Shown here: in pieces, positions 1 through 64,000 of the stretch | Layout: every line of letters starts with the position of its first letter | Position numbering within the stretch: position 1 is the first letter of the stretch | IMG/VR virus record: IMGVR_UViG_3300013023_000001 | Location: 1 to 64,000 of that record | Direction: 5' to 3' (one strand) | DNA from: a virus | Length of the DNA stretch: 64,000 bases | The notes under the pieces: model-generated | What the model saw: only the letters and a program-made list of their open reading frames with translations | What the model was told of the DNA's origin: nothing | The model's database searches: none | Position numbers and translations under genes: made by a program

Positions 1-185
1 AATGTGTCATCATCCATCTGTAATGACGGCATAGATAACAACATTTCAGCGCTGCCAATAGCCAGTGGCTTAGGTGCGTCACGGTCAAACACTTCTGGAA
101 ACAAAGCAATCAATCGGCCTATGTGTTCCTTGTAGACTTCATGCTGCTTTTGTTTACGCTCTCTTGCAGACTCTTTACGTTTCAT
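1..185 (-). CDS. ProQ/FinO-like RNA-binding protein, N-terminal fragment (gene continues past window start)
   Basis: Truncated at the window edge, so absent from the ORF track. Minus-strand ATG at 185-183 follows AAGGA at 7-nt spacing. Translation: MKRKESARERKQKQHEVYKEHIGRLIALFPEVFDRDAPKPLAIGSAEMLLSMPSLQMDDDT. LIALFPEVF-x6-PLAIG resembles the N-terminal ProQ/FinO signature (E. coli ProQ LAERFPHCF-x8-PLKIG). Only 61 codons are visible. Confidence 0.45.
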   Translation of the reverse strand, partial: MKRKESARERKQKQHEVYKEHIGRLIALFPEVFDRDAPKPLAIGSAEMLLSMPSLQMDDDT

Positions 186-223
186 ATGACATTCCTTACA
201 AGTGGTTACACTTTTCTTTAAGC

Positions 224-249
224 AAAAAAAAGGCGCCCCGAAGGACGCC
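224..249 (-). terminator. Rho-independent terminator
   Basis: Minus strand reads GGCGTCC-TTCG-GGGCGCC followed by T8: a 7-bp GC-rich stem, UUCG loop and U tract. It lies about 30 nt downstream of the stop of 283..687. Confidence 0.85.
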
Positions 250-282
250 GCGCAACTGCACTCAATAATTCTTTAATACAAA

Positions 283-687
283 TTAATTAAAACCTTTATT
301 CTTACCATTGACGAAAACGCCTTGCTTAGTAACAGCCTTAGTGCGTTTGTTTTCATCACGGCCCATAACACAATCAGCACCTTGCGATGATTTATACCAA
401 CCGTCTGGCTCAATTGTGCTACCTTTTACTTTCTGCCTGCCCTTAGTAACCTTTCGTGATTCACGATGTTCTAACGTACCCTTAGCGGCAGGCTTACGAA
501 AACGAGATGATACAGAACTAATCACCTCGGATGATTGTTGTTGTTTACTGACACGTAACATACCACGGCTTAAGCCAGTGTTAGTAAGGTGACGTGATTG
601 GCTACGCAAAGCGATTGCATCAATAGCCGCTTGTTTTTCTTCTGGCGTAGTATCAGCGCCAAAGTTTTTCATTTGCACATATGCCAT
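283..687 (-). CDS. hypothetical basic protein (134 aa)
   Basis: ORF ends just upstream of a strong minus-strand terminator. Lys/Arg/Ser-rich, no family motif recognised. The antisense ORF 308..592 is judged spurious. Confidence 0.6.
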   Translation of the reverse strand: MAYVQMKNFGADTTPEEKQAAIDAIALRSQSRHLTNTGLSRGMLRVSKQQQSSEVISSVSSRFRKPAAKGTLEHRESRKVTKGRQKVKGSTIEPDGWYKSSQGADCVMGRDENKRTKAVTKQGVFVNGKNKGFN

Positions 688-904
688 GTGATATTGATTC
701 CGTAACGAAAATATTAATTGATATGTCTACCCCGTCATTTTTAACTTAGCAGGGTTAGATCAAACGGGATAAACATAACAGTAACATTTGATTGTTGTTA
801 CTTTTTAGTTGTCCGTATTTCAGGGACGCCATTGTATCTATACGCTGGCTAGGTACTATTTAATCATTGTTTAGTTATCTTAACGTGATAACATCGGATA
901 GTCT

Positions 905-960
905 TAGTTGCCCTATCAAGCGTTGCTAGCGTGATTACACGTTGCCAGTGATATGTACTT
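905..960 (-). repeat. Copy A of a ~50-nt leader element (TGGCAACGTG...AGCAA.CG.TTG..ATAGGG)
   Basis: Minus strand: cacTGGCAACGTGtaatcacgctAGCAACGCTTGATAGGGcaac. A second copy lies at 3040-3095 (ggtTGGCAACGTGcagcgggtaAGCAAGCGTTGTTGATAGGGtaaag). Both sit in long untranslated stretches of leftward transcripts. Confidence 0.5.
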
Positions 961-1022
961 ACAATGCTTATAGTAAAGGGTACAACCTTTTCAGATTATA
1001 CCCTTTGACCTATCAACACTGA

Positions 1023-1916
1023 TTAATAATGAGAAGGCTCTTCTTCATTGCCAGTAGTTGCTGGATTGTTACCCTCAGCCTGTGCCGCTTCCGCTGCTTT
1101 CTGTGCTGCAATCGCTTGCTGTGCATCAACACGCGCTTTGAGGCGAGTCATAAAGATGTTGATGCGGGTTTCCAATTGTGCCAGTTCTTCTGGTGTCGCT
1201 GTAACCTGAGTATCTGCTTCGAAGCGGCTTAACAGATGAGTGATAGCAGCTACGGCAGGTACGTTTTTAGATTTAGACAAGCGATCTTCGAAGGTGATCA
1301 TCATCTTATCCAATTGTTCTGGATTGATGGTTGTAGTGCGTGAGCCTTCACCTTCGCCAGTAGTCGCGCCGCCAGTACCATCGTTGCGTAACCATTTAAC
1401 ATCGTCGTGCCATTTGAAGATATCGCCTTCATAGACAACGCCAACTTGTTTCAGGGATTTGTCCATACCAACAGACCAATCCATATTTTTAACCATTGTT
1501 TCTTTGCCCTGAGCAAAGTTATCAAACATACCTTCACGCTTGATTACGTTTTCTTTGGTGCGTTTGACTTTTTCGGCCCACTCTTTCTGGGTAACATCTT
1601 TTGGACGCTCACCCATTGCATCAACCAGATCACCAATTACCGTGTAGTGTTGACGGCGGCCTTTGTTTTCCATAGTCAGACCAACATGAGTCAGTGACTG
1701 TAAGAAAGCGATAACAGCGGAATAATCGCGGTAGTTAACAGAAAAGACAGTATCCATTGCCTCTTGTAACAGCGTGAAATCGCCATGAGCGCGGTAATGC
1801 TGTACAGATGACAGGATAGAGGAAGATACAACCGCTTTATAAGCGCCAGCACGAGTTGAGATAGAGCCGATTACTTCACGGATTTTGTCTTGACCGGAGA
1901 TGATTTCTACTTTCAT
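1023..1916 (-). CDS. hypothetical early protein (297 aa)
   Basis: Long ORF with GAGG 8 nt upstream of the ATG and an Ala/Gln-rich helical C-terminus. No family recognised. The three + strand ORFs inside it are judged antisense artefacts. Confidence 0.7.
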   Translation of the reverse strand: MKVEIISGQDKIREVIGSISTRAGAYKAVVSSSILSSVQHYRAHGDFTLLQEAMDTVFSVNYRDYSAVIAFLQSLTHVGLTMENKGRRQHYTVIGDLVDAMGERPKDVTQKEWAEKVKRTKENVIKREGMFDNFAQGKETMVKNMDWSVGMDKSLKQVGVVYEGDIFKWHDDVKWLRNDGTGGATTGEGEGSRTTTINPEQLDKMMITFEDRLSKSKNVPAVAAITHLLSRFEADTQVTATPEELAQLETRINIFMTRLKARVDAQQAIAAQKAAEAAQAEGNNPATTGNEEEPSHY

Positions 1917-2001
1917 TTGATAAACCTCTAAATATTGTTGATTGGATTAGGCGTTAACCTAGTTACTATTGAGTGAGTGAGCAATGTTGCTCATTAAAAA
2001 A

Positions 2002-2301
2002 TTACTTTGTTTTATATCCGTTAATAGCTAACGGCAAGTTATTTAACGCTCTTTTGAATTCCTTTACAAGAGATTCCACACTACCCCGCGTTGTAGGGTT
2101 TACATAAGCCTTGTTTGCAATCTGCATCAAAGCTAAATGCTCTTTGCGATTAGTAACCATATCAATCTGCATCAACAGATTGTTACGATTATTAATGAAA
2201 TTTTTATAAACCACTTCTGGTTTTACGCCATCCTTTTCTAACTGATCAATACAGCTAGACATTAGTTGGCGGAAAGCCTTTACAACTGTTGACTTTTCCA
2301 T
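2002..2301 (-). CDS. hypothetical early protein (99 aa)
   Basis: ORF preceded by CTTAGCAGGGAAATAAA-ATG. The 65-aa ORF at 3557 has the same CTTAGCAGGG context. No motif recognised. Confidence 0.6.
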   Translation of the reverse strand: MEKSTVVKAFRQLMSSCIDQLEKDGVKPEVVYKNFINNRNNLLMQIDMVTNRKEHLALMQIANKAYVNPTTRGSVESLVKEFKRALNNLPLAINGYKTK

Positions 2302-3195
2302 TTTATTTCCCTGCTAAGGTGTGATTGAGTAAGGTAATTCACCATTAACAGCGCGGGTCATAACTCCACACTGTTAACAGGAAAATTATCTCACGCTCAC
2401 ATAATGCTCATCACATTAAGGCGTACAAGATAACCTCAGCAAAACAAAACCTTAAACAACCTGATAGCGCCTCTTCCTTTCAGAGGGCTATTTTTCCGTT
2501 GCTTAAGGGGTTTACGTTTAGGCACACCGTAGAAGCCTTTACGTTATTTCAATTTTCAATCCCCCGTTTAACAAAGGTGATTCTATTTAGTCCAATGAAT
2601 CTCTAAAGCCGCCTATTCTCCGCGCTTTCAGTTCGATTGCGTTCTGGCCTATCACATACTAACAATCTACTTTTACTTTCACTTCAAACCTTCACACCTC
2701 TACCGCGCTCTATTTAGTAAGCGTCTACCGGACTATTATTGACAGGAGAAATTTACAAACCCTTGTCATTTTTACCGAGTTCATTCTGTGAAGTTAAACT
2801 ATCTCTTTAGTCTCAACACTGGATAGAATCTAAAACCTAATTGTTAAACGGGGTACGCCTTGCGGCGCTCGGATTGGTTAATCGAGGCGAGTTGTTACAC
2901 TCTATACGATGATGAGCTAACTAGTAAGCGTTTCATTTTTACTTCACCTTTCGCTTAACATTAGCGGCTGATTCTGTTTAATGCTTCACCGGATAGGCAA
3001 GCAACAGAAACAACCTGTTAGGCGATTAGCTTTTCATTATTACTTTACCCTATCAACAACGCTTGCTTACCCGCTGCACGTTGCCAACCTACTAACAACC
3101 TGTGAGACTATAAAATCGTCTCGCCTGTCGCTTTCGCTAATGAGCTAACCAATCCAAATTGTTAAAGAACGTTAGTTAACGTCTCCGTTAACCTG
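2302..3195 (-). ncRNA. ~890-nt untranslated leader / candidate non-coding RNA downstream of promoter P-a
   Basis: No ORF of 60 aa or more in any frame; only 3-19 codon mini-ORFs. Contains hairpins with GNRA loops when read on the minus strand: GUUAACG-GAGA-CGUUAAC (3175-3192) and CGCC-GCAA-GGCG (2856-2867). A 7-bp hairpin lies at 3102-3124, and repeat copy B at 3040-3095. Confidence 0.3.
3040..3095 (-). repeat. Copy B of the ~50-nt leader element
   Basis: See 905-960. Shared blocks are TGGCAACGTG, AGCAA, CG(C)TTG and ATAGGG in the same order. Confidence 0.5.
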
Positions 3196-3201
3196 TGAAG
3201 C

Positions 3202-3230
3202 ATTATTACAGAACTACCTGATAAATGCAA
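3202..3230 (-). promoter_or_regulatory. sigma70-type early promoter P-a
   Basis: Minus strand: AAAAATAGTG-TTGCAT-N16-TAATAA, or N17-AATAAT with TGn. An A/T-rich block abuts the -35. Confidence 0.55.
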
Positions 3231-3273
3231 CACTATTTTTCAGTCTGAATCCAGTCTGATAAACCAGCGCTTT

Positions 3274-3348
3274 TCAGCGCCAGCTAATCAAGCAATAACA
3301 ACTAATGAAGCCACAAACAATCATGATTGTAATTATTTGAATTATCAT
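3274..3348 (-). CDS. possible 24-aa hydrophobic peptide
   Basis: Not in the ORF track (too short). GAGGG lies 7 nt upstream of the ATG at 3348. Peptide: MIIQIITIMIVCGFISCYCLISWR. The stop is embedded in the GCGCT-GAAA-AGCGC hairpin. Speculative. Confidence 0.25.
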   Translation of the reverse strand: MIIQIITIMIVCGFISCYCLISWR

Positions 3349-3359
3349 AGTGCTACCCT

Positions 3360-3557
3360 CTATTTAAACGCCACGTTCTTTCCGATGACAGCCTTTAAGC
3401 CGCCCCATTCAGCTAACGTTTTAGCCATGCTTGCATTAGTAACTAATTTCCATTCCTTCTGATACTTGCCTTTATCAAAGACCGCACCAGTTTCATGGTC
3501 AATTAGGACTAACCCTAACATAACACGCTTAAGAGTATTTCTTGCCATGATCAACAT
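3360..3557 (-). CDS. hypothetical early protein (65 aa; likely start at Met4, 3548)
   Basis: The only ORF of 60 aa or more in 2302-5321. AGGGGA precedes the ATG at 3548. It lies about 220 nt downstream of promoter P-b. Confidence 0.55.
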   Translation of the reverse strand: MLIMARNTLKRVMLGLVLIDHETGAVFDKGKYQKEWKLVTNASMAKTLAEWGGLKAVIGKNVAFK

Positions 3558-3776
3558 CCCCTGCTAAGTAAGATAGTTTATCAGACCAGACTCAGACCAA
3601 ATTTTTAAAGAACGGTAAAACTAGGGAAGCCGTTACAACACTCGGTCAGTAATCTTTCCACCTCCGAGAAGCTAACACTTCCTCTTACCTATCAGGTACT
3701 TAGCATTTTCACGCTTCCCTGATTTACTCACCTTTAAGTTACTTAGCGTTTCCGCTTCACTTATCGGCTTGAGAAC

Positions 3777-3804
3777 ATCATATCAGACTGTCGTTTTACG
3801 TCAA
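3777..3804 (-). promoter_or_regulatory. sigma70-type early promoter P-b
   Basis: Minus strand: TTGACG-N16-TATGAT with extended -10 (TGATATGAT). Confidence 0.65.
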
Positions 3805-3995
3805 CCTTTATTTCACTCTCGTTTAAACTTTTTGCTAAGTCATTGATTAACAACAACATACTAAGCGCCAATCCGTTTAAACCTCGTTAGCTTGTAACTC
3901 GCTACTATATAAGGTTAACATAACAGCCTGATTTTTAAAGAACACGATTAACCAATCTATCCGGTCAATCTCACAAGTTGCCTTGCTTGAGATAA

Positions 3996-4023
3996 ATAGT
4001 ATCAGAATCAGCTTAAGACGCAA
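3996..4023 (-). promoter_or_regulatory. sigma70-type early promoter P-c
   Basis: Minus strand: ATAGTTG-TTGCGT-N16-TACTAT with extended -10 (TGATACTAT). Confidence 0.55.
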
Positions 4024-4482
4024 CAACTATTTTCACTTATTTTCAAATTATCTTCTAAGTTACTGAAAACAAAAGAAAAATAATCTAAATAAAATCTTCC
4101 ATCTTTCGAACTAAATTACTAAATCATTGATTCACAACGGTTTATCTTATCCAGTGCCAACCTTTGCAGATTGATAGCCAACAATCACAGCTCACAATAG
4201 ATAGAACGCACACACACGTATATAGCTAAGTGCCAACTGTCAACAACTAAAAACCTTTATAAACCAATCACTTAATCTAACCGCTCAATTCTTAACCTAT
4301 TATCTGGTACTTACCATACTAATCAATCAATGTAATAGAGTTAACCTTGTTAAATAATCTAAGAATAATAATTCAATAAACAATAATTACTCTTATAACC
4401 TTTAACTAACTAATAATTTCAGATGTTAATCCTATCCAGTGAATATAATTTCATTAGGAAACAATTACCATTTATACTGTAT

Positions 4483-4511
4483 ATTATATCATATTTAATA
4501 GTAACAGTCAA
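4483..4511 (-). promoter_or_regulatory. sigma70-type early promoter P-d (near consensus)
   Basis: Minus strand: AAATAGTTC-TTGACT-N17-TATAAT with extended -10 (TGATATAAT). Confidence 0.7.
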
Positions 4512-5321
4512 GAACTATTTCAGTAAGAAACAGAAATAATCTTAGTTAGCTAATGATTAACAATGATATCTAAATTTAACAACTATTTAACAGGCATATA
4601 ACTCTCTATTAACTCTTTTAACGTTTTCGTTACACTCAAACAACGCTGAAAGAAAAGGAAAGAATTAGCGTTACTTATCAGTAACTTACAACGACATACA
4701 TTCTCAAGCTATTACAACCTATTGAATAACCTAATCTAATTAAACGTGGGAATCAGCGCTAGCTTGCTAGCTTATCACTCTCTTGTCTCTTACTTCTCAG
4801 CGGATAGGCTATCAGGAATTGCATAACTATTCAGGGGATGTGAATGCTTTCTCAGCGTACTAACCAGCATCGAACACAGTCTAAATAACAATAGTAAAGT
4901 AATAGTAGCGCCTTTCACACTCTTGCCCTCTTGTCAATATAAATACGGGTAATTTCCCACATTAAATAAGATACAACGTATCGCTGATTTTATACTACAT
5001 GAATCAATAGTTTATACGGGATATGTTCGCTGCATAAGTTGTGCTAATAAAGTGCTGAAATAAAGGGCACCTTACTAATGATAGGGGGTAGGGGTGCATA
5101 GGTATGCAATGCTGGTATAGCTGGAGAAAAGTTAAGCCTTAGTATTGACAAATAACCTTCCCTGTGATTCAAGTCTCACGATGAGGACTCCCCCTTTTAC
5201 AGTTTGTCGCGCGGGCCTATACCTCATTCGTCAGATTTTTGAAAATTAATTTCTTTCGTATGACGGTACTATAAAACTATCTAATTGAATGAATAAGATA
5301 TAGGTTCTTATTGGAGATTTT

Positions 5322-5777
5322 ATGGAATACGAAATTACGAGAGAAGGTGAAGTGATTAACAGTCGTGGTAGAAAACTTTCACCTTATTTGACTGGCAAAG
5401 GTTATTTGTATGTATGCATTAATAGGAAGAGTATTTCTGTTCATAGATTAGTAGCTAACGAGTATATACCCAACCCTGACAACCTTCCTTGTGTTAACCA
5501 TAAGGATGGAGTAAAAACAAACAATCATGTAGATAATTTAGAATGGTGTACCTACTCACACAACAGTACGCATTCATATCAAATCGGGTTATCTAAAATT
5601 AAATTAGGACAAGATACTTCTAATGCAGTTCTATCAGAGAACATTGTAAAAGAAATAAAACAAACTTTCGTTAAAGGTAGCAGAACAAATGGGGCAAGCG
5701 CACTTGCTAGAAAATTTAACGTAGGTATTACAACTGTACACGATATTGTGACAGGAAAAACATGGAGACACGTTTAA
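5322..5777 (+). CDS. HNH homing endonuclease
   Basis: NPDNLPCVNHKDGVKTNNHVDNLEWCTYSHN is an HNH motif. The C-terminal ARKFNVGITTVHDIVTGKTW resembles a helix-turn-helix. A clear paralogue lies at 45905..46300. Confidence 0.85.
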   Translation: MEYEITREGEVINSRGRKLSPYLTGKGYLYVCINRKSISVHRLVANEYIPNPDNLPCVNHKDGVKTNNHVDNLEWCTYSHNSTHSYQIGLSKIKLGQDTSNAVLSENIVKEIKQTFVKGSRTNGASALARKFNVGITTVHDIVTGKTWRHV

Positions 5778-6256
5778 TGAGTAATTATGTTGAGAGAATT
5801 AAACTACTGACAGAACTATTTGATGAAGGTCACATCACTGAACAAGAGTTCGGTGAATTGGTAGGTAGTATTCGTGGTGGTGCTGTGAATGAAGCTTATG
5901 ACCAAGTAGGCATTAATAGCGAAGACAAAGTAAGCATTGGTGGTTACGATTTAGTTGTCGAAGGTGATGAACAATGGCTAGAGGAAGTGAATAATCCAAA
6001 CAAGCTAGATGAGTATGAAACTTTCTTTAATAACTCAGGGTTCACACATCATGGCTATCACGATAATAGTAAGAGATACAATAAATGGAAATCGAATAAG
6101 GTCAATGAATGCAATGTTAGATGCGAGGGCGATGAGGTAGTTTGTAATCACCCATTCATATCATTTGAAAACAATGAACCTACTCCAGTGAAAGAACATC
6201 CTGCTTATCCTAAAATCCTTCAAGCTATTAAAGAGGGTAAGATTGTTCTTAGCTGA
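5777..6256 (+). CDS. hypothetical protein (159 aa from the TAATG-coupled start)
   Basis: The ATG at 5777 overlaps the HNH stop (TAATG). Acidic protein, no motif recognised. Confidence 0.6.
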   Translation: MSNYVERIKLLTELFDEGHITEQEFGELVGSIRGGAVNEAYDQVGINSEDKVSIGGYDLVVEGDEQWLEEVNNPNKLDEYETFFNNSGFTHHGYHDNSKRYNKWKSNKVNECNVRCEGDEVVCNHPFISFENNEPTPVKEHPAYPKILQAIKEGKIVLS

Positions 6257-6575
6257 GTAAGAGTACGAATGTTGTGGAGGGGAGAAAGTAGTTAGGCATA
6301 TGTGTCACTGAATGGAGTGAACATTCCCTGATGAAACCTCCCCTTCACGATGTTCATAATCTAGGTGATTCGCTACCTTAAGTGCGGGACGATAAACACT
6401 AGGTGGGCATCAATGACTAATGTCCCCTTCATACTAGAATGCCATTCATAGCTTTAGTTTCCCCTTCTTTCAGAGGAAGGAGCGTAAGCGACACGCCGAA
6501 GACCCCGCGTAGCTGGGGGCGGAGGTGGAACCGGCGCGAAAATATTTATAATGAAGAGAAAGGAGAACTATTAAA

Positions 6576-6995
6576 ATGGATAGCGAACAATTGAAAAGGT
6601 TGGCTGGGGTTACTGATGAATATGAAGAAAAAGGTATGAACCCACAGTCAGGTAAGTTCGAGAAAGGTAATAAGTTCGGAAGAGCTAAAGGTAAAAGAAA
6701 CAAATTAACTCAAGCTATGCTAGACCGTGTTGCTCAAGCTGGTTTATCCCCTGATGAAGTGTTGATTGATATTTATCAAGACCCAACAATTCCTCCTGAC
6801 TTAAGATTCAAAGCTGCATCTAAGATTGCCGATTTGGTTTATCCTAAAGCTGCATCAATTGAAGTTAAGATGGATGAACATGAAGCTATGTCTGAGGAAC
6901 AATTAGATAATCGCATTCGTGATTTCTTGTCTGCTAATTTGGGTAAAGATGTTTTGCCTCCGTCAGACGATGAAGATGATTCAGATGACGACTAA
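6576..6995 (+). CDS. putative terminase small subunit
   Basis: 139 aa directly upstream of terL, after an AAGGAG SD. Basic N-terminal GNKFGRAKGKRNKLT segment and acidic DDEDDSDDD tail. Called from position and size only. Confidence 0.45.
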   Translation: MDSEQLKRLAGVTDEYEEKGMNPQSGKFEKGNKFGRAKGKRNKLTQAMLDRVAQAGLSPDEVLIDIYQDPTIPPDLRFKAASKIADLVYPKAASIEVKMDEHEAMSEEQLDNRIRDFLSANLGKDVLPPSDDEDDSDDD

Positions 6996-7010
6996 AGGTT
7001 AATATAGGAA

Positions 7011-7048
7011 GGGGCCGCTCTTATTAATTTAGGGTAGCCCCTTTTTTT
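7011..7048 (+). terminator. hairpin + T7 tract between terS-like gene and terL (terminator/attenuator)
   Basis: GGGGCCGCTC...GGGTAGCCCC imperfect 10-bp stem followed by TTTTTTT. Confidence 0.5.
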
Positions 7049-7063
7049 CGTGATGGAGGAAAA

Positions 7064-8575
7064 ATGTCTAAAACAGATTTAACACAATCAATTGAACTAG
7101 CTTTAAGAACAATGAATAAAGAGGATAAAGCTGAGTTGCTTCGTATGCTACAGGAAAAAGAAAACCTGAGAAAGTATAATAAGATGAATTACTTCAAAGC
7201 ATATGATTTCCAAAAAAGATTCTATGGTGCTAGCAAAGACTATCGCTTTAGGTTTCTCTGTGCAGCTAACCGTGTCGGGAAATCCTACAGTGAAGCATAC
7301 GAAATGGCATGTCATTTAACCGGAAGGTATCCAACTTGGTGGGAAGGTTATAGGTATAATAAACCCATCCTAGCTTGGGCAGTTGGTATCACAGGTGACT
7401 CAACAAGAAAGGTTCTGCAAAAAGAATTGTTCGGTACACCAGTGGCTAAAGATTTGGGAGCACTAGGAACTGGAGCTATCCCGCGTGACTGTATCGACTT
7501 TGACACTATAGAGAAAGATGGTAACAAGATTCTAATTGTACAGATTAAACATCACAACGCGAGAGGCGAATTTGATGGTATGAGTACGTTAGAATTCCGT
7601 TCTACTCAACAGGGTGAACATGCTCTAATGGGTGCGACAGTAGATTTCATTTGGCTAGACGAAGAAGATCCATATGACAGCATGAATATTTTTTCTCAGT
7701 GCGTTACCCGTACCCTAACGACAAGAGGTTTAGTGGTGTTAACGGCTACACCGGAAAACGGACGTACTGAATTGGTAGATAAGTTCATGGTCAATAAAGA
7801 GGGTGATCTATATTGGCAAAATGCTACTTGGTGGGATGCACCGCATATCACTGAGGAAGATATTAAAAACATGTTAGCTGCTATTCCTGACTGGCAAGTT
7901 CAGATGCGTTCAAGAGGCGAACCAGTAATGGGTAGTGGATTAATTTATGACGTATCAGATGAACAGATTCGTTGTGACTCGTTCCCGATCCCTGATCACT
8001 GGAGAAGAGTTGCTGGTGTTGACATCGGTATTACTCACGATACAGCAGTTGTTTGGTCAGCTTATGATCCTGACGGTGATGTTATTTATGTTTATGACGC
8101 ATATCACGCAGATGGTGGAGTACCAGCCTTACACGCACACGCAATAAACGCGAGAGGTAATTGGATACCTGTTGTTCTGCCGCATGATAGTCAGAATATG
8201 GAGCGTGGAAGCGGCATGTCCGTAGCCCAATATTACATTAATGCAGGTGTTAATGCGAAACATGAAACCTTCTATAACAAAATTGGAATGGATGGTAAGA
8301 AGAACAACTTTGTAGAGCCGGGGATTATGGAGATTCGTGAGCGTATGAAGACAGGACGATTCAAAGTCTTTAATCATTGTCACAGAATCTTTGAAGAGAA
8401 GGCTCGCTATCATCGTAATGAAGGTAAGATTGTTAAGACCTTCGATGATACTATGGATGCCATGAGATATTCAGCTATGTCTGTTACTCATCGTGGTGTT
8501 TCTAAGAACGATGCGAACCACGGTTACACTTCGGCGTACAACGATAATATCAGTCGCTGGAATAGTAGCTATTAA
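7064..8575 (+). CDS. terL: terminase large subunit
   Basis: Walker A-like AANRVGKS and Walker B FIWLDEED. RNaseH-like nuclease motifs GVDIGITHD and DDTMDAMRY. 503 aa. Confidence 0.9.
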   Translation: MSKTDLTQSIELALRTMNKEDKAELLRMLQEKENLRKYNKMNYFKAYDFQKRFYGASKDYRFRFLCAANRVGKSYSEAYEMACHLTGRYPTWWEGYRYNKPILAWAVGITGDSTRKVLQKELFGTPVAKDLGALGTGAIPRDCIDFDTIEKDGNKILIVQIKHHNARGEFDGMSTLEFRSTQQGEHALMGATVDFIWLDEEDPYDSMNIFSQCVTRTLTTRGLVVLTATPENGRTELVDKFMVNKEGDLYWQNATWWDAPHITEEDIKNMLAAIPDWQVQMRSRGEPVMGSGLIYDVSDEQIRCDSFPIPDHWRRVAGVDIGITHDTAVVWSAYDPDGDVIYVYDAYHADGGVPALHAHAINARGNWIPVVLPHDSQNMERGSGMSVAQYYINAGVNAKHETFYNKIGMDGKKNNFVEPGIMEIRERMKTGRFKVFNHCHRIFEEKARYHRNEGKIVKTFDDTMDAMRYSAMSVTHRGVSKNDANHGYTSAYNDNISRWNSSY

Positions 8576-8722
8576 TTTTAGAGGGGAGGATTGTTATGGC
8601 AAATATAGCCTGTACAAGTAATCCCCTTTCTTTTCGGTAGGGAATAAGAGACGGCACTCTCCCTGCGACGCTGAAAAATGCAAGCCATCGAACAAATATA
8701 TTTTATATAAGGAGAAGTGTGA

Positions 8723-10960
8723 ATGAGTCTTGTACTTACGGAAGACCAAAAGGGCGAGTTGAAAGTTGTCTTAGATAGACACCGCAACTATGCACAAGAT
8801 TACATGAACACAGCGATGACCGGTTACGCCCGTGAAGCGTGGGAATATTACTATGGAAACCTTCCTGCTGCTGTAACGGCTGGCGGTTCTAAGTATGTTG
8901 ACCGCACTGTATGGGAAACTGTAAACGGTACACTCCAAGACTTACTTAATGTTTTCACCACAGGTGAGGATGCTGTAGTTTTTGCCAGCGTAGACGAGAG
9001 AGATAGCGACGCAGCTAAGATTGCAACACAGACAGTAAACCAAATCTTACTCAGAGATAACGATGGGTATAATATTTTACAATCTGCGTTGAAAGAGTGC
9101 TTAGTCACTCGTAACTCTTTTATCAAACGTTATTGGGATGTTGAATCTAAATCGATGACTGAATCGGTTGAAGGTGTAAACCCGCAAGAACTTAATGCTT
9201 ATATTAAAGGTCTTGAAGATGCTGGTGTTCGTGACATTGATGCTACTATTTTAGTAGATGAAGAAGAACATCCAGAAGGTTTGGTAGATGCGACAATCAG
9301 CTACGTCCTAGATGTAAAGCATGTTCGTGTAGAATATACACCAATTGAAGAAATCCTAATTGATGAATATGCAACAAGCATCCAAGATGCAACATATTTT
9401 TGTCATCGTACTCGGAAGTCTAAACGCGAATTACTTGATATGGGATTTCCAGAAGACCAAATCGAGAGTATGAATGAATACTATCCTAATGAAGATACCA
9501 ATAGAACCACTGTTACTTGGGCACGTACTGACTGGCGTGTTGATTTAGATAATGACATTGGCACAGACAGCCAAGACTTAGCAGCGAGGATTTGGGTTTA
9601 TGAACATTATGTACGTACTTCTTCTTTGGACGCACATGAAAATGTTAGGCTTTACCAAGTGTTTGAAGCTGGCAACATTATCTTGGAAGTTAATGAAGTA
9701 AATGATATTCCGTTTGAAACTTTTACACCATATCCAATTCCGGGCGCAATCTTTGGTGAGTCTATTTATGACATTACGAAAGATATTCAAGATCTTCGTA
9801 CAGCTATTATCCGTGGTTATATTGATAACGTCAATAATGCTAACTATGGACGATACACTGCTATCCAAGGTGCTTACGACAGACGCTCTCTGTTGGATAA
9901 CAGACCGGGTGGTGTGGTTGAAATGGAACGAGATGGGGCAGTTAATCTTTTCCCTTACCATAGCCTTCCTAACGGGATTGATCAGTTACTTGGAATGACT
10001 GATGAAGTAAAAGAAGTTCGTACTGGTGTTACTCGTTTAGGTATGGGTATTAACCCTGACGTATTCAAGAATGATAATGCTTATGCAACTGTTGGCTTGA
10101 TGATGAATGCAGCACAGAACCGTATTCGTATGGTCAGCCGTAACATCGCTAATGGTGGTATGACTGGATTAATGAAATCTATCTATAAACTATTCAGAGA
10201 GAATGGTGAGAACCCTCTTACTATCCAAACATCTCGTGGTTTAGTACAGATTAGTCCTAAGCAATTACCTCCTCGTGAGAACATCATTACTAGCGTAGCT
10301 ATTTCTCCAAGCGAGAAGCAGCAACGTGCTCAGAACTTAATGACTATTAAAGCTATGCTTCAACAAGACCAAACACTTGCTCCTCTGTTTACTATGGAAC
10401 AAGACAGATATATGACTTCTGAGATTATGAGTCTGATGGGTGTATCTGATGTGCATAACTATATCATGCCATTAGAACAATATCAGCCACCTCAACCAAG
10501 TCAAGCTGAAATCCTTCAACTGCAACAACTGCAAGGTCAAGTTAATTTACTTAACGCTAACGTTGAGAAGTTACAACATGACGGTATGTTGGCAGAGAAC
10601 AAACTTGCATTCGAACAACAGAAAGCTGCTGATGAAACTCAACAGAAGAATGTTGAACTCCAATACAAGCAAGAAGAATCGGCTGATAGAATGTCTCTTG
10701 AAAACCGTAAGGCAGACAATGAAGCAACTGTTGACCAGATGAAACATAACTTAGCATTGATGCAACAACAAGTTCGTCAGTACGAAGCAACCCTCAAGGA
10801 GCTTGAAATCAACCTGAATGGGCAGCTAGAAGCGCACAAACTTGTACATAGTGCTAACCAGTCATATGAGTCCTTAAGGCTACAGAGCCAGTCTCAGAAG
10901 CAATCAAAAGCATCTAGTAATAAATCTTCGAAAAAAGATGATACTAATGCAGAAGATTGA
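8723..10960 (+). CDS. portal protein
   Basis: 745 aa immediately after terL. Size and gene order are typical of a portal. Long Gln-rich coiled-coil C-terminus. Confidence 0.75.
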   Translation: MSLVLTEDQKGELKVVLDRHRNYAQDYMNTAMTGYAREAWEYYYGNLPAAVTAGGSKYVDRTVWETVNGTLQDLLNVFTTGEDAVVFASVDERDSDAAKIATQTVNQILLRDNDGYNILQSALKECLVTRNSFIKRYWDVESKSMTESVEGVNPQELNAYIKGLEDAGVRDIDATILVDEEEHPEGLVDATISYVLDVKHVRVEYTPIEEILIDEYATSIQDATYFCHRTRKSKRELLDMGFPEDQIESMNEYYPNEDTNRTTVTWARTDWRVDLDNDIGTDSQDLAARIWVYEHYVRTSSLDAHENVRLYQVFEAGNIILEVNEVNDIPFETFTPYPIPGAIFGESIYDITKDIQDLRTAIIRGYIDNVNNANYGRYTAIQGAYDRRSLLDNRPGGVVEMERDGAVNLFPYHSLPNGIDQLLGMTDEVKEVRTGVTRLGMGINPDVFKNDNAYATVGLMMNAAQNRIRMVSRNIANGGMTGLMKSIYKLFRENGENPLTIQTSRGLVQISPKQLPPRENIITSVAISPSEKQQRAQNLMTIKAMLQQDQTLAPLFTMEQDRYMTSEIMSLMGVSDVHNYIMPLEQYQPPQPSQAEILQLQQLQGQVNLLNANVEKLQHDGMLAENKLAFEQQKAADETQQKNVELQYKQEESADRMSLENRKADNEATVDQMKHNLALMQQQVRQYEATLKELEINLNGQLEAHKLVHSANQSYESLRLQSQSQKQSKASSNKSSKKDDTNAED

Positions 10961-10983
10961 TGAATGAATAAGGAGTATAAAAT

Positions 10984-11202
10984 TTGAAACATGAACAAAA
11001 GGCGGCTTTGGCCGCCATTGATTCTAACGGAAGTCTTTCAGCAGCATTAGAGGCATTAAAAGAAAAAATCTCTAGGGAGATAGTTATTACTCAACCTCAA
11101 GAGAAAATTAAACGCGAAGACTTGTACACGCAATACCAATTGATTGGCAGGCTAAAAGAGGTCATCAAAGCAGCCATTAATGAAGCTGAGGATAGTAACT
11201 GA
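10984..11202 (+). CDS. hypothetical head-module protein (72 aa)
   Basis: TTG start 8 nt after AAGGAG. Its stop overlaps the next start (ATGA-type coupling). Confidence 0.5.
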   Translation: MKHEQKAALAAIDSNGSLSAALEALKEKISREIVITQPQEKIKREDLYTQYQLIGRLKEVIKAAINEAEDSN

Positions 11203-12266
11203 TGCCACAAGATAATTTTGAAATTTTTATGCAACTCGATGATTTGAAACCATCTTTCGAAAAAGATTTAGAATCTTATCGTGCTAGTAAAGAACCAGAG
11301 GTTGTGATTGAAGAAGAGCCAGAAGAATATGCTGATGACGGTGTAGAAGGTTTTGAATCAATTGATGATAACAACCCGGTCTTCGAAGATGAAGAAGGTT
11401 TTGAAGCTTCTGATGAAGACGAATCAGATGAGACAGAAGATGAAACTGAGGAAAATGAATCTGAGGATGAAACCGAAGAGGAAGAGACCGAAGAAGAGTC
11501 AGAAAGTGATGAGTCTGAGGAATCAGAAGAATATGAAGAAGGTGAAGCTGTTGATGTAGATTACGATACAGTTATTACTCTTCCAGACGGTCGTGAGATG
11601 ACCATTGAAGAACTCTCTACTGGCTACATGAATGGTAATGAACTTACTCAGAAGATTGAAGAGTTTAATACTCGTGCTCAAGAATTTGATTCTCGTGCTT
11701 CTAATCTTAAGAATGTTCTTGACCTAGCCCAGCTTGAAGCTGACAGAGTTATTCAAGACTACGAAGGTTTTGATTGGGATACACTTGCTAAGACAGACCC
11801 ACAGGCTTACGTAGAAAATAACAGATTCCTTGAAAGATACAAGGCACGTAAAAACGAACTCGTACAGGCGCAGCAACGCTTACAGCAGGAAGCTGAAACC
11901 AAAGAGCAAGAAGCGTATCGTGCTCGCAGTGTAGAGTGTGTTCAGGTACTCCAGAAGTCAATTCCTAATTGGGGTGAGAACCTCTATCAAGAACTTTTGC
12001 AATATGCAATTGATATTGGTGCATCTGAGGAAGAGATTCTTAAAGAGAACCGTCCTTCGGTATTCATTGCTTTGCACAAAGCTTATCAGTTTGATAAAGG
12101 TGCTCAGCGTGTAGTAGCGAAGATTAAGAAAGTTGGTGCTCCGAAGAAAGTAATGAAGTCGGGTTCCAAACAAGCCAATACTGGCGATAAAAAAGCAGCC
12201 GCCGCTAAGGCGTTTTCAGAGGGTCGTTTGTCTCATCAAGATGCATTTAATCATCTGTTAGACTAA
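11202..12266 (+). CDS. scaffolding protein
   Basis: Lies between portal and capsid. Has an extreme Asp/Glu tract followed by a long helical region. Confidence 0.65.
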   Translation: MPQDNFEIFMQLDDLKPSFEKDLESYRASKEPEVVIEEEPEEYADDGVEGFESIDDNNPVFEDEEGFEASDEDESDETEDETEENESEDETEEEETEEESESDESEESEEYEEGEAVDVDYDTVITLPDGREMTIEELSTGYMNGNELTQKIEEFNTRAQEFDSRASNLKNVLDLAQLEADRVIQDYEGFDWDTLAKTDPQAYVENNRFLERYKARKNELVQAQQRLQQEAETKEQEAYRARSVECVQVLQKSIPNWGENLYQELLQYAIDIGASEEEILKENRPSVFIALHKAYQFDKGAQRVVAKIKKVGAPKKVMKSGSKQANTGDKKAAAAKAFSEGRLSHQDAFNHLLD

Positions 12267-12305
12267 TGACTAAAAATAAAAGTTATGATAGGAGATAAAT
12301 AATAT

Positions 12306-13238
12306 ATGGCTACTTTAGTATCATATGATCAGAACGGTAAAAAACTGTCGTTCGCAAACTGGATTTCTATGATCTCTCCAGAAGATACCCCATTCGTATC
12401 TATGACTGGTAAAGAGTCTATCAACCAGACCCTGTTCCAATGGCAGACTGATAGTCTTGCTGCTGTGAACGAGAACAACGCTGTTGTTGAAGGTTCGGCT
12501 GCTGTAGACGGTACTCTGGGTTCAACCACTGTACTGAACAACGTAACTCAGATTCTACGTAAGGTTGTTAAAGTTTCTGATACCGCTAACACTCTGGCTA
12601 ACTATGGTCGTGGTCGTGAGTTGATGTATCAGATGGAAAAAGCTGGTAAAGAAATCAAGCGTGACTTGGAAGTGATTCTGCTGTCCGATCAAGCTATGGT
12701 TACTGGTTCTAGCACTGTTGCTCGTAAGACCGCTGGCTTCCAAGCTCTGGTTGCTGCTCTGAATGCAGTTGACCCGGATACTGGTGCAGTAGTTCACAAA
12801 GAAACCGCCGCTTCTGGTGTATTCACCGAGAATGAATTGTTTGATATTACTCTCCAGTTGTACACTGCTGGTTCAGAAGCTGATATCATCATGATTCATC
12901 CTAAGTTTGCAACTCAGTTCGCTGAACTGCAAGAGAAGGGTGGTGCAGGTGGTGCTACTCGTGTTCGTCTGTTCGAGAATACTAAGCAGTTCATCAAGCA
13001 AGTTAACACCATTACTGACCCGCTTGGTCAGACTTATAAAATCGTTGTTAACCGTTGGATGCCAGAAGATGCAATTTACTTCTTCCAAGCTTCTGACTGG
13101 ACTCAGATGGTTCTGCGCGCTCCTAAGCGTACCGAACTGGCTAAAGACGGTTCTTATGAGAAGTGGATGATTGAGATGGAAGTTGGTCTTCGTCACCGCA
13201 ACCCATTCGCATCTGGGATCTTGAAGGTAAAGGCGTAA
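12306..13238 (+). CDS. major capsid protein
   Basis: 310 aa after the scaffold gene, with a GGAG SD. The FQWQTD-containing N-terminal region matches my recollection of podophage major head proteins. A strong terminator follows the Ig extension. Confidence 0.8.
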   Translation: MATLVSYDQNGKKLSFANWISMISPEDTPFVSMTGKESINQTLFQWQTDSLAAVNENNAVVEGSAAVDGTLGSTTVLNNVTQILRKVVKVSDTANTLANYGRGRELMYQMEKAGKEIKRDLEVILLSDQAMVTGSSTVARKTAGFQALVAALNAVDPDTGAVVHKETAASGVFTENELFDITLQLYTAGSEADIIMIHPKFATQFAELQEKGGAGGATRVRLFENTKQFIKQVNTITDPLGQTYKIVVNRWMPEDAIYFFQASDWTQMVLRAPKRTELAKDGSYEKWMIEMEVGLRHRNPFASGILKVKA

Positions 13239-13744
13239 GCGTCCCTACGGGCGTTACGGTAGCTCCAGCAACTAATAACTTGGCTGTTGGTGCTACTCGT
13301 CAGTTAACCGCGACTGTAGCCCCTAGCGACGCACAACAAAGTGTAACATGGTCTACTTCCTCAGCAGCAACTGCAACTGTAGATGCTTCTGGTTTAGTAA
13401 CCGCAGTAGCAAATGGTACAGCTACTATCACGGCAACTTCGACCGTAGACGGAACAATCAAAGGAACTGCAACTGTCACTGTAACTACTCCTGTTAGTGG
13501 TGTGACTGTAGCTCCTACGAGTGCTTCCATCGCAGTTGGTGCAACCCGTCAATTGACTCCGACAGTATCTCCTTCTACTGCATCTAATAAGTCTGTAACT
13601 TACTCAAGTTCAGCAACTGGTGTAGCAACGGTGAATGCTTCTGGTCTGGTGACAGGTGTTGCAGCAGGTACAGCAACTATTACAGTAACAACTGCTGATG
13701 GTGCTAAGACTGCTACTTCTGCAATTACAGTTACTGCCGCATAA
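13229..13744 (+). CDS. two tandem Big_2 Ig-like domains in the -1 frame of the capsid gene (predicted capsid-Ig fusion by frameshifting)
   Basis: The -1 frame is open from 13175. The first Ig domain (VPTGVTVAPATNNLAVGATRQLTATV...) begins upstream of the track's TTG start at 13280, and no SD precedes that TTG. A slippery A_AAG lies at 13229-13232, two codons before the capsid stop. Confidence 0.6.
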   Translation, partial: KGVSVPTGVTVAPATNNLAVGATRQLTATVAPSDAQQSVTWSTSSAATATVDASGLVTAVANGTATITATSTVDGTIKGTATVTVTTPVSGVTVAPTSASIAVGATRQLTPTVSPSTASNKSVTYSSSATGVATVNASGLVTGVAAGTATITVTTADGAKTATSAITVTAA

Positions 13745-13748
13745 TACT

Positions 13749-13779
13749 AGCCCCTTCCAGAAATGGTTGGGGCTTTTTT
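13749..13779 (+). terminator. Rho-independent terminator after capsid/Ig genes
   Basis: AGCCCCTTCCA-GAAA-TGGTTGGGGCT followed by TTTTT. Confidence 0.85.
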
Positions 13780-13849
13780 GCGTTTATAGCACCAGTATAC
13801 TATATCAGACAATGAATATAAACTAGACATTTATCGAGGAGAATCTAAT

Positions 13850-14587
13850 ATGGCGATGCCACTTGTACCCGCACAGATTCGTACTTATGGTGATTTAAAA
13901 AATGCCGTAGCCTTGTGGATTGACCGTGATGATGATGAGTTCGTAAACCAAATTCCTAACTTCATTAACTTCGCTGAAAAAGAAATCTACAGAGCGGTTA
14001 GAATCCCAAGGTTCGAAAGAGAAATCTACCTAAAAATTACTAATGGAATGGCTTATATTCCTACTGACCTGCTTCAAGTTAACTATATTATGAAAGCAGA
14101 AACTGGTCAAGTATTCAGAGTAACTTCTCTTGAAGAGCTTGATTGGCTTAGACGTGGTAAAACCACACACGGTACACAGTTTAATGAGAGTGAGATTGTT
14201 TGGGCTAAGAGTACAGGTAGATTCTACTTCTATCCTCCACTCAATGCAACAATTCCAGAAGGAACTGAACTGACAGGTAACGAAGTTCTTTGTTCTTATT
14301 ACAGAGATACAGCAGAAATGACTAAAGACTCAGACTCTTGTGCAATTCTTACTATTGCTCCAGAGCTTCTTTTATATACTGCTCTTAAACACGCTTGTCT
14401 GTTTGTTCAGGATGATGCAGGTGTTCAGAAATGGTCGGCATTAGCGTTAGCTTCAATGACTGATATTCAGAAACAAGCTGATAATGCAGAATTCTCTGGA
14501 AGTCCTCTTGTTATACCTAACTCATATGACATGCTTGGTAGACGTTCTGCAATGTCTATTAACTATGGCGTAGATTATAATAGTTAA
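13850..14587 (+). CDS. virion protein, putative head-tail adaptor
   Basis: First gene after the capsid terminator. The N-terminal LKNAVALWIDRDDDEFVNQIPNFINFAEKEIYR pattern is common in podophage adaptor-type proteins (recollection). Confidence 0.4.
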   Translation: MAMPLVPAQIRTYGDLKNAVALWIDRDDDEFVNQIPNFINFAEKEIYRAVRIPRFEREIYLKITNGMAYIPTDLLQVNYIMKAETGQVFRVTSLEELDWLRRGKTTHGTQFNESEIVWAKSTGRFYFYPPLNATIPEGTELTGNEVLCSYYRDTAEMTKDSDSCAILTIAPELLLYTALKHACLFVQDDAGVQKWSALALASMTDIQKQADNAEFSGSPLVIPNSYDMLGRRSAMSINYGVDYNS

Positions 14588-14599
14588 AGGAGAATTTTA

Positions 14600-16033
14600 A
14601 TGGCAACTCCAGATAGAGGTTTAAGAGATAAAGCTCTAAACATTATCAATAACGTGGGTAACTATGGCCCATTGGATGCAACAATTGATTCCTATAAACA
14701 GGCAGCAGATTATGCAGACGATGCTAGAAAATATGCTGAGTTAGCTTTATCTGGAGTATCTGATTTAGAGACTCAAATAGAGAAAGTTACAGAACTGGCT
14801 ACAACCGTAGATAGTTTAGAAGTTAAAGTAGAAGCCTCTTTTAATAAAGTAACTTCTTTAGATGTCGATGCTGTTGATGGTAGTTCTGCTTCTGCCGTTT
14901 ATGATAAAGATGCAAATAAAATTCATTTTACTTTACCAAAAGGTGCAGATGGTAAGGATGGTACAAATGGAGAAGATGGTAAATCTGCTTATCAATCTTA
15001 TTTGGACACTACTACAGATAACCCTAAGAAGACTGAATCTGAATGGATTGCTAGTTTAAAAGGGAAAGATGGTGTTGATGGAAAAGACGGTAAAGATGGG
15101 GCGAACGGAACTAATGGTTCTGACGGACGTTCTGCATATGAACTAGCTGTTATCGGTGGATACACTGGAACACTAGAAGATTTTAATAATCTCAATACTA
15201 AATCTCTTGATAAGAATCAGAATTTATCTGATCTGACTAATGTTGCTTCTGCTAGATCTAGTCTTGATGTCTATAGTAAGGAAGAAGTGGACTCAGATAT
15301 TACTAATTTAAATTCTAGTATACAAACAAGTTTATCCGGTAAAGCAGCTAAAGGAGCTAACACTGATATAACTGCTTTGAGCGGTCTTACTGTTGCATTA
15401 TCTGTAGCTCAGGGAGGTACGGGAGGTAAAACTGCTGCTGATGCAAGGACTGGATTATCTGCTGCTAAGTCTGGAGCTAATTCAGATATTACATCTTTAT
15501 CTGGTCTAACTACCCCTTTAAGTATCTCTCAAGGTGGTACTGGATCTTCTACAGCATCGGATGCCAGAAATAATCTAGGTTTAGGATCAGTAGCAACCGA
15601 GTCTGTAGTACCAGTAAGTAAAGGTGGTACTGGTGCTTCTACAGCTACAGAAGCTAGAGATAATATAGGTGCAGCCTCTTCTGTACTTTTAAAATCTTTG
15701 TCTGATTTAGTTTCATCTATTTATATCTCTAAAACTCCATCAGGATATTTAAGAATACCGGGAAATGAATCTGTTCCTTCTGGTTTTCTTTTACAATGGG
15801 GAGTTTCAGCGGGCGATACTACAGTTTATTTTCCTACTGAATTTCAAATCGGATGCTTTGGAATCTCTGGGACTGTGCAAGCTTCTTTAGCTAATTATCT
15901 GTTTACTTTTATGTATGATAATTTAACTTCTGGAAGTTTTAATGCTCATCCTAGATTTTTAAATAATACAGCAAACCCTCCAATAATAGGTACTCCATCA
16001 GAGTCTTATACTTGGATTGCATGGGGAGTATAA
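14600..16033 (+). CDS. tail fibre protein with collagen-like repeats
   Basis: GXY runs (GKDGTNGEDGKS; GKDGVDGKDGKDGANGTNGSDGRS). Three fibre repeats of the form GANxDITxLSGLT...QGGTG...ARxNLG. N-terminal YKQAADYADDAR anchor motif. Confidence 0.8.
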   Translation: MATPDRGLRDKALNIINNVGNYGPLDATIDSYKQAADYADDARKYAELALSGVSDLETQIEKVTELATTVDSLEVKVEASFNKVTSLDVDAVDGSSASAVYDKDANKIHFTLPKGADGKDGTNGEDGKSAYQSYLDTTTDNPKKTESEWIASLKGKDGVDGKDGKDGANGTNGSDGRSAYELAVIGGYTGTLEDFNNLNTKSLDKNQNLSDLTNVASARSSLDVYSKEEVDSDITNLNSSIQTSLSGKAAKGANTDITALSGLTVALSVAQGGTGGKTAADARTGLSAAKSGANSDITSLSGLTTPLSISQGGTGSSTASDARNNLGLGSVATESVVPVSKGGTGASTATEARDNIGAASSVLLKSLSDLVSSIYISKTPSGYLRIPGNESVPSGFLLQWGVSAGDTTVYFPTEFQIGCFGISGTVQASLANYLFTFMYDNLTSGSFNAHPRFLNNTANPPIIGTPSESYTWIAWGV

Positions 16034-16034
16034 A

Positions 16035-17414
16035 ATGATAAGTTTTAAAAGGAATTTTCAATATCCTGTTATTAATTCCAGAAAAATGAGAAACAGCTTT
16101 TTTAGAGATCATGCAGCTAACTCTACTATCGTTAAATTTGGTAATAATTACTTAATGTATTTTAGAGGGATAAATGGAGGTAGTCCTAGCACTGTTGGTG
16201 TTTGGAGTTCTCCAATAAATAATTTTGATGGATTCACTTGGAATACCTCTCCTACAACTAATCCTATACTATCTGCCGGATCTTCGGGGTCTTTTGACGC
16301 TACTGGTGTTTTTGACCCTGTTGCCGTGGTATTTAATAATAAAGTGTATCTTTATTATATGGGAAATTCTTCTTCCAGCTCAATAGGATTAGCGACCTCA
16401 ACAGATGGCTTATCATTCACTAAGCAGGGTGTTGTAGTTACAGGCGGAGGTTCTCCTATAGCTGTTGTAGATACATCAAATGTACTACATCTGTATTACA
16501 CTAAGGGGAGTTCTACTGATGGCTGGTCTTATTATCACAGAAGCTCAACAGATGGGACTACCTTTGGACAAGAGTCTTTAGTCTTTTCTCCATCTAAAGT
16601 TAGTGGGAGTTTTGATCAGATGTCAGTAATAACAGGAAGAATTTTTTATAAATCCCCTTATTACTATTTAGCATACTCTGGTTCTTCCACTCACGATGAT
16701 TATCCAGAAGGAATAGGATTAGCTAGATCTTCTGATCTATTAACATGGGAGAGGTATGAAGGTAATCCAGTTTTACTTAGAAATTCTTGTGGAACTTGGG
16801 ATGAAGGTGGAATATGGAGTCCAGATATTATTGAATATAATGGTCAATTTTTTATGTGGTTTGAGGGAGTAGGGACTAATAGTACAGCAGGAGGATCAAT
16901 ATCAAATACTGCTAGGGATACGCAATATGGCGGATATGATACTAATGCCTTTAGCCAAATATTCACAGCTATAATGTCACCAAGTTCTAACCTATCTGAA
17001 TGGACTTCTAATATTAGTGGTAACTATAAAATTAAAAATAGTCTTACTGGTAAATATCTTTATATAAATTCTGACGGTAAATTATCTAACTCTTCTAATA
17101 ACTCTAGTAAATTCACTTTAAATAAGAAATCCAACGGATTTTACGACATAATAGGGTCTGATGGTGTTAATAAAGCATCTTCTGAGAATAACAGCAGGTC
17201 TTACGGATCTTATATAAAATTTGTAGCTTCCAGTACAGACCAAAGTCAAGACTGGTATCTAACAGAGGTGAGTAAAGGATTTTATCAGATTACAAACAGG
17301 TATAGTGGTATGGTGTTATCTCCAGAGAACGGCTCAGTTTCATCTGGTTCTTTAATAACTCAAAAAACTTTCACCGGATTTCCAAATCAAGTTTGGGAGT
17401 TAATACCTTACTAA
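16035..17414 (+). CDS. beta-propeller glycoside-hydrolase-like protein with C-terminal ricin-type lectin domain (putative depolymerase)
   Basis: Repeated blade-like motifs: GVFDPVAVVFNNKVYLYYMG and GIWSPDIIEYNGQFFMWFEG. The C-terminus has beta-trefoil repeats with QxW (QDW, QVW) and YKIKNSLTGKYL / FYQITNRYSGMVL. Start at 16035 follows GGGGAG. Confidence 0.5.
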   Translation: MISFKRNFQYPVINSRKMRNSFFRDHAANSTIVKFGNNYLMYFRGINGGSPSTVGVWSSPINNFDGFTWNTSPTTNPILSAGSSGSFDATGVFDPVAVVFNNKVYLYYMGNSSSSSIGLATSTDGLSFTKQGVVVTGGGSPIAVVDTSNVLHLYYTKGSSTDGWSYYHRSSTDGTTFGQESLVFSPSKVSGSFDQMSVITGRIFYKSPYYYLAYSGSSTHDDYPEGIGLARSSDLLTWERYEGNPVLLRNSCGTWDEGGIWSPDIIEYNGQFFMWFEGVGTNSTAGGSISNTARDTQYGGYDTNAFSQIFTAIMSPSSNLSEWTSNISGNYKIKNSLTGKYLYINSDGKLSNSSNNSSKFTLNKKSNGFYDIIGSDGVNKASSENNSRSYGSYIKFVASSTDQSQDWYLTEVSKGFYQITNRYSGMVLSPENGSVSSGSLITQKTFTGFPNQVWELIPY

Positions 17415-17427
17415 TAAGGAGACAATA

Positions 17428-19590
17428 ATGGCATTATTTGATACAGGCGAAAATAATGTAGGTCAGTTTGGTGCTGATGATACTAATATTATTCGTTATA
17501 AACAAGCTGCTGAATATGCGGAGGACGCCAGACTATACGCTCTGGCAGCCGCAGAAGCAATGGTTGATGGAGATAACCTGTTAAACAGAGCAGAAGAAGT
17601 CTTACAGGAGGCCAGAGATATTCTGGCTACTGTTCAAGATATCAAAAATGATGTAACTGAACTGGAGACAAGAGTAAGTGCAGCAGAAGCTATCGCTAAT
17701 GAAGCTGTAGCTAAAGCTCAGCAAGCTATTCAAGATACTGCCGGTATTATTGAAAGAGCTAAGTCCTATGCTGATGCGTCAGAGGCTAGTGCAAACCAAG
17801 CTCAAGGTTTTAGTTCTACTGCTCAAAACTATGCAACTGTAGCTCAAACTGCTTCTACTCAAGCTCAGGGATTTAGGAATGAAGCAGATGGTTTTGCTGA
17901 TGAAGCAGAAAAACATGTAACAGAAGCTAACCAAGCAGTTACTAATGCCACAACTCAAGCAGACAGATCTAAAGCTGAGGCTGACAGGGCTGCTGAGATA
18001 GTAGCTAATATTCCCGGAAAAGAGACTATTGATGGGTTCTCTAAATTATATAAAAGCAAAAGTGATGCTGATGCCGATTTAGCTGAAAGAAATGTTGGAG
18101 AAAAAATCTTAGTTTGGGAGGAATCCAACTCTGTATATGCTTGGTACGATGTTACTGGAACTTCCAATAACAAAGCCCTTACTCTAAATACCACAGAGAA
18201 GAAATTAAAAACAGTTAACAACATTCAACCTGACAGTTCTGGCAACATTCAGGTAACATTGCCGGGAGGTAATCCATCTCTTTGGTTAGGTGAGACTGTG
18301 TTTTTCCAATATGATCCAGATAAGAATGTTAGCTATCCGGGTCTTCTTCCTCAAGATGGTAGAGAAGTTAATAGAGCAGATTATCCAGATTTATGGCAAG
18401 CTATAGCGGATAACTTTGTTCCTAGTGTTACCGAAGCTGTATGGCAATCAGGTAAAACTAACTGCTTCTCAACTGGTAATGGTACAACTACTTTTAGGGT
18501 TCCCAAATGGGATGGTGAAGTATTAAGAACCCCTAATTCTGGGGACGAGAAAGGTGAGATTGTTGCTCAGATTCCTTATGTTGTTACTGTTAATGGTGTA
18601 GCTCCTGATGATACTACTGGTAATGTTCAAGTAGATTTGTCCAGTTACGCCAAAACAAGTGATGTTACTTTAGCCATTAATAGTGCTACAGCTAATAAAG
18701 CAACAAAAGGTGCTAACACTGATATTACATCCCTAGCTGGTTTGACTACTGCTCTAAGTATTCCTCAGGGTGGTACTGGTGGTAAAACTGCACTGGAAGC
18801 TAGAACCAACCTAGGATTAGGTACTGCTGCTGTAGAGAATATTGTTCCTATATCTAAAGGCGGTACAGGTTCTTCTACTCCGTTTGGCACAGCGGCAAAC
18901 ACTTTTGCTCAAGGTAACGACGCTCGATTAAATAGTTTAGATGGAAAGTCTGGTGGTAAAATTTCTTCTGGTATTACTATAAATTCAGGGGGTCTAACAA
19001 GCGGAGGTCAAATCTTATCTGCTCAACATAATTCTTTCTCAACTGGAGGTCAACAAATACACCAAGGTGGGAAAATTTTTGGCTATAGTACAGAGTCTGT
19101 TGACAGTTTAGGTGATAGATATTGGGGGTTGTGGACTGAATACTCTGAGGGCGGTGCTGGTTACTTGCAACTCTTGTTTAATGTCGGATCTTTGCAACGT
19201 TATTGGACTTTTCAAGATTCAGGTAATGCGGTGGCGTCAGGTACTTGGAATAGTAACTCTGATAAAAGAATTAAGACTAATATAAAAACCATAGACAATC
19301 CGCTTGAGAAAATGGTTAAACTCAGAGGCTATACTTGGGATCGTTTAGATAACGCTCGCTCTGGACAAGGTTTTATAGCTCAAGAGGTTCAAGAGGTTTT
19401 CCCTAATGCTGTTTTTGATGGTGGTAATACTACGCTTAAAGATGGAACAGTTGTAGAGAATACTTTATCTGTTGATGTTACTGGCGCTGGTATCTCACTA
19501 CATCACGAAGCTATTTTAGCTCTTATGAATAAGATTGAAGCACTTACAGAAAGAGTTGAAACTTTAGAACAACTTGCTGCTCAGAAATAA
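17428..19590 (+). CDS. tail fibre/spike with C-terminal intramolecular chaperone (peptidase S74-like) domain
   Basis: YKQAAEYAEDAR anchor motif. Tail-collar-like LPQDGREVNRADYPDLW...TTFRVPKWDG. Fibre repeats GANTDITSLAGLT...GGTGG. C-terminal SDKRIKTNI...LRGYTWDRLD...GFIAQEVQEVFP is typical of auto-cleaving chaperone domains. Confidence 0.8.
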   Translation: MALFDTGENNVGQFGADDTNIIRYKQAAEYAEDARLYALAAAEAMVDGDNLLNRAEEVLQEARDILATVQDIKNDVTELETRVSAAEAIANEAVAKAQQAIQDTAGIIERAKSYADASEASANQAQGFSSTAQNYATVAQTASTQAQGFRNEADGFADEAEKHVTEANQAVTNATTQADRSKAEADRAAEIVANIPGKETIDGFSKLYKSKSDADADLAERNVGEKILVWEESNSVYAWYDVTGTSNNKALTLNTTEKKLKTVNNIQPDSSGNIQVTLPGGNPSLWLGETVFFQYDPDKNVSYPGLLPQDGREVNRADYPDLWQAIADNFVPSVTEAVWQSGKTNCFSTGNGTTTFRVPKWDGEVLRTPNSGDEKGEIVAQIPYVVTVNGVAPDDTTGNVQVDLSSYAKTSDVTLAINSATANKATKGANTDITSLAGLTTALSIPQGGTGGKTALEARTNLGLGTAAVENIVPISKGGTGSSTPFGTAANTFAQGNDARLNSLDGKSGGKISSGITINSGGLTSGGQILSAQHNSFSTGGQQIHQGGKIFGYSTESVDSLGDRYWGLWTEYSEGGAGYLQLLFNVGSLQRYWTFQDSGNAVASGTWNSNSDKRIKTNIKTIDNPLEKMVKLRGYTWDRLDNARSGQGFIAQEVQEVFPNAVFDGGNTTLKDGTVVENTLSVDVTGAGISLHHEAILALMNKIEALTERVETLEQLAAQK

Positions 19591-19600
19591 GGAGAATTAA

Positions 19601-21238
19601 ATGTCTAGGGAGTTTATGCCAAAGTCTAGCGCCCTGATGCCGTATGTAGTAGTGAATAGAGACGCCGCAGTATCGGGCGTTTCCACTATTGATGGTGTAG
19701 CTGGAGCGATAGATTTAACAACTAAATATGTTCAAATAACAGATTATAACCAGAGGGTAGGATCTGTTGAAGCAAGAGTAACAACCAATGAAGGTGATAT
19801 AAGTAATATTAAAACTTCTATCTCCAGCATTAATGGTAGTATCACTAGTATTAATAGCACATTAAGCAATAAAGCTTCTAAGGGTGTTAACTCTGATATT
19901 ACCTCACTTACTGCTTTATCTGGCCCGCTCCGTTTAGGTGGTGACGCTGTTAGTGATTATGATGCTGTCACTTTGAAACAACTTCAAGCTTCATCTGGAG
20001 GTTCTGGTGGAGCTTCTATTACAGGGGTTATGAATAATTTCTTAGGTGCAGTAGAGTGGTTTAATGGGTCAAGAGCTAAACTTCCTTCTGGTCATTTAGC
20101 AGCAGATGGTCAACTGTTAAATCGTTCGGATTATCCTGATCTTTGGGCAGCTATTAATTCAGGTATTCTGTTATCAGTAGATGATACTACTTGGCTTAAT
20201 GCTTCGGGAACTACCTACACAAATAGAGGTAAATATTCAACTGGTAATGGTAGTACAACTTTCCGTATGCCGGATTTAAATGGTATTCAATCAGGAAGTC
20301 TGGATGGTCTTTTCCTTTCAGCTTCTGCTAAAGCTAACTCCTCTACTAACACTCCAGCTAGAGATGTAGGTATTGTTTATAATCAATCTGCTCCTAATAT
20401 TTTTGGTACAGTAGCAAACTTTAATAACATACAACTTAATGGTTCCGGTTCTGCTTATCCGATATTAAGCGGAGCTAGTGGAGCTTTTAAAATATATGAC
20501 AGCTATTCTGATACAGCTTATGGCATTACTGCTGGAGGTAGTTTTAATTCTGGTAGGATAGATTTTTATGCTTCTAATAGCGATTCTACTTATGGAAATG
20601 CTGGTAAATGGTTAATTCCTAGATCTGTTGGAGGTATCTGGGTTATACGAGTAAACGGATCGTATAGCGCTGCTAATACCAACTTTAATGTGATTAACGG
20701 AGATACAACAACTCCTGCTAATGGAACTATTGTTTATGGTGGTGATGTTAAATCTGTTTATCAAATTGGTGGAGTGGATACTGCTACTGCAAGTTTCAGA
20801 GCTAAGTATTCTGTTGGTGGGGTTAAGACTGCCGAGGTTAGGGTTATAGATGGTTCAACTATAACTTCGTGGACTATGCCTGCTACTGCTGGTACTTTAT
20901 TTGGTAGTGGTGATTTAACCGCAACTGCTTGGATTAACTTATCCCTACAGTCTAATTGGGCGGTAAATACTAATTCAAGGGCGGTATATAGAAAAGTTCT
21001 TGGTATAGTTTTTATCGATTTACATGCTAATGGTGGATCTTATTCAGACGGATCTCTATTAACAACGCTACCGAGTGGGTATAGACCTCCTGTAGATGTT
21101 CAGACTGTTCCTTTTGCTGTAGGTGCTGGTGGATCTATACCACCTAGACTTATAATTGGTAAAGATGGATCAATCAGGATCTATAATATGGGTGGCAATG
21201 GAGATTTACATTTAACAACATCTTTCTGCGTAGAATAA
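19601..21238 (+). CDS. tail fibre / probable receptor-binding protein (tail-collar domain)
   Basis: GVNSDITSLTALSG repeat. Collar motif GHLAADGQLLNRSDYPDLWAAI...TTFRMPDLNG. Unique C-terminal half. Confidence 0.7.
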   Translation: MSREFMPKSSALMPYVVVNRDAAVSGVSTIDGVAGAIDLTTKYVQITDYNQRVGSVEARVTTNEGDISNIKTSISSINGSITSINSTLSNKASKGVNSDITSLTALSGPLRLGGDAVSDYDAVTLKQLQASSGGSGGASITGVMNNFLGAVEWFNGSRAKLPSGHLAADGQLLNRSDYPDLWAAINSGILLSVDDTTWLNASGTTYTNRGKYSTGNGSTTFRMPDLNGIQSGSLDGLFLSASAKANSSTNTPARDVGIVYNQSAPNIFGTVANFNNIQLNGSGSAYPILSGASGAFKIYDSYSDTAYGITAGGSFNSGRIDFYASNSDSTYGNAGKWLIPRSVGGIWVIRVNGSYSAANTNFNVINGDTTTPANGTIVYGGDVKSVYQIGGVDTATASFRAKYSVGGVKTAEVRVIDGSTITSWTMPATAGTLFGSGDLTATAWINLSLQSNWAVNTNSRAVYRKVLGIVFIDLHANGGSYSDGSLLTTLPSGYRPPVDVQTVPFAVGAGGSIPPRLIIGKDGSIRIYNMGGNGDLHLTTSFCVE

Positions 21239-21253
21239 TATAGGAGATATAAA

Positions 21254-21469
21254 ATGAAAGGTCTATTAATTATAGCTCTGGCCAGTGTAATGCTGGCTGG
21301 TTGTAGTTCATCTAAATCATATACAAATCAAACTGGTCAAGCATCTGCATCTAGCTTTGGCAAAGGGTGTGCTGCTGCTAAAGTAGGTAAGAGTTTAGTT
21401 ATTTCTTGCTCTGGTGAAGATGCTGTTAAGCTGGCTAAAATAATCCAGACTACTAGTGTTGATGAATAA
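21254..21469 (+). CDS. small lipoprotein (71 aa)
   Basis: Signal peptide plus lipobox: MKGLLIIALASVMLAGC. The mature part has 2 more Cys residues. Immediately downstream of the putative RBP. Confidence 0.7.
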   Translation: MKGLLIIALASVMLAGCSSSKSYTNQTGQASASSFGKGCAAAKVGKSLVISCSGEDAVKLAKIIQTTSVDE

Positions 21470-21678
21470 TGAAAAGGGTTCACCATAAAATTTGGTGGAT
21501 TCTTTTAATAATGTTGTCTTTTTTAGTCTCAGGTTGTACGCACACATCAATCAAAGTAACACTTGAGAAGAATGGAAGATATATTGTTGAGACTAATGTC
21601 ACCACCTTTGGTTGTATAAGTCATAAGAAGGGTACGGAGACCATATTACAGTGCTCGACTTATACAGAAAGTGAATAA
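21469..21678 (+). CDS. small lipoprotein (69 aa)
   Basis: Signal peptide plus lipobox: KIWWILLIMLSFLVSGC. ATGA-coupled to the previous gene. Size and Cys pattern are similar to it. Confidence 0.7.
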   Translation: MKRVHHKIWWILLIMLSFLVSGCTHTSIKVTLEKNGRYIVETNVTTFGCISHKKGTETILQCSTYTESE

Positions 21679-21708
21679 TAGGATAAAAGTAAAGGAAAGG
21701 AGGCTAGT

Positions 21709-22200
21709 ATGCTAATAGATGCTCTGCCTCCCTCTCAAATGGACGTAAGCGATGAGGGAGTCGTTTATCTGATGAAGAGGGAAGGTAACGCTCCAGTAGC
21801 TTATCAAGACGTAGGTGGTGTTTGGACAATATGTACAGGTGCTATACTCGACTTAGAAAATAAACCTGTTGTTAGGGGTTTGAGATATAACCCACAGGAA
21901 TGTTTACTGCTTTTAAGTAGAGATATTGCTAACCACAGTAAAGCTGTTCAGAAATGTGTTTATGTTCCATTATACCAATATCAGTTTGATGCTCTGACAT
22001 CTTTTGCATTCAACATAGGTAATTATGCCTTCTGTGGTTCAACTATGGTGAAGTATTTAAATAAAGGTGATTATTCGGCAGCGTCTGACCAGTTTTTGAA
22101 ATGGACTAAAGTTACCATCAAGGGTAAGAAAGTAACTTCCCAAGGATTAGTAAACAGAAGAACTTATGATAAAGCTCTTTTCGTTCAGGGTAAATATTAA
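21709..22200 (+). CDS. endolysin, GH24 lysozyme
   Basis: KREGNAPVAYQDVGGVWTICTG has the E-x8-D-x5-T catalytic spacing of T4/P22-type lysozymes. Confidence 0.85.
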   Translation: MLIDALPPSQMDVSDEGVVYLMKREGNAPVAYQDVGGVWTICTGAILDLENKPVVRGLRYNPQECLLLLSRDIANHSKAVQKCVYVPLYQYQFDALTSFAFNIGNYAFCGSTMVKYLNKGDYSAASDQFLKWTKVTIKGKKVTSQGLVNRRTYDKALFVQGKY

Positions 22201-22211
22201 GGAGGCCGATA

Positions 22212-23045
22212 GTGGCAATCGAAACGAATGCGGTAGTGGTTCAGGATTTAAATCCTCAATACCCTTACCCTACAGATTATCTCTCGGAAGGTGATGATCA
22301 TTTAAAGCTGACTAAGCAAGTTTTAAAGAATACCTTTCCAACAGCAACAACTCCACTTACTACAGAGTTTGGGGTTTTAAATCAACTACCAAATTATTTA
22401 TCTTTTACAACTGAAACTGTTAGTGGTGCTCAGGTTAAGGTAATTGATTTAAATGATTCAAAGATTAAGAATGGTACAGCAGGTACATCTGATACAGACT
22501 TCACTGTTCTTAAGCAAGTAAAAGATTTAATTACTACAGCTATTAAAAACATTTATCCTGTTGGTTCTTATTGGATGACTGATAGTAATTCTAACCCAGC
22601 CGATATCTTTGGCTTCGGTACTTGGACTAAGATCACAGGTATGATGATGGGTTCTGGTACAGTACAACCTACCGGTTCTATTCCTAATCAATCTGCTCGT
22701 ACTTTTACTACAGGGGAAAGAGGTGGTAGCTTCTCTAAACAGATAGTTGTTGGTAACATTCCTCTGATTACGTCTGATTTCTCTAATAATGGAATCACGA
22801 TGACATCTGCTGGTAATCACTCACACAGTTTAACTATGAGAAACTATCGTATCAGTATTGATGACACTATTGGTGGTGTATTTGGTAATGCAGAAACTCC
22901 TGCAACATATCAGACTAATGCTGCTGGTGATCACTATCACAATCTTCAAGGTACTCTGAGAATTGGTACACCTTTGGAGAACCAAGCACCTTTAGATGTA
23001 ATGCCTCCATATGTAGTAACTAATATTTGGAAAAGAACGTCATAA
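22212..23045 (+). CDS. tail fibre-like protein with HxH metal-binding motifs
   Basis: GTG start after GGAGG. NHSHSL and GDHYHNL motifs resemble those in trimeric fibre tips. YPVGSYWMT...FGFGTWTKI is collar-like. Confidence 0.6.
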   Translation: MAIETNAVVVQDLNPQYPYPTDYLSEGDDHLKLTKQVLKNTFPTATTPLTTEFGVLNQLPNYLSFTTETVSGAQVKVIDLNDSKIKNGTAGTSDTDFTVLKQVKDLITTAIKNIYPVGSYWMTDSNSNPADIFGFGTWTKITGMMMGSGTVQPTGSIPNQSARTFTTGERGGSFSKQIVVGNIPLITSDFSNNGITMTSAGNHSHSLTMRNYRISIDDTIGGVFGNAETPATYQTNAAGDHYHNLQGTLRIGTPLENQAPLDVMPPYVVTNIWKRTS

Positions 23046-23063
23046 TAAAAGGAGATAACCTCT

Positions 23064-25976
23064 ATGGCTCAGTATCAAATAAAAAATCTAGGGGCTGTAG
23101 GGGTTGTTGCTGATATATCTGCTACCGACTTACCTCCAAACGGTTTTACCGATGCTAATAATGCAAGGTTCGTTGATGGTCGGGTTATGAAGATTGGCGG
23201 CAATTCCCCTATATCTTTTGTAGAAGAGGATAAAGATATTGTTCCTTTATCTATTCTCCCAATGCCTTTTGATTTTTTTACTGGAGGCAACAGCTTTAAT
23301 GTTGTAGGAACCTCAGATAGTCTTTATAAGTTAGATAACAATTCCCTAACTCGTATTAATAAGTTCACCCCTTATAGAACTACGTCAGGAACTTCATCTA
23401 TTACTGTAACTCCAGTGGTAGAGGGTATCTCTATAACTGAAAGCTTTGTTCAGATTAAGTTAGGAGAAGAGCATGAAATAGTTGCTACTGTAACTCCTGA
23501 TGGTGTTAGAAATGTAGAGACAACTTGGACAGTAAGTAATGAAAGCTATGCTACTATTACTCCTAATCCAGATGACCCATTAAGAGCTACAATAAAAGCT
23601 AATAATGATTATACTGGTAATGTGACTGTGACTGTTAGGACAGGTAAAGACGGACAATTTTGGGATAATGTTGTAGTTAATATAACCCCCAATGTTGATA
23701 GTATCTATTTAGATAAATCTCAACTACAAATTAGGAATGGTAATAGTAATACACTTACTGCTGCATTCAACCCTGCGAATCCATCTGACCAAAACGTTAC
23801 TTGGGTGTCCAGTGATTTGTCAGTAGCTAGTTTTACAATCAACCCTGATAATCCTTTACAGGTTACGGTTAATGCCTTAAGAAGAGGTAGCTGTACAATA
23901 AGTTGTTTCTTGACTAATACCCCAACATTAAGAGCAGATTGTCCTGTACAAGTTATATCTGCTGTTGATTATATCTTCTTAGATAAGTCAGCTATTACTA
24001 CCAACGTAGATAAAACTGATACTTTGACTGTAGGATATTATCCCGCTGATACAAATAAGAAGGGTGTGACTTGGAGTGCCCCTGTAGGCTCAGATGTAGT
24101 TAAGATTGTTGGGGAAGGTGATACAGTAACCCTGCAATACTTGAAAGTTGGTATTGCTCAAATCCAAGCAACAGCTAATGAGGGTGGAAGTACAGCAACT
24201 TGTACAGTAACTGTAAGAGCTTCTGGAATAACATTCTCAGCTTTATCTGCTTCTAAATTAGCAACTAGAAGTTTATTCTCTTTTAGTAGTGTACTTGCAG
24301 CTACTCCTATTGTATCTAAGGTTGAGATTGACAAACAAAATCTTGATATGGATGTGGGAGATACTGAAACACTTACTGCTGTGGTAACTCCTTCTGGAAT
24401 ACCTAACTTGAAGTATAAATGGACAGTAAACAGAAATGGTATTATCTCATACACTACCAGTGACAAAAACACTTTAGACATAACTGCTGCTAAGAAAGGT
24501 AATGTAACTGTTACAGTTACTGTATCAGATACTAGACAGGAAGACTACTCAGTAACTCCTGACACTACTTGGTATCATACTGTCATATCTAACTGCGCTG
24601 TTGCTACTTGTAAGAGACATATACCACAGGTAAAGGAATTCAATAAAGAGTATTTTGAAGACTTGCCGGGATGGGGTGATCAAACTCAAGTGGATGCTAA
24701 TGGCAATATTTCAGTTAAAAACTACTCTTGGTTCTCTGAGAGATTAAGAGCTTTTAATAACAGATTATTCGCTTTAAATATGACAGAGACTAACTCGTCT
24801 GGTGCATCTATTCATTACCCCTTAAGACTAAGATGGTCTAACTTCGCAGAGGAGAATGCTGCTCCATTCCTTTGGGATGATTTAGCTGACTTAAGAGATC
24901 CTGATAGCAACTCAAACACTGAGGGAACTATCGAGGCGCTCAAGAATGGTTATGCAGGATATATTGACTTAGCAGATTCAAACGGTGGTTTGATAGATAT
25001 GCTTCCTCTTAAAGATTATCTTTTTGTCTATACAGAGTTTGAAACATACGTAGGCACTCCTACAATGAACGCATATCAACCTTTCCAGTTTAAGAAGCTG
25101 TTTAATGATTCTGGTATCCTAGCACCTGAGTGTGTTACTGAGGTAGAAGGTAGTCACTTTGTTGTAACACAGAACGATATAATCCTTCACAATGGTGCAA
25201 CTAAAAAATCCATAGCATCTAACAGAGTTAAGAATAAGATTATTAGCGAGATAAGTCAAATTAATCCTGCTGCTACTCAAGTTCATCTTCACTCTGATAA
25301 GAAAGAGGTTTGGATTCTTTATGTAGCTCCGGGATCTTCTAAAGATAGTTGGGCTTGTAATAAAGCTGCTATTTGGAACTATGAGTTTGATACTTGGTCA
25401 TTCTGTGACATTCCTTACAGTTATGATATAGCACTTATAGATCCTCCTATCCTTGAAAGGTCTGCTACTTGGGAAGATGTTTCTATGTATACTTGGGATA
25501 GCGACTTTGCTAAACAAACCCCTTGGCAGAAAGATACAAGTAACTTTCATAAAAGGATTACTGTTGTTGCTTCTGCTGCTAAAGGTTTTTATCAAGTGGA
25601 TATAGGCGCTTATAACCATCTATGGAATCCTGATACCCCTGATGTAGTAACTCAAGTCCCTCTTAAGATGTGGACAGAAAGATTTGGCATTGACTTTGAT
25701 AATCTAACTGATGAATGGAATCAAAAACATGTTAATACTTTTAAACCACAAGTAACTGGTAGAGGCACTATTCAGTTTGCTGCTGGAGGTACTCAGTATA
25801 CAAATGAGAAAGGGCATAACCACTCTATAAGAAATTATACTGCTGGTAGTTCAAGACAAGTCAGTGTTAGGCTTAATCATCCATACTTGTATTACGAGAT
25901 GTATGATGAAGATCCAGACTCAACTATCGCTATCAACAGCTTGATTATAGAATATGTGGTTGGTGGTAAAAGATAA
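23064..25976 (+). CDS. large tail (nozzle/tubular-type) protein with four inserted Big_2 Ig-like domains
   Basis: 970 aa. Four Ig-like repeats span about residues 113-500 (nt ~23400-24564), for example ATITPNPDDPLRATIKA...GNVTVTV. The flanking N- and C-terminal parts resemble podophage tail tubular proteins (recollection). Confidence 0.5.
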   Translation: MAQYQIKNLGAVGVVADISATDLPPNGFTDANNARFVDGRVMKIGGNSPISFVEEDKDIVPLSILPMPFDFFTGGNSFNVVGTSDSLYKLDNNSLTRINKFTPYRTTSGTSSITVTPVVEGISITESFVQIKLGEEHEIVATVTPDGVRNVETTWTVSNESYATITPNPDDPLRATIKANNDYTGNVTVTVRTGKDGQFWDNVVVNITPNVDSIYLDKSQLQIRNGNSNTLTAAFNPANPSDQNVTWVSSDLSVASFTINPDNPLQVTVNALRRGSCTISCFLTNTPTLRADCPVQVISAVDYIFLDKSAITTNVDKTDTLTVGYYPADTNKKGVTWSAPVGSDVVKIVGEGDTVTLQYLKVGIAQIQATANEGGSTATCTVTVRASGITFSALSASKLATRSLFSFSSVLAATPIVSKVEIDKQNLDMDVGDTETLTAVVTPSGIPNLKYKWTVNRNGIISYTTSDKNTLDITAAKKGNVTVTVTVSDTRQEDYSVTPDTTWYHTVISNCAVATCKRHIPQVKEFNKEYFEDLPGWGDQTQVDANGNISVKNYSWFSERLRAFNNRLFALNMTETNSSGASIHYPLRLRWSNFAEENAAPFLWDDLADLRDPDSNSNTEGTIEALKNGYAGYIDLADSNGGLIDMLPLKDYLFVYTEFETYVGTPTMNAYQPFQFKKLFNDSGILAPECVTEVEGSHFVVTQNDIILHNGATKKSIASNRVKNKIISEISQINPAATQVHLHSDKKEVWILYVAPGSSKDSWACNKAAIWNYEFDTWSFCDIPYSYDIALIDPPILERSATWEDVSMYTWDSDFAKQTPWQKDTSNFHKRITVVASAAKGFYQVDIGAYNHLWNPDTPDVVTQVPLKMWTERFGIDFDNLTDEWNQKHVNTFKPQVTGRGTIQFAAGGTQYTNEKGHNHSIRNYTAGSSRQVSVRLNHPYLYYEMYDEDPDSTIAINSLIIEYVVGGKR

Positions 25977-25982
25977 GATTCG

Positions 25983-26009
25983 GGGAGGCTAGTCCTCCCT
26001 TTTCTTTTA
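25983..26009 (+). terminator. Rho-independent terminator
   Basis: GGGGAGG-CTAGT-CCTCCC followed by TTTTCTTTT. Confidence 0.8.
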
Positions 26010-26019
26010 TGGAGGTTTT

Positions 26020-27066
26020 ATGGGTGCTAATGGTAATAGGATTCAAACGCTAAGAAGTAATGCCACTCAACCTTACAGTGTAGGATTTCTTAACGAAACA
26101 GATAGCGATAAATATAACGTTGCTGTCTATGATGAACTAAATAAAATTAGTACATCAACCAATCAAATGTTTCAAGCTATAGATGATGTTAATAAAGAGA
26201 TTGAGAATAGGACTAAAGCACTTCAAGCTTTGAATTTACAAGTCAACTCTGCTATGGATAAGGTTTGGTTGGAGTTAGGTAGTGTTAAAGTTGAATTAGG
26301 GAAGAATATAACAGTCAGTGATATCATCGGGCCTGATGGAGAAAAGCTTGATGGGATTTTGGATGGTATTCAAACTACCATTAATGCTACTAACGGAAAG
26401 ATAACAACTATTCAAGGTGAACTCGTCTCTGCCAATGAAAGAATAGATGGTGTTATCACTCAAGTAGATACAATCAGTGGATCAGTAAGTCAGATTATTG
26501 GTGAGATAACTGATATCAACGGAACGATTCAAACTATCACTGGTCAAGTATCTAATGCTCAAGCAACCGCTAATGAGGCTTTAACTGTAGGTCGTGATGT
26601 TGATGGGAAGTATAACGCTCAGTGGGGAGTTAAAACTAATGTTGCAGGGCTACAAGGCGGTGTAGGTTTTTATAATGATGGGACTACTACATCATTTACA
26701 GTTAACGCTAACTCAATAATCTTTACTGATGGCAGTCAGACTGGTGGAACACCTTTCCAATTATCTAATGGTATCACTCAGATTAAAAATGCTGCTATTC
26801 AAGATGGCTCTATAACTAATGCTAAAATTGCTAATGCTTCTATAGATAATGCTAAGATAACTAATGGTGCAATTACTAATGCTAAGATATCTGGAGCTAT
26901 CTCTTCTGATAACTATAATGGTTATGTTGGATGGATTATAGATAAGAATGGTGGATTTCAATTAGGCAATGCTGATGGTTCTGGAAGGGTATTGCTTAAT
27001 GGGGACGGTTTATCCGTACTTGATGCTGCTGGTACATTAAGAGTTAGAGTCGGGAGGGTATCATGA
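26020..27066 (+). CDS. tail fibre/tip-like structural protein
   Basis: Coiled-coil repeats (ITTIQGEL, IDGVITQVDTISG). The C-terminal NAKIANASIDNAKITNGAITNAKISG repeat resembles those in tail tip/host-specificity proteins. Confidence 0.55.
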   Translation: MGANGNRIQTLRSNATQPYSVGFLNETDSDKYNVAVYDELNKISTSTNQMFQAIDDVNKEIENRTKALQALNLQVNSAMDKVWLELGSVKVELGKNITVSDIIGPDGEKLDGILDGIQTTINATNGKITTIQGELVSANERIDGVITQVDTISGSVSQIIGEITDINGTIQTITGQVSNAQATANEALTVGRDVDGKYNAQWGVKTNVAGLQGGVGFYNDGTTTSFTVNANSIIFTDGSQTGGTPFQLSNGITQIKNAAIQDGSITNAKIANASIDNAKITNGAITNAKISGAISSDNYNGYVGWIIDKNGGFQLGNADGSGRVLLNGDGLSVLDAAGTLRVRVGRVS

Positions 27067-28142
27067 GTTTTGGTTTAACTATACTTCCAGATGATAATAG
27101 AAAGTATATTGATATAAGTACATCAAGTAGGGTTCTCTCCAGTCTAGGGAGATACAGTGTTTATCCCACTGGAGGTATTGGTGATAACGTTAGGCAGGAT
27201 GTAGGAATAACTTCTAAGGTAACAGGAGGTGTTGCTGTTGCCATACCTACAAGAGCAGTTACTTTAGCTTTAGGCGGAAATTTCCCTAGAGTAAATGTTT
27301 TGACTGGTATTAATGTTTCAGGTTCAACAATGAGTGTATATGGTAAACAATCTTTTACTGGATCATCCGGGCCTAACTATTATGATATTAGTTTATTTGA
27401 AATACCTAATGCTAATTCTGGATTAGAAGCTTATGGTATAGCAATGTATGATTCTGTTAACTTTCTAGCCTTAACTGATGTAAGTCAGTTTGGATATGTC
27501 ACTTATGTAAATACCATAGATATAAATGGAGCTTGGTCAATACCAGACTCTGTTCCAAACAAAGGCTCTTGTGTAGTGTTTGCAAGATGGAATAATGGGG
27601 CAACTCCTATATATCACGATAGAGATGCGGGACAACTTCAAACATTCACAGGTTTTTCTTCTGCAAGTGGTTCAGTGCAAGGGGGTTTTGTTGGAGGGGT
27701 TCAGGTTGTTATTGTCTCTACTGGTTTTGTTCCGTCACCCCCTGCTAGCGGATATGGTATTGTTATAAGAAATGCAAGCGGTGTTATAACTTATTCCTCT
27801 AAATATGCTCCTGTTATTTGGAGAGGCGGTTATTTTGGTGTTCCCGGATATGTAGAGAATGATACAGGAGGAGCCTCTAAGATTCAGTGGATTGGCTCAA
27901 GTGGTAATGTCTCACAACCTATGGTTCCTATTGGAAGTTATGGTTTTCAATGTGGTGATTATTCAACTACAGGAACTTATCCACAGAAGGTTGCCCTTTA
28001 TTCTGGATTACTTATGAGTGGTAACTCTATTTCTACTTATAGGGCTAAATCTGCTGGTGCTTCTGTTTACTATTATCAGTATCCAGTGAGAGCGCAAATG
28101 GGATATAACCTACCGTGCTTGGATGCATCAGATTATTTCTGA
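27063..28142 (+). CDS. virion structural protein (359 aa)
   Basis: ATGA-coupled to the preceding tail gene. No motif recognised. Confidence 0.55.
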   Translation: MSFGLTILPDDNRKYIDISTSSRVLSSLGRYSVYPTGGIGDNVRQDVGITSKVTGGVAVAIPTRAVTLALGGNFPRVNVLTGINVSGSTMSVYGKQSFTGSSGPNYYDISLFEIPNANSGLEAYGIAMYDSVNFLALTDVSQFGYVTYVNTIDINGAWSIPDSVPNKGSCVVFARWNNGATPIYHDRDAGQLQTFTGFSSASGSVQGGFVGGVQVVIVSTGFVPSPPASGYGIVIRNASGVITYSSKYAPVIWRGGYFGVPGYVENDTGGASKIQWIGSSGNVSQPMVPIGSYGFQCGDYSTTGTYPQKVALYSGLLMSGNSISTYRAKSAGASVYYYQYPVRAQMGYNLPCLDASDYF

Positions 28143-28203
28143 TTTGGAACTATATTGTAACAGTAGGGATGAATAATATATAGAAACTTTAAAGGAGAGC
28201 TAG

Positions 28204-28995
28204 ATGACTATTCAAGCTAATTACGGAGCACTGATAAACAATGCTTCGGCTAGATATGGTATTCCAGCAGAACTTATCGCATCTGTAATTAAGACAGAAT
28301 CTAGTGGTAATCCTAATGCAGAATCAGGCACTGGCCCCGTTGGCTTAATGCAAGTCAGTAGGGCTGTTGCAAAAGATTATGGTTATGATCCTCAAGATAG
28401 ATATGATCCTGCTAAGAATATTGAAATGGGTGCTAGGTATCTAGCAGATAACTTAAGAACCTTTCAAGGTAATGTTCCTAAAGCTTTACTAGGATACAAC
28501 CAAGGGACAAACGGAGCTAAACAAATACTAGCTGGTAAGAAAGATTTACCAGATGAGGGTTGGAGATATATTCGTAATCCAAACTTTAGAAACTTTGTTT
28601 CTTCTAATGTTCCTTCTCAGTATTCAACTGCTGAGAATATTGATGATGTATTAAATCCTGTGGCTGCTTTACAGTCTAGGAAACCTTCTGACCAGTTTAG
28701 TCCTGCTCTGTTAGACAGGAATGTTGCTGCTGGAGCGCCTAATCAAGCGGAAGCTCAGATGGGTTCTGCTTTACCTATTACTTCTCAGTATGCTCCTAAT
28801 ACAGAAGATAACAATCAATCACAATGGGGTAATGCTGCTCTTGCTGCTTTATCCACTTTAGCTAATAGACAACCAACCTCAAAAACAGTGATAGGAAATA
28901 CTGGTGTGAGTTCTGGTAACTCTGGATGGAATAACGATACAAGACAAGTGATGGGAATCCTTAGTCGTATTGGTGCTCCTACTTGGACTCGATAA
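28204..28995 (+). CDS. internal virion protein with lytic transglycosylase (SLT) domain
   Basis: ELIASVIKTESSGNPNAES.TGPVGLMQV is the SLT catalytic Glu-Ser ... GLMQ motif. Confidence 0.8.
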   Translation: MTIQANYGALINNASARYGIPAELIASVIKTESSGNPNAESGTGPVGLMQVSRAVAKDYGYDPQDRYDPAKNIEMGARYLADNLRTFQGNVPKALLGYNQGTNGAKQILAGKKDLPDEGWRYIRNPNFRNFVSSNVPSQYSTAENIDDVLNPVAALQSRKPSDQFSPALLDRNVAAGAPNQAEAQMGSALPITSQYAPNTEDNNQSQWGNAALAALSTLANRQPTSKTVIGNTGVSSGNSGWNNDTRQVMGILSRIGAPTWTR

Positions 28996-29007
28996 AAGGA
29001 GAATGAT

Positions 29008-29967
29008 ATGGGCCTTTTCGGTGGCGCTGCAACTACTAAAACTAGTGTAAAGCCCTCTCAAGGTGTTGATGATCTGTTAAGACAGATTGCTAGTATGACT
29101 AATAACATGGACGTAGGTTCCTACATTAATCATCAGGTAGCTGGACTCAATGATACTCAACGCAATGCTTTAGACTCTTTGACTAATAACTCAGCTTTGA
29201 ATCAAGTATCCAATATGTATGGTGGATTGACTCAACAAGGTATTAATCAATATGGTGATGCTAATCAACTGTTACAGAGTATAGCTGGAGGTGGTGTTAC
29301 AGGTAATGATGTAAACAACTTCACTAGTTCAATGCTTGGTAATCAACTAAATAATAAATCAATTGCTCAAGGTACTAGCGCTGGTAATGCTGCTGCTAGT
29401 TTGGGTGGTGGTGCTGCTGTTCGTGCTGCTAATAGGGCTAACACTAACAATATTAATGCCATCACTAATAATACTAGACAGCAATCATTGAATGGGTTAG
29501 GTGCTAATGTTCTTCAAGGAAATAATGCTGCTAGTCTTTCATCTGCTGGGTTACTTAGTGGTATTGCTAATTCCAATATTAATCTCGGTAATCAGTCTGC
29601 TTCTTTATCTCAGAATGCTATGACTAATGCCCTTAATGCTGGTAATCAAATGCAAAACCAAACTCAGAAAGAATACCAGAATAACTGGCAGAATCAGATG
29701 GGAGCACAACAGTTCGATTGGAACCAGCTAAACAATAAACTCAATGTACTTAATTCACTGAGTCCGATGGCTGGATATGAAATGACAGGATCTACTCCCG
29801 GAATGGGTCAAGGTCAGCAAATTCTTGGTGCTACTCTTTCTGGCTTAGGTACTTATGGTAGCCTAGGTGGTTTCTCTGGAACTGGTAATAAGAATTTAGC
29901 AGGTCAATATACTAACCAATGGTTTAATCAGGGCGGTACTGGTGCTTTGAATGGTTTATTTGGATAA
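29008..29967 (+). CDS. Asn/Gln/Gly-rich internal virion protein (paralogue 1)
   Basis: Starts MGLFGG and has a Q/N-rich body with motifs ...QVAGLNDTQRNALDSLTNN.... Paralogous to 29979..30950. Confidence 0.6.
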   Translation: MGLFGGAATTKTSVKPSQGVDDLLRQIASMTNNMDVGSYINHQVAGLNDTQRNALDSLTNNSALNQVSNMYGGLTQQGINQYGDANQLLQSIAGGGVTGNDVNNFTSSMLGNQLNNKSIAQGTSAGNAAASLGGGAAVRAANRANTNNINAITNNTRQQSLNGLGANVLQGNNAASLSSAGLLSGIANSNINLGNQSASLSQNAMTNALNAGNQMQNQTQKEYQNNWQNQMGAQQFDWNQLNNKLNVLNSLSPMAGYEMTGSTPGMGQGQQILGATLSGLGTYGSLGGFSGTGNKNLAGQYTNQWFNQGGTGALNGLFG

Positions 29968-29978
29968 GGAGAAAATAG

Positions 29979-30950
29979 ATGGGCTTATTCGGTGGAGGTA
30001 GTAAGACGACTACCAGCCAGATGACCAGACCAGATTACATTCAGAATATGATTAACTCGTTAACTAATCAAGTTAATAATACTTCTAATGGAAGCTATGT
30101 CAATCAACAGTATGCTGGCTTAAATCAAACTCAACAAGATGCTTTGAATGCTCTGATTAATTCAGACCAATTAAATAAACTGTCTGGACAATTAATTTCC
30201 GGTGGCCAAGATGGTTTGAATACTTTAAACAGTGCATATTCACAAATACAATCCCTAGCTAATGATGGTATTAATGCTGATAAGATTAACAATCTTGCTG
30301 GTCAATTATATGACGGTAATTCTGTTCAAGCAGCTATTGATGCTACTAACTATGGGACGAAACAAAATTTAGCTAAGAATCAGTTAACTAACATTGCTCA
30401 GCAGACTATGCAAGATGGTGCTGGCGGTAGTGCTGCTAGAATGGCTAAAGATAATGCAAGAACTGCTGCTCTAAGTCAGATGCAGAATGATGCAAGCAAT
30501 CTAACCAATGAAGCTTATAATAATGCTGTAAACCAAGCTAACAGTATTCTCTCTGGTAATAGACAGAATCAGTTTAATGCTTTGGGTGCATTGGCTCAGA
30601 ATGGTGCTCAACAAGCTGGGCTTGCTGGAGTTGGTGCTAATATGGCTAACCAAGCAAATCTTAACGCATTGGGTGCTGGTAATATCATGCAACAGAATAC
30701 TCAGAACAGTCTTAACAATGACTACCAAAATGCTATGTATAAACAGAACTACGATTGGGGTCAAATTCAGAATATGCTTAATGCAGCTTCTGTTTTAAAT
30801 GGTGCTCAGGGTATGACAACTACTAGTAAAACTTCTGGTGGTGGTTCAGGAATGTTGGGTGGTGCTATGAGTGGTGCAGCCGCTGGTTCTGCTTTCGGCC
30901 CTTGGGGTGCATTGGCGGGTGGTGTTATTGGTGCAGCAGCATCATCTTAA
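29979..30950 (+). CDS. Asn/Gln/Gly-rich internal virion protein (paralogue 2)
   Basis: Starts MGLFGG; carries ...QYAGLNQTQQDALNALINS.... Gly/Ala-rich hydrophobic C-terminus (GPWGALAGGVIGAAASS). Confidence 0.6.
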   Translation: MGLFGGGSKTTTSQMTRPDYIQNMINSLTNQVNNTSNGSYVNQQYAGLNQTQQDALNALINSDQLNKLSGQLISGGQDGLNTLNSAYSQIQSLANDGINADKINNLAGQLYDGNSVQAAIDATNYGTKQNLAKNQLTNIAQQTMQDGAGGSAARMAKDNARTAALSQMQNDASNLTNEAYNNAVNQANSILSGNRQNQFNALGALAQNGAQQAGLAGVGANMANQANLNALGAGNIMQQNTQNSLNNDYQNAMYKQNYDWGQIQNMLNAASVLNGAQGMTTTSKTSGGGSGMLGGAMSGAAAGSAFGPWGALAGGVIGAAASS

Positions 30951-30956
30951 GGAGAA

Positions 30957-32642
30957 ATGATGGATACAATCTATTCACAGAGAACTGGCGCTAGCATGGC
31001 TATGCCTCAAGTCTCAACCAATCCTATGGCTTCTGCTCCTACTCGTAATAGAGTTGATATGAATAAGCTACAGGATTATCTTAGAGCTAACAGGGGGATG
31101 GTTCCCCCTACTCAGGATGTTCAACAACCTCAAGGTATTGACCTTCAAACCTTAATCAATAATGCTCAGGCTGATAATCAGGCTATTCAAAGACCTGACT
31201 ATGACATTAATCAAATGCCTCAGCAAGCCCCTCAACCACAACCGATTGATGTTAATTCTCTATTAAGTCAGATTGCTGGTCAAGGCAGTTTATCAGGGAT
31301 TGATGCTGGTCAACCTCAACCAACTAATGCTGGCCCAGAAGCTTTCGATAACGAACAGTCTATGGAACAGAATGGACTACTTCCAACTAATGCTCCTAAA
31401 GAGATTACTCAGAATCCTACTAATGATGTTACTCAGTTCTCTCAGGGTGCATTACAGAAAGGTTTAGCTGGAGTTGATATCGGTTTACAATCCAGAACCG
31501 CTTCTAACCCTATGGCTGCTGCCACTCAGGATTTAGATGCTAATCGGATTAAATCTGATATGGCTAAGATTGCTGATTCTAAAGATCCTAAAGCTACTTG
31601 GCAAGACGTTAAGAAAGATCCTTTCTATAAGAACTCTAACTTCTACACTGGTATGATGAATGTTGGTCTAGCAATTATGTCTGGTGCTAATCCAATGCAA
31701 GCATTCCAAGCTGGTTCTCAAGCAATGACTAATGCTGATATGAAAGACCAGTTGAGGGGTAATAGAGATTATCTGATGCAGATGTATACTCCAGATTCAA
31801 TTGCTGCTGCTACTGCTGCTGGTGATCCTACTTTACTGAAACAGAAAAGTATGTCTGATGAAGATAAGTTGGCTGCTGAGAATGCTATTTGGCAACAAAG
31901 AAATGATATTGCTAATAAGCAAGAACAGACTAGAGCGGTTAGGGATAATGAGTGGGCTAATCAGCGTCAGGATAAGATGTTGGCTGGACAAGAAGCAAGT
32001 TCTAATAGAATGCTTCAACGTCAGAAAGATTTACTCGATTATAAAGCTGAACTAGGTAAGCAAGGTGCAGATGCAGATATCTATGGTGGTCTTTCTGCTC
32101 GTCAAGTTGCTCCTATCACTGCTCAGTTTAGAACAGCTATCAATCAGAATGCTACAAAAATGATGGCTTTTAATAAAGGTGAGAGATTGATTCAGCAAGC
32201 ATCTGATGCTCTGGATTCAGGAGATTATAGTAAAGCTTCTGCTGCTTATCGTGAAGCTCAGGATGAGTTGGCTCGTGGTACTCTTGGTTCACAAGGTATG
32301 CTTGATCATGAACGTCGTGATGCTTTAACAGAGTCTCCAGCATTCTTAACAAGAAAAGCAAACCAAGCTTCACTTCAAGCTGGATTAGGCCCAACGAGAC
32401 AAGGCTTATCCTTTATGAAAGATCAGATTAAGTTGGCACAAAACGCTGAGCATGATGAACTTAATAAGCGTATGGATATCTCTGTACAAAGATTGATTGA
32501 AGCTGGTATGCCAGAAGATAAAGCTAGAAGATTAATCACTTCTTCTGTATCACTTGGTTTCGGTACAGGAAGTGGCCCTAATACTCCTAAGAAGCAAGGT
32601 GCTTTAAATAGTGATGATAATTCTTGGATGTATTCACAATAA
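30957..32642 (+). CDS. internal virion/ejection protein (561 aa)
   Basis: Gln/Pro-rich N-terminus. Position is analogous to podophage core proteins. No catalytic motif seen. Confidence 0.5.
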   Translation: MMDTIYSQRTGASMAMPQVSTNPMASAPTRNRVDMNKLQDYLRANRGMVPPTQDVQQPQGIDLQTLINNAQADNQAIQRPDYDINQMPQQAPQPQPIDVNSLLSQIAGQGSLSGIDAGQPQPTNAGPEAFDNEQSMEQNGLLPTNAPKEITQNPTNDVTQFSQGALQKGLAGVDIGLQSRTASNPMAAATQDLDANRIKSDMAKIADSKDPKATWQDVKKDPFYKNSNFYTGMMNVGLAIMSGANPMQAFQAGSQAMTNADMKDQLRGNRDYLMQMYTPDSIAAATAAGDPTLLKQKSMSDEDKLAAENAIWQQRNDIANKQEQTRAVRDNEWANQRQDKMLAGQEASSNRMLQRQKDLLDYKAELGKQGADADIYGGLSARQVAPITAQFRTAINQNATKMMAFNKGERLIQQASDALDSGDYSKASAAYREAQDELARGTLGSQGMLDHERRDALTESPAFLTRKANQASLQAGLGPTRQGLSFMKDQIKLAQNAEHDELNKRMDISVQRLIEAGMPEDKARRLITSSVSLGFGTGSGPNTPKKQGALNSDDNSWMYSQ

Positions 32643-32659
32643 GTAAAAGGAGGGAGCTA

Positions 32660-35600
32660 ATGGCTTCTTTAAAAGATTGGAGTGAAATTACAGCATCTCC
32701 TATCTATCAAAACGCTAGTGATGACCAGAAAGCGGAAATGGAAATTAAATATAAAAATGCTGGGGGAGTAATCCCTCAAGCATCTAATAATGATTCCACG
32801 CTTCGTCAAATTGGCAGCTTTGTTGGAGACGCTGTTCAATCTGGTGCTAATACAGTTAGCCATGATGTTGCAAGAGGCTTGGCTGGATTAGTTCAGATGG
32901 GAGATAGGGCTGCTAATGCCGCTTTAGGTATGGAGCCTAGCTCTCTTTCTGCTTATGGTAGAAGAATGGAACAGAATGCTGACTCTACTTATAAAAAGCG
33001 TCAAGATGAAATTAAAAATGATTCAGCTAAAACTGTAGGTGAATATGGCGGTCGTTTAGTTGGTGACATTGGTTCTATGATTGCAGCACCTCAAATTGCT
33101 ATTCCTGCAATTGCTGCTCGTGAAACTGGTAACGCTTATGCTAATCAGAAAGATGGTGAAGAAAGTTTAGTTGATGCTGTTAACGTTGGTGGTGCTAACT
33201 ACCTTGCTAACTCATTACTCCCCGGTGCTGGTAGTCGTGTTGCAGAAGGTTTGCTTGGTCGTTCAATGGAAGTGGCTAAGGACGCTGGAAGAAATGCTTT
33301 GGTGGGTGCTGGAGGTGGATTAGCTACAGGTGCTGCTAGAGAAGCTAATGATAATCCTAACGCTGATGCTGGGGATATTATTGGCGGGGCTTTAGAAGAG
33401 GGTGCTACTAATGCTGCTTTCGGTGGTGCTTTTGGTGCTGCTTCTAATCTTCTGTCTCGTGGTGGTAAAGCTGCTCAAGCTGTTACTGAGAACATCACTC
33501 CTACTTCTCAGAGAAGAGTTGCAGATCAAGCAGAGCAAGTTGCTAATGCTAAGACTACAGATGATTTAGTAAATGCATATGCTAACTCTGGTCAGTACAA
33601 TGCAGTGCGTGGTAGTCAGATTCTTGCTGATAGAGGTGTTCCTCTTTTAGATAGTCGTCTTGCTAATGATGCTGATGGTATGGCTGCTTTCGGTAAAACA
33701 GAAAGTGATGTTATCAATTCTATGGATGCTCATAGAGATTCAGCTACCAATACAATGATTCCTTTTGTTACTAATAAAGCAGATAGCGGTAAAATGTCTG
33801 TTACTCGTAATGAAATTGAACGTGGTGGTAAGTCTCTTGTTGGTGATGTAACTACTAATCTGGATGCAACTAAGAATAATGTAGACCGTATGGTTGAGAA
33901 GTTAAATAACTATTACGGTGAAAGAGCTACAGATCCCGGCAGTTATGGTTCTGCTATCAGAGAAGAACTAACTCCAATCAATAACTTTAAACAGGCTTAC
34001 GGTGATTATGTTACTGCCATGAAGCGTGATAAAGGTCAGGATAATAATACTTTCAATGAAACCTTAACAAGAGCTAAAGAAGCACAGGATGCTTTTGATG
34101 CTACTCCAGATTACTTTAAGAATGATTTCTTGAAACAGTATAAAGGTGTGGAAGGTTTTACAGAAGGTTTTAATCCTGTTGCACATGCTGCTGAATATAA
34201 TGCTGCCTACCAACAACTTCATAATATGCATCCTAGTTTTAGAAATGCAACTACTAACCCAACTCAAGGAAGAAACGCTGATAACGTTCCTAAGAGTATT
34301 CTTGATGTTGTAGGAACTACTAAAGATGCATTGCTATCTGGTAGAGCACGTTCTAAGTTAAGAGCAGAGAAAGATAGAAACTTAGCTCAAGTGCAAGAGC
34401 TTGCAAGAAATGATTTGGCTGTTGCTAGAAGTCGTGATGCTACACAAGCTGCTAGACAGGAAATGGAATCTACTCCAATAGAAGATACCACACCTGAGAT
34501 GCAATACAGTGAGCCAGAAGCTGCTCCACAAGAGCCAGTAGAGACTACTAGGCCACAACCAGACCAAACGCTTGTACGCTCTCCTAGACAGCCTGAGCCT
34601 GTTATTGACCAACCTGTACCTGAGCAAGAAATAGTTGCTCCTACTAGAGAGCCAGACCAACTGTTGACACGTAGACCAGAAAGACCTGAGCCAGTAGCTG
34701 AACAACAGCCTGCTCCTGAAACTACTGTGACGGAAACTCCTGAACCTGTTCAGAGAGAAGTTGATCAAGAGATGGTAAGAACCCCTAGACAGCCTGAAAG
34801 ACAGGAACCGGTAGTACAGGAAGAAGCTCCTGTTGAACCTGTAAGAACTGTAGATCAAGAAATGGTTAGAGAACCTACTCGTCCTACTAGAGAAGAAACT
34901 CCTGTAGAAGAACCTGCTCCAGTACAACAAGAAGCTCCTGCTGTAGAGCAACCTAGAGAAGTAGACCAGACGCTCGTCAGACGTCCTGAGAGGAGAGTAC
35001 AGGAAGAACCGGTAGCTGAGCCTGCCTCAGAACCAGAAGCTCCTACAAGCACTCCTAGAGACGTTCTCGACTTCCAGACTGGTGCTGTTAAGTCCATCGA
35101 ACAGAGACAGCTTAATGCTGTTAAGAATAGATTTACCACTGATGAAGTTAAAAATCAGATAACTCCAGAGAATATGAATGACCCTAACTTCTTGCAGCAA
35201 ATGAGACGTGAGGATGTCGCTAATAACGTAGATGCTCTGCATCACTCTGTAGAACAGGTAAATAAGGCTCGTAAAGTTCGTGAGGCTAAACAACATACTC
35301 TCAATATGGCGGAATTGGAATCTTGGAGTAAAGACTTTAACATTCCTTGGGATTTTGTTAACGAGGCTATCCGTTCTAAAGGTTTAACTCACTCTAACAT
35401 TCTTGGTGTGAATGATATTAAAGTTCGTGCTGAGAAAGCTTATGAGAGGTCTTTAAAACCTAAAGCAGATGGTACAGTTGAATCTACTCCTACACAAGAA
35501 ACAGTTAACTGGTCAGATCAAAGAAATAATTTCTTCGATGATGTTAGTAATAAACACCCTGAAATTCAGAAAGCAGTTATGCCTTTGATTCAGCAAGCGT

Positions 35601-36712
35601 TTAAAGCATCAGAGAAAACTAATACTCCTTTGACTCCATCAGAAACTCGTGCTCTTTGGAAAAAGATTTTCAACCAAGAAGAAGTAGTGAATAAGAGATT
35701 AGGTAAGCAAAAAGAAGCTGAGGAAGCTAAGAAGAAAGCGGAAGAGATGGAACAGTCTGCTCAATCTAAAGCTGATGAAGCTAAAGCTGCTCAAGAAAAA
35801 GCTGCTAAAGCTGCTGAGACTAATAAGAAAATTCAGGACTTGCATGACCTGTCAGTTCAGACTGATAAGATTGCTAGTGATATGAAGAAAGAGTTCTCTG
35901 CTGATGCTGATCCTAAAGATGTTCAAGACTTCATCGACGCTTATATGGATAGAAACTTCACTGTCATCCGTCAGCCTTTGGCTCAAGGTAGATATGAAGA
36001 AGCCTATACAAAAGCTCGTAATGCTGCTGAACGTTTCAACAGAAAGCTACAGAAAGACATGACACCTGCTGAGAAAGAGATGGAAATGGCTGGAGCTACA
36101 GGCCCATTATCTGAGGCCAACCCTGAGCTTGATGCGCTGCATAAAGAAATTGATGCTCTTAAAAAGAAAATCAAAGAATCTAAACCAGCGGATGTTAAAG
36201 AAACTCAGGATGCTGTAAGTGGTGAGATTGTAGACCGTGCTGAGAAAGCGCTGAAAGATGGGGATAACTTAGATGAAGTGGTTCAAGCTGCGGAAGTGTT
36301 ATCTAAAGTATATTACGGAGAAAATTCACCTGCTGGATATTCTTTAAGACAATATGCTAAGATGATGCAGAAGTCTAAATCATATTCTGATATGTATCCA
36401 AATCAACCTGCACTTTGGTTATCAAGTGAAGATGTTGCTAATATTGCTAAGAGTAATAGTCCACATGCAAACGGACTCAAATCTAAATTGGTTAGAACTG
36501 TTCTGGATAAGAACCCAGATGAAGTGAAGTTAATGACTAATAAAGATAGGGAAGAGTATGCTAAGGCTGTTGACGCTGGTAAGATTACTAAACAGATTCC
36601 GTTGTCAAAGGTAGGACGTGCTGCACTTCTGGATGTTAATAATAGTCAGAAAGTGAAGATTAAGAGAAGGGGTTTACAAAGACCTCGTAAACTTAATTTG
36701 AGAAGAGACTAA
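32660..36712 (+). CDS. large internal virion/ejection protein (1350 aa) with Pro/Glu-rich repeats
   Basis: Start at 32660 follows AAAGGAGGGAG. Largest gene and last in the late arm. Five DQxLVRxPxRP repeats lie at about 34570-35000. No polymerase motifs seen. Confidence 0.6.
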   Translation: MASLKDWSEITASPIYQNASDDQKAEMEIKYKNAGGVIPQASNNDSTLRQIGSFVGDAVQSGANTVSHDVARGLAGLVQMGDRAANAALGMEPSSLSAYGRRMEQNADSTYKKRQDEIKNDSAKTVGEYGGRLVGDIGSMIAAPQIAIPAIAARETGNAYANQKDGEESLVDAVNVGGANYLANSLLPGAGSRVAEGLLGRSMEVAKDAGRNALVGAGGGLATGAAREANDNPNADAGDIIGGALEEGATNAAFGGAFGAASNLLSRGGKAAQAVTENITPTSQRRVADQAEQVANAKTTDDLVNAYANSGQYNAVRGSQILADRGVPLLDSRLANDADGMAAFGKTESDVINSMDAHRDSATNTMIPFVTNKADSGKMSVTRNEIERGGKSLVGDVTTNLDATKNNVDRMVEKLNNYYGERATDPGSYGSAIREELTPINNFKQAYGDYVTAMKRDKGQDNNTFNETLTRAKEAQDAFDATPDYFKNDFLKQYKGVEGFTEGFNPVAHAAEYNAAYQQLHNMHPSFRNATTNPTQGRNADNVPKSILDVVGTTKDALLSGRARSKLRAEKDRNLAQVQELARNDLAVARSRDATQAARQEMESTPIEDTTPEMQYSEPEAAPQEPVETTRPQPDQTLVRSPRQPEPVIDQPVPEQEIVAPTREPDQLLTRRPERPEPVAEQQPAPETTVTETPEPVQREVDQEMVRTPRQPERQEPVVQEEAPVEPVRTVDQEMVREPTRPTREETPVEEPAPVQQEAPAVEQPREVDQTLVRRPERRVQEEPVAEPASEPEAPTSTPRDVLDFQTGAVKSIEQRQLNAVKNRFTTDEVKNQITPENMNDPNFLQQMRREDVANNVDALHHSVEQVNKARKVREAKQHTLNMAELESWSKDFNIPWDFVNEAIRSKGLTHSNILGVNDIKVRAEKAYERSLKPKADGTVESTPTQETVNWSDQRNNFFDDVSNKHPEIQKAVMPLIQQAFKASEKTNTPLTPSETRALWKKIFNQEEVVNKRLGKQKEAEEAKKKAEEMEQSAQSKADEAKAAQEKAAKAAETNKKIQDLHDLSVQTDKIASDMKKEFSADADPKDVQDFIDAYMDRNFTVIRQPLAQGRYEEAYTKARNAAERFNRKLQKDMTPAEKEMEMAGATGPLSEANPELDALHKEIDALKKKIKESKPADVKETQDAVSGEIVDRAEKALKDGDNLDEVVQAAEVLSKVYYGENSPAGYSLRQYAKMMQKSKSYSDMYPNQPALWLSSEDVANIAKSNSPHANGLKSKLVRTVLDKNPDEVKLMTNKDREEYAKAVDAGKITKQIPLSKVGRAALLDVNNSQKVKIKRRGLQRPRKLNLRRD

Positions 36713-36720
36713 AACGAAGA

Positions 36721-36760
36721 AACCCCCAAGGATGATAAGTCCAAGGGGGTTTATTTTTAT
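36721..36760. terminator. bidirectional terminator at the convergence of the two arms
   Basis: An AACCCCC...GGGGGTT stem is flanked by a T-rich tract on both strands (TTATTTTTATTT on +, TTTCTTCGTTTT on -). Confidence 0.75.
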
Positions 36761-36997
36761 TTAAAATGGCAGTTGTTCAAAACTTTTAATGCTGGAGAAT
36801 TCAAAAGATCTCCAATCACCTTTCTTAATATCAAATGCAACAAGTAACCAACAAGGTTCACCATTGTTATGATACTCTGAAACTCCATAAGTTATGCTTG
36901 GAGTAACTACAGTACGAAGGGCAGTTTCACCCTTGTAGTTTGTATAAAGAAACGTTAACTCAGGAGTCTGAGTGCTTTCTACTGCTTCTGCGCTCAT
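36761..36997 (-). CDS. hypothetical protein (78 aa)
   Basis: Last gene of the leftward arm. No motif recognised. Confidence 0.55.
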   Translation of the reverse strand: MSAEAVESTQTPELTFLYTNYKGETALRTVVTPSITYGVSEYHNNGEPCWLLVAFDIKKGDWRSFEFSSIKSFEQLPF

Positions 36998-37394
36998 TAT
37001 TTTCCTCCGCAGTTTTTACTTTATGACAAGGTTTACATAGAACTTGAAACCCTTCAACTTCAACCAAAGCCCTATTAATAATCACATTCCAATCATTCTG
37101 AGAACTACCATCAGTCGGAATCAAAGGTTGTTTGTGGTCAACCTGAACTTCTTTAACAGGGAAATCTTCTCCACAGCAAGCACACTTATAATGCATAGCA
37201 TTACGTCCTGTCTTTGGATTGACTTTAACGCCAACCTGAGCCGCTCTAAGAGCGTCATACTTAACAGGCCACCTACTAGTCATACTTCTGATTGCAGACT
37301 TAATGAAGCTGTTATACCGAGCTTCTGTCCATCTCTCAGAGCATCTAGTAAGTGGTGCTTTGCTGCCAGTCATCTTCTTAGCAGACTTAGCCAA
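36960..37394 (-). CDS. HNH endonuclease
   Basis: HYKCACCGEDFPVKEVQVDHKQPL...NDWNVI...LCKPCHKVKT is an HNH/zinc motif. TTG start 5 nt after GGGAGGAA. Confidence 0.8.
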   Translation of the reverse strand: MAKSAKKMTGSKAPLTRCSERWTEARYNSFIKSAIRSMTSRWPVKYDALRAAQVGVKVNPKTGRNAMHYKCACCGEDFPVKEVQVDHKQPLIPTDGSSQNDWNVIINRALVEVEGFQVLCKPCHKVKTAEENNERRSSRKHSDS

Positions 37395-37550
37395 TTATTC
37401 CTCCCAATCTCTACGTTTTTCAACTCGATGAGAGGTTTTATATGTACGGGATTTATTACCTCGTTTATCCATCAGATGGTTCTTAATACGAACATTCCGA
37501 GTTGACTCACGAGTATCCATTTCTTCATAACGACTATAATCTACTTTCAT
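37395..37550 (-). CDS. small basic protein (51 aa)
   Basis: Not in the track (under 60 aa). Translation: MKVDYSRYEEMDTRESTRNVRIKNHLMDKRGNKSRTYKTSHRVEKRRDWEE. It fills the gap between neighbouring genes exactly. Confidence 0.45.
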   Translation of the reverse strand: MKVDYSRYEEMDTRESTRNVRIKNHLMDKRGNKSRTYKTSHRVEKRRDWEE

Positions 37551-37554
37551 GCTG

Positions 37555-38088
37555 TCATCCTTGACTGAAATTTTTAATAGTGTCCCTATCCCAAAAGATA
37601 ACTTCTTGTTTGTTTAGACGGGAAGGAAGCCATTCTAGTAAAACAGAACCTTTTGTATTCCCTTGTACTGGCTCCTGAGTATCTGCTCTGATAAAAGAGA
37701 CTCTTCCTCCAATGATAAAAATAATTCTATCACAAGATTCCTGAGCCTTCTTAAACCATCCTACAGATGTATCTGCTGGAACAAGTAATGTAGTTCCTAC
37801 ACCATGTTCTGTTTGGTTTGTAATTGCGAGATCTACCCAAGGAGTTATGTCAGAATATGGAGGATTACACCAAACCATTTTACCCCATTCATCAGAAAAA
37901 TCATAAGCGAAAGCGTTATCCTCTTCTGTTATGTAGTTTTCAACTAAATGATTATAATCAGAGGCAGCGATATCTAAAGAATATCTACCATCATAATTTA
38001 ATGTATCGAATAACCATTTAGGGGTTTGCCATAAATCTCTTATATCATGAGGGGTGTGACTTCCTCTATAATCAACTGTCATAACCAT
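37555..38088 (-). CDS. DNA N6-adenine methyltransferase (phage Dam-type)
   Basis: WQTPKWLFDTL...SLDIAASDYN...VWCNPPYSDITPWV; contains the NPPY catalytic motif. Confidence 0.85.
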   Translation of the reverse strand: MVMTVDYRGSHTPHDIRDLWQTPKWLFDTLNYDGRYSLDIAASDYNHLVENYITEEDNAFAYDFSDEWGKMVWCNPPYSDITPWVDLAITNQTEHGVGTTLLVPADTSVGWFKKAQESCDRIIFIIGGRVSFIRADTQEPVQGNTKGSVLLEWLPSRLNKQEVIFWDRDTIKNFSQG

Positions 38089-38927
38089 TCCTTGTCAAGC
38101 CAAGACCAATCGAACAAATCTTCTTGATGTTGTCCAACAAATAGCAGTCTGGCGTTCTCTAACATATTACATTCCCATTTTTCAGGAAACAGTTTCACAT
38201 ATTCCATACGAACTATATGATACATACCTTTTATGTCATAGCATGTATCTAAAAGCTTTCTAGCAGCTTTAGGGCCAACACCATGTCTCCACATAACTTC
38301 TTTACCGCCTCTGATAACTGGACGTCTTTCACCACACCCAATAATGTTATCAGTGCTATCGCCTATAAGCATTTGGTAGAAGAAATTTCTCCAAGCACTA
38401 ATTGTATCAACATAGTGAGGAGGTACTTCGGGTTGGTTTTCTCCGCAAGCCCATCTGTAATGCCATCCGGGAGTTACTAGTAAGTCTTTATCACGGGTAC
38501 AAATAATAGTGTTCTTTTGTAATCGTTGTCGTTCTGCTAGATAATCATCAGCCTCTCTACCATCAATAATAATATAAGGATAGTTTTCTTTGAGGTAATC
38601 ATTAACTGTTATCCAGTGGTGAGGTTTCTCAAGACCCTCTCGTTTACCTTTATACGGTTCGAGTGTTGCCTGTTCAAATCTAAAGTTACCTGTACCACTA
38701 AACACTAGGAATACGTTATAACAACTAGTGGCTTCTTTAATCCTATTGATTCTATCTTCAATCCTTTGATAGATAAATTCTGGATTAGCTGGAATTTTAG
38801 CTCCATCTAAGAAGGGATGATTAGTCTGTATAGCTCCTATTTCATACCTAAGAACATCGGCATCCACAAGAGCTATCGTGTAATCATAAGGAGTCTCCAT
38901 CTCCTGTGTATTCAATTGGCAATCCAT
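38079..38927 (-). CDS. 5'-3' exonuclease (T7 gp6 / FEN-like)
   Basis: Ordered motifs LEPYKGKRE, GREADDY, TRDKDLL and GDSTDNIIG match the T7 gp6/flap endonuclease pattern. Confidence 0.7.
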   Translation of the reverse strand: MDCQLNTQEMETPYDYTIALVDADVLRYEIGAIQTNHPFLDGAKIPANPEFIYQRIEDRINRIKEATSCYNVFLVFSGTGNFRFEQATLEPYKGKREGLEKPHHWITVNDYLKENYPYIIIDGREADDYLAERQRLQKNTIICTRDKDLLVTPGWHYRWACGENQPEVPPHYVDTISAWRNFFYQMLIGDSTDNIIGCGERRPVIRGGKEVMWRHGVGPKAARKLLDTCYDIKGMYHIVRMEYVKLFPEKWECNMLENARLLFVGQHQEDLFDWSWLDKEWL

Positions 38928-39474
38928 AGTCTTTTAACATCCTTGTTAAAGTTTCCAGAGTTTCCTCTAGTGTTCCATTGTTTTGAAGTTCTATGGTAGT
39001 AGCTTCTGGATGATATACATAATCCCTAGAATCACCTTCGAAAGAACAACCATTACGATATAGATGAACTACATAAACATCTACGCCCGCTTTGATTAAT
39101 GCGTCAGTCTCAGAATAAAAACCTCCATCACTAAAGACATAATCTCTAACAAAAGGTTTCATAGACTCCATAGTGTTAACTACTTTATTACCAAAATATT
39201 CTTTGCCGAAAAATGGTTTGATATAATCTTCACTAATAGAAATCATAAGATCTCTTACAGAACGATTTCCCCATTCTTCACGCTTTGTTTCTTTCCACTC
39301 CCTGTCTTTATACTTAGCAAGAAAATCTTGTTTAGTCATACCTAGAGTGGTAGCAGCTATCTCATAAATTGGGTCTTTGAATTCAAGCGAAGCGAATCCC
39401 CACATTTCTGCTGCCATGACACAGATAGTATCTTTGCCACTAGAAGGTGGCCCATTGAGAATAACTGCTATCAT
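38884..39474 (-). CDS. P-loop deoxynucleoside monophosphate kinase-like protein
   Basis: ILNGPPSSGKDT P-loop at the N-terminus, as in phage dNMP kinases. 196 aa. Confidence 0.6.
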   Translation of the reverse strand: MIAVILNGPPSSGKDTICVMAAEMWGFASLEFKDPIYEIAATTLGMTKQDFLAKYKDREWKETKREEWGNRSVRDLMISISEDYIKPFFGKEYFGNKVVNTMESMKPFVRDYVFSDGGFYSETDALIKAGVDVYVVHLYRNGCSFEGDSRDYVYHPEATTIELQNNGTLEETLETLTRMLKDYGLPIEYTGDGDSL

Positions 39475-39660
39475 TTATTCGCCTTCTTCTAATATCATTT
39501 GAGAAAGGGATTCATTAAGAACCCCTGCTAAAGCAATGGCTTCGGAGATATTATCGGTTTCTCCTTCTTTTACATCTTGTTGCTTATTGATAATCCAATA
39601 CTTCTGAACATACTTCACATAAACAACATCGTATAAAGTGAAAGACTTAATCACCCGCAT
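39475..39660 (-). CDS. hypothetical protein (61 aa)
   Basis: The ATG at 39660 overlaps the sigma-factor stop. No motif recognised. Confidence 0.45.
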   Translation of the reverse strand: MRVIKSFTLYDVVYVKYVQKYWIINKQQDVKEGETDNISEAIALAGVLNESLSQMILEEGE

Positions 39661-40294
39661 GAATTTCCATCTCCTCTGATGAGAAATGCCGTAAGGCAAT
39701 TGTCTCAAACTTTGTTTTGTGGTCTTTATATCTACGGTAAAATGTACCATGAGATATGTTTAATTTGGTCTGAACTTCATCGTGAGAGAATCCTAAGAAA
39801 ATTAAAGTGAACATATCACTAACTTTCTTATCACTAAATGACTCCTGTAAGTCCTCTAAGAAGAAATAAACACGAGCCTCAGTGAATGGGTCACCTACAC
39901 TATGACAACGGTTTACAGCCGTTTCCAGAGGCGTCTCATCACTATTAGGATTATCAAACATCATACTTTCAGTTAGTACATCAATACGACGTTCAAGCAT
40001 AGTATTACGATTAGAGCGAATTGACCAGATAATGTTTTTTACCTGATAAGTCATATTCTCTTGATGAGACGGCAGCATACGATAAATTCGTTCCTGACGT
40101 TCAAAAATAAATCTCCATACGTTAATGAAGATCTCTTGAGTAATATCCTCTGCTTCATGATAATCTTTTAAATCATACATAAAGAACTTGTGAACAACAC
40201 CCCAATTGCGCTTATAAAACTCTGTATAAGTATCTTTGTACTCAATCGGAATACCGTGAATACGATAACGGGTTGCTGTGGTTTTACCAGCCAT
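39647..40294 (-). CDS. phage-encoded ECF-like sigma factor
   Basis: Region 2-like HEAEDITQEIFINVWRF. Region 4-like helix-turn-helix FLGFSHDEVQTKLNISHGTFYRRYKDHKTKF. 215 aa. Confidence 0.75.
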   Translation of the reverse strand: MAGKTTATRYRIHGIPIEYKDTYTEFYKRNWGVVHKFFMYDLKDYHEAEDITQEIFINVWRFIFERQERIYRMLPSHQENMTYQVKNIIWSIRSNRNTMLERRIDVLTESMMFDNPNSDETPLETAVNRCHSVGDPFTEARVYFFLEDLQESFSDKKVSDMFTLIFLGFSHDEVQTKLNISHGTFYRRYKDHKTKFETIALRHFSSEEMEIHAGD

Positions 40295-40309
40295 ATGACC
40301 TCCATGTCA

Positions 40310-40495
40310 TTACCATTGCCAGATAATTTTATCAACGTCCAAGTCTACTATATGTATCCAATCTATAGAATTATATTCATCAGATATAAGTCTTTTAGCA
40401 TAACTAATTGCACAGTCTTCACTATGAAAAGATTCTCTTAAATCTTCCCAACCACCTTTAGGATTTTTACTGTCTCCAGAAAATACTAAAAACAT
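40310..40495 (-). CDS. hypothetical protein (61 aa)
   Basis: Tightly packed leftward ORF. No motif recognised. Confidence 0.5.
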   Translation of the reverse strand: MFLVFSGDSKNPKGGWEDLRESFHSEDCAISYAKRLISDEYNSIDWIHIVDLDVDKIIWQW

Positions 40496-40507
40496 GATTA
40501 ATTCCTT

Positions 40508-40852
40508 TTAAATCTGACTATCAGCCCATTCTATTGCTTTAAGGAGAACGTCTCCGTGACATTCTTTAGGCTTGCAATAACAAACTAGATCTCTTCCTTT
40601 CATATTAGCAAGTTCTTGTATTGTTATATGACCTATTTTTATTTCATTCCACAGCCAAGTTCTATATTTTGATATAGCAACTTCTCTGGAATATTTATCT
40701 AGGCTATAAACGTTTTGAAATTTAGATCCTTTCAAACCCCATTTATAATTAGGTCTACCTATATAAATTGAATCTTTAGGAACTTTGCAACCAAGATGAT
40801 AAAAATTTAATACCTTACCACTCTCCAATGATTCCAAATTGAACCTCACCAT
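40508..40852 (-). CDS. DUF4326-like protein
   Basis: IYIGRPN...KFQNVY...LVCYCKPKECHGDVL resembles the DUF4326 signature (C.C.P..CHGDVL). Based on recollection. Confidence 0.5.
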   Translation of the reverse strand: MVRFNLESLESGKVLNFYHLGCKVPKDSIYIGRPNYKWGLKGSKFQNVYSLDKYSREVAISKYRTWLWNEIKIGHITIQELANMKGRDLVCYCKPKECHGDVLLKAIEWADSQI

Positions 40853-41042
40853 TAGAAGGAAGATGAAAGATTGGATGCATTATTCTTTCCCATGAATGAG
40901 TAAACCTATTATAGACATTCCAGTTACCCAAATCATCCATTTTGAAAGTAGAAGACCAAGGAAAACCAAGCTCCTCAGGGTTTTCCCAAATAGCAACAAA
41001 TTGTCCATCAGTAGGCATTTGATCTTGAAATCTTAAAGCCAT
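40815..41042 (-). CDS. hypothetical protein (75 aa)
   Basis: Trp-rich small ORF, ATGA-coupled. No motif recognised. Confidence 0.5.
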   Translation of the reverse strand: MALRFQDQMPTDGQFVAIWENPEELGFPWSSTFKMDDLGNWNVYNRFTHSWERIMHPIFHLPSNGEVQFGIIGEW

Positions 41043-41305
41043 TATTGAATACCTCGCTCCTTAAGAGCATCAATTAAACCATTATGATTAGCTGCACAAA
41101 TGGTATACTCTTCCTGATACCAATCATTTACCGCTGATAGGCTAGTACCTGTAGGGCCAGCTAAGTCGGGTAAATCAATGTTGCACTTTTGTTTTAAGTT
41201 CACCGGTAAGGGCCTGTCTTGCTTGTTGCTGCCGTTCATTGAACAGGCTGACATACTTATCACTAGCACAGACATTAACGAAAACTGGATTAGTCGTTTC
41301 AACAT
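41042..41305 (-). CDS. o-spanin (Rz1-like outer-membrane lipoprotein), overlapped architecture
   Basis: Signal peptide plus lipobox-like VISMSAC. Pro-rich mature part (DRPLPVNL...DLPDLAGPTG). Starts inside the i-spanin gene in another frame and extends beyond it. Confidence 0.7.
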   Translation of the reverse strand: MLKRLIQFSLMSVLVISMSACSMNGSNKQDRPLPVNLKQKCNIDLPDLAGPTGTSLSAVNDWYQEEYTICAANHNGLIDALKERGIQ

Positions 41306-41543
41306 GCATCTCCTTGACTATATCTCTCGTGTTTTGTTTCCAATTACTCAGACTATCCAAGACTTTTCCTGCAACAGCTTGTGCTGCTTCATCCTGTTTC
41401 TGAGCTATCTGCTGAGAAATCTTCTCTTGTGCTAAAGCATCTTTATCTATGACAAGACCCTTAACATAATAGCCGCCACCAAAAGCAGCTAAAAACATTG
41501 CAAGATATAAAACTCTATCAATTGTCGCACTGTTTAATTGCAT
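41175..41543 (-). CDS. i-spanin (Rz-like)
   Basis: N-terminal TMD VLYLAMFLAAFGGGYYV, then a coiled coil (AQEKISQQIAQKQDEAAQAVAGK). Confidence 0.7.
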   Translation of the reverse strand: MQLNSATIDRVLYLAMFLAAFGGGYYVKGLVIDKDALAQEKISQQIAQKQDEAAQAVAGKVLDSLSNWKQNTRDIVKEMHVETTNPVFVNVCASDKYVSLFNERQQQARQALTGELKTKVQH

Positions 41544-41814
41544 CTAATTTCTCCTCTAATTCAAGAACTCTTTCAGTTAGTATTCTATTAACTTCTAGTT
41601 GTTCAGACAACGCTTCACTATTAGAAAAGGATACTTGTCTTTGCAGAGAGGATATATAGTTTTGCATTAAAGCTACTTGCTCTTCTTTATACCTAATTCT
41701 CGCTAAAAGCCATTTTACTTTCTGATCCTCAGTCGCAAGATGACGAGGAAGATGAAGATGAGGATGAGTCACAGCTACTACTCCAAGAGTCACTACTTGT
41801 AGAAGATTCACCAT
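41518..41814 (-). CDS. hypothetical coiled-coil protein (start uncertain)
   Basis: The C-terminal two thirds are convincingly helical (KVKWLLARIRYKEEQVALMQNYISSLQRQV...). The N-terminus overlaps 41729..41956 by 86 nt. Confidence 0.45.
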   Translation of the reverse strand: MVNLLQVVTLGVVAVTHPHLHLPRHLATEDQKVKWLLARIRYKEEQVALMQNYISSLQRQVSFSNSEALSEQLEVNRILTERVLELEEKLDAIKQCDN

Positions 41815-41956
41815 AATATCCAGAATAAATTAAACCATCGAGGACATTATTAGAAGTTGGTGTGCTAGTTAGGCTTAGGCGTCTTTTTGCTTGATTTCGA
41901 CGCATGTCAAGAGCCTCTGCTTGTTCCCATTCAGTTTGTGTAATTTTATTTTTCAT
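41729..41956 (-). CDS. hypothetical protein with poly-Ser C-terminus (75 aa)
   Basis: TAAGGAAAC SD directly after the terminator at 41971-42002. Ends ...SSCDSSSSSSSSSSCD. Confidence 0.45.
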   Translation of the reverse strand: MKNKITQTEWEQAEALDMRRNQAKRRLSLTSTPTSNNVLDGLIYSGYYGESSTSSDSWSSSCDSSSSSSSSSSCD

Positions 41957-41970
41957 ACAGTTTCCTTAAG

Positions 41971-42002
41971 AAAGAAAAAAGCCGCTAGATTTCTCTAGCA
42001 GC
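41971..42002 (-). terminator. Rho-independent terminator after the SSB gene
   Basis: Minus strand: GCTGCTAGA-GAAA-TCTAGCGGC followed by TTTTTTCTTT. Confidence 0.85.
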
Positions 42003-42018
42003 TTCCTATTATCCTATA

Positions 42019-42771
42019 TTAAAAAGGGACATCATCATTGAATTCCTGAGCTACTTCTGGCTCTTTATCTACTGTTTGTACAGCAGCTTTAGGCTCAGAC
42101 ATCTCAGTTGAAGAGGCTTTCTCAACCTCTTTTCCAGCGAGAGGAATGTTCTTAACATCAATTGCCTCAGACAGCAGGTTACGCTGGTAAGGGTAAATTT
42201 TGTTATAAGAAGCAACGTTCTCATCTGTAGTAGCATAAGGTTCGAAGAATACTAAGTCTGTACGAGCCTCACCTACACCAGAACGATATTTGCCTGGGAT
42301 TGGGTCAATACGAACAATCTTATTCTTAGTCTCTCCTGCTTTGTTAGTGTAGTTACCAATCGTGATATTAACTGGCTGGCCTAACAGAACATTCTTGAAC
42401 CAGTTCAAATCACCTTTAAGTGCTTGAATAGATGGGTCAATCATTTTACACAAATCCAACATACCAGAATTCTTAGCACGAGGATTAACAGGGTAAGTCT
42501 TAAACTGACAAGCTGGTTTAGTGTCCAGTGGCTTACCTTCCGAATCAACACCAGTAGCATCAATACCAATCAACTCGAAAGTTACATCAGCACGAAATGC
42601 AGGTTGCTTCTCTTTCACTTCACCTGTTTTAGGGTCTTTCCAAGGGTCTTGTTTATGGACACCTAGACCGATAAAACGAACAATACGAGCTTCATACTCA
42701 CCATCAGGGATAACGTTGTAAGTATTTTTCTTGAAAGAAGAGGTGGTGTTCATTTCTGGAATCATTGACAT
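42019..42771 (-). CDS. single-stranded DNA-binding protein
   Basis: The acidic C-terminal tail ending EFNDDVPF matches the SSB DDDIPF-type tip. 250 aa, located in the replication module. Confidence 0.65.
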   Translation of the reverse strand: MSMIPEMNTTSSFKKNTYNVIPDGEYEARIVRFIGLGVHKQDPWKDPKTGEVKEKQPAFRADVTFELIGIDATGVDSEGKPLDTKPACQFKTYPVNPRAKNSGMLDLCKMIDPSIQALKGDLNWFKNVLLGQPVNITIGNYTNKAGETKNKIVRIDPIPGKYRSGVGEARTDLVFFEPYATTDENVASYNKIYPYQRNLLSEAIDVKNIPLAGKEVEKASSTEMSEPKAAVQTVDKEPEVAQEFNDDVPF

Positions 42772-42881
42772 ATGATAATATCCTTATTTAATTGTGTCCA
42801 TCTTGGACAATTCAGTATTAACTTCTCATTGGAAGCATCTAGCAAAGCTAGCATATCAAAGCTAAGCTAAGCTATATGCTT

Positions 42882-42890
42882 TATCCATTA
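42882..42890 (-). promoter_or_regulatory. TAATGGATA: candidate phage-sigma promoter element
   Basis: One mismatch to TAATGTATA, which I recall as the phiEco32 gp36-dependent promoter motif. Lies 111 nt upstream of the SSB start. Confidence 0.25.
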
Positions 42891-42915
42891 TATAGACTAA
42901 GGTTAGAGTACCAGA

Positions 42916-43335
42916 TTAACGAGGAATAATTAAAGTTTCCTCTGAATAACCTGTACTTATTTGTTGTTGATTTTGAGGAGCAATTTCTACTCTATTTCTT
43001 CTATTAATGTGAAGAAGAGTATTAGATAATTCATCCTCTGTTGGAATTAATTCTGGACAATCATCTATCCAAATATCTGGATGAAACATCCTCTGAGAAG
43101 TGACTGTCTTTTTAGGTACTCCTTCACAGAAAATGATAGGAATACTAAGTTTATCAGAGTCTTGAAGAATATCTTCATTTGAAAAAGTAGATGGATGTTC
43201 ATGTCTAAAGGTTACGAATCTCACATCACAACCATTAGCTTTCATAAACAGAACTATATTAGCCCACATAGCTTTATCAGCGGTGAAGGTATCATCGTAA
43301 TCTAATGCTATTTTCAGAGGCTCAAATTTGTGCAT
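42916..43335 (-). CDS. HAD-superfamily phosphatase-like protein
   Basis: N-terminal ALDYDDTF is HAD motif I (DxDxT). 139 aa. Confidence 0.5.
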   Translation of the reverse strand: MHKFEPLKIALDYDDTFTADKAMWANIVLFMKANGCDVRFVTFRHEHPSTFSNEDILQDSDKLSIPIIFCEGVPKKTVTSQRMFHPDIWIDDCPELIPTEDELSNTLLHINRRNRVEIAPQNQQQISTGYSEETLIIPR

Positions 43336-43867
43336 TTCTGTTCATCCATCTATCTACTGTACTTCTTAAGTTATTCACCTGACCACTTAAAGATGTCAGC
43401 GTATCCACTGTTGTTAATCTATTTTCAATCTGATTTAAATCGAGAAGGGTTGTAGATTGTGGTCTAGTATCAAAGGATGATTCTCTACTTCTATGAGACA
43501 TGTACTGATTAAATTGTTCTGAAAAACGTCTATAATCATCTGTATTAAAAGGGTTTGAGTTTCTTGTCCTTTGCGAATTAATAGATCCAACAGTTACTCT
43601 TGCAATACCATCACTATCACTAATGGTCATTACATGATTGCCTATGTCTATAGTGCCTGTAGGATAGGCTCTGCTTTGATCATGAAATTCATCAGTACAC
43701 ATGTGTCCATGAAGGATTGAACCACAAATACGACACTTTTCAGGCTCGTCAAATAGCATGTCTTGTATGATCGACTCTTCCATCAGATATTCTGATATAG
43801 ACCTTACTGCTCGTTCAGAAGCAGTTAAATTGTCTGACATCTGTCTCGCAATTTGTTCTCTAGGCAT
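43322..43867 (-). CDS. hypothetical protein (181 aa)
   Basis: Contains a CRICGS...HGHMC metal-binding-like pair. No family recognised. Confidence 0.55.
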   Translation of the reverse strand: MPREQIARQMSDNLTASERAVRSISEYLMEESIIQDMLFDEPEKCRICGSILHGHMCTDEFHDQSRAYPTGTIDIGNHVMTISDSDGIARVTVGSINSQRTRNSNPFNTDDYRRFSEQFNQYMSHRSRESSFDTRPQSTTLLDLNQIENRLTTVDTLTSLSGQVNNLRSTVDRWMNRNAQI

Positions 43868-44082
43868 TAGGAATCTACCTCTTTAAGCTCTTTCATGATA
43901 CCTCCCATAAGACGAAGATGTTCATCAGCTTCTTTAGGGTTATGGTAAATCTTTTCAATCCACTTATGCTCTTTTCCGCTAGATACTTTATAAATATGAT
44001 AATAATAAGTCATTTTAAATATTCTCTTTATTAATATGACTATAAGGATGATTAATATATCAATCATCCGTACAGTAAACAT
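43867..44082 (-). CDS. hypothetical protein (71 aa; start uncertain)
   Basis: Hydrophobic N-terminus if translated from the first Met. ATGA-coupled to its neighbours. Confidence 0.45.
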   Translation of the reverse strand: MFTVRMIDILIILIVILIKRIFKMTYYYHIYKVSSGKEHKWIEKIYHNPKEADEHLRLMGGIMKELKEVDS

Positions 44083-44091
44083 AAATAAGTC

Positions 44092-45927
44092 TCAGTGTGT
44101 ATGTAACCAATTAGCTCCAATCTGATAATCAGAAGCCAATGGACATTCCATTTTCAGATATTCTCCAGCCCTTTTAACACACAGTGCCATAAGTTCTGTT
44201 AGCTTATCAACATCATTTCTATTACAAGAGAATTGGCCTTCATCATGCATATCAATGACTTTCGCACAACGAACTTTATCACGACGAATCCATTTATCTA
44301 AGAAGATCATTGCATACTTCATAACAATAGCCCCGGCGCTCTGTAATAAAGTATTTAGTGCTTTATGTGTCATAACCTTACCTTGAGCATCTCTACGCAT
44401 GGTAATCCTACGACCATCAACACCCTCAATATAACCTTTCTTAGCTTTCTCTGTCATACGGTCAATAAGAATTGCAATACAAGGATTCTCTGCTAAGAAT
44501 CTTTCTCTCATAATTGCACCTTCTTCTTTACCACCTCCAGTGATACTGCCAAGCTTAAGATCTCCCGCACCATAGTTGAATGCATAAATAAACGTCTTAG
44601 CATTATCACGAGTAGGTAGGCCAGCTAATTTCATATTATGAGTATGAATGTCGCCGTCTAACAGAATGTCACGATAAAGAATTGCAGAGGCTAGACCACG
44701 TTCTGCTGTTGCTTTTTTAGAAGGGTTATTCTCTTCAACCGCTTCTTTTAACATGGCCCTACACTCAAAGATGAGGTAGTGAGCTAGCATACGAAGTTCT
44801 AAACCTGAACCATCATAACCAACAAATATCTCACGTCCTTGAGGGATGTAATACTTGTGGATTCCTACAGGTTTGTTTTTCTTCTGGTCATAAATAACGT
44901 TAGTGCCTGACTTAATATAGCAACCGTCTGGTACACTGTTAGTGACAATAAACCGAGAAGAATGATCGTCGTCAGCATTAATGTCTGACTGGAATAAGCT
45001 TCGGCACTCGTGACCAAAGAATCCCCTTGATGGAATATTAACCACAACACGATGCTTAAACCGGAAAGTCGGAGTAGCACACGGATTAGCATCTGCCGAC
45101 AACTTACCATCGACACGTTCCTTGTTAATAAGACCTTTGATTAGACCCATGCGATGAGAAGCTATCATACGCTTTTTAAGCAGTCCACCAACACGACCTA
45201 GGTCACCATCAAGACTTTCATCCAATGTGTCCTCTAAGTCCGTAGGAGCAGTAATCCACTTATCAGATAGGGCAAGCTTCTTTTTGATTTGATCAAAAGT
45301 CGGTGGCCTTGTTTTTACATTGAAACCTAATCCATAAAGATAAGCTTTCATGTAGTTTACAGAACGTTGCTTAAAATGTTTTTGTACGAATTTTTGAATA
45401 TCCGCATCAACCATTGCAGCAATCTGACGCTCTTTTGCATTCCCTCGACTGTACTGATTTAGCCATTCGGCATAAGTCATACGTTGGAGGTCACGACGAA
45501 ACTCATGTACGTTCCACGGCTTCTTCGTTGTATTCCACTCTGGAGGAAGAAAACCTTCATCCATTAGTGCTTCTTTAACACGTTGTACTTTCGAGGGGTC
45601 AAAATCTACATACTCTACCGCTGTAAACGGCCCACCGATTTCCTCTCTTGTCAAACCTACCCTATCAGCATATTCTTTGGGCCATTTAGATAAATCGCCA
45701 TTTAGCTTAAAAGGTTTACGATAGGATGTACCGTCTAAACGCATTTTAGGTAACAGAGGGATTAGTTCAAGATCAATCTTAAGAATATATTCAGTTAAGA
45801 CATGAACAAACCATCTAGCTTGTCTACCGTTAAAACTGACTCCATGTTTTGATTGCCTGCTAATAATGTCAGCTACACACATTTCAACTTTAAACGGGTC
45901 GTAGTTAACATTCTTTCCATCGGTCAT
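44092..45927 (-). CDS. family A DNA polymerase, polymerase domain only
   Basis: Motif A YDGSGLELRMLAHY, motif B RDNAKTFIYAFNYGAG, motif C IDMHDEGQF. No DEDD exonuclease motifs in this ORF. Confidence 0.9.
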   Translation of the reverse strand: MTDGKNVNYDPFKVEMCVADIISRQSKHGVSFNGRQARWFVHVLTEYILKIDLELIPLLPKMRLDGTSYRKPFKLNGDLSKWPKEYADRVGLTREEIGGPFTAVEYVDFDPSKVQRVKEALMDEGFLPPEWNTTKKPWNVHEFRRDLQRMTYAEWLNQYSRGNAKERQIAAMVDADIQKFVQKHFKQRSVNYMKAYLYGLGFNVKTRPPTFDQIKKKLALSDKWITAPTDLEDTLDESLDGDLGRVGGLLKKRMIASHRMGLIKGLINKERVDGKLSADANPCATPTFRFKHRVVVNIPSRGFFGHECRSLFQSDINADDDHSSRFIVTNSVPDGCYIKSGTNVIYDQKKNKPVGIHKYYIPQGREIFVGYDGSGLELRMLAHYLIFECRAMLKEAVEENNPSKKATAERGLASAILYRDILLDGDIHTHNMKLAGLPTRDNAKTFIYAFNYGAGDLKLGSITGGGKEEGAIMRERFLAENPCIAILIDRMTEKAKKGYIEGVDGRRITMRRDAQGKVMTHKALNTLLQSAGAIVMKYAMIFLDKWIRRDKVRCAKVIDMHDEGQFSCNRNDVDKLTELMALCVKRAGEYLKMECPLASDYQIGANWLHTH

Positions 45928-46300
45928 TCTTTATGATCCTTCTAATATGGGTACTAGAGACTCCAAACCTCCTTCCTAGAGGCTTTGCACCATACTCTCT
46001 ACTACCTGAAACATAAATCTTTCTAATTAAATTGACTTGTTCTTGTGTTAATCTTGCAGATTGATGTTGTTCACCTTTATTGGCAACTTTTAAACCAGTA
46101 TCAAATGCATGTTGAATATTATGAGAATACGTACACCACTCAAGATTGGATGGATCATTATTCCACTTATTACCATCTATATGATTAACACAAGGTAAAT
46201 TATTGGGATTAGGGACGAAGTTTTCTGCTACCCAGCGATGTATGTGAACCCTTTTTCCATCCACTCTCATCTTTTTGTAATAATCTTTTTGTACATCCAT
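45905..46300 (-). CDS. HNH homing endonuclease (paralogue of 5322..5777)
   Basis: NPNNLPCVNHIDGNKWNNDPSNLEWCTYSHN motif and a matching C-terminal HTH-like tail. Overlaps the polymerase start by 23 nt. Confidence 0.85.
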   Translation of the reverse strand: MDVQKDYYKKMRVDGKRVHIHRWVAENFVPNPNNLPCVNHIDGNKWNNDPSNLEWCTYSHNIQHAFDTGLKVANKGEQHQSARLTQEQVNLIRKIYVSGSREYGAKPLGRRFGVSSTHIRRIIKNDRWKEC

Positions 46301-46318
46301 GTACCTAAAAGCTCCTAG

Positions 46319-46480
46319 TTATTTTTTATTTATTAAAACCTCTATTACATCATAGTCATCTTCCATTCCTGACACTATTAAAGCTTTCCAAGCATCTTTG
46401 GCAGATTCATAGATATAATAATTACGAGATTTTTTATTTAAAATCATTTGACCAGTGTCTTTTATAACAACAGCAAACAT
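46319..46480 (-). CDS. hypothetical protein (53 aa from the TAATG-coupled start)
   Basis: The ATG at 46480 overlaps the stop of the upstream gene. No motif recognised. Confidence 0.45.
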   Translation of the reverse strand: MFAVVIKDTGQMILNKKSRNYYIYESAKDAWKALIVSGMEDDYDVIEVLINKK

Positions 46481-47016
46481 TACAACTTCGTTTCTATCCA
46501 AGATTTAATGTCCTCTATTTTATGATTATCAAACATATTCCAACAATCAACACCAAACCTTTCAGCAAGCTTAACAGCAGTAGCTGTTCCACCTTTAACA
46601 CTTCCACCTCTAGTACGAGGGGCAAAATATATTAAGAATGAGCTAGGATCTGGGTTAGAAGAATCTCTACCAAGAACTTGATTAACATTTCTGGCATGTA
46701 AAGCTTGAGCACCACGACCTAGGGAATAGAATACAGGATGGATAGTAGAAGCAATCTCTCTGGAATTTACATCATTACCTCTGACAAAAATCCCTTCCTC
46801 TGATACCGACCTGTCATTGAAATTTCCCCAAGGAATATAAATTTCCTTGTCACCACCCCAATTATCGCATCCAGTTTCAAAAGCTGTATCAGCACCATCA
46901 GCACCACCGCTTCTGAGAATACAACCCTTTTCAGAGCACCAATTAGCCAAATCTTCCATTATATCAAGAATAGCTTTTGGTGTTTCTCTACTACCTATTC
47001 CTGTATAATAAATCAT
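46480..47016 (-). CDS. DprA/SLOG-like Rossmann-fold nucleotide-binding protein
   Basis: YTGIGSRETP...GCILRSGGADGADTAFE matches the DprA/Smf-LOG (SLOG) glycine-rich pattern GSR...SGGAxGxD. Confidence 0.55.
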   Translation of the reverse strand: MIYYTGIGSRETPKAILDIMEDLANWCSEKGCILRSGGADGADTAFETGCDNWGGDKEIYIPWGNFNDRSVSEEGIFVRGNDVNSREIASTIHPVFYSLGRGAQALHARNVNQVLGRDSSNPDPSSFLIYFAPRTRGGSVKGGTATAVKLAERFGVDCWNMFDNHKIEDIKSWIETKL

Positions 47017-47249
47017 TTATTCTGCTCTTTTTGGATAGTGTGTAGGACAGCATCCCAAACTGTTTCATATAGTTCAGGACGTTTATTAGAAACTACAACG
47101 TAATCACGTATAGGCTTACCATTTTGAAGCCTATTAGATTCAATACCCTCCAAAAGTTGCTGTAGGGTTTCTTTTCCGTGGTCACTAAGATAAGCATCTA
47201 CATCATTACGATTAATAACAATGTAGTGGCCCATGTCACGTTCAATCAT
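47013..47249 (-). CDS. hypothetical protein (78 aa)
   Basis: ATGA-coupled leftward ORF. No motif recognised. Confidence 0.5.
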   Translation of the reverse strand: MIERDMGHYIVINRNDVDAYLSDHGKETLQQLLEGIESNRLQNGKPIRDYVVVSNKRPELYETVWDAVLHTIQKEQNK

Positions 47250-47251
47250 AA

Positions 47252-47542
47252 TTAAGCACCAACAGTTTGACCAACTACAGGGAAAGGTTTAAGGCTCTCT
47301 ACAGAGCTACATAAGGCAGGTACATTTTTATAGCTTAGAAAGCGACCAGAATGGTCTCGGATGATTACATTAGTGCGGGCTGTTGCATCAGCAAATAAAG
47401 TGATACCCTCTTTAAACATGTCGATATTTTCTTGTTCAGAGGAGATATCATAAGGTGTATAAGTATTGAGGATTACTTTATCACCAAACACATCAGCAAC
47501 AGATACGGAATGGATTTGTAAAGAAGAGATATTTTTTGACAT
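47252..47542 (-). CDS. hypothetical protein (96 aa)
   Basis: First ORF after the terminator at 47562-47596, with an AGGAATAG SD. No motif recognised. Confidence 0.55.
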   Translation of the reverse strand: MSKNISSLQIHSVSVADVFGDKVILNTYTPYDISSEQENIDMFKEGITLFADATARTNVIIRDHSGRFLSYKNVPALCSSVESLKPFPVVGQTVGA

Positions 47543-47561
47543 ATTACTATTCCTAATAGTA

Positions 47562-47596
47562 TAAAAAAGAAAAACCCGCTAGATCCTTCTAGCAGG
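47562..47596 (-). terminator. Rho-independent terminator
   Basis: Minus strand: CCTGCTAGA-AGGA-TCTAGCGGG followed by TTTTTCTTTTTT. Same GCTAGA/TCTAGC stem core as the terminator at 41971-42002. Confidence 0.85.
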
Positions 47597-47601
47597 TTGT
47601 A

Positions 47602-47817
47602 TTACATTTCAACGTTAAAACCGCGATCAATAAGATAATCACAAATAGCCTCAGTAGGCACTTGATTTAAAACAAAAGTATTATCTAACTGTGGCCTAAT
47701 ATAAATAAATAGTGTTGTAGGAGAGTAGTGATTTATAACCTCATCAGCAGAGATTTGGTTAAGGATTAATCTACTATCTACTACAGCAGACAGACCGTGC
47801 ATCGCAATATGAGGCAT
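47602..47817 (-). CDS. hypothetical protein (71 aa), tandem paralogue
   Basis: The C-terminus ...EAICDYLIDRGFNVEM matches ...EAIIDYLLNKGYNIEM of the adjacent ORF. Confidence 0.55.
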   Translation of the reverse strand: MPHIAMHGLSAVVDSRLILNQISADEVINHYSPTTLFIYIRPQLDNTFVLNQVPTEAICDYLIDRGFNVEM

Positions 47818-47819
47818 AG

Positions 47820-48104
47820 TTACATCTCTATGTTATAACCTTTATTTAAAAGGTAATCAATGATAGCTTCATCATCGAGATAATCTAAAATTTCACTTGG
47901 ATTAGGATGACGATTAAGAAATTCCCTATCAATACCTTCATCAGATACTGTTTCAATAATTTCATCAACACCGCCAGCAGCTTCAATTAAATCTGAAAAT
48001 CTAAATTCATCTAAAAGCTCTGTTCCAAAATGCCGAACAATCTGACCACAATTGAAATTGCTTAATACATCAAATTCATCGAGAATTAAAGTTATATTAC
48101 TCAA
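47820..48104 (-). CDS. hypothetical protein (94 aa), tandem paralogue
   Basis: See 47602..47817. Acidic protein. Confidence 0.55.
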   Translation of the reverse strand: MSNITLILDEFDVLSNFNCGQIVRHFGTELLDEFRFSDLIEAAGGVDEIIETVSDEGIDREFLNRHPNPSEILDYLDDEAIIDYLLNKGYNIEM

Positions 48105-48418
48105 CTATTTAAAGCTCCTTTTCTCCCACCGGAAGATTTCCCAGCAGTGTTTCCAGATTTTCCGCCGTCTGACCTATTAGCTGCAACTGATCTGATACGT
48201 AGGTTAGATGATTCGTTACTGCCTCCAGATTTGACTGTTTTAATGTGGTCAACGTCTTTACCTTTGATTGCAGCCTTACCAGACCGTTTCTCAACGACAC
48301 GACGTGCGCGGTGGCGAACTGCGTCTCCAGAAGAACTTCCTTTTCCAGTTTCTCCTCTGGCGATAGCTGTTTTGCGTTCTTGATCATAATCTCTTACATA
48401 GCCTTTACTTGAGGGCAT
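48101..48418 (-). CDS. small basic protein with HNH-like motif (105 aa from Met18)
   Basis: GKDVDHIKTVKSGGSNESSNLRIRSVAANRS fits DH...GG...N...N of the HNH fold. Start at 48418 follows AAGGAG. Confidence 0.5.
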   Translation of the reverse strand: MPSSKGYVRDYDQERKTAIARGETGKGSSSGDAVRHRARRVVEKRSGKAAIKGKDVDHIKTVKSGGSNESSNLRIRSVAANRSDGGKSGNTAGKSSGGRKGALNS

Positions 48419-48447
48419 TTTAAACTCCTTGTAGATAAGTGTACACG

Positions 48448-48456
48448 TATACAATA
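48448..48456 (-). promoter_or_regulatory. TATTGTATA: candidate phage-sigma promoter element
   Basis: One mismatch to the recalled TAATGTATA motif. Lies about 30 nt upstream of the start at 48418. Confidence 0.3.
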
Positions 48457-48498
48457 CATATTCATTCATCCGAAGGAGTCTAAGGTGCTATTTGTTGT

Positions 48499-48684
48499 TT
48501 AGCTTCTTTTATTGATACAAGTTAAGATTTCCTGAAATCCTACTGATATACAAAGAAAAATTACAAACCACTTATCAGGAACCATATAATCCAAACCTAT
48601 AGCTACAGCAAAAGCAAAGAAAACTACTGCAAGTGTTGCATTAAAAATCTTACCCATAGTATTAAATAGCCTTTTAGTTGACAT
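48499..48684 (-). CDS. small membrane protein (61 aa, two hydrophobic segments)
   Basis: MSTKRLFNTMGKIFNATLAVVFFAFAVAIGLDYMVPDKWFVIFLCISVGF... The start overlaps the macrodomain stop. Confidence 0.5.
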   Translation of the reverse strand: MSTKRLFNTMGKIFNATLAVVFFAFAVAIGLDYMVPDKWFVIFLCISVGFQEILTCINKRS

Positions 48685-49183
48685 ACTCTGTTCCGTCGAT
48701 CTTATCAAGAGTAAAAATGTAGATATCGTATTTTTCAGGGTCATTAAAAATATTTTCAATAAACCCCGAAACAACTTTCCAATCACCGCCTGCTAAACCA
48801 CAACCAATCAAAGGAAATCCAATTCGAATCAATTCAGGATGAAAATCATCTACTTTCGTATCCAAATCCTCTTTCATTGCTTTCAGAGCAGATTCAAGAG
48901 CGTTGTAATCTGTTCCGTAGGTTGGGTCTTTATTATCGAAAGTATATTGACCATAAAGATTATAGATCAGAGAGGAGTTGTATTTACCGAAGGTAAACGT
49001 TCCTAGTTTATTTTTATCCCCAACCTCTGTAGCATCGTCAGCTTGTTTCGCCTCTGGAAAAGCTTCAAAGATTAGAGGGGCTATTCCCCTCCGTCCCTTG
49101 CAAAAGCAGTTTGCTTGATGGGCAATCACATTTACATGTCCCACCTGTAGGGCATTGATTAGATCCCCTTGAACGTATTTCAT
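48674..49183 (-). CDS. macrodomain (ADP-ribose binding/hydrolase) protein
   Basis: VNVIAHQANCFCKGRRGIAP... and RIGFPLIGCGLAGGDW are macrodomain signatures. Start at 49183 follows GGAGAA. Confidence 0.75.
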   Translation of the reverse strand: MKYVQGDLINALQVGHVNVIAHQANCFCKGRRGIAPLIFEAFPEAKQADDATEVGDKNKLGTFTFGKYNSSLIYNLYGQYTFDNKDPTYGTDYNALESALKAMKEDLDTKVDDFHPELIRIGFPLIGCGLAGGDWKVVSGFIENIFNDPEKYDIYIFTLDKIDGTEYVN

Positions 49184-49227
49184 CTTCTGTTCTCCAGAAA
49201 TTGTCTTCGAAATGTACTGATTCAAAC

Positions 49228-49371
49228 TTACCGGTTAGGAGATTCTTTATTCTCACTTCGTTGTTCCCAAAGAGATTTTAACTTAGTGTAAGCTTCTGCT
49301 TCTTGCTTACGACCTTCTCTAATAGATTCTTCAATCTTTTTATTGCACCAATCCACTGTATTCACTCCCAC
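49228..49371 (-). CDS. small protein (47 aa, GTG start)
   Basis: Not in the track. AAGGAGG lies 5 nt upstream of the GTG at 49371. Translation: VGVNTVDWCNKKIEESIREGRKQEAEAYTKLKSLWEQRSENKESPNR. Confidence 0.4.
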   Translation of the reverse strand: MGVNTVDWCNKKIEESIREGRKQEAEAYTKLKSLWEQRSENKESPNR

Positions 49372-49388
49372 TACAACCTCCTTGTTAC

Positions 49389-49397
49389 TGTACATTA
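49389..49397 (-). promoter_or_regulatory. TAATGTACA: candidate phage-sigma promoter element
   Basis: One mismatch to the recalled TAATGTATA motif. It would leave a very short leader before the SD at 49376-49382, which weakens the call. Confidence 0.2.
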
Positions 49398-49613
49398 ACC
49401 CTCAGACTCCTCTTTGGGTTCTAACGTTGTAACACGCTCGGCTAGACTTCCAAGGAGAAGAACTTGTTTGTTTTGATTTTTAGCTAAGTTTGCAGTGTTA
49501 ATAGCTAGGTCTCTCAAATACTTTTTATACCTTTTCAGAGTAATAGACACCAAATAGGCTTGTACTATCGTGACAAAAGTTACACCTGCAACTACTAACC
49601 AGATCAAGTTCAT
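49395..49613 (-). CDS. single-pass membrane protein (72 aa)
   Basis: N-terminal TMD LIWLVVAGVTFVTIVQAYLVSI followed by a charged helix. Confidence 0.55.
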   Translation of the reverse strand: MNLIWLVVAGVTFVTIVQAYLVSITLKRYKKYLRDLAINTANLAKNQNKQVLLLGSLAERVTTLEPKEESEG

Positions 49614-49625
49614 TATAAATACTCC

Positions 49626-50267
49626 TTACTCAGTCTCAGAAACCCAACCTAAAGCCTTAGCAACTACAGGTAGGTTCTCAGTGAAAATACTTTTTGCTAA
49701 CTCAGCAACTTCCATATGTTCTTTCTGTGTTCCATTCGCTGCACGAAGATTAATATAATTAATCCAGCTACGAACATTACCAGTCATATAAATCGTGGTA
49801 GGGGAACACATAGGGAGAATCATACGAGCACACTCTTTAGCTACCCCTTTTTCAAGAAGTTCACTATACAACTCATATGTTCTATAAAACAATGAATCAA
49901 TCTGTGTGCGATAATGCTCTAGCATATCCCAATCAAGATCATCAATCGAGTTCTGACGATTTTTTGTGTCTTGTCTACGGAGTTCGGGAACATCCGCATA
50001 CTCAACCTCAGCATAACGCTGACTAAACTCTTGAAAGGTAAAGCTTCGATGTCTTAGAATCTGTGCTGAGATAGCTCTTGTTGTCTTAATCTCCAATGTC
50101 ATTGTAGCTTGTTCGAATACAGACCAGTGACCGTGACGTAGACAATAAGAAAGCAGACCAGCAACGTTTGGATTATCTTGATTCGCAGGATTAGATACAC
50201 GAGCGATATAGCCCATAGTTGCTTCTGCATTAGGTGTAATACTTACTAATTTTACTTCTGTAGTCAT
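49626..50267 (-). CDS. thyX: FAD-dependent thymidylate synthase
   Basis: ThyX signature ILRHRSFTFQEFSQRY (RHRxxSxxxxSxR). 213 aa. Confidence 0.9.
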   Translation of the reverse strand: MTTEVKLVSITPNAEATMGYIARVSNPANQDNPNVAGLLSYCLRHGHWSVFEQATMTLEIKTTRAISAQILRHRSFTFQEFSQRYAEVEYADVPELRRQDTKNRQNSIDDLDWDMLEHYRTQIDSLFYRTYELYSELLEKGVAKECARMILPMCSPTTIYMTGNVRSWINYINLRAANGTQKEHMEVAELAKSIFTENLPVVAKALGWVSETE

Positions 50268-50281
50268 CCATGACCCCTTAT

Positions 50282-50497
50282 TTAAATTGTTTCAATGTTC
50301 CCTACATTGGTATGATGTTCAGCTTCGAAATCACCTTTAATTTTATTAGCTTGAGCCATTGTTTTGGCAACTTCTGTACGAGTAGAAACTAAATCAGTGA
50401 AGTCTTCATTCCACTGAGTAAGCTTAACTCGGAAACGATCTGGAAGCGATGAAGAAGGTTGTTCAACACGAAAACGACGAGAATTATTTACAGCCAT
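50282..50497 (-). CDS. hypothetical protein (71 aa)
   Basis: Tightly packed leftward ORF. No motif recognised. Confidence 0.5.
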   Translation of the reverse strand: MAVNNSRRFRVEQPSSSLPDRFRVKLTQWNEDFTDLVSTRTEVAKTMAQANKIKGDFEAEHHTNVGNIETI

Positions 50498-50708
50498 TAT
50501 TTACCTCTTCTCTTAAAAGATAGTATTTATCATCAAAACCACCACGAGGAATGAAATCATCTGGAAGATCAATAACCTCTGGATCGCCTTCATTTTGATA
50601 GAAGTTTTCGTTGTTTTTACATAACCTTTCGGCAAGTAGTATATCTTTAAACCAACGAATACTGGCTCCGCCATCTCCGTTGTCACAAATAACAAGAGCT
50701 ACTTTCAT
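50484..50708 (-). CDS. hypothetical protein (74 aa)
   Basis: Tightly packed leftward ORF. No motif recognised. Confidence 0.5.
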   Translation of the reverse strand: MKVALVICDNGDGGASIRWFKDILLAERLCKNNENFYQNEGDPEVIDLPDDFIPRGGFDDKYYLLREEVNNGCK

Positions 50709-50878
50709 TAAGGAGCTACCTCATTCCATCCAGAACCACAATTAGTACATAGAAATTGAATCATTTTAGTTTCTCTGTAACGTTTATTTTTGCCACGCTT
50801 AGGTGAACTGTCTTCGAGAGTCTTATCAGTAAACTTTCTACAATTCACAGCGGCACTGTCACATTTAAAACATTTCAT
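50708..50878 (-). CDS. small zinc-ribbon protein (56 aa)
   Basis: Not in the track. Translation: MKCFKCDSAAVNCRKF...FLCTNCGSGWNEVAP, with two CxxC pairs. Its stop overlaps the next start (TAATG). Confidence 0.5.
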   Translation of the reverse strand: MKCFKCDSAAVNCRKFTDKTLEDSSPKRGKNKRYRETKMIQFLCTNCGSGWNEVAP

Positions 50879-51040
50879 TTACATAATATCAAAGATAGAA
50901 CGTAAACGGGAAGCATCTGAGCGTCGGACTTGCTGAGAAGAAAACAAAGGTTTTCCATCATTAGTCCAAGCTGCTGCTACCTGACCAGTTTTAATACGTT
51001 TACCACGAAGATTCCAATTTTTCATTGAACGGAAAACCAT
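50879..51040 (-). CDS. small basic protein (53 aa)
   Basis: Not in the track. Translation: MVFRSMKNWNLRGKRIKTGQVAAAWTNDGKPLFSSQQVRRSDASRLRSIFDIM. It abuts its neighbours with no gap. Confidence 0.4.
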   Translation of the reverse strand: MVFRSMKNWNLRGKRIKTGQVAAAWTNDGKPLFSSQQVRRSDASRLRSIFDIM

Positions 51041-51041
51041 T

Positions 51042-51347
51042 TCACTTCTCCACATAATATTCGTTAAACATTTCTTCTGCTTTATAAAGATCTCTTACAT
51101 GAAAGAAATCCTTACTTCCTGCTCGATAAAAATCCATTAGTTCAGGGTTCTTATCATATGCAACATTCCAAACAGCTTGACCCCAACGAAGTGCATTGAA
51201 AGACCTACGACGCTCTTCTTCTGCAATTGCAATAATTGCGTAAGCTTCTGCTACAGTAAACTTTCTAGGCTCTTTTGTTTCAATTTTTACAGGAGGCTTA
51301 AGAGCGTTCTTACAAATGTGTACAAGCTGTTTAAAATGTTTCATCAC
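51042..51347 (-). CDS. hypothetical protein (101 aa)
   Basis: First ORF after the terminator at 51352-51386. No motif recognised. Confidence 0.55.
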   Translation of the reverse strand: MMKHFKQLVHICKNALKPPVKIETKEPRKFTVAEAYAIIAIAEEERRRSFNALRWGQAVWNVAYDKNPELMDFYRAGSKDFFHVRDLYKAEEMFNEYYVEK

Positions 51348-51351
51348 TACT

Positions 51352-51386
51352 CCAGAGAAAAGAAAACCCCGCCTTATTTGGCAGGG
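51352..51386 (-). terminator. Rho-independent terminator overlapping the end of 51374..51841
   Basis: Minus strand: CCCTGCC-AAATAA-GGCGGGG followed by TTTTCTTTTC. Confidence 0.7.
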
Positions 51387-51841
51387 TCATTTATACATTC
51401 AGTTAGGCAGTAAATAGCATCTTCAATACAGTTGCAAATTTTACCAACTACTGATTTATCTCCTACAGAAGTTAAGCAAACGAAACCTATATCTAAACAA
51501 GATTTCATTTCCATCAGTAGGTTTAAAAGCTGTGGTGCAATACTTGCTTCGTACTCAAAGTCACATATAGTAACATCGGCAAAGCTTACAGGAACACCTT
51601 TAATTTGAACTAATCTGGCTAATTCATCATAATGACAGCCAAAATCACAAGAAAGAGAGCAAAGCATATCAGCTTTCTCTTTAGAATTATATTTAGCGAT
51701 TTTAGCATTAACACTGATAGAAAGAGCGTGTCTAGCTAAATCAAGTAGAATCTCAGACGGATCTTGATATCCGGTAACAAGACTCTGCATAGAAGTCAAT
51801 CTACCCATAGATGACTCAAATCTTACATCGTTAAGATCCAT
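51374..51841 (-). CDS. Cys-rich hypothetical protein (155 aa)
   Basis: Eleven Cys residues, including CSLSCDFGCH and CNCIEDAIYCLTEC. No family recognised. Confidence 0.55.
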   Translation of the reverse strand: MDLNDVRFESSMGRLTSMQSLVTGYQDPSEILLDLARHALSISVNAKIAKYNSKEKADMLCSLSCDFGCHYDELARLVQIKGVPVSFADVTICDFEYEASIAPQLLNLLMEMKSCLDIGFVCLTSVGDKSVVGKICNCIEDAIYCLTECINDPAK

Positions 51842-51844
51842 TTA

Positions 51845-52162
51845 TTAATCTCCGTCTACGTTTTCAGAATGAGCAACATTTCTCTGAATATTATCAAGAA
51901 CTTGTTGAGTTATAACAATACAGTTGGTTGGAAGCACATCTTTAGATTTACCCTTTTCAGGGTCATAAACTTTAATGCGTTTCTCTGTACTACCAACTAC
52001 TTGCAAAACTTTCAACAGATACCCTTGATTGCCTATAGACCAAGCAACAATGTCTCTATTTTTGATATAACGGCCTAACATGTCTCTATGATAATATTTT
52101 TGCATTACCTTAGATTTATTGACAGTTTCGTCAGGAGGAGCAATTTGTCTGAGATCAATCAT
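51845..52162 (-). CDS. hypothetical protein (105 aa)
   Basis: Tightly packed leftward ORF. No motif recognised. Confidence 0.55.
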   Translation of the reverse strand: MIDLRQIAPPDETVNKSKVMQKYYHRDMLGRYIKNRDIVAWSIGNQGYLLKVLQVVGSTEKRIKVYDPEKGKSKDVLPTNCIVITQQVLDNIQRNVAHSENVDGD

Positions 52163-52164
52163 GA

Positions 52165-52422
52165 TTATGCTCCTTGATAATTACTAATCCAGTCCCTTAG
52201 CTGAGATTCAGACATTGGGCCAGAGTGCTTATAATTATCATCAAGGAACAGGGTAGGAACATTACGAACACCCAATTCAGCCGCTTTTGCAGATCCTTCA
52301 TCTGACCGTGCATTTAATTCCTTTAATTCAATTTCAGGGAACTCAGCTAACACTTTAGCAATAATCGGAGTCATTGCTTTACATGGAGCACAAGTGTCGG
52401 TGTAAAGTTTAGTTAATACCAT
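52165..52422 (-). CDS. thioredoxin-like protein (85 aa)
   Basis: CAPC active site and the downstream cis-Pro motif NVPT. Confidence 0.8.
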   Translation of the reverse strand: MVLTKLYTDTCAPCKAMTPIIAKVLAEFPEIELKELNARSDEGSAKAAELGVRNVPTLFLDDNYKHSGPMSESQLRDWISNYQGA

Positions 52423-52461
52423 TTGCGAATATCCTTATTCTTATGTACATAGATACTATTA

Positions 52462-52470
52462 TATACATTA
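52462..52470 (-). promoter_or_regulatory. TAATGTATA: candidate phage-sigma promoter element (exact match)
   Basis: Exact match to the motif I recall for phiEco32 gp36-dependent promoters. Lies 40 nt upstream of the thioredoxin start and directly after the hairpin at 52475-52502. Confidence 0.4.
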
Positions 52471-52474
52471 TAAA

Positions 52475-52502
52475 GGGCAGGACAAAAGTCCCACCCTTTT
52501 TT
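52475..52502. terminator. hairpin with T-tract (orientation ambiguous)
   Basis: GGGCAGGAC-AAAA-GTCCCACCC with TTTTTT on the + strand and only TTTAT on the minus strand. Confidence 0.4.
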
Positions 52503-52505
52503 CCA

Positions 52506-52763
52506 TTATCGAACTTCTTTATACATCACTGTATTGTAAGGCCCTAAGTATTGACAGAAGCCTTCTATTAGTCCCTGAATTCTGTAGGTTTTAATTTTAA
52601 CTTTAGTGTTAGAACTATACGTTAATGCTTTCCACAGTTTAATACCCTCACGCATTTCTTTTCTCGTTGGGTAATATTGTTCAGCTACAACTTTAAAAGC
52701 ATTTTCAGAGTCTTTAGTATAAACACGAGCGACCCAACTACCTTTTCTGCTTTCTACTATCAT
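52506..52763 (-). CDS. hypothetical protein (85 aa)
   Basis: Leftward ORF. No motif recognised. Confidence 0.55.
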   Translation of the reverse strand: MIVESRKGSWVARVYTKDSENAFKVVAEQYYPTRKEMREGIKLWKALTYSSNTKVKIKTYRIQGLIEGFCQYLGPYNTVMYKEVR

Positions 52764-52772
52764 TAAATTTCC

Positions 52773-52970
52773 TTAGATCATACAACTATCACAAACACCA
52801 TCATCTAAACTAAAATCATCTAAGACTATTTCAGAATTAAGTTGAGAAGTGATAGCATCTGCTAACAGAGGAAGAGTAGCTTCTTTTACAAAGATGTTTA
52901 AACCGAAATCACCTTCATCAATTTGAATGAAGTATTTATCTTCCTGTTTAGTTACTTTAATATCAGTCAT
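52773..52970 (-). CDS. hypothetical acidic protein (65 aa)
   Basis: Leftward ORF ending ...CDSCMI. No motif recognised. Confidence 0.5.
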   Translation of the reverse strand: MTDIKVTKQEDKYFIQIDEGDFGLNIFVKEATLPLLADAITSQLNSEIVLDDFSLDDGVCDSCMI

Positions 52971-53503
52971 TATACCCCCTTGCTTGCATGAACTTTATCA
53001 GAGTTATTGTAACGACCCTTAACTGCATAAGAATCATCACCTGCTGGAGAATGCTCAGAGAAGATCATCTGACCTACTCGCATACCTTTACGAACACGTA
53101 AGCTGTGATGTTTAGTTACGTTATGAAATTCGAAAGTAAGTTTAGACTTATTAAATCCAGCATCTGCCCAACCTGCCATTAGATGGTTCAATCCACAACG
53201 AGCCATAGAACTACGGAGAATGAATTGACCACTGATATTATCAGGGAGATTAAACTCTTCGACACTATGAGCCAAGAAGAACTCTCCGGGCTTTACAATA
53301 TATCCCTCATCTGGAATCTCAACTTCTTTCCAGTTTAAGTTTTCTTTCTTATCAATATCAACAACACCACTGGCAGATTCCTCTACTAGAATGGTGTCGC
53401 CAATACGAATATCAATAGAAGCAGCATTTACAAATTCATGTTTTGCATCCAGAAAACCGTTATCAATTACTTCGTGTAATTCCTTACTCCCTAAAAGACT
53501 CAT
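52970..53503 (-). CDS. dcd: dCTP deaminase
   Basis: Blocks align with E. coli Dcd: AASIDIRIG, VKPGEFFLAHSVEEFNLPDNISGQFILRSSMARCGL, DAGFNKSKLTFEFHN, GMRVGQMIF. Confidence 0.8.
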   Translation of the reverse strand: MSLLGSKELHEVIDNGFLDAKHEFVNAASIDIRIGDTILVEESASGVVDIDKKENLNWKEVEIPDEGYIVKPGEFFLAHSVEEFNLPDNISGQFILRSSMARCGLNHLMAGWADAGFNKSKLTFEFHNVTKHHSLRVRKGMRVGQMIFSEHSPAGDDSYAVKGRYNNSDKVHASKGV

Positions 53504-53527
53504 ACTACTCCTTGTATTTTACACATA

Positions 53528-54376
53528 TTAATTATCAACTGGCATTGACGATGCAGAACCAATTGTAAATTCGATATCACCAAACAGTGAAGCGTAGTGA
53601 TTTTGAACAAGAATTTGTTTTGTTACTTGTGGCATACGGTCTCTACCAGAAACAGTACCAGCAGGAACAGTAGCAAATCCAGAGTGAATTCTTCCTAATG
53701 AATCCTGAACTAATTCATCAGAGTTATTATAGCGACGAATAAGCGCATCTTCACCAAACTTCTTAACTACATATGCTATGTCTCTGTCATGAGCAATAGG
53801 GTACACTCCACTGGATAACAAAGGGAGTGATCCAGCAAAAGCATAGGTAGAGTAAATATAGTTCTGTGTCATACCAACGCCACAAACGACCGGCATAGAT
53901 GCTAATAAATTACCTATACTCATTGAAGTGTTTAGATAGTTTGATGGAATCATGATTTGAATATTCACACCAGACCACTCAAAAGATAAGATATCTAAGA
54001 ATCTTCCAACAGAGCCGGGATACTGTCCATCATTCTCTGTAAGCAATGATTCGTATTCCAATCCAAGATCTTCTAACCAAACTAATAAATTCTCTTTTAA
54101 AAGACGTAAATCTCGGTCAACATGGACACGAGCAGAGGAAGATCCCATCGTATTAAGAATATCTAAATTACGATAAAAGAAAATATCTACATCATTAGGC
54201 TCCCTTTCTCGGAATACAGTGTCACGAACAACACCGCCAAGAATGACAGGGCGTAAGCTGTAATTTGAGGGTAGCAAGCCCTCATCAGACAGAAGGCTTA
54301 AAAAATGACGTCCTACAGCTAACTTACGATTGCTAAGTTTTGATGGATTTAAACTTGAAATTGGAAAACAGATCAT
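53528..54376 (-). CDS. Pol-beta superfamily nucleotidyltransferase (CCA-adding enzyme / poly(A) polymerase head-like)
   Basis: ILGGVVRDTVFREREPNDVDIFF matches the GGxVRD...DxD head-domain motif of class II tRNA nucleotidyltransferases. The remainder is not recognisable. Confidence 0.5.
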   Translation of the reverse strand: MICFPISSLNPSKLSNRKLAVGRHFLSLLSDEGLLPSNYSLRPVILGGVVRDTVFREREPNDVDIFFYRNLDILNTMGSSSARVHVDRDLRLLKENLLVWLEDLGLEYESLLTENDGQYPGSVGRFLDILSFEWSGVNIQIMIPSNYLNTSMSIGNLLASMPVVCGVGMTQNYIYSTYAFAGSLPLLSSGVYPIAHDRDIAYVVKKFGEDALIRRYNNSDELVQDSLGRIHSGFATVPAGTVSGRDRMPQVTKQILVQNHYASLFGDIEFTIGSASSMPVDN

Positions 54377-54394
54377 TAGATTATTCCTTGATAA

Positions 54395-54949
54395 TCAAAA
54401 TTCAGTACAATAGAAATCAAACACAGGAGGGTCATCAACTTCAAACCCTGCACTACGAACTAAATGATGATACAACAAAACAGTTACGTGAACGTCTTGT
54501 TCGCAGTATTCATACATTTCTTCCGTAAATTTGTCCCATGCGTTTTCTGTTTCGTCTCCATACGCACCTTTAGTATCACCTAAACGAATACCCCAAGATT
54601 TCAGAGAATGCCCTGATGGAGTTTCGAAGTTACGGTCAGGTTGTAGGAATCTACTTAAACTAAGAGTGTCTAAGACTTTAAATTCAGTTCCTGCTAATGC
54701 AGGATAAACTTTAGTCAAAGCTGGCAAGTCAAAGTCAATTATATTGTGACCAACTACTACATCAGCTTCTTTAAGTTTAATTATGCCATGAGCGATTTCG
54801 TGGGGACGGAATCCCCACTTCTCACCAGTAATTACATCTTGAATCCATAAACACCAGACACTTCCGATGGTGTCATACAGACCATCAGATTCAATATCGA
54901 ATGCATATATCTTCTTATTAGAACGGTAAGCTTTCATCTCTTCTCGCAC
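54395..54949 (-). CDS. stand-alone DEDD 3'-5' exonuclease (T7 DNA polymerase N-terminal domain-like)
   Basis: Exo I FDIESDG, Exo [16 protein letters not shown], Exo [12 protein letters not shown]. 184 aa. Confidence 0.8.
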
Positions 54950-56750
54950 TCTCTTCCATTGCGATTACATCTTCCATGCAAGTAAATGGATCACTCTCAT
55001 CTACTTCTGCTTCTGTACGTTCTAAAAGACGTCCTGTGGCTGGATCGTATTTTGTATAACAAATACCAGTCTGACCATAGTTACGTTCTTTCAGAAGCCT
55101 GATAAGCGATAAGTTTTTACCATTACCATCTGCCTGCTTATTACGTTCAAATCCGATGATACATTGACACCAACGCATCAGAGAACGAGAACCTGTAAAT
55201 TGAACCTCTTTAACCTGACCACCCTCTTCATGAGGATTACCTGATGTTGGAGCGTTCAAGTGAGACAGAACAAAAGCTGTGAAATTCAATTCCTGACACA
55301 TACCTGCCAATTCAGATGCAATCTTACTGATTTCAGTGTTGATTTCAGAAGGCGTCAAATGAGATACAAGTGCTGTGATATTATCAAGAATAATATATTT
55401 ACAATCATTCTCAACAACCCAAAAACGAATACACTGCTTAATATCATCCCAATCGTTCTGACCAAAGTTGTCATACAAGAAAAACTTATCAGCAAACTTC
55501 AAAGCTTCATTATATAGAATGTCTTGATCATAATCGACGTCTGGACGATGGAATGGAATACTTGCTGACTTACCAGCGATATTCTTAATAGACATGCCGA
55601 CTTTTTCTTCTAAGAAGAATCCACCGCCATTATATCCATGTTTAAGTCCGAGCCATGCTACCAATTCGTGTGCAATGAGAGTTTTACCTGACCCTACACC
55701 ACCACCGATTGCTACCATCTCTCCCCAACGAATACCAAAAGTCATGTTATTCAGAGTTTCCCAAGGATAAGGAACACCCCATTCAGGTTTCTTCAGAGCA
55801 TCTTCTAAACAGTCAAAAACAGTTACAGAACCTGCTGGAGACTCTCGTTTAGCAGAGAATTTTAAGATGTTGAATAATTCCTGACCACGACCTGCCAGAA
55901 GCATATCATTGGCATCTTTCATCTCTTTTTCTTTTTCATTGTAAGTAAAGATACCTTTCGGAATCCTTGCAAACTTTGCGTTAGGATAAAGAGCACGACC
56001 CTTAATCAGAGCTTCCTCGCCCGCTGAGTCATTATCCATACAGATAACGATTTCATCAAAGCCATTAAGAAAATCACGATTACGGGACATGACAGATGAA
56101 ATACTGCCAGCACCATTTGGAAGTGCAACACATGCTGGTTTGATGTTTGTCGCTGTAGTGAACTGAGTCAATACATGAAAACCTGACATACAACTCAAAG
56201 CATCTTCAAAAATGAATAACTTCTTGTTATAAACATCACCACGTTGTGCTTGTGATAATCCAAAGAAATCAGACTCTTTAACATTACCAACAAAGTAGAA
56301 GAACTTACGTTCAATACCTTTTACTTCATAACCCTGAATATCTCCATCTTTTTCACGAGGAAAGAAATAACTTACAGGGGTTTGACCATCTTCACAACTA
56401 AGACCGATACGAACACCATAACGTTCAGCTACAGCTTTTGGAATTAATCGAGCAGACAAATCTTTTTGAGGTAATTCCATAACTTCATCAAGAAGCTCTT
56501 GCAATTCCTCTGGTGATAATTCTTTCTTTTCTTTGACTTCTGGCATAGAGCCTTTGTCAAATACTTCGTAGTGACCACATCTACCGCACTTGCCCCAGCG
56601 CTCATCTGTTTTTGTGTTATGAAACAACACTAGATGGTTGCCTGATTTATCTCGCCCATGAGAGCGGCACTCTGGGCAAGCTGTGTCACCTACGATTACT
56701 TTATCGACTTTCACGCTCTTCTCTCCTTGAGTTCCATGAGCATTTACCAC
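54918..56750 (-). CDS. bifunctional primase-helicase (T7 gp4-like)
   Basis: Zinc ribbon CPECRSHG...[22 protein letters not shown], DnaB-type Walker [10 protein letters not shown] and Walker B YIILDN. Confidence 0.9.
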
Positions 56751-56825
56751 CTGATTCCATTTACTGCAATCAAATGTGGGAGGACATATACTTCATTCCT
56801 ATATACCCACATCTGAGTTCCAAGT

Positions 56826-57029
56826 TTATCCGATTAACTCTCCAATCCTTCTGAGGCATTCATCAGCTAATTCTTCATAAGCCTTGATGCTTTTTTCGGC
56901 ATAAACAACAGTATTCTTGGTTCCTTTCAGTTTCTGTTCAGACCAATATACTTCAAACTTACGAATTTTCCAGCGACAATAATGAAGCTTTTGTTGAAGT
57001 CGCCTCACTTCTTCAACTGTAGAAGACAT
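56826..57029 (-). CDS. hypothetical protein (67 aa)
   Basis: Leftward ORF. No motif recognised. Confidence 0.5.
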   Translation of the reverse strand: MSSTVEEVRRLQQKLHYCRWKIRKFEVYWSEQKLKGTKNTVVYAEKSIKAYEELADECLRRIGELIG

Positions 57030-57033
57030 TGGA

Positions 57034-57216
57034 TTAACCTTTTTCTACAACTGCGACTTCAAGATTTCTAGTTACAACAGCAATCTGTTCAAGTTGAGCA
57101 ATAGCAGAATCTAAAGCTCTCATTGCATAATTGTATCCATAGCTAGACCCATTAACAAAAGCTTGTCGTCTTTCTTCTTTGATACGATCTAAAGTTTCTT
57201 GACTTACAATAGCCAT
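57034..57216 (-). CDS. hypothetical protein (60 aa from Met12)
   Basis: The ATG at 57216 lies next to the stop of the GGCT-like gene. No motif recognised. Confidence 0.45.
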   Translation of the reverse strand: MAIVSQETLDRIKEERRQAFVNGSSYGYNYAMRALDSAIAQLEQIAVVTRNLEVAVVEKG

Positions 57217-57217
57217 A

Positions 57218-57634
57218 TTATTTGTCCTTGCAGAACTCAACCCAATCACCAGATTCTACACGAACTGGCTGTGTTTCATCGATGTGATAGATCCAAGCTT
57301 CTACTTGTTCACCTGAATCCAACAGTACCGGAACCAGTGTACGTTTGTAGAAAGTGTGTGGATTATCATTACCACGATGACCTTCAAGACCATCATACGG
57401 GCCTTCCAGACCGGATTGATCAGTTTCAAACACTTCAACTACTACAGGTTTTTCAGAAGTTGAATGAGCCAGAGAAACAGATGGGAAATAGCAAGAGCTA
57501 TACTGATGCAGATCGTAGTTATCAACAGTACGACCTTTACCAACTAAAGTTGCTCCAGCACGATCATTTACAGACGCATTGTGCATACCAGAACGAAGGC
57601 TACCATATACTGCTACTAAAACTTTACCAGACAT
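57218..57634 (-). CDS. gamma-glutamyl cyclotransferase (GGCT/AIG2-like) family protein
   Basis: VAVYGSLRSGMHN...; VVVEVFE...YDGLEGH...FYKRTLVPVLLDSGEQVEAWIYH is the family pattern (YGSL.., LD.lEg...Y.R, eAwiY). Confidence 0.75.
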   Translation of the reverse strand: MSGKVLVAVYGSLRSGMHNASVNDRAGATLVGKGRTVDNYDLHQYSSCYFPSVSLAHSTSEKPVVVEVFETDQSGLEGPYDGLEGHRGNDNPHTFYKRTLVPVLLDSGEQVEAWIYHIDETQPVRVESGDWVEFCKDK

Positions 57635-57876
57635 TATTTCTCTACCTTATACAGTGTATTACTTACGAGTTTTAATCTACCCTGCTTAACTAAACGTCTT
57701 AAGTCAGGATCTTTTTTAAATTGAGGATTATTGCTTTTATTGATTAACCAACCGTTGCTTTTGTCTGACATAAAATCCAGAATCAATTTACGACGAGTTT
57801 TACCAAAAGGTGTAGATACTAGTTGACACCCAAAGCATTTACAATCTCTTCTAAACCACCAAGCTGGTCTATTCAC
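57634..57876 (-). CDS. hypothetical basic protein (80 aa)
   Basis: Leftward ORF carrying a CKCFGC motif. No family recognised. Confidence 0.5.
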   Translation of the reverse strand: MNRPAWWFRRDCKCFGCQLVSTPFGKTRRKLILDFMSDKSNGWLINKSNNPQFKKDPDLRRLVKQGRLKLVSNTLYKVEK

Positions 57877-58052
57877 TTTGTAACCTTACGAGATTTCATA
57901 GAGTTTAAAAGATTAGAAGAAAAACTATGAGACATTGAATCAAACAGCCCATTACTTTTAGGGCCGGATTTGACAGTCTTTTCAAGTCTTTCTAGTAACT
58001 TACGACCATTCTCTTTCTGCCATGCTTTATGTTCAGCACTACCGATTTTCAT
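57873..58052 (-). CDS. hypothetical protein (59 aa from Met41)
   Basis: AAGGAGAA precedes the ATG at 58052. The longer track ORF would overlap the upstream gene. Confidence 0.45.
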   Translation of the reverse strand: MKIGSAEHKAWQKENGRKLLERLEKTVKSGPKSNGLFDSMSHSFSSNLLNSMKSRKVTK

Positions 58053-58113
58053 GTGATTCTCCTTAAATTGAATCAACATAAGGCACTCTTTCGAATACCT
58101 TATAGCAAGCAAT

Positions 58114-58884
58114 TTAGTGAACAATACCCCAATGAGCGTGACCTTCAAGTTTTGCCCAATAGAATATTGCACCAGTAGCTTTATGCTGCTCAGTCATGCG
58201 ATAAGAAACATAACGAGCTTGTTTAGCACTGGTAAAGATTTGTTGAGGAGGTGCGATACTAGAAGGAGTCCAGACAATATATCGTTCTTCTTCTAACGTA
58301 GTTTTAACAACACCTTCTCTAGCAGTCGAGATAAGTTTGAAAATATAGTAATCATTAAAAAGAGGAATCTCTTTTAATGTCTTGTCTACTTTGTACCTAA
58401 ATTTCAATCCTGATTCAACATCAGTAACAATACAAATACTATCTTCAACAAATTTTAAAATAAATCTAATTTCATCAGAAGGCTTTACAGTAACCCCCCA
58501 ATAACCAACAACATCTTGTGCTGTTTTATCCACTTTAGCTCTGGCGACATAAACTTCACCTTTTTTACCAGTGACGAATTGTTTACCAACAAGAACTTCA
58601 CTATGATTTGGATATTCAGTTTCCAAGTCAAATGCTACTATATTTTTTCTTTCTTCAACTTTGTAAATTGCTTTACCGTAAAAGGTTTCATCGTCAAGGA
58701 AATAAGGTCTTATTGCCACATTAAAAGGCACACCCAGATAAACCCCTTTAGCATATCTTGTTCCACGTTTTTCTACAATAGTAAATCTACCAACGACAGA
58801 TTTTGCTACCTTAACAACAAAATACTCCCCTGCTGTAAAAGAGTGAGGTCTTTTCTTATTCATCAACGTTTCAATATTGGACAT
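58114..58884 (-). CDS. hypothetical protein (256 aa)
   Basis: Long leftward ORF. No motif recognised. Confidence 0.65.
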   Translation of the reverse strand: MSNIETLMNKKRPHSFTAGEYFVVKVAKSVVGRFTIVEKRGTRYAKGVYLGVPFNVAIRPYFLDDETFYGKAIYKVEERKNIVAFDLETEYPNHSEVLVGKQFVTGKKGEVYVARAKVDKTAQDVVGYWGVTVKPSDEIRFILKFVEDSICIVTDVESGLKFRYKVDKTLKEIPLFNDYYIFKLISTAREGVVKTTLEEERYIVWTPSSIAPPQQIFTSAKQARYVSYRMTEQHKATGAIFYWAKLEGHAHWGIVH

Positions 58885-58920
58885 TTATACTTCCCGATTA
58901 TTAGTGTTATCAAACACGAG

Positions 58921-59523
58921 TTAAAGAGTTACAAATCTGAATCCATCAATCAATTGGGTTTCCAAACGAATATTACCAATTGAATCAGGGCTTAGAAACA
59001 GAGTAGCCCAACCGTAGTCATGAATATTAGTAGTTGCTTTAATTCGAGCAAAAGTTCCTACTAAATTTTCATAATACTCTACAGGACGAATAGATTCTGA
59101 AAGAAGTTCAGGATCAAGAATTACTTCCATACCCGACGATTTAATACCACGTTTTGTTACTGTAGCAAAGACTTTAGTTGTGGCTTCGTATCGATAAGGT
59201 TCAGTACGAAAGAAACGACTAGTCCAATCTAATACACTTTCAGGGGCATCAATCCAACCTCGTTGATTGTATCTATTATCTCTGCCGAAGAAAGGAACCC
59301 AATCAAGGTTAGCTACATCAGATGGATTATCAACATGTAAGATTTTAACATTTTGCATACTTCTAGCAAAATAGTTTTCAAAGCAAGTGTAGTATCTAAC
59401 ATTACTTTGATGAGAATTAAAATCTCTTAAAAAAGATTCTCTAAGGGAGTCAATTTGACCATATACTGATAAGTCTGAAAACAAGACAGAGAATAGTTGA
59501 TTATGCTTTAAGATTAAATACAT
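58921..59523 (-). CDS. hypothetical protein (200 aa)
   Basis: Long leftward ORF. No motif recognised. Confidence 0.65.
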   Translation of the reverse strand: MYLILKHNQLFSVLFSDLSVYGQIDSLRESFLRDFNSHQSNVRYYTCFENYFARSMQNVKILHVDNPSDVANLDWVPFFGRDNRYNQRGWIDAPESVLDWTSRFFRTEPYRYEATTKVFATVTKRGIKSSGMEVILDPELLSESIRPVEYYENLVGTFARIKATTNIHDYGWATLFLSPDSIGNIRLETQLIDGFRFVTL

Positions 59524-59705
59524 AGTTGCTCGACTTTATGAATATTCGACACAGGAATAGAACAGATAGTATCCCATTTCGCTTTAGATGTTCCTACATT
59601 CAAAAAAGAATAAGCTGTTTCATCGTTCCAAAGCTTATTTGCTTCGATAATATCAGGAAGCATCTCTTTATCTTTGTAGTAAACTTTAAACTTAAGCTTA
59701 TCCAC
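59514..59705 (-). CDS. hypothetical protein (63 aa from GTG)
   Basis: The GTG at 59705 overlaps the upstream stop (GGTGGATAA). The N-terminal part of the track ORF is judged untranslated. Confidence 0.4.
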   Translation of the reverse strand: MDKLKFKVYYKDKEMLPDIIEANKLWNDETAYSFLNVGTSKAKWDTICSIPVSNIHKVEQLCI

Positions 59706-59877
59706 CAAGCTTGTCCTTTTCAACGACAGGAACATTGGCAGGTACAAAAGCAACCACACCAGTTTCAGTTGAAAACTCATACCAACTATCAACACGAACA
59801 ACACTGTTCGCTTTGATTTCCATTTGATTGGACATATAAGGATTAACTACAAAAGTTCTTGCTTTTTGTTTTGACAT
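59698..59877 (-). CDS. hypothetical protein (59 aa from Met7)
   Basis: GGAG lies 7 nt upstream of the ATG at 59877. No motif recognised. Confidence 0.45.
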   Translation of the reverse strand: MSKQKARTFVVNPYMSNQMEIKANSVVRVDSWYEFSTETGVVAFVPANVPVVEKDKLGG

Positions 59878-59915
59878 AAAAACTCCATAGCCCATCCAAA
59901 GGACAGGCTTATAAT

Positions 59916-60152
59916 TTATACAGGGATTTTAGTGACAGCTTTATCTTCTTGCCACTGAGTAAGCATCTTACGGGCGCTTTCTTCATCTTCACGTTGCATA
60001 AATGTTACGAAAGCTGAATACTCACTAGATACTCGACGCTCATTAGTGATTCCATACTCTTCGCAAAGCTGTTTTAAAACCTTGCGAGAGTGAACAATAA
60101 GAGGCTCTTTTTCTTCCATAAAACCGCGTTCGATGATGTCTTCCATTGACAT
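59916..60152 (-). CDS. hypothetical protein (78 aa)
   Basis: Leftward ORF. No motif recognised. Confidence 0.5.
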   Translation of the reverse strand: MSMEDIIERGFMEEKEPLIVHSRKVLKQLCEEYGITNERRVSSEYSAFVTFMQREDEESARKMLTQWQEDKAVTKIPV

Positions 60153-60168
60153 AATAATACCCTTATAA

Positions 60169-61458
60169 TTAAACGTTTACAGTGTTACCATTACTCATGG
60201 TAACAGATGACATACGACGGAAATTGCTTGCTTCGTTACGAGGAATTGGCATATTCCAACCTGTACGATATGCACGGTTGTTGGCAACCCAAACAATAAC
60301 ATTATCCAGAACAGAGCCACCTAATGTACGATAAGTACAAATATAGTAACCATCTTCCAGAGTTTGAGATCCTTCTACCGCTCTTGCACCATGACGCGAC
60401 AATGCCATTTGTGGAGCAGCAGGCGTCACAGTAGTAGAACGAGGAGCTTCCTCCAATGCTTCACGGAATGCTCGCTGAGCAGAACGACCAGAATCACGGG
60501 TAAGTAGTTCATTAAACTCGTCTACGGCTATTTCAGTCTCAGTCTCATCGTCACCTTCACCCGCCAGACTAACAGCAGGTTCATTGTCTGACATTACAGT
60601 TAAATCAACAGGGAAAGAAGTCATATGGGTCAATCCATCACGACCACCTGTTAACTGGTCAACTTTAACTTGCAACGCTGTTGCGAAAGCATTCATTGTT
60701 GTTTCAGCTTGAAGACCTGCTGCTGTATTTACTTCCAGAACCCAAGCATCTTCGCCAAGGCTGATAACATCCACAGCACCAAAAGTAAGCCCCATTGAAC
60801 TAACAGCCAGCACTGCATTACGAAGAACAGCCTGCGATGGGTTAATATTTTCTGTAGCATAAATCCACCCTGTGTGATGGTTACGAACATCATCACGATA
60901 GTTAGGATCATCTTGATAACCGTTACGACGACGTTTTACTTGAACGTGAGTGATGATTCCATCAAACACATGAACACGCCATTCACGACGACGACCAGTA
61001 ATACCTTTGGTGTAAAGAGGTGCATTACCAAGAGCACTTCTGTTATCACGAGTAATTACAGTGATACCTTCCCCAGAGTGACCATTCAAAGTGCCACGCT
61101 GATAGACTACACTACCTTCATCAACCCAATTTCGAGCAACTGCTGCATCGGTAGTAAATGGAATGGTAGAAATGCCATGACCCTGCATTGTGTTTAGAGC
61201 ATTCAGTTTGTTCGCTGCACTGTTAAGTGCTGTCTGAGTGTTGATTACACGAGCAGAGCCGAACAACTCAGTAGGAGCAGAACGATTACCATAGTTGATA
61301 ATGATGTCATCATTGCGACCACGGAAGGCACTGTTCTGAGTTTTCAGAAGAACAACACGAACTTGGTTATTACCTTCAAAGCGACGACGAAGCTCATCAC
61401 GCAGAGCAACACAAGAATCAGATGGGCCGTAAGGAAGGATAGCTAAACGAGTAGTCAT
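60169..61458 (-). CDS. ATP-grasp ligase-like protein with C-terminal extension
   Basis: Blocks typical of RimK/GshB-type ATP-grasp enzymes: NKLNALNTMQGHGISTIPFT, VVYQRGTLNGHSGEGITV, REWRVHVFDG, FGAVDVISLGEDAWVLEVNTAAGL. About 150 extra C-terminal residues are unassigned. Confidence 0.6.
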   Translation of the reverse strand: MTTRLAILPYGPSDSCVALRDELRRRFEGNNQVRVVLLKTQNSAFRGRNDDIIINYGNRSAPTELFGSARVINTQTALNSAANKLNALNTMQGHGISTIPFTTDAAVARNWVDEGSVVYQRGTLNGHSGEGITVITRDNRSALGNAPLYTKGITGRRREWRVHVFDGIITHVQVKRRRNGYQDDPNYRDDVRNHHTGWIYATENINPSQAVLRNAVLAVSSMGLTFGAVDVISLGEDAWVLEVNTAAGLQAETTMNAFATALQVKVDQLTGGRDGLTHMTSFPVDLTVMSDNEPAVSLAGEGDDETETEIAVDEFNELLTRDSGRSAQRAFREALEEAPRSTTVTPAAPQMALSRHGARAVEGSQTLEDGYYICTYRTLGGSVLDNVIVWVANNRAYRTGWNMPIPRNEASNFRRMSSVTMSNGNTVNV

Positions 61459-61679
61459 TTCAGTTTTTCTCTCAATTCGTTAATTTTGTTTGTACAATCT
61501 TGGATTTCAATTTCCAAGACTTCAATTTTTAAACGTGCAGTATCAAAGATTTCTTTGGTAATGTTCACGCTGTTAAAGGCAATACTATATTGGCGATACT
61601 GTTCTAACAGTAAGTTAGGTTTTCTCGCCATAAGAAAAGACAGATCAATATTAATCTGATTTAGGTTTTCCAGAGACAT
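61455..61679 (-). CDS. hypothetical coiled-coil protein (74 aa from Met11)
   Basis: ATGA-coupled to the ATP-grasp gene. No motif recognised. Confidence 0.45.
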   Translation of the reverse strand: MSLENLNQINIDLSFLMARKPNLLLEQYRQYSIAFNSVNITKEIFDTARLKIEVLEIEIQDCTNKINELREKLK

Positions 61680-61893
61680 CGATATTATGCCTTTTAATAA
61701 AATCGGCAAGAACCATGTGAATCACGGTTGGAAAAGGTAATTCAACTTGAACCTTTTGAAGTTCAGAAAGACCATCTACCAGATATTTCTGAGCCGCTCT
61801 TAGGTTATCGCATCCTGCATTTGACATAGGGATTTTACGAATAACCGCTACGTCATCCAATAAGATTCTATTAACTTCTTTCATCTTTTCCAT
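61651..61893 (-). CDS. hypothetical protein (80 aa)
   Basis: ATGA-coupled to the amidotransferase gene. No motif recognised. Confidence 0.5.
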   Translation of the reverse strand: MEKMKEVNRILLDDVAVIRKIPMSNAGCDNLRAAQKYLVDGLSELQKVQVELPFPTVIHMVLADFIKRHNIDVSGKPKSD

Positions 61894-63935
61894 TATTTTT
61901 TACCTTTACAATTTTTACAAACAATCCTGTTTGATTCGGTTAAAACACACTCGTTCAAATCTTTCCAAGGAACATTCGAATGACATTCCTCACAAACCCC
62001 GATTTCATTCCATCTGGCTTTGGTGATGTGCATTTGAACTCCGTTTGCTTTTGGGAGGTATTTTGCGACAGGAAAGTTTCCGCTATTACTAGCGGCTTCC
62101 TCCTGCTTCTCACTTTCTTTTTTATAAAAGTAAGAATAAGTCCCGTAAGCTTTCTGAGTAATTCTTGCTTTGTTAAGATCTTTAAACTCAATCTTATCGC
62201 TGCCGGATTCACGAATCATATTCTTAAATTCGTTACTATTAAAAAGACGACGAGCCTTGTTACCGTTTACAGCGATAAAGTCGCAGTTTTCATAATGACT
62301 GATAGTAGATACATTAGTATCATATTTATTCAGAGACCCTTTTCTACGCATCTCTGAACCACAAGAAGAACATATATCTTGCTCTTTTACAGCGGAAGCT
62401 GTGCTGTCAAGAAACTTCATATCCTTCTCTTTACCGCAATCATTACAAAGGAAGGTGTTAGAAGATTGTTGCTCTTGTTCACGCAACTGACGTTCTTCTT
62501 CCTCAACCCTTTTTAAACACTCAGGATGCCAAAATCCCTGATGGGCGAAAGCTGCTTTAGGTGCATCTTTCCAAGCAATCTGCTTGTCACATCCCATACA
62601 GAAACCGTGTTGATGTTGATGCCAAAACTTATAAGTGATCTCTTTACCACCTATTGTTCTGAAAGAGTCATTTTCATCAACACGTATGTTATCAATCTCT
62701 TCATCAAAAGGGATATCATCATTTAACTCCGTCAAATCAGCATCAAGCTGTGCCAGAGTTTTGTTGTTGATTGCATTCTGTTCAGTTTCAGGGGTTGCTA
62801 AACTAACTGTAGGATACAGGAAGCATCTAACAACACCTTTAATCTGAGAGAAACCTTGAATCGTACCAACAACACTAATACGGAAGTCTCGCTGAGAATC
62901 TTCGTAAAGAGCTTCTTCAACGCCAAAAACATCAACTTCTACATAGTCCATGCCATTGTTGTCCATAAAATAACCGGACATCTTACCCTTAGTGCTATTG
63001 TTATAGCGCTCAAACTTAGTAGGGCACATGGCAATACGATGATCAATACGAACTGAAAGACCTTCCATCAAGGCTATAGCATTTTGCTCAGCCTTAATTT
63101 TATTTCTTCTTTCTTCTTGACTTTGACTTCTGTAGTCGTTTCCTGTGTTTCGGTTCGCCGTACTTTGATATCCACTCTGCCAGCCGTTCGAGTAACGGCT
63201 GGCCCATGTAAAAGTTGGCAAATTATGCTTTATCTCCTCTTTCAAGACAAAGCGTTTAGTTGGGCCACTAACATCAAAAACGTACTCAGTTCCAATCTCA
63301 CACTCAAAGTGTTCAATCTTTCTGTTCTTGATACTCTTGTGACGCATCAGAATCCACATCAGCATATCTTCTTCTGACGCACCGAACCAATCCATACCAG
63401 CTTTAGCCAAATGGAAAGGACGCTCATCATTACGAATAATATGTACAGTATCATCTTTAGCATCGTGCCAAACTAAAGTGAAAGCACCATTCAGTTTTTG
63501 GATGGTTTCAGCAGCACCAATTTTGTCAATTGAATAACAAACATTGTCACTATCAACAACAAAGTTTTTAGAGTCAGGAAGAAGATCCTGATCATACAAG
63601 GTGCCGTTGTGAACCAGTGTAATATTGCCGTGTTGAAATGGATGAGCATTTTTACTGTCACCAGAAGCACCACGAGTTGCATGGCGGTTATGTCCAACTA
63701 AAAACGTTGGGTAAGTATTAACCTTAGTAGCTCCAGTTAACACTTCATCGTACTCTTTACGATGCTGGAAGATATAAGATGGTACGGCTTCTTTAGCCAT
63801 AACAATACCTTCTGGACGTTTAGCAAACACACCAGTGGCATGAACGCCACGGAAAACGTCTGCATAAAGAAGGTGATTAAAAACCTCAACTTCTGTACCA
63901 GTTAAACTACCGCCTGCAAGCACTATTCCACACAT
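61893..63935 (-). CDS. class II (Ntn) glutamine amidotransferase domain fused to a ~480-aa Cys-rich/zinc-ribbon region
   Basis: N-terminal MCGIV (nucleophile Cys2), GHNRHATRG, NAHPF, HNGTL and DSDN are GATase-II motifs. The C-terminal part has CMGC...HPEC, CNDC...CSSC and CEEC...CKNC pairs and no recognisable synthase domain. Confidence 0.7.
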   Translation of the reverse strand: MCGIVLAGGSLTGTEVEVFNHLLYADVFRGVHATGVFAKRPEGIVMAKEAVPSYIFQHRKEYDEVLTGATKVNTYPTFLVGHNRHATRGASGDSKNAHPFQHGNITLVHNGTLYDQDLLPDSKNFVVDSDNVCYSIDKIGAAETIQKLNGAFTLVWHDAKDDTVHIIRNDERPFHLAKAGMDWFGASEEDMLMWILMRHKSIKNRKIEHFECEIGTEYVFDVSGPTKRFVLKEEIKHNLPTFTWASRYSNGWQSGYQSTANRNTGNDYRSQSQEERRNKIKAEQNAIALMEGLSVRIDHRIAMCPTKFERYNNSTKGKMSGYFMDNNGMDYVEVDVFGVEEALYEDSQRDFRISVVGTIQGFSQIKGVVRCFLYPTVSLATPETEQNAINNKTLAQLDADLTELNDDIPFDEEIDNIRVDENDSFRTIGGKEITYKFWHQHQHGFCMGCDKQIAWKDAPKAAFAHQGFWHPECLKRVEEEERQLREQEQQSSNTFLCNDCGKEKDMKFLDSTASAVKEQDICSSCGSEMRRKGSLNKYDTNVSTISHYENCDFIAVNGNKARRLFNSNEFKNMIRESGSDKIEFKDLNKARITQKAYGTYSYFYKKESEKQEEAASNSGNFPVAKYLPKANGVQMHITKARWNEIGVCEECHSNVPWKDLNECVLTESNRIVCKNCKGKK

Positions 63936-64000
63936 TATTAAAAGCCCTCTATTTTACATTTAAATTTTAATTACAAACGACTTACGAAAGTATCTAAACT

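Follow-up and report, generated by a model that had tools for sequence, protein, structure and literature searches.

A 64,000-nt stretch of DNA (the window; positions 1-64,000 of IMG/VR virus record IMGVR_UViG_3300013023_000001) raises a simple question: what occupies the 3 kb between positions 2302 and 5321, where a scan of every frame finds just one ORF of at least 60 aa, a 65-aa ORF on the minus strand (3360-3557)? An earlier note had singled out this interval as a coding desert, and the scan agrees. The terminase, portal and capsid proteins are phiEco32-like and thus set the phage type. The first long early genes follow on the minus strand (1023-2301, from the ORF list), encoding proteins of 99 aa (2301-2002) and 297 aa (1916-1023). 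The longer of the two is distantly homologous to SU10 gp120 (BLASTP, 22% identity, E 2e-10), and the order of early genes downstream is identical in all relatives. Here we propose, with a probability of roughly 75%, that the desert is an early transcription control region at the genome end of a phiEco32-like podophage, combining tandem promoters, boxA anti-termination sites and a structured leader RNA. What is observed directly is which elements the sequence contains, how they are ordered and conserved, and how the RNA helices covary.

Four leftward sigma70-type promoters had been read on the minus strand, and all four are present as read, with hexamers 16-17 nt apart, inside the 16-18 nt expected of sigma70 early promoters. 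P1 (4483-4511, TTGACT-N17-TATAAT with TG) is the strongest (11/12 in our scan) and is near-identical, spacer included, in eight phages. P3 (3777-3804, TTGACG-N16-TATGAT with TG, 10/12) is conserved in relatives, and together with P1 makes up the top two scan matches, both on the minus strand. P2 (3996-4023, TTGCGT-N16-TACTAT with TG) and P4 (3202-3230, TTGCAT-N16/17-TAATAA(T)), identified by reading the sequence, are weaker and score below the scanner threshold of 9/12; relatives keep a promoter at the P2 position and carry TTGACC/T/A-N16-TATAAT or TAGAAT at that of P4. Promoter-like sites are not in excess overall (16 versus 14.6 by chance), and it is conservation in relatives, not the number of sites, that supports all four. 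An A-rich GAAA(A)ATAGT block adjoins the -35 hexamer at three of the four, matching the A/T-rich block described earlier. That these promoters are used, where the transcripts begin and that they read through to the early genes are predictions from sequence; for phage 7-11, a relative, primer extension has confirmed two sigma70 promoters at the extreme right end (PMC8948821).

The box TTTAAAGAAC had been seen to recur three times, each time beside a small hairpin. That description is accurate, though the element had not been recognised as boxA and the pairing of hairpin and box had been left unexplained. Read on the transcribed (minus) strand it is GTTCTTTAA(A/C)A, which fits the rrn boxA consensus of gamma-proteobacteria, GYTCTTTAANA (PMC5725501), exactly, at 3943-3933, 3613-3603 and 3170-3160. 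The 12-mer GYTCTTTAAMAA has three matches in 64 kb against 0.14 expected, and none of 100 shuffles reaches three. Every copy in the window is preceded by a hairpin: boxA1 (GTTCTTTAAAA, 3943-3933) by one at 3970-3946, the pair spanning 3933-3970, and boxA3 (GTTCTTTAACA, 3170-3160) by one at 3193-3174 (z-score -2.75), a pair spanning 3160-3193 that is conserved in relatives; boxA2 (3603-3613) again reads GTTCTTTAAAA. All 10 relatives carry exactly three boxA copies in their own deserts, on the early-sense strand, and none over 7 kb of the other strand; SU10, of the phiEco32 group, has four on the transcribed strand. All relatives keep a boxA at the boxA1 site, and boxA position is held among them despite diverged flanks. 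The window copies have T at position 2 (GTTC...), which the consensus allows, where most relatives and rrn have C.

Across the window, the 10 relatives and SU10, a predicted sigma70-like promoter precedes most boxA copies by 15-160 nt; for several copies, among them the first one in most relatives, none exceeds the scan threshold. A boxC-like TGTGTGGG was not found. By analogy with known systems, the copies are putative Nus-factor anti-termination sites, and the desert would be a T7-like early promoter cluster with Nus anti-termination. Counting against this scheme, no boxA lies downstream of P1, the best promoter. A boxA in phiEco32 may already have been mentioned by Savalia 2008 or Pavlova 2012.

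A strand of a long-range helix follows both boxA2 and boxA3, and the covariation check proposed for the region gives strong support to two RNA structures, a leader-trailer helix and a leader of about 850 nt. The 5' arm of the leader-trailer helix (3576-3597, minus strand, inverted repeat I1) starts 5 nt after boxA2, and its 3' arm (3264-3243) follows a GC hairpin (3283-3265, z-score -3.1; whole feature 3243-3283). In the window the helix is 22 bp long. For its 18 inner pairs, 100% of cells are paired in the 10 phages compared, as against 28-41% in controls with the partners slid, and 10 of the 18 show compensatory double changes. It encloses two small genes on the minus strand: the 65-aa early gene (3360-3557), conserved at the protein level, with the SD-like AGCAGGGGA upstream and no Pfam or PHROG match to its product, and a 24-aa hydrophobic micro-ORF (3274-3348, MIIQIITIMIVCGFISCYCLISWR*), which is conserved with its SD in six relatives (L010, L020, L022, L023, L024 and L026) and absent from L009. 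The claim that the RNA of the desert is untranslated fails for the part that carries these two genes, a point missed earlier, and stands for the long leader.

Upstream of the helix lies an irregular hairpin module of about 50 nt with a conserved 18-nt loop (3630-3680, minus strand). Early leaders of Klebsiella, Pectobacterium and Dickeya podophages, where it is unannotated, match it at 84-90% identity; it thus also occurs in Autographiviridae, and it shows compensatory changes in its inner helix. Within the window phage's own clade it is optional, being present in L024 and L027 and absent from L009 and L010.

The leader itself (2302-3155, minus strand, about 0.85 kb) precedes the first long early genes and folds into three domains. 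Domain 1 (3155-2872) starts 4 nt after boxA3 and is closed by GGAUUGGUUA/UAACCAAUCC; domain 2 (2853-2562) is closed by the 13-bp helix CCCCGUUUAACAA/UUGUUAAACGGGG and a stalk of about 35 bp; and the domain 3 hairpins (2426-2329) are followed by the SD region (2320-2309). A fold of 154 pairs (RNAalifold, eight phages) is paired in 94.8% of cells, against 35-45% with partners slid, and compensatory changes occur in 70 of its pairs, compared with 13-22 after sliding and 32.7 after shuffling; none of 500 shuffles reaches the observed count. The single-sequence folding energy has a z-score of -5.68, and a covariance model of the domain 1 core picks up L021 and L027, both distant relatives, at E ~1e-7. 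The suggestion that the desert encodes long regulatory leaders is therefore borne out in that this 850-nt stretch is a covariation-supported structured RNA. The relatives compared share no conserved ORF here, and Rfam 15 gives no match at or above the gathering threshold in the window (in 1900-5400, chance-level hits only, at E of at least 0.18). A predicted pairing of boxA or GUAAAGG with the SD region falls in invariant columns and has no covariation support.

A counterpart is found in the Kuraviruses. For the spacer that separates genes 120 and 121, the SU10 paper reports three sigma70 promoters, an arrangement shared with phiEco32. We find four promoter-plus-boxA units in this SU10 spacer, followed by an unannotated 839-nt leader before gp120 that is conserved over its full length in 98 phage records and left unannotated in nearly all of the matches listed. 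Of its predicted 275 pairs, 98% are paired compared with 35-46% when slid, and 76 pairs carry compensatory changes compared with 5-9; neither the Kuravirus leader nor the leaders of the window's relatives have an Rfam match. Position and logic are the same as in the window, where a gp120 homologue likewise follows the leader, and both leaders are structured. The SU10 leader cannot be aligned with that of the window except for a 19-nt motif at an equal distance from the last boxA (UUUAACAAUWAGGUUU, common to both, lies 321 nt after it in the window and 326 nt after it in SU10), and neither nhmmer nor a covariance model detects homology between the two. Calling it the same RNA in both clades draws on position, architecture and one short motif. 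The two also differ in that five more genes (121-125) separate the spacer from the genome end in Kuravirus, whereas the window clade has just two small genes, placed inside the promoter array.

Based on these observations, we infer promoter activity, Nus binding, anti-termination, RNase III processing and a role for the large RNA, arranged as follows. Host sigma70 RNA polymerase would initiate leftward at P1-P4, with A-rich upstream blocks and IHF-consensus sites nearby. In every transcript from P2, P3 or P4, a hairpin followed by an rrn-type boxA would appear 25-160 nt from the start. NusB/NusE would bind boxA and, with NusA, NusG and SuhB, form a Rho-resistant, fast and RNA-chaperoning elongation complex, by analogy with rrn and the T7 early operon, and the modified polymerase would pass through an untranslated stretch of over 0.85 kb into the early genes. 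The 5' strand of a long-range helix would emerge directly after boxA2 and boxA3, an arrangement shared with the rrn leader. Of these two helices, the first, of 22 bp, would close over the cassette of 65-aa and 24-aa genes, and the second would close domain 1 of the three-domain leader, which reaches the Shine-Dalgarno sequence of the first long early operon. RNase III cleaves helices of 22 bp, and the leader-trailer helix is a putative processing-type helix of this kind. Our working guess is that the leader is a co-transcriptionally folded platform for processing, stability and translation of the early operon; its release as a stable RNA-protein particle may occur as well.

Such release could instead be the main point. 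The 0.85-kb RNA might act mainly in trans, freed at the long helices as a stable RNA or RNA-protein particle, possibly as a partner of the phage ProQ/FinO-like protein, or as decoy or scaffold for host components (Nus factors, ribosomal proteins, RNases, defence proteins), with the promoters and boxA copies serving chiefly for high RNA output, as for rRNA. We hold this possible and lean against it. Several single-stranded loops are invariant among phages whose proteins are only 41-60% identical, as RNAs that make tertiary contacts or bind proteins typically show; the three-domain architecture with its stalk of about 35 bp, the rRNA-like production by tandem promoters, boxA and leader-trailer helices, the ProQ-domain protein encoded a few genes downstream in relatives and the analogous full-length RNA in 98 Kuravirus genomes all point the same way. 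Against it, no terminator separates the leader from the downstream genes and the 3' domain abuts the SD, which fits a cis-acting leader, and no known sponge-type repeat was identified. In its fullest form, which we offer only tentatively, the leader and its Kuravirus counterpart would be a new class of large structured phage RNA, produced like rRNA (tandem strong promoters, a boxA-recruited Nus complex as folding chaperone, leader-trailer excision) and acting in trans in host takeover; it could titrate Nus factors, ribosomal proteins or RNases, block defence, or act with the ProQ-like protein.

Replication offers another, unlikely, explanation: the AT-rich P1-P2 interval (4030-4476, minus strand), the leader as an R-loop primer, or both could constitute an origin of the T7 primary or ColE1-like type, activated by transcription from the strong promoters. 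The cumulative GC-skew minimum and the lowest GC content (31%, that of the interval) fall at 4-5 kb, at the divergence point of the two arms. The interval, which has short repeats (D7, D14, D17) and IHF-consensus sites and contains an invariant 24-mer TAACAAGGTTAACTCTATTACATT (4352-4329), is conserved as DNA, and its RNA covariation is not above that of slid controls. However, the skew turns where gene orientation does and so says little, the desert has no DnaA boxes and no iteron family above chance, and a leader with covarying helices and conserved loops speaks for a folded RNA over a plain R-loop. As to IHF, the window has 10 matches to the consensus WATCAANNNNTTR against 6.2 expected, which is not significant alone, and three of them are conserved sites in the desert: one inside the P1-P2 interval (4132-4120), one upstream of P3 (3836-3848, minus strand), kept as AATCAATRACTTAG in relatives, and one at 5002-5014 (plus strand), a consensus match only, whose core TATTGATTC is kept in most relatives. 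A further conserved element (4911-4950, minus strand), ACCCGTATTT..TTGACAA-N14-TGTGAAAGG, occurs once in the window and in all 10 relatives, and would be either a non-canonical promoter or a protein-binding site.

At the right edge, an invariant ATGAGGACTCCCC (5181-5193, plus strand), present in all 10 relatives, is a probable marker of a direct terminal repeat. It lies at record positions 153-165 in SU10 and phiEco32 and again 28-40 nt from the right end of SU10, which puts it inside the terminal repeat of these two phages. By this homology the genome ends of the window phage probably lie at about 5030-5225, in keeping with the 4.5-5.3 kb proposed for the termini. A terminal repeat at this edge, and early promoters adjoining a genome end as in T7, are also what could be cited for a T5-like injection-stop or terminal-repeat region serving DNA entry or packaging rather than transcription. 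We consider this very improbable: the terminase, portal and capsid are phiEco32-like rather than those of a phage with a multi-kilobase repeat, the SU10/phiEco32 repeat is short, with the motif within about 200 bp of their ends, and a short repeat cannot cover the 2.7 kb to its left with promoters, boxA copies, small genes and structured RNA. Ordinary protein-coding genes hidden below the 60-aa cut-off are scarcely credible as an explanation even with the 65-aa and 24-aa genes being real, given that the 850-nt leader has no conserved start codon with a consistent ORF, its indels are not multiples of three, its variation tracks base-pairing rather than codon phase, and ORFs of 30-55 aa are no commoner than in any frame. 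The comparison with the T7 A1-A3 end, the long leaders and the placing of the termini survive from the earlier note, whereas the T5-like injection stop is not supported, nor is TGATAGG as a recurrent minus-strand motif (11 matches against 14.7 expected, no enrichment).

The early-control reading turns an unexplained gene desert into a parts list in which each part is testable, and suggests that lytic phages beyond T7 use the host rRNA anti-termination machinery in early transcription, here with three tandem promoters that each have their own boxA. New large structured RNAs are rare, and the RNA of about 0.85 kb is described neither in Rfam, nor in nearly all annotations of the matching phage records listed, nor in the open-access literature. 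An analogous RNA occupies the same place in phiEco32, SU10 and BASEL Kuravirus isolates, whose hosts are relatives of E. coli K-12 with full genetics, including mutants in nus, suhB, rnc and rho, which makes the role of the RNA directly testable. If the proposal is true, an RNA from an rRNA-like production line would inform work on the rrn anti-termination complex as an RNA chaperone.

Among known systems, the earlier note had pointed to T7 A1-A3, and the likeness extends to the box itself: T7 carries the same boxA, GCTCTTTAACA, of exact rrn type, at 813-823, downstream of A1-A3. An anti-termination role for it has been published (Savalia 2010, as cited in PMC3709561). The T7 early order is promoters A1, A2 and A3, then boxA, the RNase III site R0.3 and gene 0.3; as in the window, tandem strong promoters for host RNA polymerase lie by a genome end, an exact rrn-type boxA is on the early transcript, and a long double-stranded processing-type helix stands before or around the first genes. 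T7 has one boxA for three promoters, whereas in the window each of three promoters has its own hairpin and boxA, and the T7 leader is about 100 nt long as against a multi-domain one of about 850 nt. The window phage also belongs to a different family, and it transcribes its late genes through a phage sigma factor and not its own RNA polymerase.

The E. coli rrn leader, with tandem P1/P2 promoters and UP elements, boxB-boxA-boxC and an RNase III-cut leader-trailer helix, shares with the window its tandem promoters, A-rich upstream blocks, hairpin-then-boxA order, a long-range helix whose 5' strand begins a few nucleotides after boxA and whose partner lies 270-310 nt downstream, and a large structured RNA as product. 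In the window no boxC was found, the helices enclose a small-gene cassette and a leader rather than rRNA, and the RNAs have no sequence similarity to rRNA beyond chance. Chaperone activity of the rrn anti-termination complex is described in PMC10250234 and PMC8632103, and by analogy the folding of the window RNA could benefit from it.

The nut sites of lambda, where boxA and boxB act with N protein, resemble the window in having boxA beside a hairpin just after the early promoters, and nut boxA RNA converts host RNA polymerase to a termination-resistant form. The order differs, being hairpin then boxA in the window, as in rrn, and boxA then boxB in lambda; the window boxA is of the full rrn type (CTCTTTA), whereas that of lambda is the weaker CGCTCTTA; and the hairpin loops of the window are not conserved GNRA-like boxB loops. 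Among large RNAs, GOLLD, ROOL and the 'ornate' bacterial RNAs are, like the window leader, several hundred nucleotides long, multi-domain, defined by covariation and linked to phages, and Rfam gives no match between the leader and GOLLD, ROOL or other large RNA families. GOLLD and ROOL sit beside tRNA genes; the RNA described here, in contrast, is the 5' leader of an operon, placed behind boxA sites.

We compared the desert at 2302-5321, which separates the early genes (leftward from 2301) from the late genes (rightward from 5322), with its counterparts in related phages, and found in it conserved RNA structure and transcription signals. The claim in the earlier note of a coding desert stands, with a single ORF of at least 60 aa (3360-3557, minus strand). 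The large terminase, portal and major head protein have PHROG family matches, and the structural arm has nucleotide similarity to phiEco32-like podophages alone (Kuravirus and relatives, 7-11-like phages and others); since no deposited phage has a portal more than 61.5% identical to this one, sequence comparison places the window phage in an unsequenced lineage among the phiEco32-like phages. The first late-arm gene, an HNH endonuclease (5322-5777, plus strand; PHROG 59, E 4e-46), adjoins the probable genome end upstream of the terminase. The window has no tRNA or tmRNA genes; one relative carries an eight-tRNA cluster in its early arm (L020, 10981-12123). In relatives L020-L028, genes for a ProQ/FinO-domain protein, a DksA/TraR-type zinc-finger protein and a Hydrolase_2 cell-wall hydrolase follow within a few genes of the leader in the early operons; the counterpart of this stretch here lies outside the window, past its left edge.

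No deposited phage matches the desert as a whole: megablast against 50,697 phage records returned nothing and more sensitive blastn only a 50-nt hairpin module, and relatives were therefore gathered elsewhere. Two (L009, L010) were obtained from IMG/VR via the terminase and the others from public assemblies via homologues of a 297-aa early protein, which has no relatives in phage records or IMG/VR and whose homologues were found solely in a set of 5.8 billion proteins. All ten relatives share one order: the terminase arm, then 2.6-3.1 kb of desert, usually an ORF of 57-68 aa, and finally genes of ~100 and ~290 aa. A scan of IMG/VR and JGI metagenomes for further members gave none beyond the two contigs already known, and 16 genome matches from the family-member scan, at chance level and from unrelated hosts, were discarded.

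Roughly 850 nt separate the last of three boxA elements (boxA3, 3170) from the ATG at 2301, and comparative modelling indicates that this long leader (2302-3155, minus strand) is a structured RNA. RNAalifold predicted 154 pairs from an eight-phage alignment, with 94.8% of cells standard-paired against 35-45% when partners were slid; 70 pairs changed on both sides (13-22 slid; 32.7 +/- 3.7 in column shuffles), the covariation score was 0.435 (0.07-0.09 slid), and none of 500 shuffles reached any observed value. Folded alone, the window sequence recovers the main helices (z = -5.68). Domain 1 (3155-2872, minus strand) begins 4 nt past boxA3 with the closing helix GGAUUGGUUA/UAACCAAUCC; domain 2 (2853-2562, minus strand) has a 13-bp closing helix running on into a ~35-bp stalk; and domain 3 (2426-2329, minus strand) is a hairpin pair adjoining the SD. 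Several loops are invariant, and no conserved ORF or micro-ORF was found in the leader. A covariance model of the domain 1 core, built from eight phages, recovers the two most distant relatives (E ~1e-7), and Rfam gave no match in the desert at gathering or relaxed thresholds.

A counterpart exists in Kuravirus, where the 839-nt leader of phage SU10 is present at full length and 75-100% identity in 98 deposited phages and lacks annotation in nearly all among the matches listed. Across seven of these phages 275 pairs are predicted, with 98% of cells pairing versus 35-46% slid and compensatory changes at 76 pairs versus 5-9 slid; this leader has no Rfam match either. Searches with nhmmer and with the domain 1 core model detected no homology between the two leaders. 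They are tied together by the homologous gene behind both (SU10 gp120, E 2e-10) and by a shared 19-nt motif, (G/A)UUUAACAAU(U/A)AGGUUU(U)AG, which lies 321 nt (window) or 326 nt (SU10) past the final boxA and in both types provides the 5' strand of a helix that extends over ~270-290 nt.

The recurring box described in the earlier note is real: on the minus strand GTTCTTTAA(A/C)A occurs at 3170, 3613 and 3943, three matches to the 12-mer where 0.14 are expected in 64 kb on both strands. All three copies (3943-3933, 3613-3603 and 3170-3160) match exactly GYTCTTTAANA, the gamma-proteobacterial consensus of boxA, whose RNA, bound by NusB/NusE, nucleates the rRNA anti-termination complex (PMC5725501), and on this sequence identity we read the box as boxA. 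A small hairpin precedes each copy, with one of the proposed promoters shortly upstream, and the 'terminator-like' sites of our scanner at 3970-3946 and 3193-3174 are such hairpin-plus-boxA units. Each of the ten relatives has exactly three exact matches, on the early-sense strand and inside the desert, and none on the opposite strand in 7 kb. The SU10 spacer separating genes 120 and 121 holds four promoter-plus-boxA units, and then a gene-free ~830 nt leading to gp120. A fourth exact consensus match in the window, GTTCTTTAATA, lies within a late structural gene (17347-17357, plus strand; 0.73 per window expected by chance). In the most distant relatives, L021 (~4743) and L027 (~1845), all three consensus copies are upstream of the small gene, and a variant box, GTTCCTTAACA or GATCTTTAACA, stands before the leader instead.

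Two of the four leftward sigma70-type promoters proposed earlier, P1 (4511-4483; 11/12, TG) and P3 (3804-3777; 10/12, TG), both on the minus strand, are the top two promoter-like sites in 1500-6500; P2 (4023-3996) and P4 (3230-3202) are present as described, as weaker promoters. A simple scan counted 16 promoter-like sites where chance gives 14.6, no excess, and the case for P1-P4 therefore rests on conservation in relatives. There, most boxA copies have 15-160 nt upstream a promoter of the form TTGACx-N16-18-TAxxxT, with an A-rich block ahead of it, and P1 is near-identical in eight phages, spacer included. The interval between P1 and P2 is conserved and rich in A and T; we rejected it as a structured RNA, its covariation being no higher than in slid controls. 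Within this stretch, ~125 nt downstream of P1, the window shares a 24-mer, TAACAAGGTTAACTCTATTACATT (4329-4352, minus strand), without any difference with L009 and L010, and the others have it in near-identical form. The desert also has three conserved IHF-consensus sites and no DnaA boxes. Between the probable terminus and P1, the element ACCCGTATTT..TTGACAA-N14-TGTGAAAGG (4911-4950, minus strand) is conserved in all ten relatives, with a perfect -35 and no canonical -10; TTGACA-N14-TGTGAWAG occurs once only and was dropped as a recurrent phage promoter motif. TGATAGG, noted earlier as recurrent, is not enriched, and neither it nor TGTGATAGG qualifies as a phage promoter motif.

Five nucleotides past boxA2, a 22-nt segment (3597-3576) is complementary to 3264-3243, so that the two strands bracket the 65-aa gene. 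In ten phages the 18 inner pairs of this leader-trailer helix are paired in 100% of cells, 10 of them with compensatory double changes, whereas only 28-41% pair when partners are slid by 1-3 columns; the outer pairs, read by eye, also co-vary. The helix further encloses, directly after the 65-aa gene, a 24-codon hydrophobic micro-ORF (MIIQIITIMIVCGFISCYCLISWR and a stop; 3274-3348, minus strand) with its own SD, conserved in six relatives; its size and composition are reminiscent of small membrane peptides or type I toxins. RNase III cuts helices of ~22-bp length. The arrangement copies the leader-trailer helix of rrn operons, and RNase III cleavage here is what we infer.

Between P3 and boxA2 lies the ~50-nt hairpin module (3630-3680, minus strand; loop AGGUAGAAGGUUUACUGA), found also at the collected loci L001, L005-L008, L024 and L027. 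It matches, at 84-90% identity, early leaders that carry no annotation in unrelated Autographiviridae of Klebsiella, Pectobacterium and Dickeya (genera Drulisvirus, Ningirsuvirus and Phimunavirus), usually between early promoter and boxA, and a perfect boxA follows it in several of them. Its inner helix co-varies and its loop is conserved; an IMG/VR scan was empty, it is absent from Rfam and it is annotated nowhere. This sharing, together with presence in relatives L024 and L027 and absence from L009 and L010, argues that the module has been exchanged between phages. A 13-mer, ATGAGGACTCCCC (5181-5193, plus strand; also L003 153-165 and L002 6788-6800), is invariant in all relatives and Kuravirus. 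It lies at positions 153-165 of the SU10 and phiEco32 records and again 28-40 nt from the SU10 right end, which puts it within the terminal repeat; it may be part of a packaging or end-recognition signal. By homology to SU10 and phiEco32, the termini of the window phage probably lie near 5030-5225, so the promoter array would sit at the right end of virion DNA.

What the analysis shows is which elements are present, how they are ordered and conserved, and the RNA helices; for how they work we turn to analogy with T7 and rrn operons. Host RNAP would initiate at P1-P4, and boxA on the P2, P3 and P4 transcripts would recruit NusB/E, NusA, NusG and SuhB. The modified polymerase could then cross the long untranslated RNA in a Rho-resistant state and aid its folding, and the long helices would be cut by RNase III. 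We favour the 0.85-kb RNA as a cis-acting platform for processing, stability and translation. Its release as an RNA-protein particle or decoy we consider possible but rather doubtful. That part of the region acts in replication initiation is improbable.

In the sources searched we found no description of an array with one boxA per promoter, of an rrn-like leader-trailer helix enclosing a small-gene cassette or, the chief novelty, of a large structured leader RNA (the window clade and 98 Kuravirus genomes). No open-access paper mentioning both phiEco32 and boxA was found, a scope outside which the primary phiEco32 papers (Savalia 2008, Pavlova 2012) fall. Promoter clusters and the use of boxA by lytic phages are kinds already known. 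Three sigma70 promoters, 'like phiEco32', have been reported in the SU10 gene 120-121 spacer (PMC4281155). T7 carries a boxA, GCTCTTTAACA, at 813-823, past promoters A1-A3 and ahead of gene 0.3; as Savalia 2010 is cited in PMC3709561, it is an anti-termination element, mutation of which, like A3 down-mutations, renders gp2 dispensable.

Follow-up and report, generated by a model that had tools for sequence, protein, structure and literature searches.

A viral locus matching the downstream half of a phiEco32-type amidoligase cassette

The combination of a class II (Ntn) glutamine amidotransferase, an ATP-grasp ligase and a gamma-glutamyl cyclotransferase (GGCT) has already been described in many phages, including phiEco32, LUZ24 and RIO-1. 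The phiEco32-type amidoligase cassette was described by Iyer et al. (2009) and Hardies et al. (2013), according to the cassette passages of PMC5498523, PMC6256558 and PMC10580990; comparative-genomic predictions of this kind, mentioned in an earlier note on the present DNA, do exist. A seven-gene “peptidoglycan modification cassette” is described for RIO-1, PSA-HP1, PA11 and PhiM6, and the interpretation given in those passages also covers phiEco32 (PMC5498523, PMC6256558). The cassette gene order of UFV-P2 matches (PMC3890496). The SU10 homologues belong to a block of early genes, and mass spectrometry detected that phage's ATP-grasp, amidotransferase and YtfP/GGCT proteins (PMC4281155). In agreement with the earlier note, no experimentally defined substrate was found in the literature on the cassette.

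We analyzed a 64,000-nucleotide viral sequence (the window), in which positions 57218–63935 almost certainly represent the downstream (3′) half of such a cassette. The three ORFs singled out previously are present on the minus strand, encode proteins of 680, 429 and 138 aa, and all keep their catalytic residues; the enzymes are real and functionally linked. The leftward string of three amide-bond enzymes is likewise real, but incomplete, with Amidoligase_2 and COOH-NH2 ligase genes further upstream. The last 30 bases of the window (63971..64000, minus strand) encode the 3′ end of an Amidoligase_2 (PF12224) gene, nine codons and a stop (SLDTFVSRL*), so the cassette runs past the window edge, which cuts that gene. 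The same C-terminus is found in the protein encoded at 8835–9965 of L003, a contig 94% identical to the window, and this protein matches Pfam Amidoligase_2 (1.9e-6) and phrog_7469 (1e-98). Directly upstream, L003 carries two uncharacterized genes, a COOH-NH2 ligase gene (PF14395), a gene for an uncharacterized protein of ~200 aa, and the Amidoligase_2 gene (PF12224), which places two more cassette ligases just past the window end. The full core cassette comprises six genes, encoding COOH-NH2 ligase type 2, the ~200-aa protein, Amidoligase_2, the amidotransferase (GAT-II domain plus OB fold), the ATP-grasp ligase and GGCT.

Enzymes encoded in the window

Profile and structure searches, a check proposed in the earlier note, confirmed all three folds, that of the ATP-grasp ligase at family level. 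The 680-aa protein (61893..63935, minus strand) is a class II (Ntn) glutamine amidotransferase. It carries MCGIV at residue 1, GHNRHATRG at 81, NAHPF at 96 and HNGTL at 109, the motifs on which it was first assigned, and matches Pfam GATase_6 (5.8e-15). Its AlphaFold model (pLDDT 85) matches the GlmS glutaminase domain, PurF, AsnB and EgtC with E values of 4e-12 to 1e-7, and EgtC, a gamma-glutamyl-amide hydrolase, is also among the NCBIfam matches. Cys2, R84, T87, N110, G111 and D128 are kept in at least 90% of the cassette homologues; R84 and D128 presumably correspond to GlmS Arg73 and Asp123, which hold glutamine by its alpha-carboxylate and alpha-amino group. A motif check found no PP-loop SGGxDS in the 680 aa, as originally reported. 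The absence of a synthase domain after the GAT-II domain (aa 1 to ~245) also stood, but the C-terminal part, previously left without assignment, consists of an OB fold (~293–374) followed by three zinc ribbons and a small beta domain (~420–680).

The OB-fold domain (aa 293–374; 62814..63059, minus strand), recognized from the predicted model, Foldseek and a domain HMM, comprises five strands, the third and fourth separated by a helix. Of 40 unique cassette amidotransferases, 34 contain it according to the HMM, and it belongs to the conserved core architecture of the family. The zinc-ribbon extension (aa 420–680; 61896..62678, minus strand), defined by cysteine/histidine sites and a homologue search, has sites at C446/C449/H470/C473, C497/C500/C522/C525 and C648/C651/C673/C676, modules 1 and 3 being alike; two of the three CxxC...CxxC pairs described earlier therefore stand, but the first is CxxC...HxxC. 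The extension had seven matches among 1.84 billion representative proteins, five of them in the same amidotransferase family, and is specific to Kuravirus-like phages. The division into a GAT-II plus OB-fold core and a zinc-ribbon add-on of Kuravirus-like phages is new in this analysis.

The 429-aa protein (60169..61458, minus strand) is an ATP-grasp carboxylate-amine ligase closest to RimK, with a ligase region (aa 1 to ~260), an acidic low-complexity linker and a conserved C-terminal domain of ~65 aa, the tail matching phrog_20552. Alone, the protein matched only Pfam R2K_2, below threshold (0.0053), so the initial ATP-grasp call is borne out at family level: Pfam RimK is matched by 36 of 43 homologues, the family profile reaches RimK structures at ~3e-6, and the protein matches phrog_2599 (3.5e-113). 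K84, E159, R161, K175, D230, E242 and N244 are conserved in all 39 unique homologues.

The 138-aa protein (57218..57634, minus strand) is an AIG2/GGCT-type gamma-glutamyl cyclotransferase (YtfP/GGACT-like), as first annotated. It matches Pfam GGACT (1.3e-15) and phrog_2520 (1e-40), and the family profile matches E. coli YtfP (1xhs; 3e-21) and human and mouse GGACT-type AIG2 structures (~1e-10). The YGSLR motif and E84 are 97–100% conserved. To our knowledge, YtfP, the closest solved relative, has no demonstrated activity. A Peptidase_C26 gene, of the gamma-glutamyl hydrolase family, stands in place of GGCT in all three loci that have room for GGCT but lack it (1e-16, 3e-14 and 2e-22).

Conservation and genomic setting of the cassette

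Across 47 loci anchored on the amidotransferase, Amidoligase_2 was present in 47, the ATP-grasp ligase in 45, the COOH-NH2 ligase and the ~200-aa protein in 43 each, and GGCT in 41, most missing members falling at contig ends. These genes co-occur in Kuravirus-like, LUZ24-like, Zobellviridae, 7-11-like and marine uncultured phages, and their order is shared by NJ01, LUZ24 (gp14–22), PA11, Vibrio 1.293.O and Phriendly. Lipoprotein genes are annotated beside the cassette of Vibrio 1.293.O. Among 50,697 GenBank phage records, genus profiles were near-identical for the amidotransferase (326 records) and the ATP-grasp ligase (312). The co-occurrence of the three genes across phages, the second check proposed in the earlier note, is thus clear, and the linkage is far beyond chance because the genes co-occur in 41–47 of the 47 loci and in diverse phages.

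Nine small unrelated ORFs separate the three enzymes in the window (ten had been counted before), which might suggest that genes of unrelated function are adjacent by accident. That idea has next to no probability and is refuted by co-occurrence across unrelated phage groups, matching phyletic profiles and the contiguity of the genes in compact cassettes, where the ATP-grasp and GGCT genes are adjacent. An 80-aa DUF7195 protein (61651..61893, minus strand; Pfam PF23825, 1.3e-19), found in 15 loci, invariably comes next after the amidotransferase in Kuravirus-like, 7-11-like and LUZ24-like phages (LUZ24 gp20). Between it and the ATP-grasp gene lies an uncharacterized 74-aa ORF (61455..61679, minus strand) with a counterpart at L003 12257–12481. 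Seven lineage-specific uncharacterized ORFs (57634..60152, minus strand; 59916–60152, 59698–59895, 59514–59705, 58921–59523, 58114–58884, 57873–58052 and 57634–57876), whose only PHROG matches are of “unknown function”, fill the ATP-grasp to GGCT gap, which is 2.5 kb in the window versus 0–700 nt in LUZ24 and NJ01. The small intervening ORFs are lineage-specific filler outside the conserved core.

The cassette is restricted to phages: its family was found in only five tiny contigs among 185,579 representative genomes and is essentially absent from cellular genomes. This argues against an auxiliary metabolic role, in which the genes would boost host nitrogen, glutamine or glutathione metabolism (the gamma-glutamyl cycle) for phage replication. 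The gamma-glutamyl cycle does offer parallels in a GCS-like ligase, an ATP-grasp ligase, an Ntn hydrolase and GGCT. Such a role has been put forward for Phage-ZRK32, on a growth correlation without enzymology (PMC10945688). The cassette proteins are, however, distant from host metabolic enzymes, with NCBIfam scores far below cut-offs (GlmS 33.6 versus 381), and the extra OB fold, zinc ribbons and uncharacterized core proteins are unlike a simple metabolic supplement, making the idea very unlikely.

A primase/helicase gene (54918..56750, minus strand; DnaB_C on the L003 orthologue) lies downstream as context, not as a cassette member. Of 48 sequences compared, 17 (Kuravirus-like phages, LUZ24, PA11, Vibrio 1.293.O, 7-11, L020, L039 and the window) have such a gene at a distance of 220–2300 nt on the downstream side of the cassette, where it marks the place of the cassette in the replication arm. 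This constant position beside primase/helicase and other replication genes, the OB fold fused to 34 of 40 amidotransferases and the three zinc ribbons of the Kuravirus-like lineage would suit chemistry directed at nucleic acid, with an aminoacyl or gamma-glutamyl adduct built and trimmed on phage DNA or RNA, or a substrate presented on single-stranded nucleic acid. Foldseek with the OB domain returned only nucleic-acid-type OB folds (SSB, RPA, Teb1, Ta0387, HIN and LEF-3), but all were weak, none being better than E 5e-3, and the ligands of OB folds also include proteins and sugars. Amidoligase and amidotransferase genes are reported to be co-associated with thymidine hypermodification genes in viromes (Lee et al. 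2021, PMC8989533). The window carries ThyX and dCTP deaminase, but a Pfam scan of the 20 minus-strand ORFs at 38–55 kb that encode 100 aa or more found no 5-hmdU kinase, aGPT-Pplase, dUMP hydroxymethylase or base-exchange enzyme. With no tRNA genes in the window and no DNA modification found for Kuravirus or LUZ24-like phages in the literature searched, we consider a nucleic-acid target quite improbable.

A candidate pathway for building and trimming amide bonds

The best explanation is probably an early cytoplasmic pathway in which three ligases build gamma-glutamyl or peptide amide bonds that are then trimmed. The gamma-glutamyl version of this build-and-trim logic has about an even chance, and no candidate target is more than a tentative suggestion. 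The earlier proposal of one early phage system making and trimming amide bonds is supported by co-conservation and by the early gene block of the SU10 homologues; the chemistry of each step, the step order and the target are what we infer. The cassette would be expressed early, in the cytoplasm, along with replication genes. Three ATP-dependent carboxylate-amine ligases would build amide bonds of peptide or gamma-glutamyl type in succession on a substrate, and the product would then be processed by two enzymes recognizing a glutamyl group whose alpha-amino and alpha-carboxyl ends are both free. Of these, the Cys1 Ntn amidotransferase is most likely an EgtC-like gamma-glutamyl-amide hydrolase and less likely passes ammonia from glutamine to a partner ligase, and the cyclotransferase would take off the gamma-glutamyl group as 5-oxoproline. 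On this view glutamate would be a temporary handle or activator, a use known from several bacterial pathways.

The intact active sites of all three window enzymes support this pathway, as do the conserved R84 and D128 of the glutamyl pocket, the EgtC matches, the lack of a synthase domain in the amidotransferase, the replacement of GGCT by Peptidase_C26, the SU10 protein detections and the restriction to phages. On the other side, not every step need be gamma-glutamyl because the bonds that RimK-family ligases make on C-terminal glutamates are alpha-peptide rather than gamma bonds. The amidotransferase keeps all the residues of a true glutaminase and could feed ammonia to a glutamine-synthetase-like ligase, in an amidation resembling that of MurT/GatD. 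An Ntn hydrolase together with a cyclotransferase is redundant under simple trimming, and the pathway does not account for the conserved OB fold or the ~200-aa core protein.

Peptidoglycan precursors are cytoplasmic and contain gamma-linked glutamate, and the ATP-grasp profile also matches D-Ala-D-Ala ligases (E 0.006–0.4), with Pfam Dala_Dala_lig_C matched by 20 of 43 ATP-grasp homologues. The ligases might make unusual stem-peptide links that the amidotransferase and cyclotransferase degrade, altering the host surface after infection and blocking superinfection. This is the hypothesis in the cassette passages of the literature (PMC5498523 section 16, PMC6256558 and PMC10580990, citing Iyer 2009 and Hardies 2013). 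However, the cassette contains no Mur-type ligase, no protein of its families is annotated as membrane or secreted (by annotation only), and the ATP-grasp profile scores RimK above Ddl. In every case the cassette sits in the arm for replication and nucleotide metabolism, a conserved OB fold is unexpected in a cell-wall enzyme, and partial cassettes occur in phages of Arthrobacter, a host with a wall of very different chemistry. We therefore judge the whole hypothesis unlikely.

The closeness of the ATP-grasp ligase to RimK, its nearest characterized family, raises instead the possibility of protein tagging: this ligase, possibly helped by the other two, would attach glutamate or a short peptide to a protein of the host or the phage, and the tag would be edited or removed by the Ntn enzyme and the cyclotransferase. 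RimK, LysX and ArgX all work on protein C-termini, and the conserved extra C-terminal domain of the ATP-grasp ligase could bind a target. The paper on the R2K clade predicts that host proteins are modified by phage ATP-grasp enzymes (PMC4431377), but R2K clade membership is unsupported here. DUF7195 and the ~200-aa protein both lack a conserved Glu or Gly at the C-terminus and so resemble neither a carrier nor a tag. Neither fusions nor peptidases other than the Ntn amidotransferase and Peptidase_C26 were detected. GGCT-family cyclotransferases, moreover, act on gamma-glutamyl amines, not on alpha-linked polyglutamate. Protein tagging is thus a doubtful alternative to the build-and-trim pathway.

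Comparison with known systems

The window shares gene order and early-block placement with phiEco32, NJ01 and SU10 (Kuravirus; NJ01_104 to NJ01_092), in which two uncharacterized genes, COOH-NH2 ligase, the ~200-aa protein, Amidoligase_2, amidotransferase with OB fold and zinc ribbons, DUF7195, ATP-grasp, GGCT and primase/helicase follow one another. Protein identity to these phages is only ~40% for the amidotransferase and ATP-grasp ligase and ~60% for GGCT. The extra ORFs between ATP-grasp and GGCT span 2.5 kb in the window versus 0.5–1.1 kb in the Kuravirus cassette, and the window gene starts with ATG, in contrast to ATT in NJ01 and ECBP2 and probably in phiEco32, which has an identical ORF truncation. 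LUZ24 gp14–gp22 (Bruynoghevirus) and UFV-P2 ORF19–29 have the same nine gene families, identically ordered and placed immediately upstream of primase/helicase. The LUZ24 amidotransferase (510 aa, 28% identical to that of the window) has the OB fold without zinc ribbons, and its ATP-grasp ligase (294 aa) lacks the C-terminal tail domain. The RIO-1/PSA-HP1/PA11/PhiM6 cassette shares the core enzyme families in a different order, with the amidotransferase first; in PA11, Peptidase_C26 replaces GGCT and no OB domain was detectable.

RimK, the ribosomal protein S6 glutamate ligase, is the best-scoring characterized family for the window ATP-grasp ligase, which keeps the ExN motif and ATP-binding residues, although the score is far below cut-off (TIGR00768, 18 bits versus 143). 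The window enzyme differs in its extra C-terminal domain, and the kinship with the S6 ligase is one of sequence. Bacterial pathways that use a gamma-glutamyl “handle”, namely EgtA/EgtC (ergothioneine), BtrJ/BtrG (butirosin) and PuuA/PuuD (putrescine), pair a carboxylate-amine ligase with a hydrolase resembling class II amidotransferases (EgtC), a GGCT-like enzyme (BtrG) or Peptidase_C26 (PuuD). The phage cassette has no close homology to these pathways and differs from them in its three ligases, OB fold and uncharacterized core proteins.

The cassette in the window and its gene order

The minus strand between 54.9 and 64.0 kb carries a tight gene string, in which three ORFs encode the enzymes that the earlier note had read as a candidate amide-bond ligation and trimming system. 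A 680-aa class II (Ntn) glutamine amidotransferase (61893-63935), a 429-aa ATP-grasp ligase (60169-61458) and a 138-aa AIG2/GGCT cyclotransferase (57218-57634) were all borne out, by Pfam GATase_6 (5.8e-15), phrog_2599 (3.5e-113) and Pfam GGACT (1.3e-15), respectively, and catalytic residues are kept across the homologues of all three. Compared with PDB chains by sequence, the three proteins gave marginal or no matches, and family profiles were needed. In GenBank, the window is matched best by Kuravirus genomes, with ~41% protein identity; the source of the window is a divergent relative of the phiEco32-like podophages.

The last 30 bases (63971-64000, minus strand) encode the C-terminus of an Amidoligase_2 (PF12224), whose last nine codons (SLDTFVSRL*) are identical to the gene end in L003, an 88,363-bp Logan contig with ~94% DNA identity to the window over 52-64 kb. 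The unit is therefore larger, and the window holds its 3' half. The five L003 genes leading directly up to the amidotransferase encode two unknowns (390 aa, then 282 aa), a COOH-NH2 ligase (PF14395, Pfam name “Phage phiEco32-like COOH.NH2 ligase-type 2”), a 197-aa unknown and the Amidoligase_2 (PF12224), in that order. The PF14395 ligase and the ~200-aa protein are expected beyond the window end. L003 also carries genes for a NAPRTase (nicotinate phosphoribosyltransferase) and a TerC-family membrane protein (501-3094); both share the cassette's strand, lie a few kb upstream of it and fall beyond the window end. The same families occur in the same order in NJ01 (NJ01_104 to _092), LUZ24 (gp14-gp22) and UFV-P2 (PMC3890496), and variants are present in Vibrio phage 1.293.O, PA11, Arthrobacter phage Laroye and Vibrio phage Phriendly. 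The window also shows the cassette's placement in the early/replication arm upstream of the primase/helicase gene (54918-56750, minus strand), which lies 468 nt downstream of the GGCT gene, as in other lineages.

Nine ORFs were counted between the three enzyme genes, rather than the ten of the earlier note. The small ORFs within the cassette are not core parts, and the 2.5 kb between the ATP-grasp and GGCT genes is lineage-specific filler; the NJ01 annotation lists just three small ORFs (61-82 aa) in this interval, whereas the window has ORFs of 200 and 256 aa. These two mid-sized ORFs (58114-59523, minus strand) matched solely PHROGs of “unknown function”. Promoter-like and terminator-like sites were no commoner than in shuffled sequence, so operon boundaries could not be set from the sequence.

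Domain structure of the three enzymes

The amidotransferase begins with MCGIV and contains the motifs GHNRHATRG, NAHPF and HNGTL. Its AlphaFold model (mean pLDDT 85) matched the gamma-glutamyl hydrolase EgtC and the glutaminase domains of AsnB, GlmS and PurF (E 4e-12 to 1e-7). Residues C2, R84, T87, N110, G111 and D128 are kept in at least 90% of homologues; with residue roles as in GlmS (Cys1, an Arg/Thr pair, an Asn-Gly oxyanion hole and an Asp), the window protein has the glutaminase residue set of class II amidotransferases. An M-C-G start was found in 34 of the 40 unique homologues, and five of the other six are E. coli Kuravirus-type genes, of which two, inspected directly, start at ATT. 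ATT starts, in frame as “ICGIV...”, are seen in NJ01 (L001, 9001-11031) and ECBP2 (L009, 10001-), and the NJ01 gene has a GGTGGA ribosome-binding site 7 nt 5' of its ATT. The annotated NJ01 start lies ~113 codons too far downstream, so that the Cys nucleophile is missing from the annotation, and the same ORF truncation occurs in three phiEco32-type loci (L011, L012 and L016).

A fused synthase (acceptor) domain was not found in the 680-aa protein, which has no Pfam synthase domain and, as the earlier note had observed, no PP-loop; its C-terminus comprises an OB fold and zinc ribbons. A partner ligase receiving ammonia may be encoded separately. A second model, covering residues 271-680 (pLDDT 87), placed the OB fold at ~293-374, followed by the zinc ribbons and a small beta domain. 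With Foldseek, the OB fold matched solely nucleic-acid-type OB domains (SSB, RPA, Teb1, HIN and baculovirus LEF-3), weakly, with E-values of 5e-3 or worse. A domain HMM detected the OB fold in 34/40 unique amidotransferases of the cassette, among them LUZ24 gp19 and the marine forms of 380 aa, and the core amidotransferase is thus GAT-II plus OB. The zinc ribbons are not a core part of the cassette, and the region is confined almost wholly to the amidotransferase family (search of 1.84 billion representative proteins). One of the cysteine pairs previously described as CxxC...CxxC is CxxC...HxxC; the others stood as described.

The “ATP-grasp-like” reading of 60169-61458 held and can be refined to RimK-like rather than R2K. 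The family profile matched RimK structures at ~3e-6, and Pfam RimK was matched by 36 of 43 homologues (E 9e-9 or worse), the window protein itself being without a RimK match; its lone Pfam match was R2K_2, sub-threshold at 0.0053. With TIGR00768 the protein scored 18.2 bits (cut-off 143), and by these profile scores the protein is classed as RimK-like, not RimK. Membership of the R2K clade (CDC123-like) was rejected, as the R2K_2 score is below threshold (17.1 bits, cut-off 26.2) and RimK scores higher; a weak R2K_2 match was found in just 6/43 homologues. Residues ~257-429 (60169-60690) form an acidic low-complexity linker followed by a conserved ~65-aa C-terminal domain, in which Y372 and G400 are nearly invariant; phages also have this domain as a separate protein family (phrog_20552). 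The window protein is 11 aa longer than its counterpart in the 94%-identical relative.

The GGCT family profile matched E. coli YtfP (3e-21), YkqA and GGACT-type AIG2 structures. The YGSL-type motif (Y10-G11-S12-L13-R14) and the catalytic glutamate (E84) are present and 97-100% conserved. Three loci (PA11, Phriendly and L039) have room for GGCT and lack it, and in each a class I amidotransferase-like Peptidase_C26 gene adjoins the cassette (L005 426-1052, L007 5044-5730 and L039 9137-9790). The Peptidase_C26 family includes gamma-glutamyl hydrolases, and its presence there looks like a non-orthologous replacement of GGCT. This replacement argues that the GGCT step is the removal of a gamma-glutamyl group.

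Conservation of the cassette across phages

We collected 40 further loci from IMG/VR, built iterated HMMs for nine families and counted them over 47 loci anchored on the amidotransferase. The co-occurrence across phages that the earlier note proposed to check was found: Amidoligase_2 is present in all 47 loci, the downstream ATP-grasp in 45, the COOH-NH2 ligase and the ~200-aa protein in 43 each, and GGCT in 41, with Peptidase_C26 in its stead in three. Missing families were mostly at contig ends, and the six core genes are contiguous in many marine contigs. The two upstream unknowns and DUF7195 are restricted to Kuravirus-like, 7-11-like and LUZ24-like phages. In one locus, L022 (IMGVR_UViG_3300028285_000026, 3482-7606), the COOH-NH2 ligase, Amidoligase_2 and amidotransferase are each split in two ORFs; the near-identical L021 has intact versions, and the cassette of L022 is either in decay or misassembled.

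Among GenBank phages, the amidotransferase occurs in 326 records and the ATP-grasp in 312, with nearly equal genus counts, and the cassette is found in ~0.6% of sequenced phages (326/50,697 records). A pattern scan of one genome per species, over 185,579 bacterial and archaeal species, returned five tiny contigs only, and the amidotransferase family is therefore essentially phage-confined.

Profile searches found no solved relative of the two upstream ligase families. All-pairs hhalign comparison detected no hidden paralogy among the nine cassette families and gave no assignment for the two upstream unknowns or the ~200-aa protein. No fusions between cassette families were present in 242 proteins, the longer C-terminal extensions of homologues had no Pfam match, and no defence-system proteins were matched by PADLOC.

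The feature is real, a divergent new member of a known phage cassette. Duhaime et al. list RIO-1, phiEco32, 7-11, PA11, tf, MR299-2, LUZ24, PaP3 and CW02 as carriers, citing Hardies 2013 and Iyer et al. (PMC5498523). The functional reading of the earlier note was correct and rediscovered a cassette first predicted in 2009. Full-text searches found no substrate-defining experiment.

Candidate targets and related pathways

Three families of ATP-dependent carboxylate-amine ligases are inherited together with two enzymes whose pockets are specific for glutamyl groups, and early expression is seen in a relative: mass spectrometry of SU10 showed the ATP-grasp, amidotransferase and YtfP proteins, which are encoded in the early block (PMC4281155). 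The ligases would build amide bonds on an acceptor. The Ntn enzyme is without a synthase domain, is EgtC-like and most likely acts as a gamma-glutamyl-amide hydrolase; it may instead donate ammonia to a partner ligase. The cyclotransferase would then release 5-oxoproline.

Proposals for the acceptor differ. The PhiM6 and OM43-phage papers repeat an earlier proposal, in which changes made by the cassette to the peptidoglycan or wall of the host would block superinfection (PMC6256558, PMC10580990). We regard peptidoglycan precursors as an improbable target but one to be taken seriously, and give a protein target the same weight. Claims of the cassette in archaeal viruses (PMC11706807, bioRxiv 2025.02.15.638363) had too little support to be counted against the peptidoglycan idea. 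A role in nitrogen metabolism has also been speculated (PMC10945688); bulk metabolism as the target seems to us very unlikely.

A nucleic-acid target is unlikely, more so than peptidoglycan precursors or a protein. Here the GAT-II plus OB protein would tether the pathway to single-stranded nucleic acid, and the cassette would install and trim an adduct, aminoacyl or gamma-glutamyl, on phage DNA during replication or on an RNA; if true, three amide ligases would make, and two gamma-glutamyl-removing enzymes would mature, a new class of nucleic-acid modification. The conserved OB fold of the amidotransferase family and the constant position of the cassette in the replication arm are consistent with such a target, as is the occurrence of amidoligase and amidotransferase genes beside thymidine hypermodification genes in viromes (Lee et al. 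2021, PMC8989533). However, among 20 window ORFs from the replication arm, Pfam identified ThyX, dCTP deaminase and PolA and no hydroxymethyl-dU pathway genes, which speaks against a role in DNA modification, and the window has no tRNA genes. A thymidine hypermodification cluster (5-HMUDK/aGPT-Pplase) was rejected, as 5-hmdU DNA kinase, aGPT-Pplase and dUMP hydroxymethylase were absent from these 20 ORFs. The remaining probability falls to another small molecule or something not yet considered.

The replication arm also has a split family A DNA polymerase on the minus strand, with a 3'-5' exonuclease ORF (54395-54949) and a polymerase ORF (44092-45927), immediately before which comes an ORF for an HNH endonuclease (45905-46300, minus strand); LUZ24 likewise has a two-part polymerase. 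Further minus-strand ORFs of this arm encode a protein with sigma-70 region 2, resembling the sigma factor of phage phiEco32, a DUF4326 protein, a protein weakly matching the Macro domain, ThyX and a protein similar to dCTP deaminase (39647-40294, 40508-40852, 48674-49225, 49626-50267 and 52970-53503).

Six co-conserved amide-bond genes set amid replication genes and essentially absent from cells suggest an important step of infection. Carriers include phage-therapy groups (Kuravirus and the LUZ24-like Bruynoghevirus) and abundant marine podophages. The window adds only modest leverage on the substrate, and three gains offer handles for experiments: the OB fold on the core amidotransferase, the replaceability of GGCT by a gamma-glutamyl hydrolase, and the non-core status of the zinc ribbons and small ORFs.

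The bacterial ATP-grasp/Ntn peptide-tagging system of Iyer 2009 reportedly comprises a circularly permuted ATP-grasp and a GS-like ligase, an alpha-E domain and a proteasome-type Ntn peptidase. It was rejected as a counterpart, as its Pfam families matched no cassette protein of the window or L003 and the Ntn enzyme here is of the amidotransferase type. Glutamate serves as a temporary handle in the bacterial pathways of ergothioneine and butirosin and in putrescine catabolism, and the scheme proposed for the cassette would resemble these glutamate-handle pathways.
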